Assembly (NCBI GenBank): GCA_964567665.1
Contig: CAZMNN010000005.1
Location: forward strand, 13,752 to 77,751
From: an uncultured Lentisphaeraceae bacterium
GTDB taxonomy: Bacteria > Verrucomicrobiota > Kiritimatiellia > RFP12 > UBA1067
DNA: 64,000 bases
Direction: 5' to 3'
Shown: positions 1-64,000 of the stretch, in pieces
Position numbering within the stretch: position 1 is the first letter of the stretch
Layout of the letters: the number at the start of each line of letters is the position of its first letter
Made by a program: the position numbers and the translations under genes
The notes under the pieces: generated by a model
Database searches by the model: none
What the model was told of the DNA's origin: nothing
Seen by the model: only the letters and a program-made list of their open reading frames with translations

Positions 1-470
1 AGAACGCCGACTATTTCGAGGCTGCGGCGAAGGGGCTGGACAAGAAGACGGCCAAGGTGCTCTGCAACCTGTTCATGTCAGACGTGATGGCTCTGCTGAA
101 CTCTTCCGGAAAGCGCATTGTCGAATGTGCAATGACACCTGAGGCATTGCGCTCTCTCGTGGCGCTTCACACCAACGGGAAGATAAACGGGCCGACGCTG
201 AAGGAGCTTTTGCCGGAGCTGTTCGAGAAGGGCGGCGATCCGGAAAAGATAGTTGCCGAACGCGGTCTTGGTGCCGTAAGCGATACCGGAGCCCTTGAGG
301 CGTTTGTCGATCAGGCCATCGCGGCGAACCCGAATGTCGTTGCCGACTACAAGGCCGGAAAGAAAGCGGCGGCCGGATTCTTCGTCGGACAGGTGATGAA
401 ACTGTCGAAGGGCAAGGCAGACCCCAAGACTGTCGGGGCGATAATAGCCCGAAAGCTGGCGGCGCTGTGA
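1..470 (+). CDS. gatB: Asp/Glu-tRNA(Asn/Gln) amidotransferase subunit B, C-terminal part (5-prime truncated by window edge, reading frame 3)
   Basis: Frame 3 from nt 3 reads NADYFEAAAKGLDKKTAKVLCNLFMSDVM... into the C-terminal GatB/YqeY helical domain (KAGKKAAAGFFVGQVMK); stop TGA 468-470 overlaps the next start. Confidence 0.8.
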   Translation, partial: NADYFEAAAKGLDKKTAKVLCNLFMSDVMALLNSSGKRIVECAMTPEALRSLVALHTNGKINGPTLKELLPELFEKGGDPEKIVAERGLGAVSDTGALEAFVDQAIAANPNVVADYKAGKKAAAGFFVGQVMKLSKGKADPKTVGAIIARKLAAL

Positions 471-1033
471 GGATAGCGGGCGGCAGATATCGCGGACGCA
501 CACTCAAGGTTCCGGATGGACTTGATGTGCGTCCTACGCAGGATCGTGTGCGCGAGGCCCTGTTCAACATTCTCATGCACGACATCGCCGACGCGAAGTT
601 TCTTGATCTGTTTGCCGGTTCCGGTGCTGTGGGGCTTGAGGCGATGTCTCGCGGCGCGTCGTCGGTGACGTTCGTCGAGGCGAACCGCAAGCATATTGCG
701 TTTATCGAGGCGAATTCCGCGATGCTTGGCCTGAATCCGCAAATCGTGCGTGGCGATGCATACGGATACGTCTCAGGCTTTTCCGGCGCACCGTTCGACA
801 TTGCCTTTGCCGATCCTCCGTACGTTCTTGGTGAGACCAACGGTTTTGAAGAGCTTTTGCGCAATCTGTCGAAGAAGGATGTTGTGCGGCCGGGAGGGCT
901 TTTCATCGCCGAGACGACTTTGCGCTCTGACGTGCCTGACGTGGATGGATGGGATCTTTGCCGCGATCGCGAATACGGCAAGTCGCGCCTGATTGTGTGG
1001 AAGCGCCAGGGCGGCGTCGCGGAGGCGCAGTAG
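467..1033 (+). CDS. rsmD: 16S rRNA (guanine966-N2)-methyltransferase RsmD
   Basis: DLFAGSGAVGLEA SAM-binding motif and DPPY motif; about 188 aa; ATGA overlap with gatB stop. Confidence 0.8.
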   Translation: MRIAGGRYRGRTLKVPDGLDVRPTQDRVREALFNILMHDIADAKFLDLFAGSGAVGLEAMSRGASSVTFVEANRKHIAFIEANSAMLGLNPQIVRGDAYGYVSGFSGAPFDIAFADPPYVLGETNGFEELLRNLSKKDVVRPGGLFIAETTLRSDVPDVDGWDLCRDREYGKSRLIVWKRQGGVAEAQ

Positions 1034-1034
1034 G

Positions 1035-1526
1035 GTGGTCGTGCTTGGAATAGACACGTCTCTGCGCAGTACGGGGTTTGGTGTGCTGCGCACGGAGGGT
1101 TCATCCATGCGGGCGGTGGACATGGGGACGATCAGGAATGCCCCTAAGCTTCCTCTTTCCGCCTGTCTGCGCAACATACATGCGTCTGTCGCGGATTTGA
1201 TTGCGAAGCACAGCCCGGATGTCGTATCGATCGAGTCTGTGATCTACGGCAAGAACGCAGGCACGATGCTTGTGCTTGGCGAGGCTCGCGGAGCCGTAAT
1301 CACAGCGGCGGTGGATGCGGGCGTTCCGGTGTACGAGTACGAGCCGAGGCGCATGAAGATGGCGGTGTGCGGAAACGGTCTTGCCGAAAAGCTGCAGATA
1401 CAGCGCATGGTCAAGATGCTGCTCGCCTTGCCGGAGCTTCCGCAGAACGATGCGGCGGATGCGCTTGGCCTTGCAATCGCGCACGTGCACGGCAATTCCG
1501 CATTGAGCATGAAAGAGCCGATCTGA
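1035..1526 (+). CDS. ruvC: Holliday junction resolvase RuvC
   Basis: VVLGIDTSLRSTGFGVL N-terminus (E. coli MAIILGIDPGSRVTGYGV); GTG start 1035 preceded by GGAGG at 1021-1025; the longer ORF from 993 overlaps rsmD. Confidence 0.8.
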   Translation: MVVLGIDTSLRSTGFGVLRTEGSSMRAVDMGTIRNAPKLPLSACLRNIHASVADLIAKHSPDVVSIESVIYGKNAGTMLVLGEARGAVITAAVDAGVPVYEYEPRRMKMAVCGNGLAEKLQIQRMVKMLLALPELPQNDAADALGLAIAHVHGNSALSMKEPI

Positions 1527-1579
1527 TGCGCGTTCAGTTTTCGCTGCCCAATTCGCATTCGGCGGCAATCGGCGGCATA

Positions 1580-1588
1580 TGCTATAAT
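1580..1588 (+). promoter_or_regulatory. extended -10 box TGCTATAAT; predicted TSS about 1595-1596 coincides with ATG 1596 (leaderless candidate)
   Basis: Exact TGnTATAAT match 8 nt upstream of the ATG; no SD sequence in between. Confidence 0.5.
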
Positions 1589-1595
1589 CTGCGGC

Positions 1596-2486
1596 ATGAA
1601 CATGAAAACAGCCATGGGTGTATGCTGTGGAACTTTGATGATTTCCGCCATCGTCGTTTTGGCGGGATGCCATGTGCGGCCGCCGTCAGACGCCCTCGAT
1701 GAACCTGCCGCCGTTGAAGACGCGAACCCCACCCCGAAGAGGGTGACGAGACGGATATGTCTCCTTGAGAACGGCGACATCGGGAAGTACTGGTACACAT
1801 GGCTAAAGTCCGCACGAAAGCGCAACTGTGACACGAATGGCGTATTCACCGCTGAGGGGCGTACTCTCATGGTCAACGGGACGGACATGGGATGCGTCAC
1901 CACGCGTGATGCGTACAGTGACTACAGGCTTACACTTGAATTTCGCTATGTCGACAACGACAGGCAGTTGAACAAGAGGGCAGCCCGCGACGGCGGAATC
2001 CTGTTTCATTCAAACGGACCTGACGGGGCGTACGGAAACGGTATCTGGATGTACTCCTTCGAGTATAACATCATACAGGGGGCTGCCGGCGATCTGATTG
2101 TTGTTGGCAATGCGGCGAACCGCGCAGATGCACCGCACTATTCCTGCAAAGGGAACGTCAACCGGGGAACAATGGGGACGCCGGCTCAGCATTGGGATCC
2201 CAGCGGACCCGAAATCGTGCTGAAGGACAGTGGAAGGGTGCGTCGCTGCGACATTGATCACGAATGGAAGAATCTCATGTCGCAGCCGCTTTCACCGAAC
2301 GAAAACCCGATTGGCGAATGGAACCGAGCAGAGGTTGTGTGCCGTGGTGACAGCGCCGAGTTTTTCTTCAACGGTAAAAAGGTCGCTGAGTTCCGTGAAC
2401 TTAAGCCGTCTTCGGGACGCATCCAGCTTCAGAGCGAAGGATTCGGAATAGAGTACCGGAATATCGTGCTTGAGCCGGTGGAATGA
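1596..2486 (+). CDS. lipoprotein with DUF1080 (3-keto-disaccharide hydrolase-like, concanavalin-type) domain
   Basis: Signal peptide with lipobox LAGC; C-terminal IQLQSEGFGIEYRNIVLEP typical of DUF1080. Confidence 0.7.
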   Translation: MNMKTAMGVCCGTLMISAIVVLAGCHVRPPSDALDEPAAVEDANPTPKRVTRRICLLENGDIGKYWYTWLKSARKRNCDTNGVFTAEGRTLMVNGTDMGCVTTRDAYSDYRLTLEFRYVDNDRQLNKRAARDGGILFHSNGPDGAYGNGIWMYSFEYNIIQGAAGDLIVVGNAANRADAPHYSCKGNVNRGTMGTPAQHWDPSGPEIVLKDSGRVRRCDIDHEWKNLMSQPLSPNENPIGEWNRAEVVCRGDSAEFFFNGKKVAEFRELKPSSGRIQLQSEGFGIEYRNIVLEPVE

Positions 2487-2508
2487 CGTGAACAGGCGAA
2501 CGAAGTCC

Positions 2509-4572
2509 ATGAGGTTCATTTGCGGAGCGCGAGGCAGCCGGCTTTCCGTTGCGCAGGCGCAGGGTTGCATTGCCTTTCTTGAGGCTGCCGTCGACGGATT
2601 CCGGGCGAAGCTGCGGACGTTCAAGACGCCCGGCGACAGAGATCTTTCAACCCCGATAGAGAAAAGTGCACCGGATTTCTTCACCCGCGACCTTGACGAG
2701 GCTGTCCGGTCGGGTGCGGTGGATTTTGCTGTGCATTCCGCGAAAGATCTTCCCGACGCCATTGTCGATGACCTGGACTGGTTCTGGCTCCCGAACCGTG
2801 AAGATCCGCGTGACTGCTGGGTTGCAAGGCTTGACGGCCCGCTTGCCGATCTCGACGCAGCAAGACGGAAGGGGGCGGGAGCAAAGATCGGCGTGTCGAG
2901 CGAAAGGCGCCGCTCGTTTGCGGAATTGCGATATCCCATGGCGAATCTGTTGCCGATAAGGGGCGCAATCGATTCTCGGCTCAATCAGTTGGCGGACGGC
3001 AGATTTGATGCGGTGCTGATGGCTGTCGCCGGACTTAAACGCCTCTATCCAGGTTGGGACGGCGGGGACAGGCTTGATGTCGATGGTTGCGCCTCGTTTG
3101 CAGTGAAAACGATCGGTGTGGAGGCACTTCCGCCGCCGGAGGGGCAGGGGTGTCTCGCGGTTGTGTTCAAGAAAGGGGATGCGCGGCTTGCCGCCGTGCG
3201 CCGGAACTTTGTCAAGGCCGTTCGCTTCACGAGCGCAGGCGTCGGTGACGCCGGAACGATAACGGTGCGCGGTGCACGTGATCTGGAAGAGGCGGACGTA
3301 GTGCTTGCGGACGCTCTTTCGGGATTCGGCGGACAGCGGCGCGACGGTGCGAAATGGGTGAATGTTGGCAAGCGTTGCGGCGCGCATTCCATGGCTCAGG
3401 GAGAGATTACGCGGCTAATCTGCGATGAAGCGAGGAAGGGGAGGCGCGTCGTTCGCCTCAAAGGCGGCGACGCCGGACTGTTCGGACGGCTTGCCGAGGA
3501 GACGGCGGCGCTTGATGCACTCGGCATTCCGTATGTTGTGCGTCCGGGAGTAAGTGCGCTTGTCGCAGCCACGTCTCCGAACGGCATTCTCCTCACGAAG
3601 CGGGGCGAGGCCGGCGGGTTTGAGGTTTCCACTCCGAGATCGGCGGGCAAAAAGACGCCTAAGGTGTTTTTCATGGCAACGCGGGTTGCCGGCGAGACGT
3701 TGAAGCGGTTTCCGGCAGACGAACCGTACGCAATGGTGTGGGATGCCTGCGGGCCTCACGAACGGATTCAGACCGGAATGTGCGGGAGTCCGGAACTGCG
3801 GGCGGACGATGCTCCGGGACTGCTCGTCGTCGGCTATGCGGGCGCACCGGTTGCATCAAGGCGCATTCTTCTAACGTGTTCAGAAGCAGTGATGCCGTGC
3901 GCCGAATGTCTGTTTGAAGATAGAGGCTTCCGCGTGGTCAAATGGCCGATGATAGCGCTCAGGTTCCGCGAAAGCTGCCGTGACGCCATTTCAGATGTCG
4001 CAGGCCGGTATGATGCGATTGTGCTTACCAGCCCCAGCGCCGCCCGGATGTTCTTCTCGGAATGCAGTTGCGACCGGCGGCATCTGCCGCGCTTCTGGAC
4101 TTGCGGATCCGGCACGGACGCTGAACTTCGGCGAAACGGCGTATCGAGCGATGTTATGCCAGATGGCGATTTCTCAGCAAAAGGCCTCGTGGAGAAATTG
4201 AAGCGCAATGCCGGAATCGTGAAAGGCAGCCGCATCCTGCGTCTGCGCAGCGCGAAGGCAGGCGGCCATGTCGCCAACGCCATCAGGCGCATGGGCGGAA
4301 AGGTGGATGACGTTGTGCTTTACGACAATGTGCCTGTCGCGCACGACGAGGCCGCCATGCCGTCCTGCGACGCTGTGTTCTTTGCAAGCTCCAGCGCGGT
4401 GGAGGCGTTTGTCTCGCGGTATGGCGCGAAATCACTTTCGCGCATGGACATATACGTGATAGGCGAGCCTACGCGCCGTGCGCTTCCTTGCCGCATGAGG
4501 GGGCGGGCGACGCCTTTTTCGCTGGCGGCGTTTGAGTCCGCAGCCGGCGACACAACCAGGGAATACAGATGA
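2509..4572 (+). CDS. three-module fusion: HemC-like (porphobilinogen deaminase domains 1-2) / uroporphyrinogen-III C-methyltransferase (CobA/SUMT) / uroporphyrinogen-III synthase (HemD)
   Basis: N-term MRFICGARGSRLSVAQA and AVHSAKDLP, VGTSSxRR-like GVSSERRRSF, AVAGLKRL match HemC. Middle TSAGVGDAGTITVRGARDLEEADVV...VRLKGGDAGLFGR...VRPGVSAL matches SUMT. C-term IVLTSPSAARMF...VIGEPT matches HemD. ORF track starts at TTG 2470; ATG 2509 (or GTG 2488) is more likely. Confidence 0.75.
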   Translation: MRFICGARGSRLSVAQAQGCIAFLEAAVDGFRAKLRTFKTPGDRDLSTPIEKSAPDFFTRDLDEAVRSGAVDFAVHSAKDLPDAIVDDLDWFWLPNREDPRDCWVARLDGPLADLDAARRKGAGAKIGVSSERRRSFAELRYPMANLLPIRGAIDSRLNQLADGRFDAVLMAVAGLKRLYPGWDGGDRLDVDGCASFAVKTIGVEALPPPEGQGCLAVVFKKGDARLAAVRRNFVKAVRFTSAGVGDAGTITVRGARDLEEADVVLADALSGFGGQRRDGAKWVNVGKRCGAHSMAQGEITRLICDEARKGRRVVRLKGGDAGLFGRLAEETAALDALGIPYVVRPGVSALVAATSPNGILLTKRGEAGGFEVSTPRSAGKKTPKVFFMATRVAGETLKRFPADEPYAMVWDACGPHERIQTGMCGSPELRADDAPGLLVVGYAGAPVASRRILLTCSEAVMPCAECLFEDRGFRVVKWPMIALRFRESCRDAISDVAGRYDAIVLTSPSAARMFFSECSCDRRHLPRFWTCGSGTDAELRRNGVSSDVMPDGDFSAKGLVEKLKRNAGIVKGSRILRLRSAKAGGHVANAIRRMGGKVDDVVLYDNVPVAHDEAAMPSCDAVFFASSSAVEAFVSRYGAKSLSRMDIYVIGEPTRRALPCRMRGRATPFSLAAFESAAGDTTREYR

Positions 4573-5078
4573 ACAAACTCATAGCATCGTTTCAGGTAGA
4601 CCATACACGCATCGGCTACGGCATCTTCGTGAGCCGCCGCGATGTCGTCAACGGAGCGTACGTCACGACGTTCGACATACGCATGAAGCGTCCGAACGCG
4701 GAACCTGCCATACATCCGAACGCAATGCACACGATAGAGCATATCGTCGCGACGTATCTGCGCAACTCGTCCTTCAAGGATCATGTTGTGTACTGGGGGC
4801 CTATGGGATGCCTCACCGGGTTCTATTTCATCACGAACACAGCCCATGCGATAGAACCGCAGGAGATTGAAAAGCTCATGCGCAGCGCATTCCGGCATCT
4901 TGCGAACTATCGCGGTGAAGTACCGGGGGCGACACCCGTCAACTGCGGAAACTATCTGCTGCACGATCTGCCGATGGCGAAACTTGAGGCGCGGATGTTT
5001 CTCGACAGAGAGTGGAAGTTCCGCTACCCGCCGGCAAAGCGCATAAAATCCGGCGGCCGGACATTCTTCGATGCATAG
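4569..5078 (+). CDS. luxS: S-ribosylhomocysteine lyase
   Basis: FxVDHTR, HTIEHI metal-binding motif, PMGCLTGFY, NCGNY; ATGA overlap with upstream fusion gene. Confidence 0.85.
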   Translation: MNKLIASFQVDHTRIGYGIFVSRRDVVNGAYVTTFDIRMKRPNAEPAIHPNAMHTIEHIVATYLRNSSFKDHVVYWGPMGCLTGFYFITNTAHAIEPQEIEKLMRSAFRHLANYRGEVPGATPVNCGNYLLHDLPMAKLEARMFLDREWKFRYPPAKRIKSGGRTFFDA

Positions 5079-5373
5079 CGGATGCTATGCCATGTTCCCT
5101 TTTGCTCACGGCGTCTGCCTTTAGGTATGCTTCTTTTGACGATGCAATCATACCGGATCTGCAGGCGCCGTGGGCACTCACCCGGCCATCCCCATAGCAA
5201 CCACAAATTTTGAATTTCTTTATTTACGCGTCAACGCAGGGAGAAGACGGCACGGAGAAACGTGGATGATGGCCGCGACCTTTTTTCTTCGTGGAGCGAC
5301 GCGGCGTTCTCTTGTCTAAAACTGCGCCACGAGATATTGCAACTTCCCGTGTTGCATTTAGTTTTTTGCGGTG

Positions 5374-5402
5374 TTGCTAATGAAACCCGATTGTTGTATA
5401 CT
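5374..5402 (+). promoter_or_regulatory. sigma70-like promoter TTGCTA-N17-TATACT upstream of zinc-ribbon gene
   Basis: -35 5374-5379, -10 5397-5402, 20 nt before ATG 5423 with AAGGAGAAGGA SD. Confidence 0.45.
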
Positions 5403-5422
5403 TTGCGCCAAGGAGAAGGAAC

Positions 5423-5794
5423 ATGGCCGAGAATGAAAATCTTGATACGGAAGCTGTCGATGCGGTCGATGCTGATGCCGGCGACGCTCAGATCAACGAC
5501 ACGGACATAGTGTTCGATTGTCCGCATTGTGGACACAGCCTGTGCATCGACTATCGCGGCGCAGGTCTCCAGATTGCGTGTTCAGAATGCGGCGAGGCTG
5601 TGCTCGTGCCGATTCCAGACGGCATGAAGATTGATGATCTCGACCTTGATCCTGGCGAGATACTCAAGCAGCTGTTTGCGACGCGACGCAACCTTCAGCG
5701 TGCAGAGGCTCGTGCAGAGGCTCTTGAGGCGCGGCTTGCCGAAGTGGCGGAGAGGATTGCCGCAGTTCAGGAAATCATCGGTGAGGAAGCATGA
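5423..5794 (+). CDS. small MJ0042-type zinc-ribbon protein with C-terminal coiled coil
   Basis: FDCPHCGHSLCIDYRGAGLQIACSECGEAV (CPxC...CxxC); acidic N-terminus; Ala/Glu/Arg-rich helical C-terminus; ATGA overlap with next gene. Confidence 0.5.
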   Translation: MAENENLDTEAVDAVDADAGDAQINDTDIVFDCPHCGHSLCIDYRGAGLQIACSECGEAVLVPIPDGMKIDDLDLDPGEILKQLFATRRNLQRAEARAEALEARLAEVAERIAAVQEIIGEEA

Positions 5795-6426
5795 GGGCTC
5801 TGTCGTCAAAGGCTCTTTTCGTCAACGCGCTCACGATGTCTCGTGTTCCGCTGATCTTTGCGTACCTTGCGTTTGCCGTCATCGGAAATTTCAGCGACTC
5901 GCTGATGTATCCCGTTGTCGCGTGTGTCCTTGGTGCCGCCGCCGGGCTTACTGATCTGTTCGACGGAATGCTCGCCCGCCGCTGGGGTGTGGTGTCGGAC
6001 TTTGGCAAGATGGCCGACCCGTTGATGGACAAGGTGTACTTCATCGTTGCGTTCCCCTCGCTTGTTTGGCTTGCTGCCGTGCAGGGCGAATCCGCAGCGC
6101 ACGCAGCGTCTCTGCTGCTGTTCACGGTGCTGTGGATACTGAGGGATCAGTGGGTGACGTTCCTTCGTGCCGTTGCGTCCCTCTACCATGCAAACGTCGC
6201 GGCAATGTGGCTCGGCAAGGTGCGGACTGCGCTTTCCTTCCCCTCCGCCGGGCTGATCTACGCCTATTTGGCATTTCATCATCTTTGGCCGGAGTGCGCA
6301 GTCCGTGCAGGGCTGTACGCCTGTTTTGCGATAGAGGCGTTTCTCATGCTTCTGAACGTCTATTCGTTCGCGGTGTACACAAGGACGTATCTGCCGTATG
6401 TGCGGCGGGCGATGGGACGCGAGTAG
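5791..6426 (+). CDS. CDP-alcohol phosphatidyltransferase family protein
   Basis: DLFDGMLARRWGVVSDFGKMADPLMDKV fits D-G-x2-A-R-x8-G-x3-D-x3-D; multiple TM helices. Confidence 0.65.
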   Translation: MRALSSKALFVNALTMSRVPLIFAYLAFAVIGNFSDSLMYPVVACVLGAAAGLTDLFDGMLARRWGVVSDFGKMADPLMDKVYFIVAFPSLVWLAAVQGESAAHAASLLLFTVLWILRDQWVTFLRAVASLYHANVAAMWLGKVRTALSFPSAGLIYAYLAFHHLWPECAVRAGLYACFAIEAFLMLLNVYSFAVYTRTYLPYVRRAMGRE

Positions 6427-6430
6427 CGGA

Positions 6431-7072
6431 ATGGAAGGGAAGCGTATGCTTGAAGACGAACCGCTTGGCGGCATGGACGCAAAACGTGCGGCGGTCGCCG
6501 CCGTCGAGGAGCGTTTCGTGCGCGAGGAACGGCGTCGGCGCAGTCTGGAACGCCGTGCTGCGCTGCGCGGCTGCCTTGCGTGGCTTGCCGTCCTGTCCGT
6601 TGTCGTAGCATCCGCTGCGTATTTAGCCTGCCGCCACTACGGCATAGACTGCTCAGAGGTTGGACGGTATCTGCGCGAAGCGATAAACGGACGCAGATAC
6701 GCGAGAGCCGTCGAGCCTTTTCGCGTGTCGCCGATCGCTGATTGGAGCATGGCACCAGAATCTCTGCGTCCAGGAAAGGTTGAGACAAACACGGTCTACC
6801 ATGCAATGCTGCCCGGAGAGGATGGACATGTCTTGCTGGAGTTGACCGCAGCACCCGGCGTCTCCGGCTTCAAGGTGCGCAGGCTTTCGTCCGTCACGGA
6901 GCCGGTGGAGGTGCCGCCAGAGTCGTTCAAGGCGCTTGTCGCCAAGAATCCGTATCTCATATCCGTCAACGGATCGGTGTATTTCTGCGGCGGAAAGAAG
7001 TCCGCAGCGGCGAAGGAGGCATTCAGAAAGTCGCTGTTCTCTCCGCGCCATGCGGAGGGGCAAAGAAAATAA
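6431..7072 (+). CDS. hypothetical single-pass membrane protein
   Basis: ATG 5 nt after upstream stop; one hydrophobic helix (LAWLAVLSVVVASAAYLA); no recognised domain. Confidence 0.4.
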   Translation: MEGKRMLEDEPLGGMDAKRAAVAAVEERFVREERRRRSLERRAALRGCLAWLAVLSVVVASAAYLACRHYGIDCSEVGRYLREAINGRRYARAVEPFRVSPIADWSMAPESLRPGKVETNTVYHAMLPGEDGHVLLELTAAPGVSGFKVRRLSSVTEPVEVPPESFKALVAKNPYLISVNGSVYFCGGKKSAAAKEAFRKSLFSPRHAEGQRK

Positions 7073-7096
7073 AAAACGGCTTGACGAATTTTTCGC

Positions 7097-7125
7097 TTGA
7101 AGTTGAACACCTTTTAAGGTATCTT
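7097..7125 (+). promoter_or_regulatory. possible promoter TTGAAG-N17-TATCTT
   Basis: Located in the 76-nt gap before ATG 7149; GGAGAAAAGAG SD at 7137-7147; weak match. Confidence 0.25.
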
Positions 7126-7148
7126 ACACACCCATTGGAGAAAAGAGA

Positions 7149-8309
7149 ATGAACAAAGTACTGCATGCCATAGTGTATCTGATCCTCATCGTAGCGATTG
7201 CTGCGTTGGTTTTCGAGAACAGCCTGTTTGAAAAGCGTACGCTTCTCGGTGACAGGAACAGGGCGATGGAGGACTATATTGTGCGGCTTGCCCGTACGAT
7301 AGAGAAGGCCGATGCGCCGCGTCCCATGTCGGTGCCGGAGGCGAAGAAGGATATTTCACCGATTGAGGCGCGTCAGATCGACACCCCTGAAATGGAGAAT
7401 GTGCTTGAGGAGTATCCGGCTCAGCTGGAGGCTCAGAACCTTGAGACGTTCAACTGGGACAACTCCGCCACCCGTCTTCAGCTCCGTCAGCTCTACTATC
7501 TCGGCCCGGACGGACAGCCCATGCCCGATGCGGCCAACTACAACAAGCCGATGACGAAGGGCAAGGGGACGATGGCCGAGCTTATGGATCAGCTTTTCGA
7601 ACGCGCCAAGGCGCAGCAGGCGACGCTGAACAACACTCGTGCGGCTCTCGCGGAGGTTCGCGGGAAGCTTGAGGCGACGGTCGGCGAATACAACAAGCTG
7701 AAGCCGGATGCACGTCTTGCCAAGATGACGGAGGATGAGCTGAAGCAGAGGATAAACAAGCTTGGACAGGACAAGCAGACCCTCGAAGAGCAGGTTGCAA
7801 AGCTGAAGTCCCGCGTCGAGGAGCAGACGGGCGAGATCACAAGCGTAAAGGATGAACTTTCAACCGCAAAGGATGAGGCGGATGTCCTGAAGGAGGACAA
7901 CGCCGCCCTTGACAAGAAGATCAAGCAGCTCCAGAAGCTGATGCAGCAGATGGCTCAGCAGCAGAATCAGTCTGCCGGTGTCGCCGGTGGACTGAGTGGC
8001 ACGGCCGTTACGTCTCTGCCTGCGGGTGAGAAGGGCAAGATTGTCGCTGTCGACAATGCGCTCATGTTCTGCGTGGTGGGATTCTCCGACGAGGCGATGA
8101 AGGAGATGCTCGGCTCCGAAAGGCAGGGGCTTCTTCCTGCGCTTACGCTCTGTGTCCGCCGCAAGGGGTACAGCGGCCCGGCGGGAGAGTTTGTCGGCAA
8201 GATCAATCTCCGTCAGGCGGTTGCGGGCAAGAACTTCGTGATTGCGGACATTCTTGGCGACTGGAGTCAGGCGCCTGTCGAGAAGGGCGATGTCATATTC
8301 TCTGAATAA
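7149..8309 (+). CDS. membrane-anchored coiled-coil protein with unknown C-terminal globular domain
   Basis: N-terminal TM (AIVYLILIVAIAALVF), long heptad-rich central region, C-terminal roughly 100 aa domain; no recognised family. Confidence 0.5.
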   Translation: MNKVLHAIVYLILIVAIAALVFENSLFEKRTLLGDRNRAMEDYIVRLARTIEKADAPRPMSVPEAKKDISPIEARQIDTPEMENVLEEYPAQLEAQNLETFNWDNSATRLQLRQLYYLGPDGQPMPDAANYNKPMTKGKGTMAELMDQLFERAKAQQATLNNTRAALAEVRGKLEATVGEYNKLKPDARLAKMTEDELKQRINKLGQDKQTLEEQVAKLKSRVEEQTGEITSVKDELSTAKDEADVLKEDNAALDKKIKQLQKLMQQMAQQQNQSAGVAGGLSGTAVTSLPAGEKGKIVAVDNALMFCVVGFSDEAMKEMLGSERQGLLPALTLCVRRKGYSGPAGEFVGKINLRQAVAGKNFVIADILGDWSQAPVEKGDVIFSE

Positions 8310-8451
8310 ACTCGCGCTTATTGCCGCCCTCCTGCTTCTGGCGGGTTGCATCGCGGACACTGCTGAGGATTCGGATCTTCCGTGGGCGCGCGATCAGGGT
8401 TGGGAAGGGCAGATACCGATTCCCGGAAACGCGGCGGGCGCATATGATTGA
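8290..8451 (+). CDS. small putative lipoprotein (53 aa)
   Basis: MSYSLNKLALIAALLLLAGC lipobox; overlaps both neighbours (ATGATTGA coupling to the next gene). Confidence 0.35.
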   Translation: MSYSLNKLALIAALLLLAGCIADTAEDSDLPWARDQGWEGQIPIPGNAAGAYD

Positions 8452-9388
8452 GAATGCCCGTTTCGAGATTGAGGTTGGCGGCATCCGGTTGGATGCCGCC
8501 TTGCTTATGCGCTTTCCGTCCGTGCCGCGTTCATTTGTCAGGGAGGCCTGCGATGCCGGTGCTGTCAAGGTCAACGGGCGGCCGGCGGCGAAGGGCATGA
8601 AGGTAAAGGCCGGGGATGCGGTTGAGGTTGAACGGCTCGACGAAAACTCCGACAACCGGCCACTGCCCGATGACGGCATCCGTCCGAGGTGCATATTCGA
8701 GGATGCGTCATTGCTTGCGTTCGACAAGCCGGCAGGGATGCCTGTGCAGCCGCTTACGCGACACGAAACCGGAACGCTCATGAACGGTGTTGTCGTCCGA
8801 TGGCCGGAATGCGTCGGTGTGGGTGACAGCCCCCTCATGGCGGGTGCGCTGCATCGTATCGACGCAGGTACGTCCGGTCTTGTCCTGGTTGCCCGCAGTC
8901 CGAAGTCATTTGAAAATCTCCGTGCGCAGTTCACGTCGCACACGGTGAAGAAGACGTACCTTGCGCTTGTTGAGGGGTGCGTGTCCGATGGCGGGACGCT
9001 TGAGAACGATCTTGTGCATATGCCGGGGCTTGGCTACTGCAAGATGGTCGATCCGTCACGCGCAAGGTTGAGCGAATCTGAACGCACGTTTCTCTCCGCC
9101 AAAGCCCTCCATGCAGTGACGGCATATTCTCCGATCGGACATTTCCGTGAGGAGTGTGAAGACCGTACGCTCATAGAAGTGACGATATACACCGGAGTGA
9201 CGCATCAGATACGTGCGCAGCTGGCTCTTGCCGGAATGCACATCGTGAATGACCGCCTGTACGGTGCGTTTGCCGTCGAAGGAATGACAGGACACTGTCT
9301 GCATTCGTTTGCAGCGTCCTTCATGCATCCAGAAACAGGGAAACCGTGTGAAATCCGCACAGATGCTCCGTCCTGGGCCGTCTGTTAG
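8444..9388 (+). CDS. RluA-family 23S rRNA pseudouridine synthase with N-terminal S4 domain (RluD/RluC-like)
   Basis: HRIDAGTSGLVLVARS catalytic Asp motif; N-terminal S4-like segment; ATG 8444 in frame with the longer ORF from 8321. Confidence 0.75.
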   Translation: MIENARFEIEVGGIRLDAALLMRFPSVPRSFVREACDAGAVKVNGRPAAKGMKVKAGDAVEVERLDENSDNRPLPDDGIRPRCIFEDASLLAFDKPAGMPVQPLTRHETGTLMNGVVVRWPECVGVGDSPLMAGALHRIDAGTSGLVLVARSPKSFENLRAQFTSHTVKKTYLALVEGCVSDGGTLENDLVHMPGLGYCKMVDPSRARLSESERTFLSAKALHAVTAYSPIGHFREECEDRTLIEVTIYTGVTHQIRAQLALAGMHIVNDRLYGAFAVEGMTGHCLHSFAASFMHPETGKPCEIRTDAPSWAVC

Positions 9389-9431
9389 GCGGGCAACCGT
9401 CGCCCCCACGCACATATCCATGCGCACACCT

Positions 9432-9452
9432 TGTCCATTTATGCGATGGACA
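9432..9452. repeat. inverted repeat TGTCCAT-N7-ATGGACA
   Basis: 7-bp arms about 35 nt upstream of the fabG -10 box; possible operator or weak terminator hairpin for the upstream gene. Confidence 0.35.
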
Positions 9453-9485
9453 TGATTGCAGATCGCTCATGCGCATCCGGAAATG

Positions 9486-9494
9486 TGCTATAAT
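9486..9494 (+). promoter_or_regulatory. extended -10 box TGCTATAAT upstream of fabG
   Basis: Exact TGnTATAAT; GTG 9506 would be near-leaderless, ATG 9536 has AAAGGA SD. Confidence 0.5.
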
Positions 9495-9535
9495 CCGCCG
9501 CGTTTGTGAACAGTAACCTGAAAGGATGGAAGCAG

Positions 9536-10300
9536 ATGGGAAATCTTGACGGAAAGGTCGCGATTGTGACGGGTGCGGCGCGTGGCATCGGACAGAAGAT
9601 CGCGGTGAAGCTCGCTTTGGAGGGCGCAAAGGTCGCAGTGGTAGATCTCAAGGCCGAATGGTGTGACGAGACGGTCTCAGCCATATCCGCCGCAGGCGGC
9701 GAAGCGGCAGCGTTCGGATGCAACGTGTCGGTGTCGCAGGATGTTGACGCCTGCGTCAAGGCGGCCATCGAGAAGTTCGGCAGGGTGGACATCATGGTCA
9801 ACAATGCCGGCATAACGAAGGATGGGCTTCTGATGCGCATGAGCGATGACGACTGGGATGCAGTTATCGACGTCAACCTGAAGGGGACGTTCCTGTTCAC
9901 CCGTGCGGTGTCGCGTCCGATGATGAAGAACCGTGCGGCGGACGGCACTCAGCTCGGCGGCTCCATCGTGAACCTGGCATCCGTCGTCGGAATCATGGGC
10001 AATGCCGGACAGGCGAACTACACGGCTTCCAAGGGCGGTGTGATTGCGCTCACGAAGACGACCGCAAAGGAACTCGGCTCGCGCAACATCCGCTGCAACG
10101 CGGTCGCGCCGGGCTTCATCCAGTCCAAGATGACGGACGTGCTTCCGGACGACGTCAAGAAGGCGTATATGGATACGATTCCGCTCAAGCGGTTCGGCAC
10201 CGCCGACGACATCGCGAACTGCGTGGCTTTTCTCGTCTCTCCCGCCGCTGACTACATCACAGGGCAGATAATCTCCGTGAACGGCGGCATGATCGGCTGA
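9536..10300 (+). CDS. fabG: 3-oxoacyl-[acyl-carrier-protein] reductase
   Basis: GKVAIVTGAARGIG, NNAG, YTASKGG...APGFI, SDR catalytic Y-x3-K. Confidence 0.85.
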   Translation: MGNLDGKVAIVTGAARGIGQKIAVKLALEGAKVAVVDLKAEWCDETVSAISAAGGEAAAFGCNVSVSQDVDACVKAAIEKFGRVDIMVNNAGITKDGLLMRMSDDDWDAVIDVNLKGTFLFTRAVSRPMMKNRAADGTQLGGSIVNLASVVGIMGNAGQANYTASKGGVIALTKTTAKELGSRNIRCNAVAPGFIQSKMTDVLPDDVKKAYMDTIPLKRFGTADDIANCVAFLVSPAADYITGQIISVNGGMIG

Positions 10301-10343
10301 GTTTCATTAGGCTTATTTTTTCTCGCACCGAAAGCCGTGCAGG

Positions 10344-10352
10344 TGATATAAT
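10344..10352 (+). promoter_or_regulatory. extended -10 box TGATATAAT upstream of glgP
   Basis: Exact match about 38 nt before ATG 10391. Confidence 0.45.
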
Positions 10353-10390
10353 ACACCGCCATAAGAACAACCAACAAAAGGCTGAACAGG

Positions 10391-12853
10391 ATGAATGACG
10401 GGAAGATGGGTTCGGGTCGCGTCGAAATGAGCGTCGCCGGACTTCAGGAAGACTATGCGCACCATCTGCGCTACACGCTGGCGAAGGATGAACATACGGC
10501 TACGGCGCGTGACCGCTACATGGCGTTCGCCTTCGCGATACGCGACAGGATCACCGAACGGTGGATGGATACGCAGTCCGAGTATCACAGGCAGAACGCC
10601 AAGTACGTGTACTACCTGTCGCTGGAGTTCCTGATCGGACGGCTTCTCGGAAACAACGTCATCAACCTCAAGGCAGACGCGCTGTGCCGCGATGCGCTCC
10701 GCGCATTCGGCATCGACTGGAACACGCTGCGCGACTTCGAGACTGACGCCGGTCTCGGCAACGGCGGGCTTGGGCGGCTTGCCGCCTGCTACCTCGACTC
10801 GATGTCGACCCTCGACCTTGCCGCCATGGGCTACGGAATCCGCTACGACTACGGCATATTCCGTCAGCGCATCGTAGACGGGCAGCAGGTTGAGGATCCC
10901 GACCACTGGCTCAAGGACGGCTATCCGTGGGAGATTGCGCGACCGGAGTACGCTCAGACGGTTTCGTTCGGCGGCCATGTCGATTGCACCCACGGCGATG
11001 ACGGTTCGGTCAGGTGGGAGTGGAAGCCGGACTCCACAGTCCAGGGCGTTCCGTACGACCTGCCGATTGTCGGCTACAACCATGCGGTGAACACGCTTCG
11101 TCTCTGGAGTGCACGCGCAATCGATGAGTTCGATCTCGCCGACTTCAATCAGGGATCGTACGTCGCCGCCGTGGAGACGAAGGTGCTGGCCGAGAACCTG
11201 ACGAAAGTGCTGTACCCGAACGACAACACGATGGCCGGAAAGGAGCTGCGGCTCAAGCAGCAGTATTTCTTCGTTGCGTGTTCGCTGCGGGACATCCTGC
11301 GCCGCTTCAGGCTGAACAACGACAGCTGGGACGCTCTGCCGGACAAGGCGTTCATACACCTGAACGAGACGCATCCCGCCCTCGTAATACCCGAACTCAT
11401 GCGCATCCTCGTGGACGAAGAGGGGTTGGAGTGGAGCCGCGCCTGGAACATAACCCGCAAGGCGACTGGATACACGAACCACACAATCCTTCCGGAGGCG
11501 TTGGAGAAGTGGCCTGTGCGCATGATGGAGACGCTTCTTCCGCGTCATCTGCAGATCATCTACGAGATCAACAGCCGGTTCCTCAAGGAGCTTGTCGGCG
11601 TAGACCATGTGGATCAGGATCGTCTGGCGCGGATGTCGCTCATCGATGAGCACGGCGAACGCTACGTTAGAATGGCGAACATGTGCATAATCGGCTCCTC
11701 CTCGACAAACGGCGTGGCGAAGCTGCACTCAGAGATCCTCAAGAAGTCGCTCTTCAAGGACTTCTACGACATCTATCCGGAGCGGTTCACGAACGTGACG
11801 AACGGAATCACGCCGCGCCGCTGGCTTCTCAAGGCGAATCCGTCGCTTTCGCAGCTCATTTCCGAAACAATCGGGACGGAGTGGATCACCCGGCTCGAAG
11901 ACTTGAGGAAGCTTGAGCATCATGGGGGGGCGCCTGAATTCCTGTCCGCGCTTGAGAAGATAAAGGCGTCCAACAAGCGGTCGCTCGCCCGGTACGTGAA
12001 AGACAGTCTCGGCGTGGACATCGACCCTGCGACACTCTTCGACGTGCAGGTGAAGCGTCTGCACGAGTACAAGCGTCAGCTCATGCTTGCGCTGTATATT
12101 GTGATGCGCTACAACCGGATTGTTTCGGACGCATCCTACAATCCCGTGCCGCGCACGTTCATATTTGCGGCCAAGGCTGCGCCGGGCTACTGGATGGCGA
12201 AGCTAATCATCCGCTTCATCCATGACCTTGCCAAGGTCGTCAACGGCGATCCGCGAGTGCGTGGCCTCATCAAGGTTGTGTTCCTGCCGGACTACCGCGT
12301 GTCTCTCGCCGAGCGCATCATGCCGGCGGCTGAGATTTCGGAGCAGATATCGCTCGCCGGCATGGAGGCCTCCGGCACCGGCAACATGAAGTTCATGATC
12401 AACGGTGCCTTGACGCTCGGCACCTACGACGGCGCGAACGTGGAGATAAACGAACAGGTCGGCGACGACAACATGTTCCTCTTCGGAATGCGGGCGGATG
12501 ATGTGGCGAGGCTTCGTCCATCCTACAACTCACGCGAGTGCGCAGAGCGCGATCCGGAGATAAAGGCGGCGCTTGAGTTCGTGAAGAGCGGTGCGGTATC
12601 ACCCGGCGACCCCGTCCGCTACGAGCCGCTTCTGCGTTCGCTGCTCGACTACAACGACTACTATATGCTGCTCGCCGATCTCAGATCCTACTCCGATGCG
12701 CATGACCGTGTAGACGCCGCGTATCTTGACAGGGAAAGATGGAACCGCATGTCGCTCGTCAACATAGCGCGCAGCGGATTCTTCAGTTCTGACCGTGCAG
12801 TGGCCGAATACGCCCGCAACATCTGGCACGTTGCGCCCGTCATGTTTGGCTGA
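10391..12853 (+). CDS. glgP: glycogen/maltodextrin phosphorylase
   Basis: EFLIGRLLGNN, GLGNGGLGRLAACYLDS, PLP lysine context KFMINGALTLGTYDGANVEI; 820 aa. Confidence 0.9.
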   Translation: MNDGKMGSGRVEMSVAGLQEDYAHHLRYTLAKDEHTATARDRYMAFAFAIRDRITERWMDTQSEYHRQNAKYVYYLSLEFLIGRLLGNNVINLKADALCRDALRAFGIDWNTLRDFETDAGLGNGGLGRLAACYLDSMSTLDLAAMGYGIRYDYGIFRQRIVDGQQVEDPDHWLKDGYPWEIARPEYAQTVSFGGHVDCTHGDDGSVRWEWKPDSTVQGVPYDLPIVGYNHAVNTLRLWSARAIDEFDLADFNQGSYVAAVETKVLAENLTKVLYPNDNTMAGKELRLKQQYFFVACSLRDILRRFRLNNDSWDALPDKAFIHLNETHPALVIPELMRILVDEEGLEWSRAWNITRKATGYTNHTILPEALEKWPVRMMETLLPRHLQIIYEINSRFLKELVGVDHVDQDRLARMSLIDEHGERYVRMANMCIIGSSSTNGVAKLHSEILKKSLFKDFYDIYPERFTNVTNGITPRRWLLKANPSLSQLISETIGTEWITRLEDLRKLEHHGGAPEFLSALEKIKASNKRSLARYVKDSLGVDIDPATLFDVQVKRLHEYKRQLMLALYIVMRYNRIVSDASYNPVPRTFIFAAKAAPGYWMAKLIIRFIHDLAKVVNGDPRVRGLIKVVFLPDYRVSLAERIMPAAEISEQISLAGMEASGTGNMKFMINGALTLGTYDGANVEINEQVGDDNMFLFGMRADDVARLRPSYNSRECAERDPEIKAALEFVKSGAVSPGDPVRYEPLLRSLLDYNDYYMLLADLRSYSDAHDRVDAAYLDRERWNRMSLVNIARSGFFSSDRAVAEYARNIWHVAPVMFG

Positions 12854-12892
12854 TGGCGACTCCGAAGACATGGAAACGAAAGGGATGACACG

Positions 12893-15280
12893 ATGAAGGG
12901 TTTGCTTGCTGCGACGCTCGTTGCCGTCGCCGTTCTTCCGCTCCACGCCGTCAAGGTGGTGAGCGTATCGGCACGAAGCACGGTCGCTGGAGATGCCGAC
13001 GTATCGGACGTGACGTCGCGCTGCGAAGTGAAGGCGGGAATGGAGTACGATCCCGTTGCCTGTGCGAGGGACGTAAAGGCGCTGCGCGATTCGGCGGAGT
13101 ATGAGGACATATCGGTCGAGGCCAAGCATCTTGCCGACGGCATTGACGTGGTGTATGTGGTCACGCCCAAGCCGCGCTACCATGGTCCGTTGAACTGCAA
13201 GGGCAACGAATACTGGAACGCCTCAAAGATCGCCAAGCTTGCCGACCTCAAGGACGGCTATGCCTACGGTGAGGCTGACATTGCAGCGGCGGCGAACAGA
13301 ATCCGCGACGAATACCGCAAAAAGCAGTTCCCCGACGTGAAGGTTTCGCCGGAGGTGGAGCGTCTTCCGGGTGGCGGCGACATATCGATAACCATGGTGA
13401 TCGATGAGGGGCGGCGCTGCAAGATCAAGGAGTACCTCTTTGAGGGCAATGAACACGCCGAGGCGGACGAGCTGCGCGAGACGTTCGGCTGGTATCCGTG
13501 GTGGAATCCGATCGGCTGGTTCAACGATGATCCCGTGACGAAGCAGGATCTTGCCGAGGCTGGCGAGAAGATAGCCGCGCATTACCGCAATCTCGGATAT
13601 CTCGATGTTGAGGTTTCCGGTGGAGAGCGCGTGATGCGAGAGGATGGAGAGTCTGCGGACATCATGTTCAAGATCGCAGAGGGGCCGCGTTACCGTGTGA
13701 ACTCCATCGCGGTAAAGGGACTCAAGTCATATCCCGAAGCTGCCGCGCTTGCGTCCGTCAAGTCCATTGCCGTCGGCGACGTCGCCGGCGAGAAGGCACT
13801 GAAGGCCGCAGCCCGCGACATTGAGATATTCTGCGGTTCAGGCGCGAAGCCGCTTGCAGATACACACGCCGAAGTGATAAAGACGCCGACTGAGGCCGAC
13901 GTCGGAATGCTCGACATCGTGTTTGACGTCACGGAAGGCGTCCCGGTCACGATCGACCGCGTGCTGGTGCGCGGAAACGACTACACGAAGGACAAGGTGA
14001 TACGCCGCGAAATCTCGCTTTCGCCCGGCGATCCGATGATAGAGGACAAGGCGGAGCAGTCGAAGCGCCGTCTTGAGAATCTGCGCTACTTCGACCGTGT
14101 GCGGTTCTATCTCGAAAGAAAGACTGATGTCGCCACCAAGCCTGGCGAACCGGAGCTGCGCGACCTCGTCTACGAGGTGTCCGAAAAGAACACCGGACAG
14201 TTCATGGTCGGCGTAGGTGCGTCGAGCGTCGATTCCGTGTATGGCACGATAGAGCTTTCGGAGTCGAACTTCGACATCTTGAATCCGTGGCGCTTCAGAG
14301 GCGGTGGACAGAAGGGACGCATCCTTCTGCAGGCAGGTCCGCGCTACCAGACGTATGAGGCATCCGTCACAGAGCCGCACCTCTTCGACCGTCTGCTTGA
14401 ACTCACCGTCGAGGGATATCGCCGCCAGCGCTGGTACGATGATTACGACGTGATCCGCAACGGAGCCGCCGTTACGCTCTCCTATCCCGTCAAGTTCTGG
14501 CCGACGGCGCGTACGATGGGGCGTCTCGGGTTCCGTCTTGGCGCGGAGTTCATCGAATTCGATGACGTTGAGGATGACGAGTACTATCTCTCGGACAGCT
14601 TCGGCAGCCATAACGCAGGCGAGATGGGGCCAGTCTTCAAGTGGCAGGACGACGAGTACGGCGACAGCTGGGAGATTCCGTTCCGCATATTCTGGGAGGA
14701 TGACACCCGCGACAGCTTCAGGTTCGCGAAGCGCGGACACCGTGCGACGGTCTACGGTGACATCGTCGGCGGAGACAACAACTACTGGAAGGTCGGCTTC
14801 AACTACCGCCAGTACTTCACGATCTGGAAGAAGTACAGCCATGTGCTTGCGGTCGGCGTCCGTGGCGACACCGTTGATACGTTCTCCGACGAACTGCCGA
14901 TATACGACAAGCTGTTCCTCGGCGGACCGCGCTCGATTCGCGGCGTAGAGTACCGTGACGTTGCGCCACGCGTGTGGAGACGGTCGAACAAGAAGGGGGA
15001 CTATGCTGCCTGGGGCGGTCAGACGAGCTGGTGCATAAACGCCGAATATACGGTGCCTGTCGTCAAGTACGTGCGCGTCGCGGCGTTTTCCGATCTTGGC
15101 GCCGTCGGCGAGGACGAGTTTGACTTCAGCACGGACTTCTTCTGCTGGTCGGTAGGTCTTGGTCTCCGCCTTGACATCGAAAGCTTCCCGATACGGCTTG
15201 ACTTTGCCGTGCCGGTCGTTGAACCTGATGACGACGTTGACAAGGAATGCTTCTCGTTCACGATCGGATACGACTTCTGA
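12893..15280 (+). CDS. bamA: outer membrane protein assembly factor BamA (Omp85 family)
   Basis: Signal peptide, POTRA repeats (VRGNDYTKDKVIRREISL), C-terminal beta-barrel ending GYDF; followed by skp. Confidence 0.8.
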   Translation: MKGLLAATLVAVAVLPLHAVKVVSVSARSTVAGDADVSDVTSRCEVKAGMEYDPVACARDVKALRDSAEYEDISVEAKHLADGIDVVYVVTPKPRYHGPLNCKGNEYWNASKIAKLADLKDGYAYGEADIAAAANRIRDEYRKKQFPDVKVSPEVERLPGGGDISITMVIDEGRRCKIKEYLFEGNEHAEADELRETFGWYPWWNPIGWFNDDPVTKQDLAEAGEKIAAHYRNLGYLDVEVSGGERVMREDGESADIMFKIAEGPRYRVNSIAVKGLKSYPEAAALASVKSIAVGDVAGEKALKAAARDIEIFCGSGAKPLADTHAEVIKTPTEADVGMLDIVFDVTEGVPVTIDRVLVRGNDYTKDKVIRREISLSPGDPMIEDKAEQSKRRLENLRYFDRVRFYLERKTDVATKPGEPELRDLVYEVSEKNTGQFMVGVGASSVDSVYGTIELSESNFDILNPWRFRGGGQKGRILLQAGPRYQTYEASVTEPHLFDRLLELTVEGYRRQRWYDDYDVIRNGAAVTLSYPVKFWPTARTMGRLGFRLGAEFIEFDDVEDDEYYLSDSFGSHNAGEMGPVFKWQDDEYGDSWEIPFRIFWEDDTRDSFRFAKRGHRATVYGDIVGGDNNYWKVGFNYRQYFTIWKKYSHVLAVGVRGDTVDTFSDELPIYDKLFLGGPRSIRGVEYRDVAPRVWRRSNKKGDYAAWGGQTSWCINAEYTVPVVKYVRVAAFSDLGAVGEDEFDFSTDFFCWSVGLGLRLDIESFPIRLDFAVPVVEPDDDVDKECFSFTIGYDF

Positions 15281-15322
15281 TCACCGCGAACGGACAACCA
15301 TCAAACAGTGTGAGGAGTTGAA

Positions 15323-15871
15323 ATGAAGAACATAATCGCAACCATCTGCATAGCCGCAGCGGCGGTGGCCGGAGCCGAGATGAAGGTCGCCGTGGTCAGC
15401 CTTGAGGTACTCATAAAGAACCATCCGAACCACGAGACGAACAGGACGCTCGTGAAATCTACGGCAGACGACTACCGCAAGAAGATGGAGACGTATCAGG
15501 AACAGGCCAAGGCGCTGATGGACGAGGGGAAGAAACTTCAGTCAGACTGGCAGAACCCGATGCTCTCTGCATCGTCAAAGGCAGATCTCCAGAAGAAGCT
15601 TGAAGGAATACAGCGCAAGCTCTTCGCCGCCCAGCAGGATATGCGGGCGCAGGATCAGCGCTACCAGGATGAGCTTGCCGACCTCCAGCAGCGTCTTTTC
15701 AAGATCGAGAAGAAGGATGTCGAGGACAAGATTGCGGAATTTGCGAAAGCCGGCGGCTACGACATGATCGTTGACGTGGCGGCCTGCGGATTCGTCAAGC
15801 CTGAACACGATGTCACTGATGCGGTGCTTGCGAAGATGGGCGTTGATTCGTCAAAGAAGAAGACCGAATAG
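15323..15871 (+). CDS. skp: periplasmic chaperone Skp/OmpH
   Basis: Signal peptide, about 180 aa, Lys/Gln-rich coiled-coil tentacle region; conserved position after bamA. Confidence 0.7.
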   Translation: MKNIIATICIAAAAVAGAEMKVAVVSLEVLIKNHPNHETNRTLVKSTADDYRKKMETYQEQAKALMDEGKKLQSDWQNPMLSASSKADLQKKLEGIQRKLFAAQQDMRAQDQRYQDELADLQQRLFKIEKKDVEDKIAEFAKAGGYDMIVDVAACGFVKPEHDVTDAVLAKMGVDSSKKKTE

Positions 15872-15891
15872 CGGTCTCACCGGCCGCCAAT

Positions 15892-16764
15892 GTGCAACAT
15901 TACGTGACAGCCGTGCAGCGCGAAAAGCCGCTTGTCGAGGTGAAGGGACTGCGCATCGCGTTTGGCGATGCGGTGCCTGTCCGCGATGTTAGTTTCAGCA
16001 TTCCGCAGCATGGGCGTGTCGCGATAGTGGGCGAATCCGGATGCGGCAAGTCGCTCACGGCCCTCTCTCTCTGGAAGGATCATCCGGAGATTCGCGTTTC
16101 GTACATATTCCAGAACCCCATGGAATCGCTGAATCCCGTGATGAAGATTGGCGCACAGATACGCGAGACGCGAAAGGGGATGACGCGAGGGGAGATTGTG
16201 GAGCTTTTGCGCAGGACTGGGCTGCCAGAGCCTGAGCGCGTATACGATTCGTATCCATGCCGTCTTTCCGGAGGACAGTGCCAGCGGGCGATGATTGCCA
16301 TGGCGCTTGCGGCGAAGCCGGAACTGCTTGTCGCGGACGAGCCTACGACAGCCCTTGACGTTACGACCCAGCGGGAGGTTCTGGAACTCATCGATTCGCT
16401 CGCGGCGGAGACCGGCATGGCCGTGCTGCTCATCACGCACAACCTTGGTCTTGTCGCCGGAAGGATGGACGAGGTGAACGTGATGTACGCCGGCGTGATA
16501 GTCGAATCCGGCCCTGTGGTGGAGGTGCTTGAGCATCCGCGCCATCCTTACACCCAAGGGCTTCTCAAGGCGGTGCCGGCCCTTGATGCGCCGATGGATG
16601 CACCGCTTGCGGACATTCCCGGCACTGTGCCGCCGCCAGACGACTGGCCGTCCGGATGCGCGTTCCATCCGCGCTGTCCGTTTGCTTCTGAAATCTGTTC
16701 GCGCATTGCGCCGCCCGAAAGGAAGGTTGGTGCTGTGCGCTTCATGTGTCACAAAGGAGATTAA
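15892..16764 (+). CDS. OppD/DppD-family ABC transporter ATP-binding protein (orphan, internally shortened)
   Basis: Walker A GESGCGKS, signature LSGGQCQR, Walker B LLVADEPT, oligopeptide-type C-terminal HPYTQGLL...CAFHPRCP; about 30 residues missing between Walker A and the Q-loop relative to DppD. Confidence 0.7.
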   Translation: MQHYVTAVQREKPLVEVKGLRIAFGDAVPVRDVSFSIPQHGRVAIVGESGCGKSLTALSLWKDHPEIRVSYIFQNPMESLNPVMKIGAQIRETRKGMTRGEIVELLRRTGLPEPERVYDSYPCRLSGGQCQRAMIAMALAAKPELLVADEPTTALDVTTQREVLELIDSLAAETGMAVLLITHNLGLVAGRMDEVNVMYAGVIVESGPVVEVLEHPRHPYTQGLLKAVPALDAPMDAPLADIPGTVPPPDDWPSGCAFHPRCPFASEICSRIAPPERKVGAVRFMCHKGD

Positions 16765-16769
16765 AAGCG

Positions 16770-17438
16770 ATGCTTGACGCCTTGGCCGCACACCTTGACC
16801 AGATTGCCGCGCTTGCGCCGGTATGGGGGTATGTCTTCATTTTCGTATTCATGGCAGTTGAGAGTTCGTTCATTCCGTTTCCGAGCGAGATAGTGATGAT
16901 CCCTGCGGGATTCCTTGCGGCAAGGGGCGAACTGTCGTTCCATGCGCCGATGCCAGATCTTGCCGTTTCAATCCTGGTTGGGCTGCTTGGTTCGATCGTC
17001 GGGGCGTACGTCAACTACTTTCTTGCGGCGCATCTCGGAAAGCCATTTCTGCAGCGGTACGGCAAGTGGTTCTTTCTGTCGCCTGCGGCGCTCGACCGGG
17101 CATCGGAGGTGTTCAACCGCTACGGGAACATGGCGACGTTCGTATGCCGTCTGCTTCCCGCTATCCGGCAGCTGATATCTATTCCGGCCGGAATCGCGAA
17201 GATGCCGTTCGGCCCGTTCACATTCTACACGGCGCTTGGCGCGGGGCTGTGGACTGCGGTGCTTGCCGGAACGGGATATTGGCTGGGACGCACGGCCGGA
17301 GACATCTCGTACGGCGAACTCATCCACCGTGGCAAGGCGTTCGTGGACGGAAACCTGGTGTGGGTGGTGCTTGGCGCAGTTGCGCTTGTCGTTATCCATG
17401 TCGTCGTGTCGAAGCTTGTGATGAAGCGTCGGGGATGA
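16770..17438 (+). CDS. DedA/SNARE-associated family membrane protein
   Basis: ESSFIPFPSEIVMIPAG motif; ATG 16770 preceded by AAAGGAG; the ORF track start 16746 overlaps the upstream gene. Confidence 0.7.
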   Translation: MLDALAAHLDQIAALAPVWGYVFIFVFMAVESSFIPFPSEIVMIPAGFLAARGELSFHAPMPDLAVSILVGLLGSIVGAYVNYFLAAHLGKPFLQRYGKWFFLSPAALDRASEVFNRYGNMATFVCRLLPAIRQLISIPAGIAKMPFGPFTFYTALGAGLWTAVLAGTGYWLGRTAGDISYGELIHRGKAFVDGNLVWVVLGAVALVVIHVVVSKLVMKRRG

Positions 17439-17525
17439 CCGGCGCATATCTGATTCGTCGATTCCTTTGCCGTATCGCTTTTGCGGATTCGTGAGATGTT
17501 GCCGTTTGCCTGCGATATGCGTTTG

Positions 17526-17534
17526 TGGTAGTAT
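17526..17534 (+). promoter_or_regulatory. extended -10-like box TGGTAGTAT 12 nt before bioW-bioF ATG (near-leaderless)
   Basis: TG at -15/-14 plus TAGTAT; no SD before ATG 17547. Confidence 0.35.
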
Positions 17535-17546
17535 GCGCACTCCGTT

Positions 17547-19448
17547 ATGGCAACATCGGATCATCGGAGTCTCTTTTCGGTGAAGATGCGAGCGTCGCGC
17601 AACGGCGAGCACATCTCCGGAGCGGAGCGCATCGTCAGCGAATCGTCAATTCCGCAGCTTGTGGGCGTCATGGCGGAACGGGCACTACGCCACGCAAAGG
17701 GGAAGCCTGATTTCATAAACGTGAAGGTGGAGTCCGCCCCTGAGCCGCTTCTGCTGAAGGCCCTTCCCGTATCAACGCGCACTGTGAAGTCGCCTGAGGA
17801 GGGATGGAGCGCGGTGCGCGAGATCCTTGCTTCGGATGGCGTCACGCGCATCGACGAAATCGTCTCGCTGTTCAGGCAGACGTACGGAATGCGCGGAGCG
17901 ATGCTGCTTGACGCCGACACATTGGAGCGGCTTGAACCTGATCCGGCGAGAGGCGTAAGGGCGACGTTCATGGATGACGCCGCCAGCGCTTCGCACGGAT
18001 TCTCCAACGAGAAGAACCACTATGCGGAGGCGATTGTGCTTGCCACGAAGGTCGCGAACGCGCCGGGCATAGTCGGAGAGATATGCATGTCGGACGATCC
18101 GGACTACGTGACGGGGTATGTCGCGTCACGGCGCATCGGTTATGTGCGCATATCGTGCATGAAGCGTCCGGGAGACCCGTCGGGCGGAAGGATATTTCTC
18201 TATCGTGGACTGCGTTCGGACGTCGGAAACGCAATAGACTTCATACAGCGCAGATGCGTTCTCGTGACCGAGGTTCCGCCGCGTCCGTCGGAGATATGCA
18301 ATGCCGCGTCAAGCCGCCATTCCGAAAATCCGACGGCAGATGACATGAGGCGCGAACTGGACGACATCCGCACGGCGGGGCTATGGCGCGAAGTCCGGGA
18401 GCCCCCGTCTGGATTGAAGGCCTTTGCCGACAACGATTATCTTGGTCTCGCCGGAGATCCTCGCCTCAAGGAGGCTGCAAAGAACGCCACGGATGCGTTC
18501 GGTGCGGGAGCGGGCGCATCCCGTCTCGTGACCGGGACGCTGCCGCCGCATCTTGAGCTGGAGCGACACCTTGCGCGGTTCAAGGGAACGGAGGATGCCA
18601 TAACCTGGGCTACGGGCTACATGGCCAATCTCGGCACGATATCCGCCATTGCCGGAAAGGGCGACGCCGTGTTCAGCGACGAGCTGAACCACGCGAGCAT
18701 TGTGGACGGTTGCCGCCTTTCCAAGGCAGATGTCTTTGTGTACCGGCACAACGACATGGCTGACCTCGCCGTGAAGATTGCCGGTGCAGGGCGGCGCAGA
18801 CGGATGTTGGCGGTGTCCGATGCGGTGTTTTCAATGGATGGCGATGTGATGGATCTGCCTCGCTTCATCGATGTGTGCCGCACCGGCGGCGTAATGTCGA
18901 TGGTGGACGAAGCCCATTCCACTGGAGTTATGGGAGCGACGGGACGCGGCCTCTGCGAACATTTCGGATGCAGTCATCCCGACATTCTCATGGGGACGCT
19001 TTCAAAAGCCGCAGGAAGTGAAGGCGGATACGTGTGCGCGTCGAAGATGATTTGCGACTATCTGCGGAACAGGTCGCGTCCGTTCATCTTCTCCACGGCG
19101 TACAATCCAGGTTCGGCGGCTGCGGCGGATGCCGCGCTTTCGCTTATTGAACGCCATCCCGAACTCGCCGCAACGGTGCGGCGGAAGGCGCAGGATTTCG
19201 CGGCGATGCTCCGCGAACGCGGCATTTCCGCCAAGACGGAGAGTGCAATCGTCCCTGTCGTAATCGGTGATGAGCGCAGAGCGGTGGAGGTGTCCGGCGA
19301 ACTCCGCAGACGCGGATTTCTTGTCCCGGCGATACGCTATCCGACGGTCGCCAAAGGTGCGGCGCGTCTTCGCGTGTCGGTTTCGGCGGCGTCCCGCCAT
19401 GAAGACCTGTGTGCGCTCGCAGATGCGATTGCCGGCTGCATGAGGTAG
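17547..19448 (+). CDS. fusion of 6-carboxyhexanoate-CoA ligase (BioW) and 8-amino-7-oxononanoate synthase (BioF)
   Basis: N-terminal half aligns to B. subtilis BioW (FSVKMRASRNGEHISGAER, GKPDF, SPEEG, SDDPDYVTGYVASRRIGYVRI). C-terminal half is a class-II aminotransferase with BioF features (DNDYLGL, SMDGDVMDL, TLSKAAG PLP lysine region). Confidence 0.8.
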   Translation: MATSDHRSLFSVKMRASRNGEHISGAERIVSESSIPQLVGVMAERALRHAKGKPDFINVKVESAPEPLLLKALPVSTRTVKSPEEGWSAVREILASDGVTRIDEIVSLFRQTYGMRGAMLLDADTLERLEPDPARGVRATFMDDAASASHGFSNEKNHYAEAIVLATKVANAPGIVGEICMSDDPDYVTGYVASRRIGYVRISCMKRPGDPSGGRIFLYRGLRSDVGNAIDFIQRRCVLVTEVPPRPSEICNAASSRHSENPTADDMRRELDDIRTAGLWREVREPPSGLKAFADNDYLGLAGDPRLKEAAKNATDAFGAGAGASRLVTGTLPPHLELERHLARFKGTEDAITWATGYMANLGTISAIAGKGDAVFSDELNHASIVDGCRLSKADVFVYRHNDMADLAVKIAGAGRRRRMLAVSDAVFSMDGDVMDLPRFIDVCRTGGVMSMVDEAHSTGVMGATGRGLCEHFGCSHPDILMGTLSKAAGSEGGYVCASKMICDYLRNRSRPFIFSTAYNPGSAAAADAALSLIERHPELAATVRRKAQDFAAMLRERGISAKTESAIVPVVIGDERRAVEVSGELRRRGFLVPAIRYPTVAKGAARLRVSVSAASRHEDLCALADAIAGCMR

Positions 19449-19488
19449 ATGCGTCCGCAGATTGTTGCACCGGAACGGAAAAAGGAAA

Positions 19489-19509
19489 GGGCGCGGAATT
19501 TCCGCGCCC
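19489..19509. terminator. bidirectional rho-independent terminator hairpin GGGCGCGGAA-T-TTCCGCGCCC
   Basis: Perfect 10-bp GC-rich stem between convergent bioWF (+, ends 19448) and hup (-, ends 19538); T/A-rich flanks on both strands. Confidence 0.6.
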
Positions 19510-19537
19510 TCTCTTGTGTTCCAGAATGACTGGATCG

Positions 19538-19843
19538 TTAGCCGAGGATTGCGTCCTTGGCCGCCTTGCAAAGGCGGAATTTCGCCTTCGTGCGGGCGGG
19601 GATCTTGATCGACTCGCCGGTGAGCGGATTGCGGCCCATGCGAGCTTTGGACTTCGCCTTCATGATCTTGCCAAGACCCGGGAGCATGAGACCCTTCGGG
19701 AGCTTTGCGCCATCGTACGCGATAGCGAGGAACTTCTCGTACACGGCAACAGCCTGCTTCTTGGTGATGCCCGCCGCTTCTGCGAGGGCGACCATGATTT
19801 CACTCTTCGTAGCCGGAACTTTCTTTGCCTTTGCCTTTGCCAT
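19538..19843 (-). CDS. hup: HU-family DNA-binding protein with N-terminal Lys/Ala-rich extension
   Basis: GRNPLTGESIKIPARTKAKFR arm motif; N-terminal MAKAKAKKVPATK. Confidence 0.8.
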   Translation of the reverse strand: MAKAKAKKVPATKSEIMVALAEAAGITKKQAVAVYEKFLAIAYDGAKLPKGLMLPGLGKIMKAKSKARMGRNPLTGESIKIPARTKAKFRLCKAAKDAILG

Positions 19844-19920
19844 TTTTTTGTTTCCTTATAAGGTGTTCTTGGGATTAGTCCCCTAAACGCCGCGTAAGAT
19901 ACATCATTCGGACTTCGTTT

Positions 19921-19958
19921 GCAAGTAAAAAATTGGGGAAAACCGATTTTTTACTTGC
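19921..19958 (-). terminator. perfect 13-bp-stem hairpin GCAAGTAAAAAAT-N12-ATTTTTTACTTGC downstream of mutS
   Basis: Lies 56 nt past the mutS stop on the minus strand and upstream of the hup promoter region; U-tract is within the stem. Confidence 0.4.
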
Positions 19959-20013
19959 TGCGGCGAAAATGCCGCCATCCGTTCCGCCTCCTGCGCACAC
20001 AATGCGCCGGACG

Positions 20014-22428
20014 TCAGAACAGAGTCATCTGCCCTGGGATGTCGGAAAGCCGCCGGCGCGGTTTGCGCACAAGCTTCTGCGCATCCACGTCCAGTTCGTT
20101 CGCCTCGAGGTTCGCGAGTATCTTCCCTGCGCGGTCGACAACCGCAGGCGGAAGGCCGGCCATCGCGGCGACATGGATGCCGAACGACTTTTCGGCGACG
20201 CCCGGCGCGATTCTGCGCAGGAACACCATGCGGTCGCCATCCTGCTTCACGCGCACCGTCCAGTTCTTCACGCCGGCGAAGCGTCCCGCAAGATCGGCAA
20301 GTTCATGGTAGTGCGTGGCGAACAGTGTCTTCGCCTTGACGCGCGGATTCTCGTGGAGATACTCGGCTACGCTCCATGCGATCGATATGCCGTCGAACGT
20401 GGAGGTGCCGCGCCCGATCTCGTCCAGCACTATGAGCGATTTCGGCGTTGCGTTGTTCAGTATGTTTGCGGTCTCCTGCATTTCGACGAGGAATGTGGAG
20501 CGTCCGCGAGAGAAGTCGTCCCCGGCGCCGATGCGCGTGAATATCCTGTCGATTGCGCCGACATGGGCGCTTGCCGCCGGCACGAACGACCCCATCTGCG
20601 CCATCGCGGCTATCGTGGCGACCTGCCTGATGTACGTGGACTTGCCGGCCATGTTCGGCCCGGTGATCAGCATTATCTGGTCGGAGGAGCCGTTCAGCCG
20701 CGTCGAGTTCGGCACGAACGGCTCGGCGTCCGGCAGCTGCTCGATTATCGGATGTCTGCCGTCCTCTATGTCGAGGGTGTCCGAATCGTCCACAGTCGGG
20801 CGGACGTATCCGGCGGCGAGTGCGCGGTCGGCGAACGAAAGCACCGCATCGAGTTCGCCTATCGCCGCAGCGGTCTGCTGCACGACGGCGGTTCGGACTG
20901 CAATCTGCGCCACGATCGACCTGAAAAGCTCCTGCTCAAGGGCGAATGCCCGCTCCTGCGCACCGACGACCTTGCGTTCGTGGTCGGCCAGCTCTTCGGT
21001 GGTGTATCTTTCGCCCGCCGTGAGCGTCTGCCGCCGCACGTATTCCGGCGGTGCGAGATGCGCCTGAGATTTCGCTATTTCGATGTAGAAGCCGAACACG
21101 GAGTTGCGGCGCACCTTCAGCGTCTTTATGCCCGTGCGTTCAATCTCCTTCGCCTGATACTCCGCTATCCACCGATGTCCCTTTGCCGCCAGGTCGCGCA
21201 GTTCGTCAAGCTCCGCGCTGTAGCCGGGGGCGATGAGGTTCCCCTCCGTGAGCAGGACGTTCGGGTCTTCGGCTATACCGCGATCGACGAGCGAGATGAT
21301 CTCCGTCTCAGGAGATAGGCGGGACTGTATATCCAATGCCAGTGCGCAGGACGGGTGCATAGCGTCCTTGATTCCGGCGACTGGGCGCAGAGATTCGGCC
21401 AGAGCTTTCAGGTCTCTGGCGTTCGCCCGCCCGGAATCGACTTTTGCGATGAGCCGTTCGAGGTCGCGTACTCCGTCGAGCCGCGCTTGCAGCGTTGCGA
21501 GCCGTGTGCGGTCGTTGACGAAACACTCGACGGCGTCGAGGCGGGCGTTCACCGCTTCGGGACGCCGGAGGGGCTGCCGTATCCATGCTGCAAGGCGGCG
21601 TGCCCCCATCGGCGTCTTCGTGGCGTTGAGCGTTCCGAAGAGCGACGCTTCGCGAGACACTCCATCGCCCGGAAGAAGCGCAAGATGCCGTATCGTGCCG
21701 GCATCGAGCACAAGCGCATCCGCTGTGTCGAGAAGGCGGATCGACCTGATGTGGTCTACGGCATGGTGAAGCGTCGTGTGGACATAGTACAGAAGCGCCC
21801 CGGCGGCGCACACGATGTCTCCCTTCCCCTCCAGTCCGAAACCGTCGAGGGACATCACATTGAAGTGCCGCCGAAGCTCATCGGTGGCGGCGTCAAGCGA
21901 GAACGTCCACCTGTTCGTCTCGTCCGGCACGAGCGTTTCGGCGGGGCGGTAGCGTGACAGTGCGTCGTCAATGCGCTGTTCGGAATCGAATCCCTCCACG
22001 AGGAACTCCCCCGTTGAAAGGTCGAGAAGGGCAAGCCCGGTTCCGTAGACGGCGGCGATGTAGTTGTTCGCACATTCGTCGAGCAGCCCGTCCTCCGTCA
22101 CCGTTCCCGGCGTGACGATGCGCGTCACTTCGCGCCGGACAAGTCCCTTCGCCGTCTTCGGATCCTCCACCTGGTCGCAGAGCGCCGCCGTCATGCCGGC
22201 GCGGATTAGCTTCGCGAGATAGGCGTTCAGCGCATGGTAGGGCACTCCGCACATCGGCTGGTTCCCGCGATGTGTGAGGGTGGCACCGAGAACCGGAGAC
22301 GCCAGAACTGCGTCCTCTCCGAACATTTCGTAGAAATCGCCAAGCCGAAACATCAAAATCGCGCCCTTCGGTATCTCCGATTTGATCCTGAGATACTGGC
22401 GCATCATGGGAGTTAGTTCTTCAGACAT
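20014..22428 (-). CDS. mutS: DNA mismatch repair protein MutS
   Basis: MSEELTPMMRQYLRIK...GDFYEMFGEDA N-terminus, Walker A GPNMAGKST, 804 aa; ORF track offers an upstream Met at 22449. Confidence 0.9.
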   Translation of the reverse strand: MSEELTPMMRQYLRIKSEIPKGAILMFRLGDFYEMFGEDAVLASPVLGATLTHRGNQPMCGVPYHALNAYLAKLIRAGMTAALCDQVEDPKTAKGLVRREVTRIVTPGTVTEDGLLDECANNYIAAVYGTGLALLDLSTGEFLVEGFDSEQRIDDALSRYRPAETLVPDETNRWTFSLDAATDELRRHFNVMSLDGFGLEGKGDIVCAAGALLYYVHTTLHHAVDHIRSIRLLDTADALVLDAGTIRHLALLPGDGVSREASLFGTLNATKTPMGARRLAAWIRQPLRRPEAVNARLDAVECFVNDRTRLATLQARLDGVRDLERLIAKVDSGRANARDLKALAESLRPVAGIKDAMHPSCALALDIQSRLSPETEIISLVDRGIAEDPNVLLTEGNLIAPGYSAELDELRDLAAKGHRWIAEYQAKEIERTGIKTLKVRRNSVFGFYIEIAKSQAHLAPPEYVRRQTLTAGERYTTEELADHERKVVGAQERAFALEQELFRSIVAQIAVRTAVVQQTAAAIGELDAVLSFADRALAAGYVRPTVDDSDTLDIEDGRHPIIEQLPDAEPFVPNSTRLNGSSDQIMLITGPNMAGKSTYIRQVATIAAMAQMGSFVPAASAHVGAIDRIFTRIGAGDDFSRGRSTFLVEMQETANILNNATPKSLIVLDEIGRGTSTFDGISIAWSVAEYLHENPRVKAKTLFATHYHELADLAGRFAGVKNWTVRVKQDGDRMVFLRRIAPGVAEKSFGIHVAAMAGLPPAVVDRAGKILANLEANELDVDAQKLVRKPRRRLSDIPGQMTLF

Positions 22429-22494
22429 ATATTGCGTATTATACCACACCCCTCGGTGTACCTCAAATAAGATGTGCGGCGGCGATGCGCCTAA

Positions 22495-22523
22495 CTGACG
22501 CAGTTTGCGAATTGTGGTATAAT
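22495..22523 (+). promoter_or_regulatory. promoter CTGACG-N17-TATAAT with TG extension (TGGTATAAT)
   Basis: -10 at 22518-22523, about 40 nt before ATG 22565, which has AAAGGAG SD. Confidence 0.45.
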
Positions 22524-22564
22524 TGACAACAGTTTTCTTTCGTCACAACCAAAGGAGTATACAT

Positions 22565-24040
22565 ATGAAAAACATCGCCCTTGTGGCGGCTGGTTCGATT
22601 CTCGCCGGGTGCATCTCTGCGCCGGAGGTGAAGTGCGGATACCACTGCAAGCCTGCGGCGGAAGTTGCCGCCAACGCCGATGCCGACGGCTTTGTGCCGC
22701 TCTTCAACGGCAAAGATCTCACCGGATGGATCGGTGCGACCGGAATGTATGGTGTAGACCCCAAGGAGCCTGGCATACTGCAGTGCCTCCCCGACAGACA
22801 GGCGAAAGGCCAGCCCGGAAATCTCTGCACGGAGAAGCAGTACAGGAACTTCGTTCTCCGCTTTGAGTTCTGTATGCCGGAGAACGGCAATAACGGCCTC
22901 GGCATCCGTATGCCAAACCCCAACGTCGACTCTGCCTACGGCGGAATGTGCGAGCTGCAGCTTCTTGACGACGGCGGAAGCCAGTACTACGACGCCAATG
23001 CCGGACAGGACAAGCTTCACGGCTACCAGTACACGGGAAGCGTGTACGGCATCGTTCCGAGCCGCCGCGACAATGTCGGCAAGCAGATCTGGGGCAAGGA
23101 CAAGAACTTCACGGGAGGCGGATCCTACGTGAAGAAGCCTGGGATGTGGAACTTCGAGGAGGTTCGCGTAATCGGCAGCGAGATCGAGGTGTATCTCAAC
23201 GGCGTGCTCATCACGAAGGCGGATGTGTCGAAGTTCAAGGGCGACGGCACCGACACGCCGGACGGCAGGAAGCATCCCGGCCTCCACAACAAGATCGGAC
23301 ACATCGGCTGGCTCGGCCACGGGCACAACGTCAAGTGGCGCAACATCCGCATCAAGGAACTTCCTGAGGATGCGAAGATGGATGCGGTCTGCCCCTGCGC
23401 AGTCAAGAAATGCCCTGAAGGCTTCACAACGCTCTTCGACGGCAAGCCTGAGCAGCTCACCGCGAACTGGAAGGGCGTGACCACGCGTGAAGGGTTCGAC
23501 AACCCGATCAAGCGCCAGGCGGCCACGGACGGCAAGCGCGCCGATATGCAGAAGTTCGCCGATGAGCATATGCTCAAGCACTGGACGGTCGATCGCGGCG
23601 TCCTCCGCTTCGATGGATTGAAGGGCGGCTATTCGCTCGCCACAAAGAAGGACTACAAGGATTTCGAGATGTTTGTCGATTGGCGCATCGTCTCCGTGCA
23701 GGGCGACTCCGGGCTGTATCTGCGCGGTTCGCCGCAGGTGCAGATATGGGATGCCCACAACCAGTGGCACATCGGCTCCGGCGGCCTGTACAACAACCAG
23801 AAGAATCCGTCCAAGGCCCTCAAGATCGCGGACAACCTCGTCGGCACATGGAACACGTTCCGCATCAAGATGGTCGGCGAGAAGGTGTGGGTGTGGCTCA
23901 ACGGCGAACTCGTGGTCGACAACACCACGCTTGAGAACTACTGGGACCGCAGCCGGCCGATATTTCCGGTCGAGCAGATCGAGCTTCAGTGCCACGGCGA
24001 CCCCGTTGAATTCCGCAACATCTTCATAAAGGAACTTTGA
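22565..24040 (+). CDS. lipoprotein with two tandem DUF1080 (3-keto-disaccharide hydrolase-like) domains
   Basis: Signal peptide plus lipobox LAGC; each half ends in the DUF1080 signature (NVKWRNIRIKEL and VEFRNIFIKEL). Confidence 0.7.
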   Translation: MKNIALVAAGSILAGCISAPEVKCGYHCKPAAEVAANADADGFVPLFNGKDLTGWIGATGMYGVDPKEPGILQCLPDRQAKGQPGNLCTEKQYRNFVLRFEFCMPENGNNGLGIRMPNPNVDSAYGGMCELQLLDDGGSQYYDANAGQDKLHGYQYTGSVYGIVPSRRDNVGKQIWGKDKNFTGGGSYVKKPGMWNFEEVRVIGSEIEVYLNGVLITKADVSKFKGDGTDTPDGRKHPGLHNKIGHIGWLGHGHNVKWRNIRIKELPEDAKMDAVCPCAVKKCPEGFTTLFDGKPEQLTANWKGVTTREGFDNPIKRQAATDGKRADMQKFADEHMLKHWTVDRGVLRFDGLKGGYSLATKKDYKDFEMFVDWRIVSVQGDSGLYLRGSPQVQIWDAHNQWHIGSGGLYNNQKNPSKALKIADNLVGTWNTFRIKMVGEKVWVWLNGELVVDNTTLENYWDRSRPIFPVEQIELQCHGDPVEFRNIFIKEL

Positions 24041-24062
24041 TCAGGTTCCGCGTGACCGAGCC

Positions 24063-25085
24063 ATGAGCGCATCCATGAAAAAAGAGACGAGTCAGTTCCT
24101 CAAGAAGTCGTCGGGCGGCAAACCGCCGTCCCGAAAGGAGATCAAGAAGGGCGGTCTCGGCGGCCGTGGCGTCCTCGCACTCGTCGGGACGCCACAGCAG
24201 GCGGCGAACGTGGATGCGTTCGGCGGCGCAAGGCCGCAGACACCGGCGGTTTCGCGTCCGCCCGCCGCAGGGAACGGCGTCGTTGAGGTCGTTGCGGTCG
24301 ACATCGAGCGAAGCCCGTATCAGGCCCGTGCCGAGTTTGACGCCGAGGCTCTCAAGGAGCTTGCGGATTCCATCCGCGCAAACGGCATCGTCCAGCCGCC
24401 GGTCGTGCGCCGTCTTCCAAACGGGAAGTACCAGCTGATCGCCGGTGAGCGAAGGACGCGGGCGGCGATCCAGGCCGGGCTGAAGAAGATCCCCGTGGTT
24501 CTTGTGGACGCAAGCGACCGCAAGGCTGCGGAGATGGGCGTTGTCGAGAACATCCAGCGCAAAGACCTGAATGCGATCGAGGAGGCGGAGGGATACCGCC
24601 TCCTCAAGGATCAGTTCGGAATCACGCAGGAGGATGTCGCGGAGCGCGTCGGCAAGAGCCGTTCGGCAATAGCGAATTCCCTGCGCATCCTTGAGCTTCC
24701 CGATGAGGTCAAGCAGCTTCTGGCGCGCGGTCTGCTGTCGCCCGGACACGCGAAAGTGCTGCTCTCCGTGGAGGGCGAGCACGACCGTACGCTTCTGGCA
24801 CGCGAGTGCGTGGAGCGTTCGCTGACGGTGCGGGACCTCGAGAAGCGGGTGAAGAGGCTCACCCAGCCGGTTGTCGAGCCGAAGAAGGGTGTGCCTGACC
24901 TGCCTGAATCGTACGTACGCAGCCTTGTGGAGGAGCTTCACAGGCATCTCGGCTGCGCGGTGCGGCTTGCAAGCGGAATGAAACACGCCAACGGCAAGCA
25001 TACCAAGGGCGTTTTGGAGATAGACTTCCAGAGCAATGACGACCTTGACCGCGTATTGAATCTGATGGGTGTCAAGCTGGATTGA
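24063..25085 (+). CDS. parB: chromosome partitioning protein ParB/Spo0J
   Basis: KKGGLGGRGVLAL, ParB box GERRTRAA, HTH region and C-terminal dimerisation region; no parA in the window. Confidence 0.8.
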   Translation: MSASMKKETSQFLKKSSGGKPPSRKEIKKGGLGGRGVLALVGTPQQAANVDAFGGARPQTPAVSRPPAAGNGVVEVVAVDIERSPYQARAEFDAEALKELADSIRANGIVQPPVVRRLPNGKYQLIAGERRTRAAIQAGLKKIPVVLVDASDRKAAEMGVVENIQRKDLNAIEEAEGYRLLKDQFGITQEDVAERVGKSRSAIANSLRILELPDEVKQLLARGLLSPGHAKVLLSVEGEHDRTLLARECVERSLTVRDLEKRVKRLTQPVVEPKKGVPDLPESYVRSLVEELHRHLGCAVRLASGMKHANGKHTKGVLEIDFQSNDDLDRVLNLMGVKLD

Positions 25086-25996
25086 AGAATACGCTCTCAT
25101 CGCTGGCCGCAGCTTGCGGCATCCTGCTGTCCGCGTCCGGAGCCTCCATCGTGTTCCAGGCGTCCGATGCAAGGGAGGCGTTCGCGGTCGCCTCTGATTT
25201 CGTGAGGGACTGCACTCCTCGCGATGCCGGAACGATACGCGGGCGGATAGCGGCGAACTGGCTGATGGATCGCGCAAGCCGCACCGGCGTAGATGCATTC
25301 TTGGATTCGTTCAGGGCGGATACGCCGGACGGCGAGCGAGCGTTCGCCAACGTGATGGTGGAGTTCAAGGGCACAAGGGAGAATGCGCCGTGGGTTGTGC
25401 TCATCTCCCATTTCGACACCCCGCCGAACATCGGCAAGGGCTTCCAGGGTGCGAACGATGGAGCGTCGACGAGCGGTCTTCTCGTGGCTTTCGCCAACGC
25501 GATCCGCCGGGCGGGTCCGCAGCGCGACAACATCGCGCTCATATGGACGGATGCGGAGGAGTGCCGCTTGGCGTACTCGAAGAACGACGGACTGCAGGGG
25601 GCGAAACGCGCCGTTGCGCTGTTCAAGGAGAAAAGCCGCGCCGTCAAGGCCGCAATCGGACTTGACATGCTCGGCGACAGGGATCTTCACATCCGGATGC
25701 CGGCGAACGGGACGATGCAGCTTCAGAACGCCGTATTCAAGGCGGCGGAACGCGCAGGGCTGCAGGGGCTTGTGTCGCTCGGATCAGACACCGTGAAGGA
25801 CGACTTTTCGGTGTTCCTCGACGCCGGATGCCCGGCGGTCGATCTGATAGATTTCGATTACGGTTCCGCGCCAGGCAGGAACGACTACTGGCACACCGTG
25901 AACGACACCATGGACAAGATATGCGAGGAGTCTCTGCTGAAATCCGGAATGCTTGTCGCTGAACTGCTCAACATGTTGGAAGGCAACACGAAATGA
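25082..25996 (+). CDS. M28-family peptidase / glutaminyl-cyclase-like protein
   Basis: Signal peptide; [19 protein letters not shown] zinc-ligand motif typical of M28 and bacterial QC-like proteins. Confidence 0.6.
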
Positions 25997-28900
25997 ACAT
26001 CATCAAGATGATACTGGGCACCAAGAATGCCCGCGAACTCAAGAAACTCCGGCCGATTGTCGCCAAGATAAACCGCATCGAGGAGGAATACCAGAAAAAG
26101 GGGTTTTCCGACGAGGACTTCCCGCGCATGACGGCGGAGTTCAAGAAGCGAGTGGCGGACGGCGAATCGCTTGACGACATCCTGCCGGAGGCGTTTGCGC
26201 TTGTCAAGAACGCCTGCCGGCATCTCGTGGGGACGACTGAAGAGGTGTGCGGCCATGTGCTGAAGTGGGACATGGTTCCGTTCGACTGCCAGCTCATCGG
26301 CGGCATCGTGCTTCATCAGGGCAAGATCGCCGAGATGCAGACAGGTGAAGGCAAGACGCTCGTCGCAACGCTGCCGCTGTACCTGAACGCGCTCTCCGGC
26401 AAGAATGTGCAGCTTGTGACGGTGAACGACTATCTGGCGCTCCGCGACGCATCGTGGATGGGGCATCTCTACAGGTATCTCGGACTGACTGTCGGATGCA
26501 TCCAGAACTCCATGGATTCGGCGCAGCGCCGTGAGCAGTACAGCTGCGACATAACGTACGGAACGAACTCCGAATTCGGCTTCGACTACCTCCGCGACAA
26601 CGGCATGGCCGTGCAGCCGGAGCAGGTCGTGCAGAACGGACACAACTTCGCCATCGTGGACGAAGTGGACTCGATCCTCATCGATGAGGCGCGTACGCCG
26701 CTCATCATCTCAGGGCCGGCAACGGTGTCCACAAGTGCGCAGTACACGGCTCTCAAGCCGCTTGTCGAGTCCATCGTGCGCGTCCAGACCCAGCAGTGCA
26801 ACGAGCTTGTCTCGCAGGCGAAGAAGGCTCTTGCCGACGGCGACACGGAGGAGTGCAAGCGCAGAATATACCAGGTGTACCACTCCATGCCGAAGCACAA
26901 GCAGCTGCTGCACATGTTCGAGGATCCGAACGTGCGCAAGCTCCACGAGGACGTGGAGATGCAGATGCTTTCCGAAATGCGCAAGCAGGAGGGGATTGCC
27001 CTGCGCGAGAAGCTCTACTTCACGATTGACGAGCGCACCCGCGAGGTCGCGCTGACGGATCTCGGATGCGACAAGATGAATCCGCAGGATCCAAGGATGT
27101 TCGTGATTCCAGACCTCGCGGCGGCGATGAGCGAGCTGGACGGCGACAAATCGCTCTCCGAACAGGAGCGCATCGAGCGCAAGCGCGACATCCAGTCGTC
27201 GTTCATGGAGAGGTCTCAGCGCGTGCACGTGGTCGATCAGCTTCTCCGCGCATACTGCCTCTACGAGCGCGACGTGGACTATGTTGTGCAGGATAACCAC
27301 GTCTACATCGTGGACGAGTTCACCGGGCGCATACTTCCGGGCCGTCGCTGGTCCGACGGTCTTCATCAGGCGGTCGAGGCCAAGGAGGGCGTGGAGATCG
27401 AGAAGGAGAGCCAGACGCTCGCCACGATCACGATCCAGAACTACTTCCGCCTGTATGCGAAGCTCGCCGGCATGACCGGCACGGCGGAGACCGAGGCGCG
27501 GGAGTTCAAGGACATATACAAGCTTGGCGTCGTCTCCATACCCACGAACCGGCCTGTGCGCCGCGTTGACGGCAACGACCAGATATACCGCACACAGCGC
27601 GAGAAGTACAAGGCGATCATCGCCGACGTGACCGAACGACACGCGAAGGGGCAGCCCATCCTGCTCGGCACGATGACGGTGGACACCTCGGAGGTGCTTT
27701 CCAGAATGCTCAAGCTGGCGCACATTCCGCACGAGGTGCTGAACGCGAAGAACCACGCCCGCGAGGCGGAGATCGTCTCCATGGCCGGACAGAAGGGCGC
27801 CGTCACCATCGCCACAAACATGGCGGGGCGCGGAACGGACATCAAGCTCGGACCGGGCGTTGTGGAGCTTGGCGGTCTTCACGTGCTTGGCTCCGAGCGG
27901 CACGAGTCGCGCCGCATCGACAGGCAGCTTCGCGGACGCTGCTCGCGTCAGGGCGACCCCGGATCGTCGCAGTTCTTCATCTCGCTCGAAGACCAGCTGA
28001 TGCGCCTGTTCGGTTCGCAGAAGCTTTCCGGCATCATGCTCCGCCTCGGCCTCAAGGAGGGCGAGGTCATGGAGCACCGCTGGCTCAACAAGTCGGTTGA
28101 GACGGCGCAGAGGCGCGTGGAGCAGCAGCATTACGCGGTGCGCAAGCGTACGCTTGAATACGATGACGTGATGAACAAGCAGCGCTCCATCGTGTACGAG
28201 CTGCGCGGAACGATACTGCGCGGAGATCAGGCCGCCGTCCACAACACGATCCTGGACGTGATGAACGACCTGATCCTCACGCAGGCGGAGAAGTATCTCT
28301 TCGACGCCAAGGACGGCGATCTGTCCGCATTCTCGGATTGGCTTGGAGTCACGTTCCCGATTACGGTGACGGACGAGGAGCTGAAGCCGCTCATCGGACA
28401 GCCCCAGGCGGCGGGGGAACTTGTGATGAAGCGCGTAGAGGAGGCATATGAGGCCAAGTGCGCAGTGGAGGATCAGCAGGTTCTCCCGTACATGGAGCGA
28501 GGCGTGTTCCTTGACGCGATAGACCGGCAGTGGCAGGACTATCTCCGTGCGATGGACGACCTGCGCCAGGGCGTAAACCTCCGTGCGTACGGACAGCGCG
28601 ATCCGCTCATCGAGTACAAGCGCGAGGCGTTCCATATGTTCGAGCAGCTGATGAACGCCATCAAGACGGAAGTCGCAGTCGGCGAGTTCCGGGCCGCAAC
28701 GGCGCGGACGGTGCGCAGGATGTTCGCCGCCGCCCGCACGAACGCCGATCAGTTCGACGCTCAGGGCGAAGGGTCTGCCGACGCCTCCGCCGCATCCCAG
28801 AATCCGCCGCGCAAGAGTGCAGAACTTTCCGCGCCTGTCTCCGCAAAGGAGGCGTTTGCGGCGCTCATGGGCGTATCTCCCGACAAGGTGCGCCAGGCGG

Positions 28901-29037
28901 CGCCGCGTGGCGGTACGCAGTCTGGCGGTGCGACGGCACAGGGAGCGGCGACCATGCCGCGTGTCGGCAGGAACGATCCTTGCCCGTGCGGCAGCGGAAG
29001 GAAATACAAGAAGTGCTGCGGACGGAATCTGTTCTGA
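25993..29037 (+). CDS. secA: preprotein translocase ATPase SecA
   Basis: 1014 aa, DEAD-like motor motifs, C-terminal zinc finger [14 protein letters not shown]; ATGA overlap with upstream gene. Confidence 0.9.
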
Positions 29038-29081
29038 TTGAGCAGTTCCGCCGCGCCGACGGTCTGCAAGCGTGAAGCGCC

Positions 29082-29762
29082 ATGAACGAGCTGGCGTCGA
29101 TAGTTGTCGTGGAGGACGATGCGGTCATCCGCACCGTCCTTGAGATGGCGTTGGCCGCTGAGGGGTATCGGCAGGTGGTCGGATGCGCTCGCGGCGACGA
29201 AGGGCTTAAGACCATAAGGCTTCGCAAGCCGGATCTGGTGCTTCTTGACGTGATGCTGCCGGGGCTTGACGGCTTTTCGCTCTGCAGGAGCGTCCGCAAG
29301 GAGCCGTCGCTTTCCGGCGTAAGGATAATAATGATCACGGCGCGTACGCAGAACGACGACATCGTGCGCGGCCTCGAATGCGGCGCGGATGACTATGTGA
29401 CCAAGCCGTTTGACCGGAAGGTGCTGATGGCCCGCGTAGGAGCCGTGCTGAGGCGCGGCGCCGTCGTGTCTGCCGGCGCCGACTACGACGGGCTTGTGCT
29501 GAACGATGAAGGCCACACCGCAACGCTGCATGGCGAGGAGCTTAAGCTTCCTCTCGGCGAGTTCCGCATACTGTCGCTGCTTGCATCCCATCGCGGGCGT
29601 GTGCTGTCGCGTTCGCGGATGCTTGATTCAGTGCAGAGTGGAGACAGGCTTGCCACCGAGCGGACGATAGACGTTCAGATAGCGAACATCCGCCGCAAGC
29701 TTGGGCGCTGGGCGGAACACATAGAGACTGTTCGCGGCGTCGGATACAGGATGAAGCCATGA
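29082..29762 (+). CDS. OmpR/PhoB-family response regulator
   Basis: Receiver domain (phospho-acceptor Asp in LVLLDVMLPGLDG) plus winged-helix output domain. Confidence 0.8.
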   Translation: MNELASIVVVEDDAVIRTVLEMALAAEGYRQVVGCARGDEGLKTIRLRKPDLVLLDVMLPGLDGFSLCRSVRKEPSLSGVRIIMITARTQNDDIVRGLECGADDYVTKPFDRKVLMARVGAVLRRGAVVSAGADYDGLVLNDEGHTATLHGEELKLPLGEFRILSLLASHRGRVLSRSRMLDSVQSGDRLATERTIDVQIANIRRKLGRWAEHIETVRGVGYRMKP

Positions 29763-30979
29763 GGTTCGCCAACGCGGATTTCATTCCGTCGCTTTTCGTT
29801 GCGGCGGCGTTGGTGGGGGCGGTCTCGGTGTTCATCTCAGAAACGCGCTCATTCCGGGGTGCCGTCGCAGAATGGGCCAGACGCGACCTGGAGTCCCGCA
29901 CCGAACTGGCGGCGGCGAATCTGCGCGAGCCGCTTGAGACGGGCGATTTCAGGCGCATACACGAATTCGGCGACGTATGCTCTGATGACGGGGTTCGGCT
30001 CACCGTGTTCAGCGCACCGGGCGGCGTTGTGTTCGATTCTGTAAGGGATCCGTCCGCCCATGCGGCGTCGATCTACGCGACGCACCGGTGCGGCGAGTTC
30101 AGCGTACGGCTCGGTCTTCCCGTCGATCGCGTGTTCGCCCCGTACCGCAGGGCCAGATTCGGCTTCATCCTCGCCGCGATTGCCGGCGGCGCGGGCGTGA
30201 TGCTTGTGCTTCTCTTCACCGTAAGGCAGCGCATGAGGATGCGTGCGCTTGCGCAGGAGCGCGACGCCCAGCGCAGGCTCGTTGATGAGATGAAGAAGGT
30301 GGAGGCGTTCCGGAGGGATTTCATAGCCGATGTGTCCCATGAGATAAAGACGCCACTTACGGGGATAATAGGGGCGGTGGATCTGCTTTCGTCCGGAGCC
30401 GCCCCCGACAGTATGCGCGGTCGTCTGCTTGAGATGGTCAAGACGGAATCGGAGAGGCTCAATGCGCTTGCGCAGGGCATCCTTTCCCTTTCCCGTCTCG
30501 AACGGGACGGCGAATCCGGCGGCGTTGACAGAAAGGAGGCGGACGTATCGGGCATCGTGTGCGATGCGGTTGAACGTCTGCGCCCGTTGGCGAACGGCAA
30601 GGGCATTGAGATCAGTGTCAATGCGCCGCCGGACTGCATCGCGGTGTGCGACGGGTCGCTTGTGGAGAGTGCCGTCACAAACCTTGTTGCGAATGCAATT
30701 CGACATTCTGGCTCAAAGGACATCTCCGTCTCTGTGGCAGGTGACGGCGGCATGGTGCGGATTGCCGTTGAGGATCACGGAGTAGGCATACCGTCCGAAG
30801 AGCGCGAAAGGGTGTTCGAGCGGTTCCATCGCGTAGACAGCTCCCGCAGCGCAGATACCGGCGGCGCAGGGCTTGGTCTTGCCATTGTGCGGCGCATAGC
30901 GAAGCTGCACGGCGGGGATGTCGTTCTGGAGCCGTCCGTGCCGACAGGATGCAGGTTCATCCTTTCCGTCATGCGATAG
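29759..30979 (+). CDS. sensor histidine kinase (partner of upstream regulator)
   Basis: H-box DVSHEIKTPLT, G-boxes GGAGLGLAIV; TM N-terminus; ATGA coupling. Confidence 0.8.
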   Translation: MRFANADFIPSLFVAAALVGAVSVFISETRSFRGAVAEWARRDLESRTELAAANLREPLETGDFRRIHEFGDVCSDDGVRLTVFSAPGGVVFDSVRDPSAHAASIYATHRCGEFSVRLGLPVDRVFAPYRRARFGFILAAIAGGAGVMLVLLFTVRQRMRMRALAQERDAQRRLVDEMKKVEAFRRDFIADVSHEIKTPLTGIIGAVDLLSSGAAPDSMRGRLLEMVKTESERLNALAQGILSLSRLERDGESGGVDRKEADVSGIVCDAVERLRPLANGKGIEISVNAPPDCIAVCDGSLVESAVTNLVANAIRHSGSKDISVSVAGDGGMVRIAVEDHGVGIPSEERERVFERFHRVDSSRSADTGGAGLGLAIVRRIAKLHGGDVVLEPSVPTGCRFILSVMR

Positions 30980-31071
30980 GCACATCTTCCGGTGTGGCCA
31001 GCCATGCCGCATTTGTGCGCTTCCGTCCGCCACGCAATTCTTCTTCGTATTTCGCACCGTGAGTGGATTTG

Positions 31072-31080
31072 TGGTATACT
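31072..31080 (+). promoter_or_regulatory. extended -10 box TGGTATACT upstream of TAT-signal oxidoreductase gene
   Basis: About 32 nt before ATG 31112. Confidence 0.4.
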
Positions 31081-31111
31081 TGCGGACATAAAAGAAAGGA
31101 ATTGCTGATCC

Positions 31112-32428
31112 ATGCAAAACAGAAGAGGATTCTTGAGGAACGCTGCGGCGTTTGGCGCATTCGCCATCGTGCCTGCCCGCGTCCTGCGCGGAGCGACAGC
31201 TCCGTCCAACCAGCTCACACGCGCTCTGATCGGCTTCGGTTCGATTGCGCATTCCGCAAACCATCTCCCGTTCAAGGGGTCGCGCCTCATCGGTCTCTGC
31301 GATCCGTACGAGGCTCGCGTACAGGCAGGTCTGAAGGCCGCGCAGGACAACGGCTTCGGAAAGATTAAGGGCTACGGGAACTTCCTTGAGCTGCTTGCAG
31401 ACAAGGATGTCGATATCGTCCACATCTGCACGCCGCCGCACTGGCATGGCTGCATGAGCGTGATGGCGGCGAACGCCGGAAAGGACATCTGGTGCGAAAA
31501 GCCGATGACGCGCACCGTGGGTGAAGGAAAGCGCGTGATGGAGGTCGTAAAGGCCAAGAAGCGCATGTTCCGGCTCAACACGTGGTTCCGCTTCCAGAGC
31601 ACATTCTACGGATTCGGCACGACCGTCAAGCCTATTCGTCAGGTTGTCGAAAACGGACTTCTCGGCGAAGGTCCGATCAAGTGCACGTTCGGCGCGGGAC
31701 AGGGCTTCAGCTGGAAGTTCTTCTGGTCTGGCCGCGTCAACTCCGCGCCGGAGCCGATACCCGCCGGGTTCGATTGGGACATGTGGCTCGGTCCGGCGCC
31801 GTGGAAGCCGTACACCGCGCACCGCGCCGGCACATCCTTCCGCGGCTACTGGGACTACGATTCGGGCGGGCTTGGCGACATGGCTCAGCACTATCTCGAT
31901 CCGCTCCAGTACCTTCTCTGCAAGGACGAGACGAGTCCGGTGAAGGTCGATTACGTTGGCCCGAAGCAGCATCCGGAATCCGTCGGTCGCTTCGACCGCA
32001 TCACGCTCACGTATGCGGACGGCACGGAGGTCGTGCTGGACGGCGACGAATCGCTCAAGGGCGAACCGCTCCTTCGCGGCTCTAACGGACTGTGCGTCTA
32101 CCCGAAGGCGAAGGACGGCAAGACACTCCGCCTTGTTGACGCCAGCGGCAAGGAGCTGAACGCGGAGAAGATCCTCTCCGACCTGCCCGAGCCGGCGCCT
32201 CAGCAGACCGACTTCATCGACAGCTGCACGAACCGCAAGACGTTTGCGCTCAACGAGTCGAACGGCTTCCGCTCCTGCACGATGTTCAACCTCGGAATCG
32301 CGGCTGAGCGCCTTGGACGCGGATTCAGGTTCGACCCCGAAACGCTCCACGCCGTGGACGATCCGGCGGCAGACCGTTTCCTCTACCAGTCCATGCGCGA
32401 ACCGTGGCGCAAGGAGATGTGGGGCTGA
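31112..32428 (+). CDS. Gfo/Idh/MocA-family oxidoreductase with twin-arginine (TAT) signal
   Basis: MQNRRGFLRNAAAFGAFA TAT motif; Rossmann N-terminus and DIVHICTPPHWH region typical of the family. Confidence 0.7.
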   Translation: MQNRRGFLRNAAAFGAFAIVPARVLRGATAPSNQLTRALIGFGSIAHSANHLPFKGSRLIGLCDPYEARVQAGLKAAQDNGFGKIKGYGNFLELLADKDVDIVHICTPPHWHGCMSVMAANAGKDIWCEKPMTRTVGEGKRVMEVVKAKKRMFRLNTWFRFQSTFYGFGTTVKPIRQVVENGLLGEGPIKCTFGAGQGFSWKFFWSGRVNSAPEPIPAGFDWDMWLGPAPWKPYTAHRAGTSFRGYWDYDSGGLGDMAQHYLDPLQYLLCKDETSPVKVDYVGPKQHPESVGRFDRITLTYADGTEVVLDGDESLKGEPLLRGSNGLCVYPKAKDGKTLRLVDASGKELNAEKILSDLPEPAPQQTDFIDSCTNRKTFALNESNGFRSCTMFNLGIAAERLGRGFRFDPETLHAVDDPAADRFLYQSMREPWRKEMWG

Positions 32429-32459
32429 TTCCAGATACATGACTACCGGAGAAGCAGAA

Positions 32460-33980
32460 ATGAAGAAACTTTTTTGTGCGATGATGATTGCCGGCGCGAT
32501 GGCCGCCGGTGCGGCGGATCCCAACAAGTACGCCGACTACGGAGCGGGCATGGCGCCGGACAAGACCTACCCGATGGCGGTGGAATGGCACGCCGCCAAC
32601 CGCGCCGCGATCGAGACGGAGACCTCGGACGACAAGCTTGCCGGGTTCGTGGCGGATTCGGCAAGCGCGAAGGCTCTGCTCGCCAAGGTCAAGCCGGCGT
32701 ACGACACCGACCCGATGGTGGCTGCGCAGGTCGCCGCAGCGAGCCAGTACGTGATGCGCACCGAACCGTCGTGGTGGGAGTTCTGGGCATGGTTCTCGGA
32801 CTCCGATCGTGACGTCTGGACTGCTGCGCTGCTCGAAGCGGCGGCTGACGCGAAGGACGCATACTGCAAGATGCTGTTCCTCGACCAGCTGCGCTGGTGC
32901 GGGCGGCAGGATCAGGCGGCGAACGTCCTTGAGATCGGAAAGGCGTCAAACGACAGGGGCGTGATGCAGTTCGCCGACATGGTGGCGGCGGAACTCGATC
33001 CTGAAGCCGGATGCGCGAAGGCCTGCTGCAAGGTCAATTGCCCGTACGGCAGCTGGGCGCTGACGCTTCCGTTCGATGCGATGAACGCCGGACACCTCAT
33101 CCTGTCGAAGGGCGCGGACGGCAAGCCCACGGCCACGCTGCTGTGGCGCTGGGGAAGTCCGTTCACCGTCGCCGGTGATGACCTCAAGGTCTGCAAGGAC
33201 GGCTTCACCCTCACGTTCGGCAACCACAAGCCGAAGGATCTGCCGCAGGACAAGAGCGCATGGCGCAGCGACCGCGTGATCGCGAAGATCTGCGGGGACT
33301 GGGCGGCCTGCACCCTCCAGAAGGTGGACGGCAACGGCAAGGTCGTCGGCGCGGTGCAGACGTTCTCCGCAAAGCGCAATCCGCCGATCGGTCCGAAGCC
33401 GGACCTCGCGAAGGCCGTGCGCGGCACTCCGGTGAACATCCTGGGCGGGACGATCGACGACTTTGAGTTAATGGAGAAGTCACTGACGAACGGCTGGACG
33501 CTGAAGGACGGAGTGCTCTCCAACCGCATTATGCGCGACACCAACGGCAAGTCGCTCCACAAGAACGGAAACCTCCGCACGAAGCGCACCGATTTCTTTG
33601 ACTTCAACCTCAAGTACGAAGTGCGCGTCCTTCCGGGCTGCAACTCCGGCGTGTATCTGCGCGGCATCTACGAGATTCAGGTGCTCGACAGCTACGGCAA
33701 GCCGGTCGACTGCCACAACATGGCGGCGTACTACGGCCGCGTTACGCCCCGCGTTGCGGCAGAGAAGAAGGCCGGCGAATGGCAGACGGTTGACGTCACG
33801 CTCTACAAGCGGCATCTCACGGTTGTCCTGAACGGCGTGAACATCATCGACAACGTGCCGGTCGTCGGAATCACCGGCGGCGCAATGACGGCGAACGAAT
33901 TCACGCCGGGACCGCTCTACATCCAGGGCGACCACTCTGACGCCGACTTCCGCAACATGGTGCTCACACCGTTGAAGTGA
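32460..33980 (+). CDS. secreted protein with C-terminal DUF1080 domain
   Basis: ATG 32460 with signal peptide MKKLFCAMMIAGAMAAGAA; C-terminal roughly 170 aa match the DUF1080 pattern (YLRGIYEIQVLDS...ADFRNMVLTP); the ORF track start 32244 overlaps the upstream gene. Confidence 0.6.
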   Translation: MKKLFCAMMIAGAMAAGAADPNKYADYGAGMAPDKTYPMAVEWHAANRAAIETETSDDKLAGFVADSASAKALLAKVKPAYDTDPMVAAQVAAASQYVMRTEPSWWEFWAWFSDSDRDVWTAALLEAAADAKDAYCKMLFLDQLRWCGRQDQAANVLEIGKASNDRGVMQFADMVAAELDPEAGCAKACCKVNCPYGSWALTLPFDAMNAGHLILSKGADGKPTATLLWRWGSPFTVAGDDLKVCKDGFTLTFGNHKPKDLPQDKSAWRSDRVIAKICGDWAACTLQKVDGNGKVVGAVQTFSAKRNPPIGPKPDLAKAVRGTPVNILGGTIDDFELMEKSLTNGWTLKDGVLSNRIMRDTNGKSLHKNGNLRTKRTDFFDFNLKYEVRVLPGCNSGVYLRGIYEIQVLDSYGKPVDCHNMAAYYGRVTPRVAAEKKAGEWQTVDVTLYKRHLTVVLNGVNIIDNVPVVGITGGAMTANEFTPGPLYIQGDHSDADFRNMVLTPLK

Positions 33981-33993
33981 CTGCACTGAAATG

Positions 33994-34027
33994 GCCGGTT
34001 TGCCGTCTTGCCGGACGGTGAACCGGC
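33994..34027 (+). terminator. nested hairpin GCCGGTT...CCGTC-N6-GACGG...AACCGGC after the DUF1080 gene
   Basis: 14 nt after the stop at 33980; followed by TTGTG; weak U-tract. Confidence 0.35.
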
Positions 34028-34095
34028 TTGTGCGAAATAGAAAGACAACTGCGCGGGGACGAACCGGACGCGGTCAGCAGAAAAGGGGGAGAGAA

Positions 34096-34172
34096 TGGTC
34101 GGAGCGACGAGATTTGAACTCGTGACCTTTTGCACCCCAAGCAAACGCGCTACCAGACTGCGCTACGCCCCG
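34096..34172 (-). tRNA. tRNA-Pro (anticodon GGG)
   Basis: Reverse complement folds as CGGGGCG-TA-GCGC-AGTCTGGTA-GCGC-G-TTTGC-TTGGGGT-GCAAA-AGGTC-ACGAG-TTCAAAT-CTCGT-CGCTCCG-A-CCA (77 nt, encoded CCA). Confidence 0.85.
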
Positions 34173-34193
34173 ACGAGGTGAAAAACGGCGCAA

Positions 34194-34202
34194 ATTATAT
34201 CA
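34194..34202 (-). promoter_or_regulatory. tRNA promoter, extended -10 TGATATAAT followed by GC-rich discriminator CGCCG
   Basis: Minus-strand reading TGATATAATTTGCGCCGTTTTTCACCTCGTCG then the tRNA 5-prime end. Confidence 0.5.
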
Positions 34203-34266
34203 AAACGGATTTGACTGTGCAAGTGGACGGAAACGACCTTGCCAAACACCACAGGAGAGACAAACG

Positions 34267-35502
34267 ATGAGCTATCAGGAAGCGAAAAAGAAATACGCCG
34301 TGCTCGGCGTAGACACCGAAGCGGCGATAAAGTCGCTGCAGAAGGTTTCCATATCGATGCACTGCTGGCAGGGTGATGACGTCGGCGGGTTCGAGAACGA
34401 TCTCGGCGCGACTGGCGGCATCCAGGCCACGGGCAACTATCCGGGTAAGGCGCGTACGCCGGAGGAGCTTATGGCGGATATCGACAAGGCCCTGTCCCTG
34501 ATTCCCGGCAAGCACCGCATCAACCTTCACGCCTGCTATGCGATCTTCGAGGACGGCAAGAAGGTGGACCGCAACAAGCTTGAGCCGAAGCATTTCAGGA
34601 AGTGGGTGGAATTTGCGAAGAAGCGCGGTCTCGGCCTTGACTTCAATCCGACGTTCTTCTCGCATCCGCTGGCCGACGGGCTTACGCTTGCAAGCGAAGA
34701 TCCCAAGGTTCGCAAGTTCTGGATCGAGCACGGCATCGCGAGCCTCAAGATCGCCGAGTATTTCGGCAAGGAGCTTGGTACGCCCTGCACGGTGAACTTC
34801 TGGGTGCCGGATGGCTTCAAGGATGAACCGTCCGACCGCTTCGGGCCGCGCAAGCGCCTCAAGGAATCGTACGACAAGATCTTCAAGTACAGGTACAACA
34901 GGAAGCTCTGCGTACCTACCATAGAGTCGAAGCTCTTCGGCATCGGGGTTGAGAGTTGCACACCCGGCTCCCACGAGTTCTACATGTGCTACGCCATGAA
35001 GAACAACATCCTCTGTCTGCTTGACACCGGCCATTTCCACATCTCCGAGAACGTCGCGGACAAGATAAGTTCGCTTCTGCTCTTCTCGGGCAAGGTGGCA
35101 TTCCACGTATCGCGTCCCGTCCGCTGGGACTCCGACCACGTAATCCGTCTTGACGACTCCGTCATTGCCTGTGCGCATGAGATTGTGCGGAACGGTGTGG
35201 AGAACTTCATCATCGCCCTCGACTACTTCGATGCGTCCATCAACCGCATTGCGGCCTGGGTGCTTGGAATGCGCAACATGCAGAAGGCTCTTCTTCAGGC
35301 GATGCTTGAGCCAAGCGAGACGCTCAAGGCGCTGCAGGATGCCCGCCAGTTCACGGAGCAGCTTGTCCTTCAGGAGGAGCTTAAGGCCTATCCGTGGCAG
35401 GAGGTCTGGAAGGAGTTCTGCTCAAGGGCGAAGCTTCCGGCCGATGAATGCTGGATGGCGGAGGTGCTGAAGTACGAACGCGATGTGCTTTCCAGGCGCT
35501 GA
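34267..35502 (+). CDS. rhaA: L-rhamnose isomerase
   Basis: Near-collinear match to E. coli RhaA (VSMHCWQGDDV.GFEN, TGGIQATGNYPGKAR, LGLDFNP.FFSHP, ESKLFGIGVES, VSRPVRWDSDHV, DFFDASINRIAAWV). Confidence 0.9.
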   Translation: MSYQEAKKKYAVLGVDTEAAIKSLQKVSISMHCWQGDDVGGFENDLGATGGIQATGNYPGKARTPEELMADIDKALSLIPGKHRINLHACYAIFEDGKKVDRNKLEPKHFRKWVEFAKKRGLGLDFNPTFFSHPLADGLTLASEDPKVRKFWIEHGIASLKIAEYFGKELGTPCTVNFWVPDGFKDEPSDRFGPRKRLKESYDKIFKYRYNRKLCVPTIESKLFGIGVESCTPGSHEFYMCYAMKNNILCLLDTGHFHISENVADKISSLLLFSGKVAFHVSRPVRWDSDHVIRLDDSVIACAHEIVRNGVENFIIALDYFDASINRIAAWVLGMRNMQKALLQAMLEPSETLKALQDARQFTEQLVLQEELKAYPWQEVWKEFCSRAKLPADECWMAEVLKYERDVLSRR

Positions 35503-35605
35503 GCGGAAAAGATTCGCGGCTGAGGACGCGCCAAAAAAGGGATTGCGTTTTCAGACGCGAAATGAGATAATCCAAAACCAATCGAACCAATTAGGAGACA
35601 CAGAA

Positions 35606-36352
35606 ATGAAGACTTCAAAAAAAGGATTTACGCTCGTCGAGCTGCTCGTTGTGATCGGCATTCTCGGCATTCTCATGGGTGCGCTGTTTCCGGCGATCTC
35701 GTCCGCGATGATCAAGGCGAACCTTTCGGCCTGCGGTATGCGCGGGCGCAACCTGTTCGTGGCCATCACGTCCGCCAACACCGAGCGTGAAGCTCTTGGT
35801 CTCGGCAATGTGTGGCCGAAGACGCAGGCGGAGGAGGGTGCGGATACTAACACCGATCCGCTTTCCGGCGCGGTCAGCTCCGGCGCGGACTACTTCACCT
35901 ATCTGTTCGACATGGCGAAGATCTCGGATTCCACTGCGTGGAAGCCGTATGTGACTGGCGTGGATCTTTCGGTGCTTAACGGCGCCGGCGTCCCGGCCAT
36001 TCCGAACGGAGCCACGAAGATCGACGGCAAGAACCTGCTCTGGTGCGTTGCCGCGAACGTGACGGACGAGATTTCCGACGTCTACCCCGTCCTCTTCTCG
36101 CGCAACATCCCCGTCAGCGCGATGAAGACGTACGAGAAGACCTATGACGGCGGCTCCACCGAAATCAAGATCGGCAAGAGCAACGGCGCCAAGTACGACA
36201 CCCCGTTCTCCAACAAGGCGTTCGTGCTGATCCGCAAGGGTGGCGCGGTGATTACGCAGACGGCCAAGTACGCACTCTCGTCCGTGATGTTCAACAAGCA
36301 GCCGTACACCATCGACGCCGATCCTGCACCGCAGTTCCTCGATGTCGAATAA
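35606..36352 (+). CDS. prepilin-type N-terminal cleavage/methylation domain protein (type II secretion / type IV pilin-like)
   Basis: MKTSKKGFTLVELLVVIGILGILMGALFPAI class-III signal and N-methylation motif. Confidence 0.7.
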   Translation: MKTSKKGFTLVELLVVIGILGILMGALFPAISSAMIKANLSACGMRGRNLFVAITSANTEREALGLGNVWPKTQAEEGADTNTDPLSGAVSSGADYFTYLFDMAKISDSTAWKPYVTGVDLSVLNGAGVPAIPNGATKIDGKNLLWCVAANVTDEISDVYPVLFSRNIPVSAMKTYEKTYDGGSTEIKIGKSNGAKYDTPFSNKAFVLIRKGGAVITQTAKYALSSVMFNKQPYTIDADPAPQFLDVE

Positions 36353-36364
36353 CAGCACGTTGGC

Positions 36365-38599
36365 GTGTTTGTAAAGGTCGCGATAGACCTTGCCCTCGAC
36401 CGGCTCTTCACCTATGAAGTGCCGGTCGAACTGTCTGGGGACATCCGCGTAGGGCAGCTGCTCCGGGTTCCGTTCGGACATCGCGAAGCGAGAGGGTTTG
36501 CGCTGTCCGTCGAATCTGCGAACGGCGAAGGCGGCGGGAAGCCGTCGTCTGTGCCGTACAGGATCAAGCCGATACTTGGCATTGCAGATCCTGCTCCGTT
36601 CTTTTCGCCGGAGATGCTGCGGCTTGTCAGGTGGATATCGGCATACACCTGCTCCCCTATCGAGATGTGCCTCAAGGCTGCGGTTCCGGCGGCGGTGCTG
36701 AAGCCGAACGCAAGGCCGAAGGAACTGCTGTTTGTCGAGCCGGTTGACGGCTGCAAGGCGGATTTGACGGCGTACCAGAGAAAGCTGCTTGATAACATCG
36801 TGCGCGTGGGTGGCGGCTGGATGCAGCCACTTTGCCGCGAATTTTCGACTACGCCCGCAACCATGCGTACGCTTGCCGGGAAGGGCGCGTTGCGCATTGC
36901 GCCGCGTGCGCAGCGACGCGACCCGCTCGCCGGACGCAATGTGCTGGCGTCCAAGCCGCTTGAGCTGAACGATATGCAGCGTGAGGCTCTGAAAGCAATC
37001 ACAGGGTGTGAGGACGGCGCATCCGCAGACGACACAAGCCGGGCGCAGGGCGTTCCGCGCCCAATTCTTCTGCATGGCGTCACCGGATCCGGAAAGACCG
37101 AGGTCTATCTTCAGGCGATTGCGCACGGGCTTTCATGCGGACGCGGCGCGATAGTCCTGGTGCCGGAGATATCGCTTACGCCGCAGACTGTCCGCAGGTT
37201 CGCCGGGCGCTTTGGCGGACAGGTTGCGGTGCTGCATTCAGCGCTTTCCGACGGTGAGCGGTACGACGAATGGCATCGCATCCGCACGGGGGACGCAAGG
37301 GTTGTCGTCGGGCCGAGAAGTGCGGTGTTTGCGCCGGTCAGAAACCTTGGGCTGATTGTCGTGGACGAAGAGCATGACATGAGCTACAAGCAGGACGAAA
37401 CGCCGCGCTACAATGCGCGTGACGTCGCCGTGATGCGCGGTGCGTTCGAGCGGTGCGCGGTCGTGCTTGGTTCGGCAACGCCTTCGCTTGAGACGTGGCA
37501 CAACGTCCAGTGCGGCAAGTACGGGTTGGCATCGATGGCATCCCGCGTCGCTGGACATCCTATGCCGGTCGTCCATCTCGTCAATCTTGAGGAGGAATGT
37601 GAGGCGTACGCCTCTGCGCCCATATTCTCAAAGTTCCTGCTTGATGCCATCGCCGAACGGATCAGGCGCGGAGAGCAGACGATCCTGTTCCTGAACAGGC
37701 GGGGCTATTCGCGTGTGTACGAATGCAGAGGCTGCGGCGGTGTTATGACCTGTCCGAACTGTAGTGTCGCGTACACGTACCATTCGGCGGACAGATGTCT
37801 CAGATGCCACATCTGCGGCGGTTGGATGCTTCCGCCGGCATCGTGTCCTGACTGCGGTGCGCGTGATTTCTCGTGCGTCGGCGTGGGTACGCAACGTGCA
37901 GAGCAGGCGCTCGTAAAGTGCTTTCCGTCCGCCCGCATACTTCGCATGGACGCAGATTCGACGTCGCGAAAGAACTCCCACGATGACATACTGTCGAAGT
38001 TCCGTTCACGCGAGGCGGATATCCTGATAGGAACGCAGATGATTGCGAAGGGGCTAGACTTCCCGAACGTAACACTTGTCGGTGTCCTGAACGCCGATGC
38101 ATCGCTGAACATGCCGGATTTCCGGGCGGCGGAGCGAACCTTCCAGCTGATAGCGCAGGTTTCGGGAAGGGCTGGACGCGCAGAGAAGCCGGGCGAGGTG
38201 TTCATCCAGACGTTCCACCCAGACGAGTTCTCGATACGAGCGGCGGCAGATGCCGATTTCGTGAGGTTTGCGGAGGCGGAGTTGAAGGAGCGGAGGCTGG
38301 CCGCTCTTCCACCCTACATGAAGTTCGCCACGGCCGTGTTCCGGTCAAAGGACTGCGGACAGGCTCAACGCTGGGCAGATCTATACTCCAAGTCGCTTGC
38401 GAAGTGCCATGGACTTACCGTGACGGAGGCCATTCCGCCGGCTCTTGAAAAAGCGGATGGGTGGTACCGGTTCATGGTGCAGATCAGGTCTGAGGCATCC
38501 AAGAGCATCGCAGCCGCATGGCGATGGATAACGGATGCCCGTCCGTTGCCGAAGGATGTACGCGCCGCAATCGACATTGATGCGTTAAACGTGATGTAG
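36365..38599 (+). CDS. priA: primosomal protein N-prime (replication restart helicase PriA)
   Basis: Walker A LLHGVTGSGKTEVYLQAI, DEEH box, Cys-rich zinc-binding insert (CPNCSV...CLRCHICGG...CPDCGA); GTG start. Confidence 0.85.
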   Translation: MFVKVAIDLALDRLFTYEVPVELSGDIRVGQLLRVPFGHREARGFALSVESANGEGGGKPSSVPYRIKPILGIADPAPFFSPEMLRLVRWISAYTCSPIEMCLKAAVPAAVLKPNARPKELLFVEPVDGCKADLTAYQRKLLDNIVRVGGGWMQPLCREFSTTPATMRTLAGKGALRIAPRAQRRDPLAGRNVLASKPLELNDMQREALKAITGCEDGASADDTSRAQGVPRPILLHGVTGSGKTEVYLQAIAHGLSCGRGAIVLVPEISLTPQTVRRFAGRFGGQVAVLHSALSDGERYDEWHRIRTGDARVVVGPRSAVFAPVRNLGLIVVDEEHDMSYKQDETPRYNARDVAVMRGAFERCAVVLGSATPSLETWHNVQCGKYGLASMASRVAGHPMPVVHLVNLEEECEAYASAPIFSKFLLDAIAERIRRGEQTILFLNRRGYSRVYECRGCGGVMTCPNCSVAYTYHSADRCLRCHICGGWMLPPASCPDCGARDFSCVGVGTQRAEQALVKCFPSARILRMDADSTSRKNSHDDILSKFRSREADILIGTQMIAKGLDFPNVTLVGVLNADASLNMPDFRAAERTFQLIAQVSGRAGRAEKPGEVFIQTFHPDEFSIRAAADADFVRFAEAELKERRLAALPPYMKFATAVFRSKDCGQAQRWADLYSKSLAKCHGLTVTEAIPPALEKADGWYRFMVQIRSEASKSIAAAWRWITDARPLPKDVRAAIDIDALNVM

Positions 38600-38626
38600 A
38601 ACAGACAGGCGAACAATGCCGGGAAA

Positions 38627-38703
38627 TGGTCGGAGCGGAGGGATTTGAACCCTCGGCCTTTTGGTCCCGAACCAAACGCGCTACCAGACTGCGCTACGCT
38701 CCG
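38627..38703 (-). tRNA. tRNA-Pro (anticodon CGG)
   Basis: Reverse complement CGGAGCG-TA-GCGC-AGTCTGGTA-GCGC-G-TTTGG-TTCGGGA-CCAAA-AGGCC-GAGGG-TTCAAAT-CCCTC-CGCTCCG-A-CCA (77 nt). Confidence 0.85.
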
Positions 38704-38741
38704 AAAACACAGGATAGACATCTGTGTCAAAAACGGCGCGA

Positions 38742-38750
38742 AGTATATCA
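38742..38750 (-). promoter_or_regulatory. tRNA promoter, extended -10 TGATATACT followed by discriminator CGCGCCG
   Basis: Same architecture as the promoter of the other tRNA-Pro; leader contains hairpin ACACAG-N10-CTGTGT (38706-38727). Confidence 0.45.
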
Positions 38751-38925
38751 CTTGCGGCATTTGAAGTCAATACGGAATTTTGCGTAAAAGCATGGCGCGT
38801 GAAGTCTGGCCGAGCCAAGGCCAACAGGCGTTCTGGCGGGGAGCCGCGCAATGAGGTAAATGCCCATACGCCGTGCGCGTCGGGCGATGCCATCGGACGG
38901 GAATGCGTAGGTGGCTTCTTTTTGT

Positions 38926-38956
38926 TTGCGCAACTGATGGCGCGATGTGATATAAT
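38926..38956 (+). promoter_or_regulatory. promoter TTGCGC-N19-TATAAT with TG extension (TGATATAAT)
   Basis: -10 at 38951-38956, about 40 nt before ATG 38998. Confidence 0.4.
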
Positions 38957-38997
38957 TGTGCCGTTTTGTCTCATTTGGTTGAGCCAAAGGTTGCGTG

Positions 38998-40044
38998 ATG
39001 AGCATTTTCTACGACAAGGTGGCCGACAGGATCGGCAAACTCGATGCAGAGGGGTTGCGTCGTCAATATAAGGCGTTAACGGACGAAATAGGCTTTTTCG
39101 AGTCTGTTTTTGATTCGTTAGACGAGGGTATTGTCGCCCTTGACGAAAAGGGCGATGTCAAGTACGCCAATGCCGCCGGTCACGAACTCATGCCGCTGCT
39201 CGGCTTAGACAAGGAGTTTGCCTCTGACGCTCGCATTGCGGACGGAATATCCGTCAGGGAGATGGAGATAACCTACCCTGAACACAGGATCGTCGAGGTA
39301 AAGCGAATCGGCAACATAATCAAGCTTCGGGATGTGACCGCAAAGCGGGCGAAGGATGCCGATGCGATAGAGAGCGGACGCGCCGATGCCGTAGGGGAGA
39401 TGGCGGCATCGATGGCGCATGAGATCGGTAATCCGCTGAATGCGCTTTCTCTCAACCTGCAGCTGCTGAAGCGCAGATACCCGGAAGAGCCGGATCTTGC
39501 GATTGCGCAGCGCGAGCTGGAGCGTCTGAACGGAATCATAAGGGAGTTCCTCGGTGCATTCCGTCCGGCCAAGGCCAAGCTTGCTCCGGGATCTGCCGCA
39601 GATTCGCTGAAGGACGCCCTTGCGGCGCTGAAGAACGTGTTTGAGGATCGTCGCATCAGCGTCGCGCTTGACCTTCCGAGGACGCTTCCCGCAGTCGCCA
39701 TCGACCGCGCACAGATGGAGCAGGTGTTCTTCAACCTGATGAAGAACGCCCTTGAGGCGATGAAGGACGGCGGCAGCCTTTCGATCGAGATTGTGCCGGA
39801 CGACACTTCGGTGTCGATTGCGTTCCGCGATTCGGGCGCCGGCATGAGCGACGAAACGCTTGCGCGGCTGTTCGAGCCGTACCGTACGACGAAGAGAAAG
39901 GGCACCGGTCTCGGACTTATGATATCGCGGCGCATCGTCGCCGCGCATGGCGGCGAGATAGCGGTTTCAAGCGAGGCGGGCAAGGGAACCACGTTTACGG
40001 TGCGTCTGCCGCGTCTTGAGAAGCGTGTGAGGGAATTGACATGA
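38998..40044 (+). CDS. sensor histidine kinase (PAS plus HisKA plus HATPase), NtrB-like
   Basis: H-box MAHEIGNPLNAL, N/G boxes (FNLMKNALEAM, GTGLGLMISRRIV); no TM segments; coupled to the downstream NtrC-type regulator. Confidence 0.75.
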   Translation: MSIFYDKVADRIGKLDAEGLRRQYKALTDEIGFFESVFDSLDEGIVALDEKGDVKYANAAGHELMPLLGLDKEFASDARIADGISVREMEITYPEHRIVEVKRIGNIIKLRDVTAKRAKDADAIESGRADAVGEMAASMAHEIGNPLNALSLNLQLLKRRYPEEPDLAIAQRELERLNGIIREFLGAFRPAKAKLAPGSAADSLKDALAALKNVFEDRRISVALDLPRTLPAVAIDRAQMEQVFFNLMKNALEAMKDGGSLSIEIVPDDTSVSIAFRDSGAGMSDETLARLFEPYRTTKRKGTGLGLMISRRIVAAHGGEIAVSSEAGKGTTFTVRLPRLEKRVRELT

Positions 40045-41366
40045 AGGACAGGATACTGATTGTTGACGACGAAAAGGACACACGCGATTTCATGGCGCGT
40101 GCGCTTTCCGTGAAATATGAAGTGGTGACGGCCGCAGATGCCGAGCTGGCGATGCGTCAGTTTGAGGCGGATGCATCGATCCGCCTTCTGCTCTCCGACG
40201 TGCGTATGCCCGGCGAAGACGGAATTACGCTGATGAAGGCGGCGAAGGCCTCCCATCCGAATCTCGCCGTAGTGCTGCTCACGGCGTTCGGATCGATAGA
40301 TCAGGCCGTCGCCGCGATGAAGGACGGGGCGGACGACTTTCTGACGAAGCCGGTTGATTTGGATCAGCTGGAGCTGAGGGTCGAAAAGGCGCTCAAGGCC
40401 CACAAACTTGAGGCTGAGGTCGAAGGGCTTAAGGCGCAGCTTGACGAAAAGTACGGGCTTGGCGGAATCGTGGGCAACTCCCCGGCGATGCAAAAGGTGT
40501 TCCGCATGGTGAAGCAGGCGGCTCCGACAGATGCGACGGTGCTGCTTGAAGGCCCGAGCGGAACGGGCAAGGAACTTGTCGCCCATGCCATACACAACCT
40601 CTCCTCACGGGCAAAAGGGCCGTTTGTGGCGGTTGAGTTTGCGGCGATAAGCCCGTCGCTGCTCGAATCCGAACTGTTCGGACACGAGAAGGGGGCGTTC
40701 ACCGGCGCCGTGTCGAGACGGCTTGGACGCTTCGAGGCCGCCAACCACGGCACGATATTCCTGGACGAGATATCGGAGATGCCTCTCGAACTTCAGGTCA
40801 AGCTTCTCCGGGTGCTGCAGGAGCGTGAGTTCCAGCGCGTCGGATCGAACGACACGGTAAAGACCGACATCCGCATAGTCGCGGCGACGAACCGCGATCT
40901 TGCCGCCTACGTCCGTGCCGGAAAGTTCCGTGAGGATCTGTACTACCGCCTCAATGTGATAGACATCCATCTGCCTGCGCTGAAGGAACGCGAAGGGGAC
41001 ATACCGCTTCTTGTCGGACGCTTCCTCAAGGAGTTCGGCGGCAAGACGATTTCGCCCGATGCCATGAAGCTGCTTGCGTCCTATCCATGGCCGGGCAACG
41101 TGCGCGAACTCCGCAACGCGGTGGAGAAGATGTGCGTTCTTTCGTCCACCGGCGAAATCGGAGTGGATGACGTGCCGGATGAAATGAGACGCGGCGGCGC
41201 ACAGGCCATTTCCGCGACCGGTACGCTTGAAGAGACTGAAAAGGCGAAGATACGCGCCGTGCTTGACGAAGTCGGCGGCAATCTCACCAAGGCCGCGCAG
41301 CGTCTCGGCATAGCCCGCCGCACCATCTACCGGAAACTTGAGAAGTACGGCATCAAGGCCGATTGA
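40041..41366 (+). CDS. sigma-54-dependent response regulator (NtrC/AtoC family)
   Basis: Receiver domain, AAA+ sigma54-interaction domain (GPSGTGKELVAHAIH, GAFTGA, ESELFGHEKGAFTGA), C-terminal Fis-type HTH. Confidence 0.85.
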   Translation: MKDRILIVDDEKDTRDFMARALSVKYEVVTAADAELAMRQFEADASIRLLLSDVRMPGEDGITLMKAAKASHPNLAVVLLTAFGSIDQAVAAMKDGADDFLTKPVDLDQLELRVEKALKAHKLEAEVEGLKAQLDEKYGLGGIVGNSPAMQKVFRMVKQAAPTDATVLLEGPSGTGKELVAHAIHNLSSRAKGPFVAVEFAAISPSLLESELFGHEKGAFTGAVSRRLGRFEAANHGTIFLDEISEMPLELQVKLLRVLQEREFQRVGSNDTVKTDIRIVAATNRDLAAYVRAGKFREDLYYRLNVIDIHLPALKEREGDIPLLVGRFLKEFGGKTISPDAMKLLASYPWPGNVRELRNAVEKMCVLSSTGEIGVDDVPDEMRRGGAQAISATGTLEETEKAKIRAVLDEVGGNLTKAAQRLGIARRTIYRKLEKYGIKAD

Positions 41367-41423
41367 GTTTAAGGCCGGAGAACGATACCGGCGGGAAACG
41401 GCGATTCGCGCCAGTGCGCCGAA

Positions 41424-41765
41424 TCACTTCCTCTTTGCGCCGACGCTCTCCGGCGTCACGCCGTTGGCCTCAAAGCCCGCCTTGGCGATGGCCATCTCTA
41501 TGTTCTTCTTGGCGAGCTGCATGGAATCGTAGCGCAACGCAAGCTTTCCGGACTTCCTGTCAAACTTGAGGGACGACTTCTCGATTCCGCCGAACATCGC
41601 AAGAGACTGGCGTATCGCAGGCTCGGTCTCCGCCGACAGCGCCGGGATGGAAACCTCGAAGTCGCGCACGTCCGTGCGGCGGCATCCGGCGAAGACCATG
41701 ACTGTGGCCGCAGCGGATGCCGTCATCACGGCGCGGAAGATGCGGGAGGTTGTCTGGGCTTTCAT
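41424..41765 (-). CDS. small lipoprotein (114 aa), hypothetical
   Basis: MKAQTTSRIFRAVMTASAAATVMVFAGC lipobox; AAGGA SD; the ORF track gives a longer N-terminally extended ORF that is unlikely to be real. Confidence 0.4.
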   Translation of the reverse strand: MKAQTTSRIFRAVMTASAAATVMVFAGCRRTDVRDFEVSIPALSAETEPAIRQSLAMFGGIEKSSLKFDRKSGKLALRYDSMQLAKKNIEMAIAKAGFEANGVTPESVGAKRK

Positions 41766-41821
41766 TGTCTGCGCGTCCTTTCGTTTTTTCCTGTTGACCG
41801 AGCGTTCCGCCGTGGCGGATG

Positions 41822-43348
41822 TCATTGCCTTGCCGTGAATATCGCCGTAACTGCGTAGTACGGGTCGCTTGTGTAGCGGCAGCCGAGACGGCGAAGCCCC
41901 GCCTCGTCGCCAGGCGTTGCCATGTGCGTCATGTGGACTTCGCATCCGCGAAGTTCGTTCAGCCTTTCTGCGGCAATCGCCGCCGCCGGGTTTGTGGCGC
42001 ACGATATGGCCAGGCCAATCAGGGCCTCATCAAGGTTCAGCGACGTGTAGCCGCCCTTGAGGATGTCGTGCTTGACGTGCGTGATCGAGCGGATGATTGA
42101 TTGCGCGATGAGCGGAATCTGCTCCGGAATGCCAGCCAGAAGCTTTATGGCGTTCAGCATCATCGCTGCGCAGGCGTGGAGATCGTCGGAGTTTCGTCCA
42201 GTCACTATGCGCCCGTCCTTGAGCTGTATGGCTGCGCCGGAGACGATGTTTCCGCCGGCCTTGCCCTTGCCCGCGTCCTTCGCCGTCTGCGCCGCCTGTC
42301 GCGCCGCCACAACCGGAATGCGGTCTTCCGTCTTGAGGTTGAGTTTGCGCATCAGAGCCTCGGCACGGTTCATTGAATCGCGGTCTACGCGTCCGTCGGT
42401 GAAGTCGCACTGGTAGCGGAGGAACCTGCGGATGACCTCCTGCTTTGACGCTTCGCACACAATCCTGTCGTCGATGATGCCGAACCCTATGCGGTTCACG
42501 CCCATGTCCGTGGGTGACTTGTACGGACATTCACCTTTCGTCATGCGCTCCCATATCGCCTTGAGCAGGGGATATGCATCAACGTCGCGGTTGTAGTTGA
42601 CGGTCGTCTTCCCGTACGCCTGAAGATGGTACGGGTCGATCATGTTGCAGTCCTTGAGGTCAATCGTCGCCGCCTCGTACGCCACGTTCAGCGGGTGCTC
42701 AAGCGGCAGGTTCCACACGGGGAACGTCTCGAACTTTGCGTACCCGGCTCTCGCCCCGCGGCGGTATTCGTGGTATATCTGCGAAAGGCACGTGGCGAAC
42801 TTGCCGGAGCCGGGGCCGGGGGCTGTCACAACCACGATGGGACGCTCCACGGGCACGTACTCGTTCTTGCCGTAGCCCGCCTCGGAGACGATCGTCTCGA
42901 CGTCAGCGGGATACCCCTGCGTCACGTAGTGGTACCATACGCTTATGCCCTGCATCTCAAGACGTCTGCGGAACTGCTGAGCCGCGATCTCCCCGGTGTA
43001 GCGCGTAATCACGACTCCGCGCACGAGAAGCCCCAGCGTCTTCAGGTCGCCGATCAGCTTCAGTGCGTCGTCGGCGTAGGATATCCCGAAGTCGGCGCGC
43101 ATCTTCTTGTGTTCGATGTCGCCGGCGTAGATGGCAAGGATGATCTCGGCCTGATCCTTGAGCGACTGCAGAAGGCGGAGCTTCACGTTCGGGTCGTATC
43201 CCGGAAGACACCTGGCCGCATGGAAGTCGTTCATCAGCTTGCCGCCGAACTCAAGGTAGAGCTTGCCGAGCTTTTCCGCTCGGCGGCGAATCTCGTCTCC
43301 CTGCTCGCGCAGGTACTTCTCGTTGTCAAATCCCAGTTTCATAGACAT
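41822..43348 (-). CDS. DUF1846 (UPF0371) family protein
   Basis: N-terminus MKLGFDNEKYL...LYLEFGGKL...DFHAARCLPGYDP resembles UPF0371 proteins as I recall them; 508 aa; function unknown. Confidence 0.55.
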   Translation of the reverse strand: MSMKLGFDNEKYLREQGDEIRRRAEKLGKLYLEFGGKLMNDFHAARCLPGYDPNVKLRLLQSLKDQAEIILAIYAGDIEHKKMRADFGISYADDALKLIGDLKTLGLLVRGVVITRYTGEIAAQQFRRRLEMQGISVWYHYVTQGYPADVETIVSEAGYGKNEYVPVERPIVVVTAPGPGSGKFATCLSQIYHEYRRGARAGYAKFETFPVWNLPLEHPLNVAYEAATIDLKDCNMIDPYHLQAYGKTTVNYNRDVDAYPLLKAIWERMTKGECPYKSPTDMGVNRIGFGIIDDRIVCEASKQEVIRRFLRYQCDFTDGRVDRDSMNRAEALMRKLNLKTEDRIPVVAARQAAQTAKDAGKGKAGGNIVSGAAIQLKDGRIVTGRNSDDLHACAAMMLNAIKLLAGIPEQIPLIAQSIIRSITHVKHDILKGGYTSLNLDEALIGLAISCATNPAAAIAAERLNELRGCEVHMTHMATPGDEAGLRRLGCRYTSDPYYAVTAIFTARQ

Positions 43349-43395
43349 GGTTCAAAGTGCAGGGAGTTCAGTGTTTCGCGACGCAGGACGGGGCG

Positions 43396-43962
43396 TCAGC
43401 GGGCGTTGAGTTCGTCGAGTATCTTCTGTATCTTCGTCTTGCACCGGCCGCATCCGCCGCCGGCCTTGGTGAAGTTCGTGACCTCTTCGACCGTCGTGAG
43501 GCCGTTCTCCGTGATCACTCGCCGGACTTCGTTCTCGCTCACGTTGTAGCAGGTGCACAGAATCTCGTCCTCAAGGTTGCGGTCGGCGTTGTCGCCCGTC
43601 TCGTAGTTCTTGATTGCGGCCTCAAGCGCTTCACGCCCCATCACGGAGCAGTGCATCTTCTGCGGAGGCAGCCCCCCAAGATAGTCGGCTATGTTCTGGT
43701 TCGTTATCTTCTTGGCTTCCTCAAGCGTCTTGCCGATCACCATTTCGGTGAGCGCCGAACTGGACGCAATCGCGGATGCGCAGCCGAACGTCTGGAATTT
43801 CGCGTCCTTTATCCGCCCCGCCTCATCCAGCTTGAACTGGAACGTAAGCGCATCTCCGCAGGCGAGCGAGCCGACAGTCGCCGTTCCGTCGGGATTGTCC
43901 ATCTTCCCCATGTTCCGCGGATTGCGGAAGTGGTCAAGCGTCTTCTCAGTGTAGTTCCACAT
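43396..43962 (-). CDS. nifU: NifU-type Fe-S cluster scaffold (IscU-like domain plus BFD-like [2Fe-2S] domain)
   Basis: GSLACGDALTFQ, FGCASAIASS, HCSV cysteine triad; central CTCYNVSE...GGGCGRCK. Confidence 0.75.
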   Translation of the reverse strand: MWNYTEKTLDHFRNPRNMGKMDNPDGTATVGSLACGDALTFQFKLDEAGRIKDAKFQTFGCASAIASSSALTEMVIGKTLEEAKKITNQNIADYLGGLPPQKMHCSVMGREALEAAIKNYETGDNADRNLEDEILCTCYNVSENEVRRVITENGLTTVEEVTNFTKAGGGCGRCKTKIQKILDELNAR

Positions 43963-44086
43963 TTTCTGTTAACCTCAAAGCACACGATTATACCAAAACG
44001 CCATTTCGTTTTAAAGCGTCGCATGGACGCTGGCGGCGTTCCGCATTCGCCGTTGTCGCTGGCGGCGAATGCACGGTCTTGCCGGC

Positions 44087-45778
44087 CTACTGATCCTCCG
44101 TCACGCGCATGATCTCCCTGACGGACGTCACGCCCTTGAACGCCTTGTGCCAGCCGTCCTCGCGAAGGGTCTTCATGCCTTTCGCAAGGGAGAGTTCACG
44201 GATCTGCGTCGCGTTCTGCCGCTTGATGATCGCCGACTCGATCTCGTCGTCAACCTCAAGCACCTCGAATATCGCCCGCCGTCCCTTGTAGCCGGTCTTT
44301 GAGCAGTGTTCGCATCCGACCGGCTCGAACACGGTGTCTTTCTCCGGCGGATACGGGAGGTCGTAGTACTTCATGTTCAGCGGCGCCTCCTTCATGCATT
44401 CCGGACACAGCCTTCGGGTGAGACGCTGCCCCATCACGCCGGCCACGGCGGAGGCGATGAGGAACGGCTCCACGCCCATGTCGGTAAGACGCGGGAACGC
44501 GCCTGCGGCGTCGTTCGTGTGCAGGGTCGAGAACACCATGTGACCCGTAAGCGAGGCGTTGATTGCGATTTCGGCCGTCTCCCTGTCGCGGATTTCGCCG
44601 ACCATTATCTTGTCCGGATCCTGTCGCAGGAATGCGCGGAGCGTGCGGGCGAAGTCCAGACCGATATCCTTGTTCATCTGCACCTGGATGATGCCGTCCA
44701 TCTGGTATTCGATCGGATCTTCGGCTGTGAGAATGCGCACATCCATCGTGTTCACTTCGTGCAGGAAGGAGTAGAGCGACGTCGACTTGCCAGAACCCGT
44801 CGGGCCGGTCACGAGAAAGATGCCGTTCGGACGGCGTATGATCTTGTCCACAACGGCGAAGTCGCGCTCGGAGAACCCGAGATCCTTCATTTTCACGAAG
44901 CTTCCGCTCTTTGCGAGCAGACGGAGGGAGATGGATTCGCCCCACGCTCCCGGCATCGTCGATACGCGGATGTCGATGTCCTCTCCGCCGATGCGGATGC
45001 CGATGCGTCCGTCCATAGGCAGTCTCTTCTCGGCGATGTCGAGGTTGGACATCACCTTGATTCGCGAAATGATTGCGCTCTTCAGCCTGTTGAGCTGCGG
45101 CGGCACATCCACCTTGTGCAACATTCCGTCGATGCGGTACCGTATGCGCAGCTCCGTCTCCTGCGGCTCGATGTGGATGTCCGTTGCGCCCTGCCTGTCC
45201 GCCTCGGCGATGATCCTGTTCACGAACTTTACGATGCTCGCCTCTTCGCCTTCGGCACCGACGTCGATCTTCGAGATGGCGGCATCCATGTCGTCCACGG
45301 AGTATCTGCCGTCCTCAAGCATCTTCTCGACCGCCTCTGCGCCGACGCCATAGAACTTCTTCACGGCCTTGTCGATGTCCTCGGCCGGGGCGAGCGCGAT
45401 GTGCACCGGGCATCCGGCCGCAAGGCGCAGACCGTCGGCGATCGCCGTGTTGAACGGATCCGCCGCCGCGATGGTCAAGGCATTGCCGTCGAACCTGATC
45501 GGAAGTGCGTTGTACTGATACACCGCCGACGCCGGAAGCTTTGCGATGACGTCCGGACGCGGCTGGATCTTTTCGATGTCCACGTATTCCAGCCCAAGGA
45601 CGGACGCGATCTTTTCGAGGAACAGCGTCTCCTTCTCTCCGCCGAACTTCAATATGCCCTCAAGCAAAGGCATCCCCGGATTTGCCGCCAATCCGTCGTC
45701 TATGCGCCCAAGGGCGACATCGGAATATAGACCGGTGGCCTTGAGCAGCCCCTCGGCCAGTTTTGAAACCTGTTTCAT
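44087..45778 (-). CDS. type II secretion / type IV pilus assembly ATPase (GspE/PilB family)
   Basis: Walker A GPTGSGKST, Asp box, His box, tetracysteine CPEC...CEHC motif, N-terminal T2SSE_N domain; no gspF or gspD adjacent. Confidence 0.85.
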   Translation of the reverse strand: MKQVSKLAEGLLKATGLYSDVALGRIDDGLAANPGMPLLEGILKFGGEKETLFLEKIASVLGLEYVDIEKIQPRPDVIAKLPASAVYQYNALPIRFDGNALTIAAADPFNTAIADGLRLAAGCPVHIALAPAEDIDKAVKKFYGVGAEAVEKMLEDGRYSVDDMDAAISKIDVGAEGEEASIVKFVNRIIAEADRQGATDIHIEPQETELRIRYRIDGMLHKVDVPPQLNRLKSAIISRIKVMSNLDIAEKRLPMDGRIGIRIGGEDIDIRVSTMPGAWGESISLRLLAKSGSFVKMKDLGFSERDFAVVDKIIRRPNGIFLVTGPTGSGKSTSLYSFLHEVNTMDVRILTAEDPIEYQMDGIIQVQMNKDIGLDFARTLRAFLRQDPDKIMVGEIRDRETAEIAINASLTGHMVFSTLHTNDAAGAFPRLTDMGVEPFLIASAVAGVMGQRLTRRLCPECMKEAPLNMKYYDLPYPPEKDTVFEPVGCEHCSKTGYKGRRAIFEVLEVDDEIESAIIKRQNATQIRELSLAKGMKTLREDGWHKAFKGVTSVREIMRVTEDQ

Positions 45779-45899
45779 TGCCGCAGATTATCCCATAATC
45801 CTCCGCCGAACGCAACCGCCGCGAAAAACTTCCGTCCGTCGGCAGATTTGCCGCAAGAAAGCCGGACTGCGAAATGAAAGAAAGTTGATGATTTTGCTT

Positions 45900-45913
45900 G
45901 CGCATGGATGCGC
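45900..45913. repeat. palindrome GCGCATGGATGCGC just upstream of a TATGAT -10-like hexamer (45916-45921)
   Basis: In the divergent intergenic region between gspE and the low-GC gene; operator-like; second palindrome CCCTCGCGAGGG at 45951-45962 in the 5-prime UTR. Confidence 0.3.
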
Positions 45914-46004
45914 GATATGATACCTTTCCCTCCGTCAACAGAAGAGTCGGCCCTCGCGAGGGGCGGACTTTCCGTCGTTCGCGGGAAAAGCAAAGGAAAA
46001 CACA

Positions 46005-47798
46005 ATGAAAACATTGAAGTCTATGCTTGCAGTGGCGACGGCTGTCGGCCTTGCCACCGCAGTTCAGGCCGTGCAAGACAAGTACGTATCTACCGGCTTT
46101 GAAAAGCTGGATCAGGGAGACCCGGTGACGACGGGAGTTAAGGATAACAGCAATGGCGATTCTTACTTCTATTTTGCCGGTAGCAATGACGATGACAATG
46201 AATCGACAATTGTCGCTTTTGAGGACAATGGATCGCCTGTAGCACGTCCGAAAGGTGTGTCACGATTCACTGATGCCGACAGTACGGCCAGGACAAATGC
46301 ATTGCAGGTCAGCACGGGTACCGATCCTCTCCTTCGCACTTTCCTTCCAGCTCCGATTAGCAACAGCGGAACTCTTTCACAATCTCCGATTGAGGAGGTG
46401 ACGTACATTGATACATTGGTTCAATTCACCGTCACTCCGTCAACGGACAATGTGACTCCAGGTGAAGATGACAAGTTGATGATCTATCTCAAAGAAAGCA
46501 TAGTGTCCAACAATACTGATGTTGCGTCCGATGGCACTGATGCTGAAAGTGGTGAACCTGCCAGTACTCCACCGGTAACCAACCTTGTGGTGCTTGCCGG
46601 TTTTCATGGTGCGGAAGGTGTGGTTTCTTACGAATACAATGTCATGAATCCTGGACTTTCGGTTGTTCCCGGAAAGTGGTATCGCCTTACCGTAAAGGTA
46701 ATACCCGATGTCACGCTTTATGTTGATGAAGAAACTAAGGAATACGCCCATGCCGATTTAAGCCATGTAGGGTTCTCCGTCTATATCGATGGCATTCAGT
46801 GCGTATTTGACAAGATGATTTACGATGAGACGATAGAGACGGAGGATGCTCCAGGTTATCTGTATATTGATTCCGTGTACAACAGTGAAGCGAATGGAGC
46901 GCAGATTGATAATAAGGCGATATTGCTCTCATTGCTCGCTGAAAATGGTAAAAGCTTGAACGATTCTAACCAGCCTGTGCTTTACGCTGTAGGTTTTGCC
47001 GGTGAAGGCATGGTGGACGATTTGGTGTATACCACGTCAGATCCTTTCGCATCAACGGTTGATTTCACGCTTGCTTTCGGTGCCGACAATACGATTTCAA
47101 GTGTTGAATATACGGTTGGTGAAACGGTGGGCACCATACAGAACCGGACATTTGAGGATGTTGTGGTTGGTTCGCTTGTGGAAATCAAAGACATTGGATT
47201 CGCTGATGGCTACGAGTTTGACAAATTTACCCTTGCAGGGGTGACGCAGGAGGCTACGACGACAGATGGATCTGTTGCGACGTTTAAGATCAATGATGAT
47301 GCGACAGGTAATGTCAGCCTCACGATTGTGGCGAAGGAAAAGGCCGCTACGTATCCGACATATGTCGATACAAATGACACGACCAGCGCGAGCAAATATG
47401 TTGCATGGTTAGAGGATGTCAGCGGTATTGCCGCAGGCGGGGATGCCTCTGCATATGAGAAGCAGTTCCTCTTGAATCAGGCGATCAGCAAGGCAATCGC
47501 CGACAATGCGCTTGTCATCAAGTCCATCACGGAGAACGCGAACGGCGGCTGGGATATCGTCATCGGCTGCTCGGTTGAGGGTGTTGGTCTCTCGACCACT
47601 GAAGGTGAAAATGCACAGGTTTGCAACGGCTACCTCGCGGTCAGCTACACTTCGGATCTCTCCGGCACCTGGACGACGGAGAACATCAATGTCACGGCTG
47701 GCACCGAGAACGGTACGGTCAAGGTGAACGTCAACAAGAGTGGTGCGAAGTTCATGAAGGTTTCGCTCAAGGCGGCGAAGGAGCCTACGCAGGAGTAA
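46005..47798 (+). CDS. secreted hypothetical protein (597 aa) in an anomalously low-GC patch
   Basis: Signal peptide MKTLKSMLAVATAVGLATAVQA; Thr/Val/Asp/Gly-rich; no recognised domain; GC about 42-50% over 46000-47400 versus about 60-65% elsewhere. Confidence 0.5.
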   Translation: MKTLKSMLAVATAVGLATAVQAVQDKYVSTGFEKLDQGDPVTTGVKDNSNGDSYFYFAGSNDDDNESTIVAFEDNGSPVARPKGVSRFTDADSTARTNALQVSTGTDPLLRTFLPAPISNSGTLSQSPIEEVTYIDTLVQFTVTPSTDNVTPGEDDKLMIYLKESIVSNNTDVASDGTDAESGEPASTPPVTNLVVLAGFHGAEGVVSYEYNVMNPGLSVVPGKWYRLTVKVIPDVTLYVDEETKEYAHADLSHVGFSVYIDGIQCVFDKMIYDETIETEDAPGYLYIDSVYNSEANGAQIDNKAILLSLLAENGKSLNDSNQPVLYAVGFAGEGMVDDLVYTTSDPFASTVDFTLAFGADNTISSVEYTVGETVGTIQNRTFEDVVVGSLVEIKDIGFADGYEFDKFTLAGVTQEATTTDGSVATFKINDDATGNVSLTIVAKEKAATYPTYVDTNDTTSASKYVAWLEDVSGIAAGGDASAYEKQFLLNQAISKAIADNALVIKSITENANGGWDIVIGCSVEGVGLSTTEGENAQVCNGYLAVSYTSDLSGTWTTENINVTAGTENGTVKVNVNKSGAKFMKVSLKAAKEPTQE

Positions 47799-47843
47799 AG
47801 GTTTGAAATAGAACCTGCTGTCGGCGGGAATGTCGCCGCAGCG

Positions 47844-47886
47844 AAGCGGGAGCCGGATGCCATCATGGCGTTCGGCTTCCGCTTTT
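47844..47886 (+). terminator. rho-independent terminator AAGCGGGAGCCG-loop-CGGCTTCCGCTT followed by TTTT
   Basis: 12-bp stem with one G-U pair, 46 nt after the stop of the low-GC gene; abuts the next promoter. Confidence 0.5.
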
Positions 47887-47894
47887 GATATAAT
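47886..47894 (+). promoter_or_regulatory. extended -10 box TGATATAAT upstream of GH16 gene
   Basis: Exact match; ATG 48014 lies about 120 nt downstream. Confidence 0.4.
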
Positions 47895-48013
47895 CCTGCA
47901 CTGGATGTTGATGTGTTCGACATTCAGACGGGCATGGTGATTTGCGGACAGATCAAGTCTGCAGAAAGGATGATGCAGGTATGGTGATGATGGAAGTAAA
48001 CGGCGGCGGAAAC

Positions 48014-49012
48014 ATGAACAGGTTTATGGTTGGCCTTGCGGTGGTTTTTTCATCTGCGATGCTGTTTGCCGCGAACGACGGGACGCAGGTTCTGCAGGCG
48101 TCAGGGAAGAAGCAGCAGGGAAAAGTCTACCGGGAGATAGCCGATCTGCCGGTCGTCTGCCGGTCTGAGGTGTCCGTACCGGGTGAGGAACCCTCGTTCT
48201 TGCCGAACGGGCGGGCATTCCGGCTTGTATGGCACGACGAGTTCGGCGGGACTTCCCTTGACACGACAAAGTGGGGCTACCGCACGAACTTCTGGGGACG
48301 CTCCGCGCACTGGTTCGCGAAGCCGGAGGATAACGCAGTCGAAGTGCGTGACGGACTTCTGCGCCTGAAGCTTGTCAAGCGTCCCGACGGGCAGTTCGTC
48401 TCGCCACAGTTGCAGACGGGTGAGCTGCTTTGGGACTTTCCGGCGGAGGCGAATCCGTCCGGATTCTGGCCGTTAGGCAAACGGGAGAAGCCGAAGTTCC
48501 TCAAGAAATACGGCTATTTCGAATGTCGCGCCCGTCTGCAGCAGCATCCCGGCTGGTGGAGTGCGTTCTGGATGCAGACCGAGGCTCAGGGCGCAACGCT
48601 CGATCCGGCGGTCTCCGGTATCGAGCACGACATCATGGAGTCGTTTGACCCCGGCGAGGTTCTTCCGGCCTGTTTCCACTACAACGGCTACGGAGCGGAC
48701 TACAAGGGCTTCCGCATACCCGACGTCGCGAAAAACGACGAAGCGATCCTGAAGGTGGACACCGAGACGTTCCACACATACGGCTTTCTCTGGACGCCTG
48801 AAGGCTATGAGGTGTACGTCGATGGCCGTCTGCGCGGGCGGAGCGCACGTGCCGTCTCGCACGTCCCGGAGTTCGTGCTGCTTACGACAGAGACGAAGTG
48901 GTACCGCAACGGGCGCATGACGGGGAAGGGCGTTCCGGAGCTTGAGGCCTCGGCAAAGGCCGGGGATGAATTTCTTGTGGACTATGTGCGCGTCTACGAT
49001 CTCGTGCCGTGA
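48014..49012 (+). CDS. glycoside hydrolase family 16 (laminarinase/beta-glucanase-like), secreted
   Basis: Signal peptide; catalytic motif GIEHDIMES (E-x-D-x-x-E), WSAFWM; ORF track start 47942 is probably too early. Confidence 0.7.
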   Translation: MNRFMVGLAVVFSSAMLFAANDGTQVLQASGKKQQGKVYREIADLPVVCRSEVSVPGEEPSFLPNGRAFRLVWHDEFGGTSLDTTKWGYRTNFWGRSAHWFAKPEDNAVEVRDGLLRLKLVKRPDGQFVSPQLQTGELLWDFPAEANPSGFWPLGKREKPKFLKKYGYFECRARLQQHPGWWSAFWMQTEAQGATLDPAVSGIEHDIMESFDPGEVLPACFHYNGYGADYKGFRIPDVAKNDEAILKVDTETFHTYGFLWTPEGYEVYVDGRLRGRSARAVSHVPEFVLLTTETKWYRNGRMTGKGVPELEASAKAGDEFLVDYVRVYDLVP

Positions 49013-49110
49013 GGCTGTCCATCGTGCATATGGATTGCTGCGGTTCTGTTGACGCCGCAGACAGTTTGTCTCCCGAAATCCGCCGTTGATGTCGGCAGGC
49101 GGATGATATT

Positions 49111-49119
49111 TGGTATAAT
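49111..49119 (+). promoter_or_regulatory. extended -10 box TGGTATAAT upstream of gmd
   Basis: About 47 nt before ATG 49166. Confidence 0.45.
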
Positions 49120-49165
49120 GTCGCCAACAACAATCTCAAATGGCGCAAGTGAAGGAAATACGCAG

Positions 49166-50173
49166 ATGAAGAAAGCGTTGATCACCGGAATCACCGGACA
49201 GGACGGAAGCTATCTCGCAGAGCTGCTTCTTGAAAAGGGCTATGAGGTGCATGGCGTGATACGCCGTGCATCGACATTCAACACGCAGCGCATCGACGCC
49301 CTCTACCAGGATCCGCACGTCAACGGCGTGAAGATGTTCCTCCACTACGGCGACATGACGGATTCCAGCTGTCTTGTGAGGCTTGTGCATGAAATCAGAC
49401 CGGACGAGGTGTACAACCTTGCGGCGCAGAGCCATGTGAGGGTGTCGTTCGACAGCCCGGAGTTCACCGGAGACGTGGATGCCCTCGGCACGATGCGGCT
49501 TCTTGAGGCGATCCGCGAGACGGGGCGGGAGAAGGCGATACGCTTCTATCAGGCGTCCACATCGGAACTGTACGGCAAGGTGCAGGAGGTTCCGCAGCGT
49601 GAGACTACGCCGTTCTATCCGCGTTCGCCGTACGCCGTGGCGAAACTGTATGCGTTCTGGGCGGTGAAGAACTACCGCGAGGCGTACGGCATGTTCACAT
49701 CGAACGGCATTCTCTTCAACCACGAGTCCCCGCGTCGCGGAGAGACGTTCGTGACGCGCAAGATCACCCGCGCCGTCGGGCGCATCAAGTACGGTCTCCA
49801 GAGCGATCTTTACATGGGGAACATCAACGCCCTGCGCGACTGGGGATACGCCGGCGACTACGTGGAGGGGATGTGGCGCATCCTTCAGCACGATTCGCCC
49901 GACGATTTCGTGCTTGCCACCGGCGAGATGCACACCGTGAAGGAGTTCCTTGAGGCTGCGTTCGGCCATGCCGGGCTTGACTGGGAGAAATACACGCACC
50001 ACGATTCGCGCTACGACCGCCCGTCGGAGGTCGATCAGCTTCTCGGCGATCCGACGAAAGCCCGTGAGACGCTCGGCTGGGAGCCGAAGGTCAAGTTCGA
50101 CCAGCTGGTCAAGATGATGGTCGATGCCGATCTTGAACTTGCCCGCAAGGAGGCGGCGCTCGCAAATGCATAA
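49166..50173 (+). CDS. gmd: GDP-mannose 4,6-dehydratase
   Basis: [33 protein letters not shown]-x3-K (YAVAKLYA). Confidence 0.9.
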
Positions 50174-51113
50174 GTCTGACAGAATCTACGTGGCCGGGCA
50201 TCGCGGCATGGTCGGCAGCGCGGTGGTGCGCGCACTGAACGCGGCGGGTTACGGCAACATCGCGACCCGTACGCACCGCGAGCTTGACCTGCTCGATCCG
50301 GCGGCGGTCCGCGAATTCTACCGTTCGGAGAGGCCGGACGTGGCCGTGATATGCGCGGCGCGTGTCGGCGGAATCGGCGCGAACTCCGCCGGAAACTCCA
50401 CGTTCCTCTACGAGAACGTCCTCATAGCCATGAACACCGTAATGGGTGCGTACGAGGCCGGCGTGAAGCGTCTTCTGTTCCTTGGCTCCACGTGCATATA
50501 TCCGCGCATGGCGCCGCAGCCGATTCCGGAATCCGCGCTTCTCACCTCACCGCTCGAAAAGACGAACGAAGGATATGCGCTCGCCAAGATCTCAGGGCTG
50601 AAGCTCTGCGAGTTCCTGCGGCGCGACCGTGGCGTGACATACCATTCCCTGATGCCGACGAACCTCTACGGGACTGGGGACAACTACGATGTCGTCGGCG
50701 GACACGTGCTGCCAACCATGATCCGGAAGTTCGAGACCGCCCGCGTCAACGGCGACGCATCCGTGCCGCTCTGGGGGTCGGGTACACCTCTCCGCGAGTT
50801 TCTGCACGTCGACGACCTTGCCGCCGCGTGTCTGTTCATGCTTGAGATGGAGAATCCGCCGGATCTTGTGAACGTCGGCTCAGGAGTGGAGATATCCATC
50901 CGCGAGCTTGCCGAAAAGGTCAAGGCGGCGACGGGATGCCCTGCGGAGATATCGTGGGACAGCACTAAGCCTGACGGCACACCGCGCAAGCTTTGCGACA
51001 CTTCGCTGATACGTTCGCTCGGATGGACGCCGAAGATAGGTCTTGATGAGGGCCTATCCAGGACGATATCCGAATATCGCGCCGCCGTGGCCGACGGAAC
51101 CGTGCGCATCTGA
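50166..51113 (+). CDS. fcl: GDP-L-fucose synthase (GDP-4-keto-6-deoxymannose 3,5-epimerase/4-reductase)
   Basis: [29 protein letters not shown]; overlaps gmd stop (ATGCATAA). Confidence 0.85.
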
Positions 51114-51115
51114 CG

Positions 51116-51138
51116 GCGTCGCCGTCGGCGACGCTTTG
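51116..51138 (+). terminator. hairpin GCGTCGCCG-T-CGGCGACGC followed by TTTG
   Basis: Starts 3 nt after the fcl stop; GC-rich 9-bp arms. Confidence 0.45.
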
Positions 51139-51192
51139 CACCGGCAAGGCGTCCGCCGCACATCCATATTACACACCCAAGGAGCATAATCC

Positions 51193-52950
51193 ATGAAAAC
51201 AGCTTTAGCCCCCATGTTCATCGCTGCATCGACGTTCTCCGCATTCGCCGCCGCAGGCGATCTCAACTGGAACGTCGATACATACGAGCCGCGCACACCG
51301 ATGATCACCGGATCGGTTGCCTCCGGCTTCCACGGTTCGGTGTCCCCGATGCGACGTGCCGACATATATCTCGTCAACTCGCTTTCGGACGCCAACCGCA
51401 GCTGGAGCGGCGTGGCGTGGCGCAACGAGCGCGTCAACGCCCAGTTTGTGCTTTGGACGCGGGAGGGTGCGGAGCAGGTTCGCATCCATGCGTCAGACCT
51501 TGTGTCGAAGTCCGGCGGCAGAATTTCGTCGGAGGCGTGCAAATTGCGCTTCGTCCGGTACGTGCTCTCCTCACAGGTCAACCAGTCCGGACAGGTGGTG
51601 CATCCCGAGGCGCTCATCGGCGACTGTCTCGACACGGCGGAGCGTGTGGATATGCCGCCGAACAGCTACCGTCCGTTCTGGCTCACGGTGGACGTTCCGG
51701 AGAAGGCCGAACCCGGTAGCTATTCGGGTACCGTCACTGCCGTGGCCCAGGGCGGACGCAGGATCGTCTTTGACGTCTCGTTGGAGGTGCAGGGACGGAC
51801 GCTTCCCTCGCCGAAGGACTGGAAGTTCTTCCTTGACCTCTGGCAGCATCCGTTCGCGGTCGCCCGCTACCACGGCGTAAAGCTGTGGTCAAAGGAACAC
51901 TATTCGCTCATGCGTCCGCTCCTGACGGAACTGGCGGGAATCGGGCAGAAGACAATCACCGCCACGCTTACCGACCTTCCGTGGAACCACCAGAACTTCG
52001 ATCCGTACTACACGATGGTGGAGCACGTGAAGGGTGCGGACGGCAAGTTCACGCACGACTATTCGCTGTTCGACGAATGGGTGGAGTTCGCGCAGTCCTG
52101 CGGACTTGGTCCGCAGATACACTGCTACACGATGGTGACGTGGGGCAACCTCGTCCATTACGTTGACGGCGCGACGGGCGACAAGGTTGCGGAGAAGCTG
52201 ATTCCCGGCACGCCTGAACACGAGGCGTTCTGGGGGCCGTTCCTCGCCGACTTTGAAAGGCATGTCGACAAGAAGGGGTGGCTGGGGCGCGTCTACGTCG
52301 CAATCGACGAACGCAGCCGCGAAGAGCTGATTGCGTCCGCCGCCATCCTGAAGAAATATGCGCCCGGCCTCAAGATTCAGATGGCGGGCAACAGGCCGCC
52401 AAGCACGTTCGAGGGGATTGAGATCCACAACTATTCGCAGGGGATGCGGGCGGACTACGTCTCCCCGGAGTTCAAGGAGGAGGTTAAGGAACGCCGCGCC
52501 AAGGGATGCGTGACGACCACCTACATCTGCTGCAATCCGGCCCGCCCGAACACGTTCACGTATTCGCCGTACGCCGAGCAGCAGTGGCTTGGGCTTTACG
52601 CCGCCGCGCAGGGATTTGACGGAATGCTGCGCTGGGCCGCGTTCAACTGGCCGCGTGATCCGTTCTTTGACACATCCTTCAATCCCCACCACGGCTCGTG
52701 GGCGCCGGGCGACACATTCCTTGTGTACCCAGGCCCGCGCCTGTCTGTCCGCTGGGAGAACCTGCGCGATTCGATCGAAAACTTCGAGAAGATCCGCATC
52801 CTGCGCGAAAGCGGCGCCGCCACCCCGCGTCTTGAGAAGGCGCTTGCCGGGATCGACTACACGAAGGAGGCGGCGAACGGCAGGGAGGAGTACTTCATCT
52901 CCCGCGTTGCCGCCGTCACGGACGCGATCGCGGAGGCGTCCGCAAAGTAG
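51193..52950 (+). CDS. secreted DUF4091-type putative glycoside hydrolase
   Basis: Signal peptide MKTALAPMFIAASTFSAFAAA; overall length and organisation recall the DUF4091 (glycoside-hydrolase-like) family; recollection only. Confidence 0.45.
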   Translation: MKTALAPMFIAASTFSAFAAAGDLNWNVDTYEPRTPMITGSVASGFHGSVSPMRRADIYLVNSLSDANRSWSGVAWRNERVNAQFVLWTREGAEQVRIHASDLVSKSGGRISSEACKLRFVRYVLSSQVNQSGQVVHPEALIGDCLDTAERVDMPPNSYRPFWLTVDVPEKAEPGSYSGTVTAVAQGGRRIVFDVSLEVQGRTLPSPKDWKFFLDLWQHPFAVARYHGVKLWSKEHYSLMRPLLTELAGIGQKTITATLTDLPWNHQNFDPYYTMVEHVKGADGKFTHDYSLFDEWVEFAQSCGLGPQIHCYTMVTWGNLVHYVDGATGDKVAEKLIPGTPEHEAFWGPFLADFERHVDKKGWLGRVYVAIDERSREELIASAAILKKYAPGLKIQMAGNRPPSTFEGIEIHNYSQGMRADYVSPEFKEEVKERRAKGCVTTTYICCNPARPNTFTYSPYAEQQWLGLYAAAQGFDGMLRWAAFNWPRDPFFDTSFNPHHGSWAPGDTFLVYPGPRLSVRWENLRDSIENFEKIRILRESGAATPRLEKALAGIDYTKEAANGREEYFISRVAAVTDAIAEASAK

Positions 52951-52956
52951 CCGGAT

Positions 52957-52972
52957 GCGTCATGGCGTCATG
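52957..52972. repeat. tandem direct 8-mer GCGTCATG GCGTCATG over the -35 region of the etfB-like promoter
   Basis: Exact tandem copy at 52957-52964 and 52965-52972, immediately upstream of TGGTATAAT. Confidence 0.4.
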
Positions 52973-52976
52973 TTTG

Positions 52977-52985
52977 TGGTATAAT
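52977..52985 (+). promoter_or_regulatory. extended -10 box TGGTATAAT upstream of etfB-like gene
   Basis: Exact match about 40 nt before ATG 53026. Confidence 0.45.
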
Positions 52986-53025
52986 GCCGCGCTTTGAGTC
53001 AACAGACAACACAGGTGATAGAGAA

Positions 53026-53826
53026 ATGTCAAAACCGCTGAACATAGTCGTATGCGGATCGCTCGTTCCGGATCCGCTCCAGACACTTGAACCGGTTCAG
53101 ACTCCGCAGGGTCCGGGGCTGAAGAATGAGCAGATGCTTCCGTCGGTGCTTGATCCGTGGGCGGCGTGTGCGCTCTACGAGGCCGCCGCTCTCGCCAAGA
53201 CCCGCCCCGGCTCGAAGGTCACGCTTGTCGCGCTTGGGCCGAAGGCCAAGCTCCAGCAGCTTATGATGACCGTGGCGCAGAAGGTTCCGTTCGAACTTGT
53301 AGCCGTGAACGCCTCTGCAGGCGGCTTCACGGATGCGAAGGCCACGGCGACGGAGCTTGCGAAGGCGATAAAGGCGATGCCGACGGCCCCTGACTTCATC
53401 TTCGGCGGATGCGCAAGCGCATCCCGCGACGCTGGCGTCACTCTTCAGTTCGTTGCGGAGATGCTTGGGATCACCGAGTTCTTCAACGCGGTCGACGAGC
53501 TTAAGCTCGCCGATGACGACGCATTCACGGTCAAGGAGCGCGTGGAGGGCGGCAAGTACCTTTCGTCCACGTGCAGCGGATTCCCTGCGGTCATCGGCTG
53601 GGCGACGGGAAGCCTGCCTGAGCCGCCGAACAACCCGCAGACGGGCATGATGAACATGCGCGGGGTGATGCCGGCTCTCATGAAGGCGCCCATGGCCAAT
53701 GTCGGCGCGGGCGGAATCGCATGGGAGAAGGCCGAAATCCCCGCGTCAAGGCGCGATACGGTTGTCAAGAAGGATATGTCCGTTGAGGATATCGCCAAGG
53801 AAATAGTGGAGTGGGTGAAATCATGA
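53026..53826 (+). CDS. electron-transfer-flavoprotein beta-subunit-like protein (EtfB/FixA family, divergent)
   Basis: LNIVVCGSLVPDP (ETF-beta KILVCVKxVPD), LDPWAACALYEAAALAK, VTLVALGP; collinear with ETFB over the whole length at low identity. Confidence 0.65.
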   Translation: MSKPLNIVVCGSLVPDPLQTLEPVQTPQGPGLKNEQMLPSVLDPWAACALYEAAALAKTRPGSKVTLVALGPKAKLQQLMMTVAQKVPFELVAVNASAGGFTDAKATATELAKAIKAMPTAPDFIFGGCASASRDAGVTLQFVAEMLGITEFFNAVDELKLADDDAFTVKERVEGGKYLSSTCSGFPAVIGWATGSLPEPPNNPQTGMMNMRGVMPALMKAPMANVGAGGIAWEKAEIPASRRDTVVKKDMSVEDIAKEIVEWVKS

Positions 53827-54656
53827 GGATCGTAGCGTTCAGGATTGACGGCAACGGGACTTTTGCGCAGGACGTACCGGCGTTCGCGCAGGCGATCAAG
53901 GACAGCGGGGCGGATATTGTGATTCTCCCCGGCAATTCCCGCGTGAAGCGTTCCGCCGCTGCGGCGGCGCTCCGTGCCGGCGGCGAGGTGGACACCAACG
54001 TGGTGGAGCTTGAGGTTGCGGACGGCAAGGCCGTCGCGAGCCGATGGGTGTACAGGCAGCGCATCTTCACGAAGTTCACGCGCACCGCAAAGCCGTGGGT
54101 CATCGTGGCCGACCCCTCGCTGTTCCAGGGGATGTGCGAGTCGGTCAACGCCGAGATGCAGACGCTTGACGTTCAGCCGGCGGCATCCCGCACCGTCGTC
54201 AACGGTGTCGAGAACGCCGGAACGGGCGGCGAATCAACGATACGCCCCGATGCGGAGCTGCTGTTCGTCGCCGGCGCGGGCTGGACGAAGAAGCAGGCGG
54301 ACGGCGCACTTCATTTAGACGATGCCGCCGCGACGATCACCGGCTTCCTCGCGAAGTCCGGCGCGTCTCTCGGCTCCTCGAAGTCGCTTGTGGACATGCC
54401 GGAGGCGGCGGAGGTGTTCAAGTTCATGAGCCACATGAACCAGGTCGGCCAGACCGGCTCCACTCCGCGTCACAAGAAGGGGCTTTCGACGTGCTGCCAC
54501 GGCGAGGAGCCGCATGTGGTCGGCTGGAGATTCGTCAACGAACGCAGGGCGGTCAACCTTGACGCAAACTGCGGCTGGGCGCAGGGCAAGGCCGATGTGG
54601 TGTATGTCGCCGATGCCTTTGCGGTCATGAAGAAGGTGAATGAGCTTCTTGGCTGA
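53823..54656 (+). CDS. electron-transfer-flavoprotein alpha-subunit-like protein (EtfA/FixB family, strongly divergent)
   Basis: AELLFVAGAGW and QVGQTGSTP resemble ETF-alpha, but the downstream FAD-binding signature (GISGAIQH) is not recognisable; ATGA coupling to the etfB-like gene. Confidence 0.5.
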   Translation: MRIVAFRIDGNGTFAQDVPAFAQAIKDSGADIVILPGNSRVKRSAAAAALRAGGEVDTNVVELEVADGKAVASRWVYRQRIFTKFTRTAKPWVIVADPSLFQGMCESVNAEMQTLDVQPAASRTVVNGVENAGTGGESTIRPDAELLFVAGAGWTKKQADGALHLDDAAATITGFLAKSGASLGSSKSLVDMPEAAEVFKFMSHMNQVGQTGSTPRHKKGLSTCCHGEEPHVVGWRFVNERRAVNLDANCGWAQGKADVVYVADAFAVMKKVNELLG

Positions 54657-54658
54657 CG

Positions 54659-55714
54659 ATGGCGGTCTCTGACGAAGTGTCTGTTGGAATCGTCGGGTGC
54701 GGCAGATGCACGACATTCGGGCATCTGCCGGCTCTCGCGAAGCTCAAGGGTATGTACCACATCGCCGCAGTGTGCGATGTGGTCAAGTCCAGGCGGGACT
54801 GCATCAGCGCAGAGTTTCCGGATGCGCGCCACTACCGCAGAATCGAGGACATGGTGGATGCGCCGGACATCAACCTTGTGCTGGTGGCGACGCCGACCCT
54901 TGAGCATGAAAGCATCGTCCTTGAATGTCTCAACCGTGGGCTGTGGACGGTGTGCGAGACGCCTGTCGCGGTGTCCCACGACGGGACACTTGTCCTTCGC
55001 GGGGCGTCCGTCAAGGTCGGCCGCAAGCTGATTGCGGCTACGCCGGCCCTCTTCTCGAACGAGTTCAGGCTCGCCATGATGGCGCGTTCGCTGCGCAAGA
55101 TAGGCAGGCTTTACGACATCCGCATCCGCAAATCGACCTATCAAAGGCGCATGGATTGGCAGGCGACGGCGAAGCGCGCTGGCGGGGCTGCGCATTTCGC
55201 CGCCCAGGAGCCGACGCTCCAGGCGCTCACGATACTTGGTGCGCCGCCCGTGCAGATGTGGAGCGAAACCAAGAAGCTTGTCGCGCTCGGCGATGCTGAG
55301 GACTACGTCCGTCTTCTGATGCGGACTGCGGACGGTGTGACGGCCGACATTGAGACCAACTCGGCCGTCGTGAGGACCGGCGAGCCTGAGATCATGCTTC
55401 GTGGCACACGCGGCTCGTTCTCCATATTCCCCGGAACGACGATAGGGCGCTATGCCATAATCGATCCGGCGCAGCACCTTCCGAACAAGCGCAGCAGCGT
55501 GGCGCTTCCGCCGCTTGAGGCGCAGACGGAAAACATACGCGTGGCGTATGACGAACTTGCGCTTCCCGATCCGATGCCGCCGTACGAGGCCTTCTGGAAG
55601 GCGGTGTACAGGACTGTCGTTCTCGGAGAGCAGTTCCCTGTGGATTTCGACCTTGTGGTCGAGATGTCACGGTACATCGGAATCGTCCGCAAGTCCATCC
55701 CGATCGCCATTTGA
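54659..55714 (+). CDS. Gfo/Idh/MocA-family NAD(P)-dependent oxidoreductase (cytoplasmic)
   Basis: VGIVGCGRCTTFGHLPAL Rossmann N-terminus and family-typical EHE region; starts 3 nt after the etfA-like stop. Confidence 0.65.
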   Translation: MAVSDEVSVGIVGCGRCTTFGHLPALAKLKGMYHIAAVCDVVKSRRDCISAEFPDARHYRRIEDMVDAPDINLVLVATPTLEHESIVLECLNRGLWTVCETPVAVSHDGTLVLRGASVKVGRKLIAATPALFSNEFRLAMMARSLRKIGRLYDIRIRKSTYQRRMDWQATAKRAGGAAHFAAQEPTLQALTILGAPPVQMWSETKKLVALGDAEDYVRLLMRTADGVTADIETNSAVVRTGEPEIMLRGTRGSFSIFPGTTIGRYAIIDPAQHLPNKRSSVALPPLEAQTENIRVAYDELALPDPMPPYEAFWKAVYRTVVLGEQFPVDFDLVVEMSRYIGIVRKSIPIAI

Positions 55715-55767
55715 GGCATCCAGCCTTGGGACGGTCTTCGCCGATGTGCCGTCAAGCGGATTTTGCA

Positions 55768-55796
55768 TTGCGTTTCGGATTGCGAAATGATATAAT
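55768..55796 (+). promoter_or_regulatory. promoter TTGCGT-N17-TATAAT with TG extension upstream of rpmH
   Basis: -35 at 55768-55773, -10 at 55791-55796, about 38 nt before ATG 55835. Confidence 0.5.
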
Positions 55797-55834
55797 TTCA
55801 ACTCAATTTTTTTGAAGACGAAAGGAACAAAGAC

Positions 55835-55972
55835 ATGAAGATGATGTGGCAGCCCTCGAAGGTTAAACGTGCACGCAAGATTGGATTCCGCGCCCGCAAG
55901 GCGACGAAGGGCGGACGCAAGGTCTTGGCTGCTCGCCGTGCGAAGGGGCGCAAGCGCCTGACGCAGGTCTGA
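55835..55972 (+). CDS. rpmH: 50S ribosomal protein L34
   Basis: [45 protein letters not shown] matches the L34 consensus; absent from the ORF track because only 45 codons. Confidence 0.85.
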
Positions 55973-55983
55973 GGGACGATGTA

Positions 55984-56301
55984 ATGTCTACGCGGCTTCC
56001 CGGCGCGAAGTACAAGAGCGTCTTCGGTTCGGGGCGCGTCCTTAAGGGGCGTCTTATGTCCGCGTGGGTGCTTAGGCATCCTGACGCCGGCCGAAAAGCC
56101 GGCGTTGTCGTTTCCAAGAAGAGCTTCCACGACGCCGTCGACCGCAATCGCGCAAAGCGGCTCATGCGTGAGGCGTTTCGGCTTTTGGCCGACAAGGTGC
56201 CGCCGGACAGCGATTGGGTGCTTGTCGGAAGGTCAAGTCTTCGCGGCCGCAAGGTGCAGGACGTCGTGGCCGAACTGAGGTGGATGTGCGGACGCTTCTG
56301 A
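55984..56301 (+). CDS. rnpA: ribonuclease P protein component
   Basis: Basic 105-aa protein with the RnpA pattern directly after rpmH. Confidence 0.8.
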   Translation: MSTRLPGAKYKSVFGSGRVLKGRLMSAWVLRHPDAGRKAGVVVSKKSFHDAVDRNRAKRLMREAFRLLADKVPPDSDWVLVGRSSLRGRKVQDVVAELRWMCGRF

Positions 56302-56528
56302 TACTTGCGGTTCGCGCCTATCAGGTGACGCTGAGTCCTCTCTTTTCGGGATGCTGCCGGTTCGAGCCGAGCTGCTCAAACTACATGATAGAGGCTCTGC
56401 GGATCCACGGCGCGTTCAAGGGGACGATACTTGGCGCATGGCGGGTGTTGAGGTGCCATCCGTTCGGCAGGAGCGGATACGATCCGGTGCCGCCGAAGGG
56501 AAGATGGAAATCATTTGTTGAAGGTTGA
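56280..56528 (+). CDS. yidD: membrane protein insertion efficiency factor YidD
   Basis: YQVTLSPL...CRFEPSCSNYMIEAL...GAWRVLRCHPFGRSGYDPVP motif; GTG start overlapping rnpA 3-prime end. Confidence 0.7.
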   Translation: MDVRTLLILAVRAYQVTLSPLFSGCCRFEPSCSNYMIEALRIHGAFKGTILGAWRVLRCHPFGRSGYDPVPPKGRWKSFVEG

Positions 56529-56537
56529 TTCAGAGAG

Positions 56538-58316
56538 ATGAACAAGCAGGAAAAGTTTATTGCGGTTCTGCTCGGCCTGTGTCTGGCCGGGTGGCTTTGG
56601 TATTCGGTTGATCAGCAGAGAAAGGCCGCCGCGGCCAATCGCGAAGCGATGGCGCAGGCAGCGGCGGCCGCAGCGGACAGGCCGGCGGAGGCGACGCCGA
56701 AGGCCGGTGCGGTTCAAGCGGAAAAGACTTCAGTGCAGAACGATGCCTCCGTGCAGAGCCAGGATGCGAACGCTGTCGGCGGAAAGGCGGCGAAGCGTTT
56801 CGTCTACGCAACGCCGGAGAGGTTTGTGACGCTCTCTAACGCGCAGGAGGTGGTCGTCCTCAGCACACACGGCGCGGCGGTCAAGAGCGTCACGCTGCTT
56901 GGCTATGCGCAGAACTGCGGAGCGGTCTCTCCGGACAATCCGCCGGTCGTGCTTGATTTTGAGGAGAATCCCGCGCTTGCCTCGGGCGAAGACTTCGAGG
57001 TTGTCGAATCTGGCGCCGATCACGTTCTCTTTCGCGGTGCGACGATGGAGCGCAAGGTGACGCTCTGCGGCGACTACGGAATTGCGGTCAGCGAGAAGTC
57101 CGTCGCATCGAACGCCCTGCCCGCATCCGTTTCGATCGGTGTGATGTCCATGGGTGCCGGCGACAACGACCTTCTCTCCGTCGATGCTTGGGCGCATGAT
57201 CCGAACGGCGGCAAGGTGATGCACTATGGCGAGGAGGAGCCGCTCAAGAGCTATCTCGTTTCGTCCGCCGGCGGATGCTCAGGCAAGAAGAGCGCGGCGG
57301 GTCTGCCCATAACGAGCGAAGTGCCGGTTCCCGGCGCCTGCACGTGGGTGGCGGTAAAGAACCGTTTCTTCGTCACGGCGATATGCGGCATGAGCGGTGC
57401 GGCCAAGGGGTTCACCGCATCGATGACGCGAGACGGCGACGTGCAGGACTATTCGCTGAAGAGCGTTTCTGCGAGCGTGGATCTGGGCGAGGCCGCCGGC
57501 GAGCGCTCCTACACCTTCTACGCCGGGCCGAAGAAGCAGACGCTTCTGTGGAATCTCGGCATGAAGGACGTAATGGAGTTCGGAATGTGGCGCTGGGTCT
57601 GCTATCCGCTCGTGTGGATACTGAACGTGTTCCATTCGTGGATTCCGAGCTTCGGCGTCGGCATCATACTTCTCACCGTCCTGGTGCGTCTCGTCTTCTG
57701 GCCGCTGACGCACAAGTCGACCATCTCCATGCGCCGCATGAGTGAGCTTCAGCCGAAGATGAAGGAGCTGCGCGAGAGGTTCAAGGACAACCCCCAGCGG
57801 CTCCAGCAGGAGACGTGGGCGCTGTATCGCGACAACAAGGTGAACCCGATGGCGAGCTGCCTTCCGATGCTCGTCCAGATACCGGTGTTCATTGCGCTTT
57901 TCACAGTGCTCCGCTCGGCCGTGGAGCTTCGCTATGCGCCGTTCCTCTGGATTGCCGACCTTTCCGAGCCTGAAAACCTTTTCCCGAACATATTCCCGTT
58001 CGGCGGCCTCAACATACTGCCCATTCTCATGGCCGTCACCATGGCGCTGCAGTCTGCGCTTACGCCGTCTACCGGCGACAAGCAGCAGCAGCGCATGATG
58101 ATGGTGATGATGCCGGTGATGATGCTTGTGATGTTCTATTCGTTCCCGTCCGCGCTGTCGCTGTACTGGACGCTCAGTCAGGTGCTTTCGATCGCGCAGA
58201 TGTGGTACATACGCAAGAGGTACACCCCCGCGCCGGTCGCTGCATCGGGAGATACGGTCGAGGCGACGGTCGTAACGCGCCAGATGAGACGCCACGGCGG
58301 CCATGACGCGAACTGA
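56538..58316 (+). CDS. yidC: membrane protein insertase YidC
   Basis: N-terminal TM, large periplasmic domain, C-terminal 60KD_IMP core (PKMKELRERFKDNPQRLQQE, CLPMLVQIPVFIALF). Confidence 0.85.
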   Translation: MNKQEKFIAVLLGLCLAGWLWYSVDQQRKAAAANREAMAQAAAAAADRPAEATPKAGAVQAEKTSVQNDASVQSQDANAVGGKAAKRFVYATPERFVTLSNAQEVVVLSTHGAAVKSVTLLGYAQNCGAVSPDNPPVVLDFEENPALASGEDFEVVESGADHVLFRGATMERKVTLCGDYGIAVSEKSVASNALPASVSIGVMSMGAGDNDLLSVDAWAHDPNGGKVMHYGEEEPLKSYLVSSAGGCSGKKSAAGLPITSEVPVPGACTWVAVKNRFFVTAICGMSGAAKGFTASMTRDGDVQDYSLKSVSASVDLGEAAGERSYTFYAGPKKQTLLWNLGMKDVMEFGMWRWVCYPLVWILNVFHSWIPSFGVGIILLTVLVRLVFWPLTHKSTISMRRMSELQPKMKELRERFKDNPQRLQQETWALYRDNKVNPMASCLPMLVQIPVFIALFTVLRSAVELRYAPFLWIADLSEPENLFPNIFPFGGLNILPILMAVTMALQSALTPSTGDKQQQRMMMVMMPVMMLVMFYSFPSALSLYWTLSQVLSIAQMWYIRKRYTPAPVAASGDTVEATVVTRQMRRHGGHDAN

Positions 58317-58344
58317 GGGAATTTGAGTTCATCACAGAGAGGAG

Positions 58345-61300
58345 ATGTCCAAGATGTTCAAGCCGGTTTCAAACAAGGTCGCATTTCCGAAGATGGAGGA
58401 GTATGTTCTTGCGTTCTGGGAGAAGGACGGAACGTTCAAGAAGTCTTTGGCGAAGAACGAGGGTGGCGAACGCTACAAGTTCTATGACGGCCCTCCGTTC
58501 GCCACCGGTCTGCCGCACTACGGACATCTTCTCGCCGGCACGATCAAGGACATAGTGCCGCGCTACCAGACGATGCGCGGCAAGTACGTGGAGCGCCGCT
58601 TCGGCTGGGATACGCACGGCCTTCCGATAGAGGCGCTCGCGCAGGATGCGCTCGGCGTCGCCGGCGTTCCGGAGATCAAGGCGCTCGGTGTGGACAAGTT
58701 CAACGAGCAGTGCCGCTCCATGGTGCTCAAGTACGTGGGCGAATGGCGCAGAACCGTCACGCGCATGGGTCGTTGGGTCGATTTCGACAACGACTACAAG
58801 ACCATGGAGCCGGAGTTCATGGAGACGATCTGGTGGGTGTTCAAGCAGCTGTGGAACCAGAACCGCGTCTACAGAAGCCACCGCATTATGCCGTACTCCT
58901 GGAAGCTCTCCACTCCGCTCTCGAACTTCGAGGCCGGAAGCAACTACAAGGACATCCAGGCGCAGACGGTGACTGTGCGCACGAAGGCGCTTTCGGCGGA
59001 GAGCGATGAGATGAAGGCTCTGCTCGCTGCCGAGCCTACGGTCTATCTTCTCATCTGGACGACTACGCCGTGGACGCTTCCTGAAAACCTCATGATGTGC
59101 GTCGGCGCCGACATCGACTACGTGGCGGTGCGGGATCTCACGGACGATGCGCGGCCAGTGTATCTGCTGGCCGAGGCGCGTCTGCAGCACGTCTTCAAGA
59201 AGCCGGAGCAGTATGAGATCGTCGCGAAGTGCAAGGGTTCGGCGCTGAAGGGGATGTCGTACGAGCCTATCTTCCCGTACTATGCGGACAAGAAGGCGGA
59301 AGGTGCGTTCCGGGTGCTCAACGACGGCTACGTCTCCACATCCGACGGCGTCGGCATCGTCCACATCGCCCCGGCATACGGCGAAGACGACTTCCGCGTA
59401 TGCCAGGAGGCCGGGCTGAAGGCGTTCGCCGATCCGTTAGACGCATCCTGCAGGTTCACCGCCGAGATTCCGGAGTATGAAGGCCGGTTCTGCATGGACT
59501 GCGACAAGGACATCATCCGCCGCCTGAAGGCCGAGGGCAAGCTTGTCCATCAGGCTACCATCGTCCATGCCTATCCGTTCTGCGACCGTACCGACACGCC
59601 GCTCGTGTACCGTGCGATCGACGCCTGGTACGTGCGCGTCGAAGACCTCCATGACAGGCTGTCGGCCAACAACGCAAAAGTCCACTGGACGCCAGACTAC
59701 GTGGGCGAAAAGCGTTTCGGCAACTGGCTCAAGGACGCCCGCGACTGGAACATCTCGCGCAACCGCTTCTGGGGCAGCTGCATACCGGTGTGGATAAACG
59801 ACGAAGATCCGCAGGACATGATATGCGTCGGATCCGTCAAGGAGCTTGAGGAGCTTTCCGGCGAGAAGGTGACCGATCTGCACAAGCACTTCATCGACAG
59901 GATTGCGATCCGCAAGGACGGCAAGACATACCACCGCACCCCTGAGGTGCTTGACTGCTGGTTCGAGTCCGGCTCGATGCCGTATGCGCAGCAGCACTAC
60001 ATGGGCGGTGCGGACGGAAAGCCGGATCTGCAGGGCTTTGCCGACCATTTCCCTGCGGACTTCATCGCGGAGGGGCTTGACCAGACACGCGGCTGGTTCT
60101 ACACGCTCATGCTCCTCGGAACGATGCTCTTCGGCGAATCCCCGTACAAGAACGTGGTCGTAAACGGTCTCGTCCTCGCGGAGGACGGCAAGAAGATGTC
60201 CAAGCGCCTGAAGAACTATCCCGATCCGACGAAGATGCTTGACACCTACGGCGCGGATGCGATACGCCTTTACATGATCTATTCGCCGGTCGTACGCGCC
60301 GAGAACCTGAAGTTCTCGGAGAACGGCGTGAAGCAGATCATGCGCGATCTCCTGATTCCGTGGTGGAATGCGTATTCGTTCTTCGTAACCTATGCAAACG
60401 TAGACGGGTTCAGCGACGCAGAGGTCGCGTATCCCGAATCGGAGAATGTGCTGGACAGGTGGATCGTGTCGTCGATGGAGACGTTGATCGCGGACGTGAC
60501 GGCGGCGATGGACGCCTACGACCTGCAGAGGTCGGTGCGTCCTTTCGTCAAGTTTGTGGAGGATCTGACGAACTGGTACATCCGCCGGTCCCGCCGGCGC
60601 TTCTGGAAGTCGCAGAACGACGGCGACAAGATCTGCGCGTACCGTACGCTTCGCTACGTGCTTGTGCAGCTGGCGAAGGTCGCCGCGCCGTTCACGCCGT
60701 TCATCGCGGAGGAGATATACCGCAACCTGAAGGGCGAGAGCGATCCGGAGTCCGTCCACCTCTGCGACTTCCCGTCGGCGAACGCCGCCGCCCGCGACCT
60801 TGCGCTCGAAAGGCGCATGGCGGACGTGCAGGTCGCTGTCGAGCTTGGCCGCCGTCTCCGCGCAGACAACGACCTGAAGGTGCGTCAGCCGCTTTCCGTC
60901 CTCAAGATCGCCGGTGGCGACGTGGCCGGACTTGAAAGCCTGATAGAGGATGAGCTGAACGTCAAGTCGGTGATGTTTGTGCAGGACGAAACGGATCTGT
61001 GCGACATATCCTGCAAGGCCAACTTCAAGACGCTCGGCAGGAAGTGCGGGCCGAAGATGAAAGCCGTCGCCGCCGCGATTGCGTCCGGCGCATCCGGTGT
61101 TGCGGCTCTCCATGCGAACGGGGCGCAGACCGCCCCAGTCGTCATTGAGGGGATCGAGATCACCGCCGAGGATGTGCTTGTCACGCGGACGCCGAAGGCG
61201 GGGCTTGTCGTTGCGTCGCAGGGCGCGGTCGTCGTGGGGCTTGAGACTGCGCTCACGCCTGAGCTTGTAGCAGAGGGGCTTGCCCGCGAGTTCGTGTCGC

Positions 61301-61515
61301 GTGTCCAGGCCATGCGCAAGGAGGCGGACTTCGAGGTCACGCAGCGCATAGAGGTGCGTGTCGCGTGCGACGGCGAGATGAAGTCGGCTCTTGAGGCTCA
61401 CCGCGACTACGTGATGAACGAGACGCTTGCCGTCGCACTCGCCTTCGACGGCGCGGACGGTGCGTCCGTAGACCTGAACGGCCATGCGACGAAAATCGCC
61501 GTCACGAAGGCCTGA
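58345..61515 (+). CDS. ileS: isoleucyl-tRNA synthetase, type 2 (eukaryote/archaea-like)
   Basis: PPFATGLPHYGHLL HIGH motif and KMSKRL motif; 1056 aa. Confidence 0.9.
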   Translation: MSKMFKPVSNKVAFPKMEEYVLAFWEKDGTFKKSLAKNEGGERYKFYDGPPFATGLPHYGHLLAGTIKDIVPRYQTMRGKYVERRFGWDTHGLPIEALAQDALGVAGVPEIKALGVDKFNEQCRSMVLKYVGEWRRTVTRMGRWVDFDNDYKTMEPEFMETIWWVFKQLWNQNRVYRSHRIMPYSWKLSTPLSNFEAGSNYKDIQAQTVTVRTKALSAESDEMKALLAAEPTVYLLIWTTTPWTLPENLMMCVGADIDYVAVRDLTDDARPVYLLAEARLQHVFKKPEQYEIVAKCKGSALKGMSYEPIFPYYADKKAEGAFRVLNDGYVSTSDGVGIVHIAPAYGEDDFRVCQEAGLKAFADPLDASCRFTAEIPEYEGRFCMDCDKDIIRRLKAEGKLVHQATIVHAYPFCDRTDTPLVYRAIDAWYVRVEDLHDRLSANNAKVHWTPDYVGEKRFGNWLKDARDWNISRNRFWGSCIPVWINDEDPQDMICVGSVKELEELSGEKVTDLHKHFIDRIAIRKDGKTYHRTPEVLDCWFESGSMPYAQQHYMGGADGKPDLQGFADHFPADFIAEGLDQTRGWFYTLMLLGTMLFGESPYKNVVVNGLVLAEDGKKMSKRLKNYPDPTKMLDTYGADAIRLYMIYSPVVRAENLKFSENGVKQIMRDLLIPWWNAYSFFVTYANVDGFSDAEVAYPESENVLDRWIVSSMETLIADVTAAMDAYDLQRSVRPFVKFVEDLTNWYIRRSRRRFWKSQNDGDKICAYRTLRYVLVQLAKVAAPFTPFIAEEIYRNLKGESDPESVHLCDFPSANAAARDLALERRMADVQVAVELGRRLRADNDLKVRQPLSVLKIAGGDVAGLESLIEDELNVKSVMFVQDETDLCDISCKANFKTLGRKCGPKMKAVAAAIASGASGVAALHANGAQTAPVVIEGIEITAEDVLVTRTPKAGLVVASQGAVVVGLETALTPELVAEGLAREFVSRVQAMRKEADFEVTQRIEVRVACDGEMKSALEAHRDYVMNETLAVALAFDGADGASVDLNGHATKIAVTKA

Positions 61516-61544
61516 TTGCGCCGAAGTCTCCGCCGGATGATTTG

Positions 61545-61553
61545 TGATATAAT
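61545..61553 (+). promoter_or_regulatory. extended -10 box TGATATAAT upstream of ilvE
   Basis: Exact match about 28 nt before ATG 61581. Confidence 0.45.
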
Positions 61554-61580
61554 CCGCGAACTGAAAGAAGGTTGTAAACA

Positions 61581-62597
61581 ATGCCAAACATTGACTGGAA
61601 AAATCTTGGATTCGGCTTCTCGGACGTGAACTGCCACGTTCGCTACGTCTGGAAGGACGGCGCGTGGGGCGAAGCCCAGTTCGTGAAGGATCCTTACATA
61701 ACGATGCACATCGGGGCAAGCTGCCTCCACTACGGGCAGGAGTGCTTTGAGGGGATGAAGGCTTTCCGCCAGAAGGATGGCAAGGTCGTGATATTCCGTC
61801 CTGACGAGAACGCCAGGCGGATGGCCCGCACCGCAGTGCGCACCGTAATGCCGCCGGTGCCGGAGGAGATGTTCATCGACGCCGCCGAAAAGGTCGTAAA
61901 GGCCAACATCGAGTTTGTGCCGCCGTACGGAACCGGCGGATCGCTCTATCTGCGTCCGCTTCTCATCGGCACTGGTCCGCAGATCGGCGTCGCGCCGGCG
62001 AAGGAGTACACCTTCATGATCATGGTGATGCCGGTTGGAGCGTACTACAAGGGCGGACTCAAGCCCGTCCGCGCTGTGATCCTCGACGACTGGGATCGCG
62101 CCGCGCCGCATGGCATGGGAGACGTGAAGGTCGGAGGAAACTACGCCGCTTCGCTCTTCGCCCATGAGAAGGCGAAGCATGACGGCTGGCCGGTGGAGCT
62201 GTATCTCGACGCAAAGGAGCACAAGTACGTTGAGGAGTTCTCCACATCGAACTTCATCGGCATAAAGGCCGACGGGACGTATGTCACCCCCGACAGCCAT
62301 TCCGTGCTGCCGTCTGTCACAAACATGTCACTGAAGCAGTGCGCCGCCGATCTTGGATGGAAGGTGGAGTGCCGTCAGGTTCCGTACGAGGAGATACGCG
62401 AGTTTGCGGAGGTCGCCGCGTGCGGCACGGCCGTGGTTGTGACGCCCGTATGGGAGATAACGCGGGGCGAAGAGGTAATCAAGATCAGCGAGCCGGACGC
62501 AGTCGGGTCGCACCTCCAGCAGCTTTTCGACATGGTGCAGGGCATCCAGTACGGTGTGCTGCCTGATGCGCATGGCTGGTGCCACGAGGTGAAGTAG
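61581..62597 (+). CDS. ilvE: branched-chain amino acid aminotransferase (class IV)
   Basis: LHYGQECFEGMKAF, ERNARRM-like, GTGGSLYLRP, EVAACGTAVVVTPV. Confidence 0.85.
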   Translation: MPNIDWKNLGFGFSDVNCHVRYVWKDGAWGEAQFVKDPYITMHIGASCLHYGQECFEGMKAFRQKDGKVVIFRPDENARRMARTAVRTVMPPVPEEMFIDAAEKVVKANIEFVPPYGTGGSLYLRPLLIGTGPQIGVAPAKEYTFMIMVMPVGAYYKGGLKPVRAVILDDWDRAAPHGMGDVKVGGNYAASLFAHEKAKHDGWPVELYLDAKEHKYVEEFSTSNFIGIKADGTYVTPDSHSVLPSVTNMSLKQCAADLGWKVECRQVPYEEIREFAEVAACGTAVVVTPVWEITRGEEVIKISEPDAVGSHLQQLFDMVQGIQYGVLPDAHGWCHEVK

Positions 62598-62601
62598 CCC
62601 G

Positions 62602-62994
62602 ATGGCCGAGGAGACGGTGTCCGTGGCGGCGCTTGCCGAAGAGCGCCTCAAGCTCGAACGCGAAGCGTTTGAGCTTGAGCGGAGCCGTCTCGAATCCGCA
62701 CGTGCAAGGGCTGAAGCGGAGCTTAAGGCCGCACGTGCGGGTCATCCGTTCCTCGTGTATGCGTCCGTCGCGCTGCTTGCGCTCGCGTCCTTCTCCGGCG
62801 GTATGTTGCTGGGCGTCTCCGTGAACGAAGGACGCCATCAGCGGCAGCGCGAAGCTCGTCTCAGGGATGCGCTTTCGCAGCTCGGCGGATTGACGGACGT
62901 GGCTGATGCCGCTGCGACGACAAATGCCGTATCGGTCAGGTCTGGTCAGAAGATCATGCAGGGGCGAAGCGTCTCCGTGGTTGTTCTCCAATGA
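62602..62994 (+). CDS. hypothetical membrane protein (coiled-coil N-terminus plus one TM helix)
   Basis: Starts 5 nt after ilvE; ATGA overlap with the downstream BatD-like gene. Confidence 0.35.
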   Translation: MAEETVSVAALAEERLKLEREAFELERSRLESARARAEAELKAARAGHPFLVYASVALLALASFSGGMLLGVSVNEGRHQRQREARLRDALSQLGGLTDVADAAATTNAVSVRSGQKIMQGRSVSVVVLQ

Positions 62995-64000
62995 ATCTTC
63001 GCCTCGCTCTGCTGACGGCGGCTTTGCCGCTTTTCGCCGCCGCGTTCACTCCGCAGGTCTCGCTCACCGTCACTCCGGACGACATTGTGCTTACGGAGTC
63101 TGCGGAGGCGGAGCTGCAGATTGTCACCCCTCGCCCCTTTCGTAGAAATCCGACCATAGCGGCGGATTTCATTCCGCAGGACGCCAGGCTCTCGATGGAA
63201 AGGGATCGCGTTTCTTTTGACGGGACGAACACGGCATGGCGGTATGTTGTAAAGATTCCCTTTACGCCGGACAGTCCCGGCGTGAGAACTTTGGGCCCGG
63301 TCACGGTCTCCGTGCCGACGCGCACCGATTTCTTCGGTTTTGTTTCACAGACTGCGGACTACCGCTCGGATACGGTGACGCTCAAGGTTGTTGCGCCGCC
63401 TGACAGGGACGTCCCGAAATCGTATTGCGGCGCAATCTCCAGAAATCTGGAGGTTTCGGCGTCGCTGGATGCGAACGTATGCACCGCAGGGGATCCTTTG
63501 ATCTTCACCTTGGAGATAGGCGGTGCGACGGATTTTTCGATGGTGTACGCGCCTCCCGTCAAGAGCGCTCTTCCATCCGGTTCTCCTTTCAGGCTTGACC
63601 TGGCCTCCCTCAAGACGGAGACGCTTGATGCGTCGAAGCGCTTCACGTGGCGCATACGGGCGCTGAAGGCCGGCACCGTTGAGTTTCCGTCAATTGATGT
63701 TTCGTATTTTGACATTGCATCCCGCACATATCGCACGGTAAGGACTGAGCCGATTCCGGTTCAGGTGAAGGCGGGAGAGCAGGCTGTGCTCGGAATGGCT
63801 GAAGCCATGGACGATGATGATGCGTTTCCGATGCCGGACGGATTGGAAATCCCTTTCGCCGTCAGGAACTTTACGCTCAAGCACGCGCTTTCCCTTGCTT
63901 TCAGGGCTGAGACGGAGGCGGACTTCGCCGCTGCCGCCGAACGGTACGCCGCGTTTGTCGATGCCGTCGACGCAAGGCCAGCGGACGGTGTAGAGGATGG
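62991..64000 (+). CDS. BatD-like (aerotolerance-operon-type) secreted protein, 3-prime truncated by window edge
   Basis: Open frame from ATG 62991 to the window end (not in ORF track, no stop); signal peptide MNLRLALLTAALPLFAAAF; beta-rich repeats reminiscent of the BatD family. Confidence 0.4.
   Translation, partial: MNLRLALLTAALPLFAAAFTPQVSLTVTPDDIVLTESAEAELQIVTPRPFRRNPTIAADFIPQDARLSMERDRVSFDGTNTAWRYVVKIPFTPDSPGVRTLGPVTVSVPTRTDFFGFVSQTADYRSDTVTLKVVAPPDRDVPKSYCGAISRNLEVSASLDANVCTAGDPLIFTLEIGGATDFSMVYAPPVKSALPSGSPFRLDLASLKTETLDASKRFTWRIRALKAGTVEFPSIDVSYFDIASRTYRTVRTEPIPVQVKAGEQAVLGMAEAMDDDDAFPMPDGLEIPFAVRNFTLKHALSLAFRAETEADFAAAAERYAAFVDAVDARPADGVED

Follow-up and report, generated by a model that had tools for sequence, protein, structure and literature searches.

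Organization of the locus

A compact unit made by three genes lies in the window, the whole stretch of 64,000 nucleotides (64 kb) analysed here. The genes encode an EtfB-like protein, an EtfA-like protein and a protein of the Gfo/Idh/MocA fold, hereafter called Gfo-like, and are located behind a TGGTATAAT box (Table 1). Genes 1 and 2 overlap at an ATGA tetranucleotide, as pointed out in an earlier sequence-only reading and borne out by the gene calls; the gap between genes 2 and 3, given there as 3 nt, measures 2 nt (CG). The trio resides, as already described, 3' to genes encoding GH16, Gmd, Fcl and a protein formerly assigned to DUF4091, now GH123. This glycan-cluster context is not conserved among related loci: locus L001 is flanked by PFK/SNF2 and DHH genes, unlike the glycan genes of the window. 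The ATG at 52984 was considered as an alternative start of gene 1 and rejected, as it falls within the -10 box, and a conserved ribosome-binding site precedes the ATG at 53026.

Table 1. Coordinates of genes and signals at the ETF locus, numbered from the first base of the window
Feature	Position	Strand	Size or remark
EtfB-like gene (gene 1)	53026-53826	+	266 aa
EtfA-like gene (gene 2)	53823-54656	+	277 aa
Gfo/Idh/MocA-fold gene (gene 3)	54659-55714	+	351 aa
TGGTATAAT extended -10 promoter box of the ETF operon	52977-52985	+	sequence and conservation
Ribosome-binding site AGGTGA of the EtfB-like gene	53013-53018	+	read from sequence
Tandem GCGTCATG x2	52957-52972	.	overlaps a weak hairpin just after the GH123 stop

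Ten TGNTATAAT boxes mark the + strand of the window, mostly 35–55 nt upstream of ORF starts, and TGGTATAAT is one of them. The same box is found at -46 to -51 of the EtfB start in loci L001, L007-L010 and L013, where the upstream genes are different, and the leader (AAGGTAGGTG...AGAAATG) is conserved in related loci as well. No match to a -35 element was detected at the TGGTATAAT promoter. The suggestion that the trio has its own promoter is supported by the conservation of the box next to other upstream genes, and the trio is predicted to be a real co-transcribed unit under a conserved promoter. The tandem GCGTCATG repeat noticed ahead of the promoter is the sole exact 8-mer tandem duplication in the window, and overlaps a weak terminator-like hairpin flagged at 52954-52969. 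In L007, a relative at 98% identity, the duplication has already degenerated; because of this lack of conservation a role as operator was rejected, and the repeat is probably not functional.

The EtfB-like and EtfA-like subunits

The EtfB-like protein matches the Pfam ETF domain PF01012 at residues 35–202 with 48.9 bits (gathering score 26.7), and aligns over its full length to references of the ETF groups G1–G5 at 18–24% identity, in agreement with its former description as a low-identity ETF-beta homolog across the whole length. Best matches among PDB sequences are bifurcating-type EtfB chains (6fah_B, 2.4e-7; 4kpu_B, 1.2e-5). The recognition-loop region is kept (LPEPPNNPQTGMMNMRGVMPALMKA versus the canonical LNEPRYxxLPNIMKAKKK; alignment A3), and the partner recognition loop is at least 95% conserved in the clade to which the pair belongs. 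The AMP/beta-FAD loop G(K/R)QAID(D/G)D is absent; residues at this site read GGCASASRDAG (QAIDxD changed to SASRDAG), the clade consensus being GG(W)xSAxR(G/D)xG. Genes encoding EtfB-like and EtfA-like proteins adjoin in 81 of 85 loci.

The EtfA-like protein has an incomplete N-terminal PF01012 domain, matched with 39.3 bits at profile positions 78–177 of 181 only. Compared with full-length clade members and with every reference, it lacks about 65 N-terminal residues of domain I (alignment A2), and the missing segment is not encoded as a separate gene in the 64-kb window. The loss is partly compensated by insertions of 8 and 7 aa in domain II; the protein is shorter than reference EtfAs by 33–69 aa, a range which includes the 40 aa estimated previously. 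The ETF_alpha domain PF00766 scores 20.6 bits, under the gathering score of 27. Sub-threshold scores are clade-wide (13–14 bits in full-length members), and P0146 alone passes.

Relatedness to canonical EtfA was revealed by family profiles and by fold. No match was found by phmmer searches of PDB sequences with the single protein, and a family profile was needed to retrieve the W3A1 EtfA (E 1.3e-8, residues 19–275). Comparison to canonical EtfAs by hhalign gave a probability of 99.2% (E 1.6e-19, 316 columns). An AF2 model built on a 43-sequence alignment, including 50%-cluster representatives, has a pLDDT of 83.6. An earlier model obtained from a shallow 22-sequence alignment (pLDDT about 30 in domain II) was unusable, and a 148-sequence alignment of all representatives, noisy and containing frameshifted fragments, was set aside. 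The top 18 PDB entries matched by the model in Foldseek are all full-length ETF alpha chains (263–324 aligned columns), 3clr_D and 1o96 being the best. The EtfA-like protein is therefore homologous, by profile and by fold, to both EtfA domains.

The motifs AELLFVAGAGW and QVGQTG, singled out in the sequence-only reading, are present at residues 144–154 and 207–212, respectively. The claim that the canonical FAD signature is missing holds in part. The FAD pyrophosphate loop GISGAIQH is rewritten to CCHGEEPH, and PF00766 is sub-threshold; most landmarks of the FAD domain are kept (G151, G153, S186, K187 in place of the canonical Arg, Q207-G212, G227, H231, N245, D247, D258, D264), and S186, K187, QVGQTG, H231, N245/D247 and D264 align with canonical FAD-contact motifs. 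Changes in these motifs amount to Arg to Lys187, GIS-AIQ to CCH-EEP, and the two insertions. All clade-invariant residues of domain II are retained in the protein of the window. The profile searches, read along with the FAD and AMP ligand residues, do not place the pair in an ordinary ETF subfamily with intact FAD sites; as previously proposed, genes 1 and 2 appear to encode divergent subunits outside such subfamilies, with PF00766 sub-threshold and both nucleotide loops rewritten. With GISGAIQH replaced by CCHGEEPH, the AMP/FAD loop of EtfB altered and PF00766 below threshold, the clade may have a cofactor set other than FAD plus AMP/FAD. Decay of the two genes was also considered, and rejected since identity is 71–98% across the gut clade and clade invariants are intact.

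Distribution and partners of the clade

Many dehydrogenases feed electrons into respiratory chains through ETFs, which are also the most thoroughly studied platform for electron bifurcation by flavins. Garcia Costas et al. reportedly divided ETFs in 2017 into groups G1–G5, a classification used to predict which ETFs bifurcate. The clade of the window pair is found in at least 567 species belonging to more than 15 phyla. Conservation across phyla reaches at least 95% at about 35% of EtfA-like positions, and 32% of EtfB-like positions are as strongly conserved across the clade. A phmmer search of 1.84 billion representatives yielded only 295 proteins, none of which is a canonical EtfA, and identity to 17 G1–G5 reference sequences is 18–24%. 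Neighbor-joining trees (alignments A2 and A3), which included 9 alpha and 9 beta group-labelled references from the supplement of PMC10734219, put the clade outside all G1–G5 references, a crude test with few references. No dedicated NCBIfam model exists for the clade, and literature searches on ETFs in Kiritimatiellae, on ETFs associated with Gfo proteins or 3-dehydrogenases, on new ETF groups and on the clade motifs found nothing relevant. By sequence the pair apparently represents a distinct, very widespread, unusually conserved and unclassified ETF branch.

The genes found next to the pair differ between non-PVC and PVC loci. An ETF-QO-like gene lies immediately upstream in 23 of 26 non-PVC loci; the protein matches 2gmh (E 2e-29), PF21162 and Fer4. 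A gene for an ACAD-like protein of about 750 aa, which matches Acyl-CoA_dh_N, Acyl-CoA_dh_1 and butyryl-CoA dehydrogenase (E 2e-9), accompanies the pair in 21 of 25 non-PVC loci. The clade is thus predicted to be a working ETF system, because non-PVC pairs follow ACAD-like and ETF-QO/ferredoxin-like genes. For this clade, this reverses the notion that such ETFs do not partner with acyl-CoA dehydrogenases or FixCX. Among PVC full-length members, ETF-QO-like genes are adjacent in 7 of 13, and one Kiritimatiellia locus (L030) keeps the whole four-gene module. The form found in gut Kiritimatiellia and Lentisphaerae has lost both the 65 or so N-terminal EtfA residues and the ACAD/ETF-QO neighbours: none of 15 truncated-clade loci has either neighbour, and no ACAD-like, ETF-QO-like or second ETF homolog was found in the 64-kb window. 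In a second, independent association (L004-6, L014, L022), the truncated pair is found with an oxidoreductase set of carbohydrate type, made up of a TAT small subunit, a GMC flavoprotein and a multihaem cytochrome.

The Gfo-like protein and its linkage to the ETF pair

The Gfo-like protein matches PF01408 (GFO_IDH_MocA, 53.5 bits) and PF22725 (GFO_IDH_MocA_C3, 36.9 bits). Residues of the Rossmann motif GxGR (G13-x-G15-R16) and the acidic D40 at the end of beta-2 are kept. Compared to DgpA, YvaA and 3q2i, the EKP lysine is lost (CETP for CEKP), as is the catalytic histidine (GGAAHFAAQE for GGxxxNxxxH). The substitutions run throughout the subfamily, a small one of about 86 clusters at 90% identity with varying residues (T/A/S/V) in place of the Lys; both EKP and N..H are retained in the nearest canonical relatives (P0357, P0362, P0365). 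The former assignment of gene 3 to sugar-dehydrogenase-type enzymes has thus to be revised, as the protein is atypical, with the EKP Lys and the His of (D/N)xxxH replaced in all the subfamily. Gene 3 carries no TAT signal, and its product is predicted to be a cytoplasmic protein of NAD(P)-binding fold devoid of the canonical catalytic Lys and His. The other Gfo gene of the window (31112-32428), a canonical one, encodes a TAT signal and CEKP. A canonical Etf/ETF-QO cluster adjoins yet another Gfo gene in L004 and L023.

Conservation of the trio as a neighbourhood holds in one narrow gut sub-lineage. Gfo-like genes adjoin the ETF pair in L001-3, L007-10 and L091 only, and are absent at the sister truncated-ETF loci (L004-6, L011-L028) and at 58 of 58 full-length loci; coupling of ETF and Gfo-like genes is not a general property of the clade. 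Subfamily members at 36–45% identity sit elsewhere, none beside an ETF pair, and at L013 a Gfo-like gene is lacking although the promoter and the downstream DHH gene are those of the trio loci. Where the trio occurs, start and stop codons overlap or are 2–11 nt apart, L091 included, in which the Gfo-like protein is 53% identical. Overlap or near-overlap of the three genes persists even as the flanking gene order erodes and the Gfo-like sequence drifts to this degree, a pattern expected of a functional operon. In the same genome pairs the rate of change of Gfo-like proteins is about threefold that of the ETF subunits (66% versus 83–90% identity).

Interpretation of the trio

Genes 1 and 2 probably encode an orphaned, trimmed ETF of the FAD type, whose Gfo-like partner is specific to the lineage and may be accessory. 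The two proteins would form a heterodimeric electron-transfer flavoprotein of a distinct clade, whose ancestral role may have been electron transfer between an ACAD-like dehydrogenase and a quinone reductase of the ETF-QO/ferredoxin type, both encoded in the operon of the ETF genes. In gut Kiritimatiellia and Lentisphaerae the pair keeps every clade-invariant residue of the cofactor domain, as well as the EtfB partner-docking loop. Flavin is most likely still bound in EtfA domain II, and the EtfB recognition loop most likely docks onto a dehydrogenase; the donor and acceptor of the trimmed ETF would be encoded elsewhere or have been replaced. The Gfo-like gene would have become co-transcribed and translationally coupled with the pair in one sub-lineage only, and its product would not be the partner that defines this ETF, but at most an accessory restricted to the lineage. 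A less probable variant is that the truncated pair serves ACAD-like and ETF-QO-like proteins encoded elsewhere, so that gene order alone has changed and the adjacency of the Gfo-like gene is incidental. The partial unlinking already seen in PVC full-length members, the complete module of L030, and the unchanged docking loop and cofactor domain fit this variant. The N-terminal truncation, however, coincides exactly with the loss of adjacency, which suggests a changed partner or architecture.

The sequence-only reading had envisaged an uncharacterised relay for sugar oxidation, in which the three proteins work as one module passing electrons from the oxidation of sugars, or from sugar-derived NAD(P)H, into the flavin carrier. 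The tight spacing in all trio loci, the movement of the trio as a unit with its own promoter between genomic contexts, and the retained GxGR and beta-2 acidic residue are consistent with this proposal, as are the operonic association of the truncated pair with a GMC/cytochrome set of the sugar-dehydrogenase type in another sub-lineage, and the Gfo genes found beside canonical Etf/ETF-QO clusters in L004 and L023. It is nonetheless unlikely, since the linkage is confined to one sub-lineage and lacking in L013, more distant subfamily members are never beside an ETF pair, catalytic Lys and His are gone, and the Gfo-like protein changes faster than its neighbours. Gfo/Idh/MocA genes are moreover plentiful in the group, and no precedent was found in the literature. 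Doubtful to a greater degree is a non-canonical cofactor arrangement of the CCHGEEPH clade, combined with rewiring of the trimmed gut version to carbohydrate-type redox partners. An invariant Cys-Cys-His...His...Cys set stands in for the FAD pyrophosphate loop and a neighbouring loop, and might coordinate a metal or Fe-S centre, or attach flavin covalently; in one sub-lineage the Gfo-like NAD(P)-binding protein would act as partner, in another the TAT-exported GMC flavoprotein and multihaem cytochrome. If true, anaerobic glycan degraders would possess an ETF-based relay of a new kind. Very improbable is a further variant, which takes in the other proposal of the sequence-only reading (nucleotide-binding, AANH-like subunits): the ETF-fold pair would have lost FAD and turned into a heterodimer without redox function, which binds nucleotides in the AANH-like manner or has a regulatory role. 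The PF00766 scores, sub-threshold across the family, the two rewritten nucleotide loops, the truncated domain I and the absence of a redox partner from the window could all be so read. Yet the FAD-domain landmarks, FAD-contact positions among them, are retained and near-invariant, which argues against this reading, as do the intact domain II invariants and the conserved EtfB recognition loop; the residence of the clade in ACAD/ETF-QO operons of most non-PVC loci makes sense only for a redox-active carrier.

The clade, which appears to lie outside G1–G5, is very large (thousands of clusters at 90% identity), and is carried by soil Acidobacteriota, sulfate and metal reducers, Planctomycetota and the gut PVC group. 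We know of no characterised member; cofactors and partners, once known, would fill a gap in maps of anaerobic electron transfer. The trimmed, orphaned gut version suggests that the module can exist apart from its ACAD/ETF-QO partners, and raises the question of how it is fed with electrons in glycan-fermenting Kiritimatiellia. For annotation purposes, a Gfo/Idh/MocA match beside an ETF should not be taken for a pathway of sugar oxidation, nor should the Gfo-like subfamily be named dehydrogenase.

Comparison with known systems

Canonical non-bifurcating ETFs (human ETFA/ETFB, 1EFV; Paracoccus, 1EFP; Methylophilus W3A1, 1O94/3CLU) share with the window pair the beta-then-alpha gene order and homology of both subunits along the full length. 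Ser-(Arg/Lys), QVGQTG, His, N-x-D and the terminal Asp of the FAD domain are kept, as is the recognition-loop region in the beta subunit, and the clade is associated with ACAD and ETF-QO in most phyla. In contrast, identity is low, and clade members feature CCHGEEPH in place of GISGAIQH, NCGWA in place of PEAPIF, GAGW plus the 8-aa insertion in place of GGRG, and SASR(D/G)xG in place of QAIDDD in the beta AMP loop. In the lineage of the window, the alpha subunit moreover lacks the start of domain I, and PF00766 is sub-threshold.

Bifurcating EtfAB/FixAB complexes were represented by those of A. fermentans (4KPU), CarDE (6FAH) and T. maritima EtfABCX (7KOE); E. coli gene sets suited to comparison are YdiO-YdiQRST and CaiA-FixABCX. 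The EtfB-like protein scores best with bifurcating-type beta subunits, and motifs of the VPD and D-x-x-A-T type are common to both. In other phyla the ETF-QO-like protein, which features a C-terminal 2x[4Fe-4S] ferredoxin-like domain and is encoded beside ACAD, resembles a FixC-FixX fusion. Unlike bifurcating ETFs, the pair lacks the G2 loop G(R/K)QAIDGDTAQVGP and does not cluster with G2 references, the EtfA-like protein has no ferredoxin domain, and FixCX-like and ACAD-like genes are absent from the window.

Gene 3 was compared to Gfo/Idh/MocA glycoside or inositol 3- or 2-dehydrogenases (DgpA, 9M3D/7XR9; YvaA, 3GDO; IolG), the best PDB match being DgpA1 (E 3e-14). The N-terminal Rossmann and the C-terminal alpha/beta domains are shared; in contrast to these enzymes, the EKP Lys is Thr (Ala/Ser/Val in relatives), and (D/N)xxxH reads F...E. 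Proteins of the Gal80 type combine the Gfo/Idh/MocA fold with a dinucleotide-binding site, and have no dehydrogenase chemistry. By analogy they may provide a precedent for a non-enzymatic role of the gene 3 product, although a regulatory context is not evident at the locus.

Organization of the trio and its promoter

The three genes encode an EtfB-like, an EtfA-like and a Gfo-like protein (Gfo/Idh/MocA fold). The first two share the ATGA overlap described in the sequence-only reading, but the gap before the third measures 2 nt, not 3. Searches of NCBIfam with the trio returned weak and generic matches only, and a dedicated model is therefore absent. As had been noted, the trio lies 3' of genes for GH16, gmd, fcl and DUF4091, the last now GH123; rpmH follows, then yidC and ileS. 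The glycan-cluster setting is not conserved, because flanks vary by genome: GH123 and rpmH border the trio in the window, vs SNF2 helicase/PFK and DHH genes in the related locus L001.

Coordinates of the features (window positions unless a related locus, L-number, is named)
Feature	Position	Strand	Description
Gene 1, EtfB-like	53026-53826	+	266 aa; Pfam ETF 48.9 bits
Gene 2, EtfA-like	53823-54656	+	277 aa; Pfam ETF 39.3 bits, last 100 profile positions only
Gene 3, Gfo-like	54659-55714	+	351 aa; GFO_IDH_MocA 53.5 bits, GFO_IDH_MocA_C3 36.9 bits
Extended -10 box TGGTATAAT of the ETF operon	52977	+	one of ten TGNTATAAT boxes
TGNTATAAT boxes	1580, 9486, 10344, 22515, 38948, 47886, 49111, 52977, 55788, 61545	+	
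CCHGEEPH and NCGW replacement loops	54489-54515, 54567-54581		EtfA-like residues 223-231, 249-253
Second Gfo/Idh/MocA gene	31112-32428		438 aa; TAT signal MQNRRGFLRNAAAFGAFA, intact CEKP, GFO_IDH_MocA_C2
Second Gfo gene, then 3-keto-disaccharide-hydrolase-domain gene	31112-33980		
Another 3keto-disac_hyd protein, L-rhamnose isomerase	22523-24040, 34267-35502		near the second Gfo gene
ORF without Pfam match	46005-47798		597 aa; just 5' of the GH16 gene
Multi-domain fusion genes	2470-4572, 17547-19448		
GMC-cytochrome set	L004 4003-7184		directly 5' of truncated EtfB-EtfA pair
Canonical ETF row with Gfo gene	L004 10715-15845, L023 5626-8617		gut Kiritimatiellia
Full-length clade pair	L090 3954-7473		on a 1.1-Mb contig

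The majority of the TGNTATAAT boxes in the window lie 35-55 nt 5' of an ORF start on the + strand, and this extended -10 form thus appears to be the standard promoter architecture of the organism. A consensus scan picked up no -35 hexamer at these boxes. The promoter assigned to the trio holds up: the same box precedes the EtfB start at -46 to -51 in L001, L007-L010 and L013, despite different upstream genes. The tandem GCGTCATG duplication is also real. It overlaps a weak hairpin 3' of the GH123 stop and is already degenerate in L007 (98% identical), and no function is attached to it.

Other genes of the window deserve mention. The stretch holding the 597-aa ORF has 49.7% G+C vs ~60% elsewhere, and the ORF may have been acquired horizontally. 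Two genes are multi-domain fusions: one joins HemC to a tetrapyrrole methylase and HemD in a 700-aa product, and in the second BioW is joined to a BioF-type aminotransferase in a product of 633 aa.

A separate and widespread ETF clade

Homology of the pair to real ETFs is secure. The EtfB-like protein, correctly read as a low-identity ETF-beta homolog, matches bifurcating-type EtfB chains with plain phmmer. On the EtfA side, the family profile matched W3A1 EtfA (E 1.3e-8, residues 19-275), hhalign against eight canonical EtfAs gave a probability of 99.2% (E 1.6e-19, 316 columns), and the 18 best Foldseek PDB matches of the AF2 model (pLDDT 83.6) are full-length ETF alpha chains. Both subunits are 18-24% identical to the references of published groups G1, G2, G3 and G4/G5 alike (labelled sequences from the supplement of PMC10734219), and fall outside all of these in NJ trees, a crude test. 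The EtfA-like protein scores 20.6 bits with Pfam ETF_alpha, under the gathering score of 27; membership in an ordinary ETF subfamily was not found. PF00766 is sub-threshold throughout the clade, and this is therefore not a peculiarity of the window.

Close relatives of the EtfA-like protein number >8000 in a 90%-cluster database. An exhaustive phmmer search of 1.84 billion 50%-cluster representatives matched 295 proteins in all, none a canonical EtfA; despite its size, the family thus stands sharply apart. With each species represented by a single genome, the clade was found in at least 567 species, from Kiritimatiellia, Lentisphaerae, Verrucomicrobiota, Planctomycetota, Desulfovibrionaceae, Geobacteraceae, Anaeromyxobacter, Acidobacteriota, Gemmatimonadota, KSB1, Omnitrophota, Sumerlaeota and Hydrogenedentes, and cross-phylum identity to the window protein was still 53-60%. 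Positions conserved at 95% or more in a set of 82 distinct sequences make up 35% of the EtfA-like protein and 32% of the EtfB-like one.

Gene neighbourhoods were compared by clustering ORFs from 85 loci. The two subunit genes adjoin in 81. In non-PVC loci the pair is preceded by an ETF-QO-like gene of ~620 aa (23/26), the product of which matches PF21162, the C-terminal 2x[4Fe-4S] domain, and 2gmh (E 2e-29), and by an ACAD-like gene of ~750 aa (21/25), matching Acyl-CoA_dh_N, Acyl-CoA_dh_1 and butyryl-CoA dehydrogenase (E 2e-9). Flanks outside this four-gene set are variable. From this context the clade is taken to be a working ACAD/ETF/ETF-QO (FixCX-like) module. Full-length homologs with both partners are carried, for example, by Anaeromyxobacter oryzae Red232 (NZ_AP025591.1, near 5.15 Mb) and Solidesulfovibrio sp. 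DCME (NZ_CP188261.1, near 5.30 Mb).

Linkage is already looser in the PVC group, an ETF-QO-like gene being adjacent in 7 of 13 full-length loci. In the gut clade of the window (L001-L028, identity 67-98%) EtfA measures 277 aa and lacks ~65 N-terminal residues, and neither neighbour is adjacent in any of 15 loci. One MAG of this truncated clade, CAYTWE01, reaches 98% identity. The 64-kb window itself holds no ACAD-like gene, ETF-QO-like gene, second ETF or separate EtfA N-terminal piece. In the AF2 model domain I, though shortened, keeps a compact alpha/beta fold (pLDDT 82-97).

Full-length clade pairs without ACAD/ETF-QO neighbours also occur. In L090 the pair is preceded by a GT2 gene and a 958-aa GT2-GT2-radical SAM/SPASM fusion protein. 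Two others, L054 and L086, are MAG contigs labelled Akkermansia (identity: EtfA 57-59%, EtfB 70-71%); if binning is right, the orphan ETF form resides in a genetically tractable gut genus.

Cofactor sites

Aligned with references, EtfA domain II keeps G151/G153 (GGRG region), S186, QVGQTG 207-212, G227, H231, N245/D247, D258 and D264, positions invariant across reference ETFs and near-invariant in the clade. Lys187 stands in place of Arg, (T)CCHGEEPH in place of GISGAIQH and NCGWA in place of PEAPIF, and there are insertions of 8 and 7 aa. The canonical FAD signature, reported as missing, is thus rewritten in its GISGAIQH loop, but most FAD-domain invariants are kept. We infer, mainly from operon context, that flavin is still bound in this domain.

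The FAD pyrophosphate loop and the adjoining loop are replaced by invariant C-C-H-G-E-E-P-H and N-C-G-W, three Cys and two His taking their place. Conservation reaches at least 95% at C225, H226, H231, C250 and W252 (82 sequences, >15 phyla), and the region might bind a metal or attach the flavin covalently. In the EtfB-like protein the AMP/beta-FAD loop reads GGCASASRDAG vs canonical G(K/R)QAIDxD; the recognition-loop region is kept as LPEPxNxPxxGMxNMxxxMPA, at least 95% conserved.

The Gfo-like protein and readings of the trio

The Gfo-like subfamily is small (~86 clusters at 90% identity, 36-99% identical to the window protein). In every member EKP is replaced by E-(T/A/S/V)-P and (D/N)xxxH by an aromatic plus an acidic residue; canonical nearest relatives retain both motifs. 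Loss of the lysine and histidine subfamily-wide speaks against the sugar-dehydrogenase-type enzyme first proposed. The Rossmann GxGR motif and the acidic residue at the beta-2 end are kept, and the protein has no signal peptide. Linkage to the ETF pair is tight in L001-3, L007-10 and L091 (4-nt overlaps or 2-11 nt gaps; identity down to 53% in L091), but no such gene lies beside the pair at L004-6 and L011-L028, which are truncated sister loci, or at any full-length locus. L013 lacks it though promoter and downstream DHH gene are the same. Members at 36-45% identity reside in unrelated contexts. Between the same genome pairs, Gfo-like proteins are 66-68% identical, vs 90-92% for EtfB and 83% for EtfA. 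The protein accompanies the pair in its operon in a lineage-specific way, and its role is probably non-catalytic or non-canonical.

With some reserve, we favour the reading that the pair represents an unclassified ETF clade in a trimmed, orphaned form, and is predicted still to be a flavin electron carrier. A three-part relay of EtfB, EtfA and Gfo-like proteins for sugar oxidation, as earlier proposed, seems doubtful, given the replaced residues and patchy linkage of the third member; in its favour, the trio remains tightly coupled while flanks decay, and the stop codon of a cytochrome c gene, which follows a GMC flavoprotein set, is overlapped by the truncated pair at L004-6, L014 and L022. 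A non-flavin, AANH-like nucleotide-binding role, also suggested for the pair, is unlikely; the rewritten loops stand beside kept FAD-domain residues.

Other redox and Gfo sets were observed near ETF genes. In the GMC-cytochrome set (L004, L005, L006, L014, L022), a Gluconate_2-dh3-like small subunit bearing a TAT signal and a GMC flavoprotein are followed by a cytochrome c that is TM-anchored and has about eight haems/CxxCH motifs; the stop codon of the cytochrome overlaps the EtfB start. In L004 and L023, canonical EtfB, ferredoxin-domain EtfA, ETF-QO and a Gfo/Idh/MocA gene (463-471 aa) lie in a row; here, too, and apart from the trio, a Gfo gene stands next to an ETF system. At a distance of ~20 kb from the trio, the second Gfo gene of the window and its neighbours resemble a canonical periplasmic set of the glycoside-3-dehydrogenase type.

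Comparison with known ETFs

In a literature search, neither the clade motifs nor the ETF-Gfo pairing were mentioned. The fold and function of ETFs are established; undescribed, as far as found, are the clade itself, its rewritten loops, how strongly it is conserved, and its truncated, orphan version.
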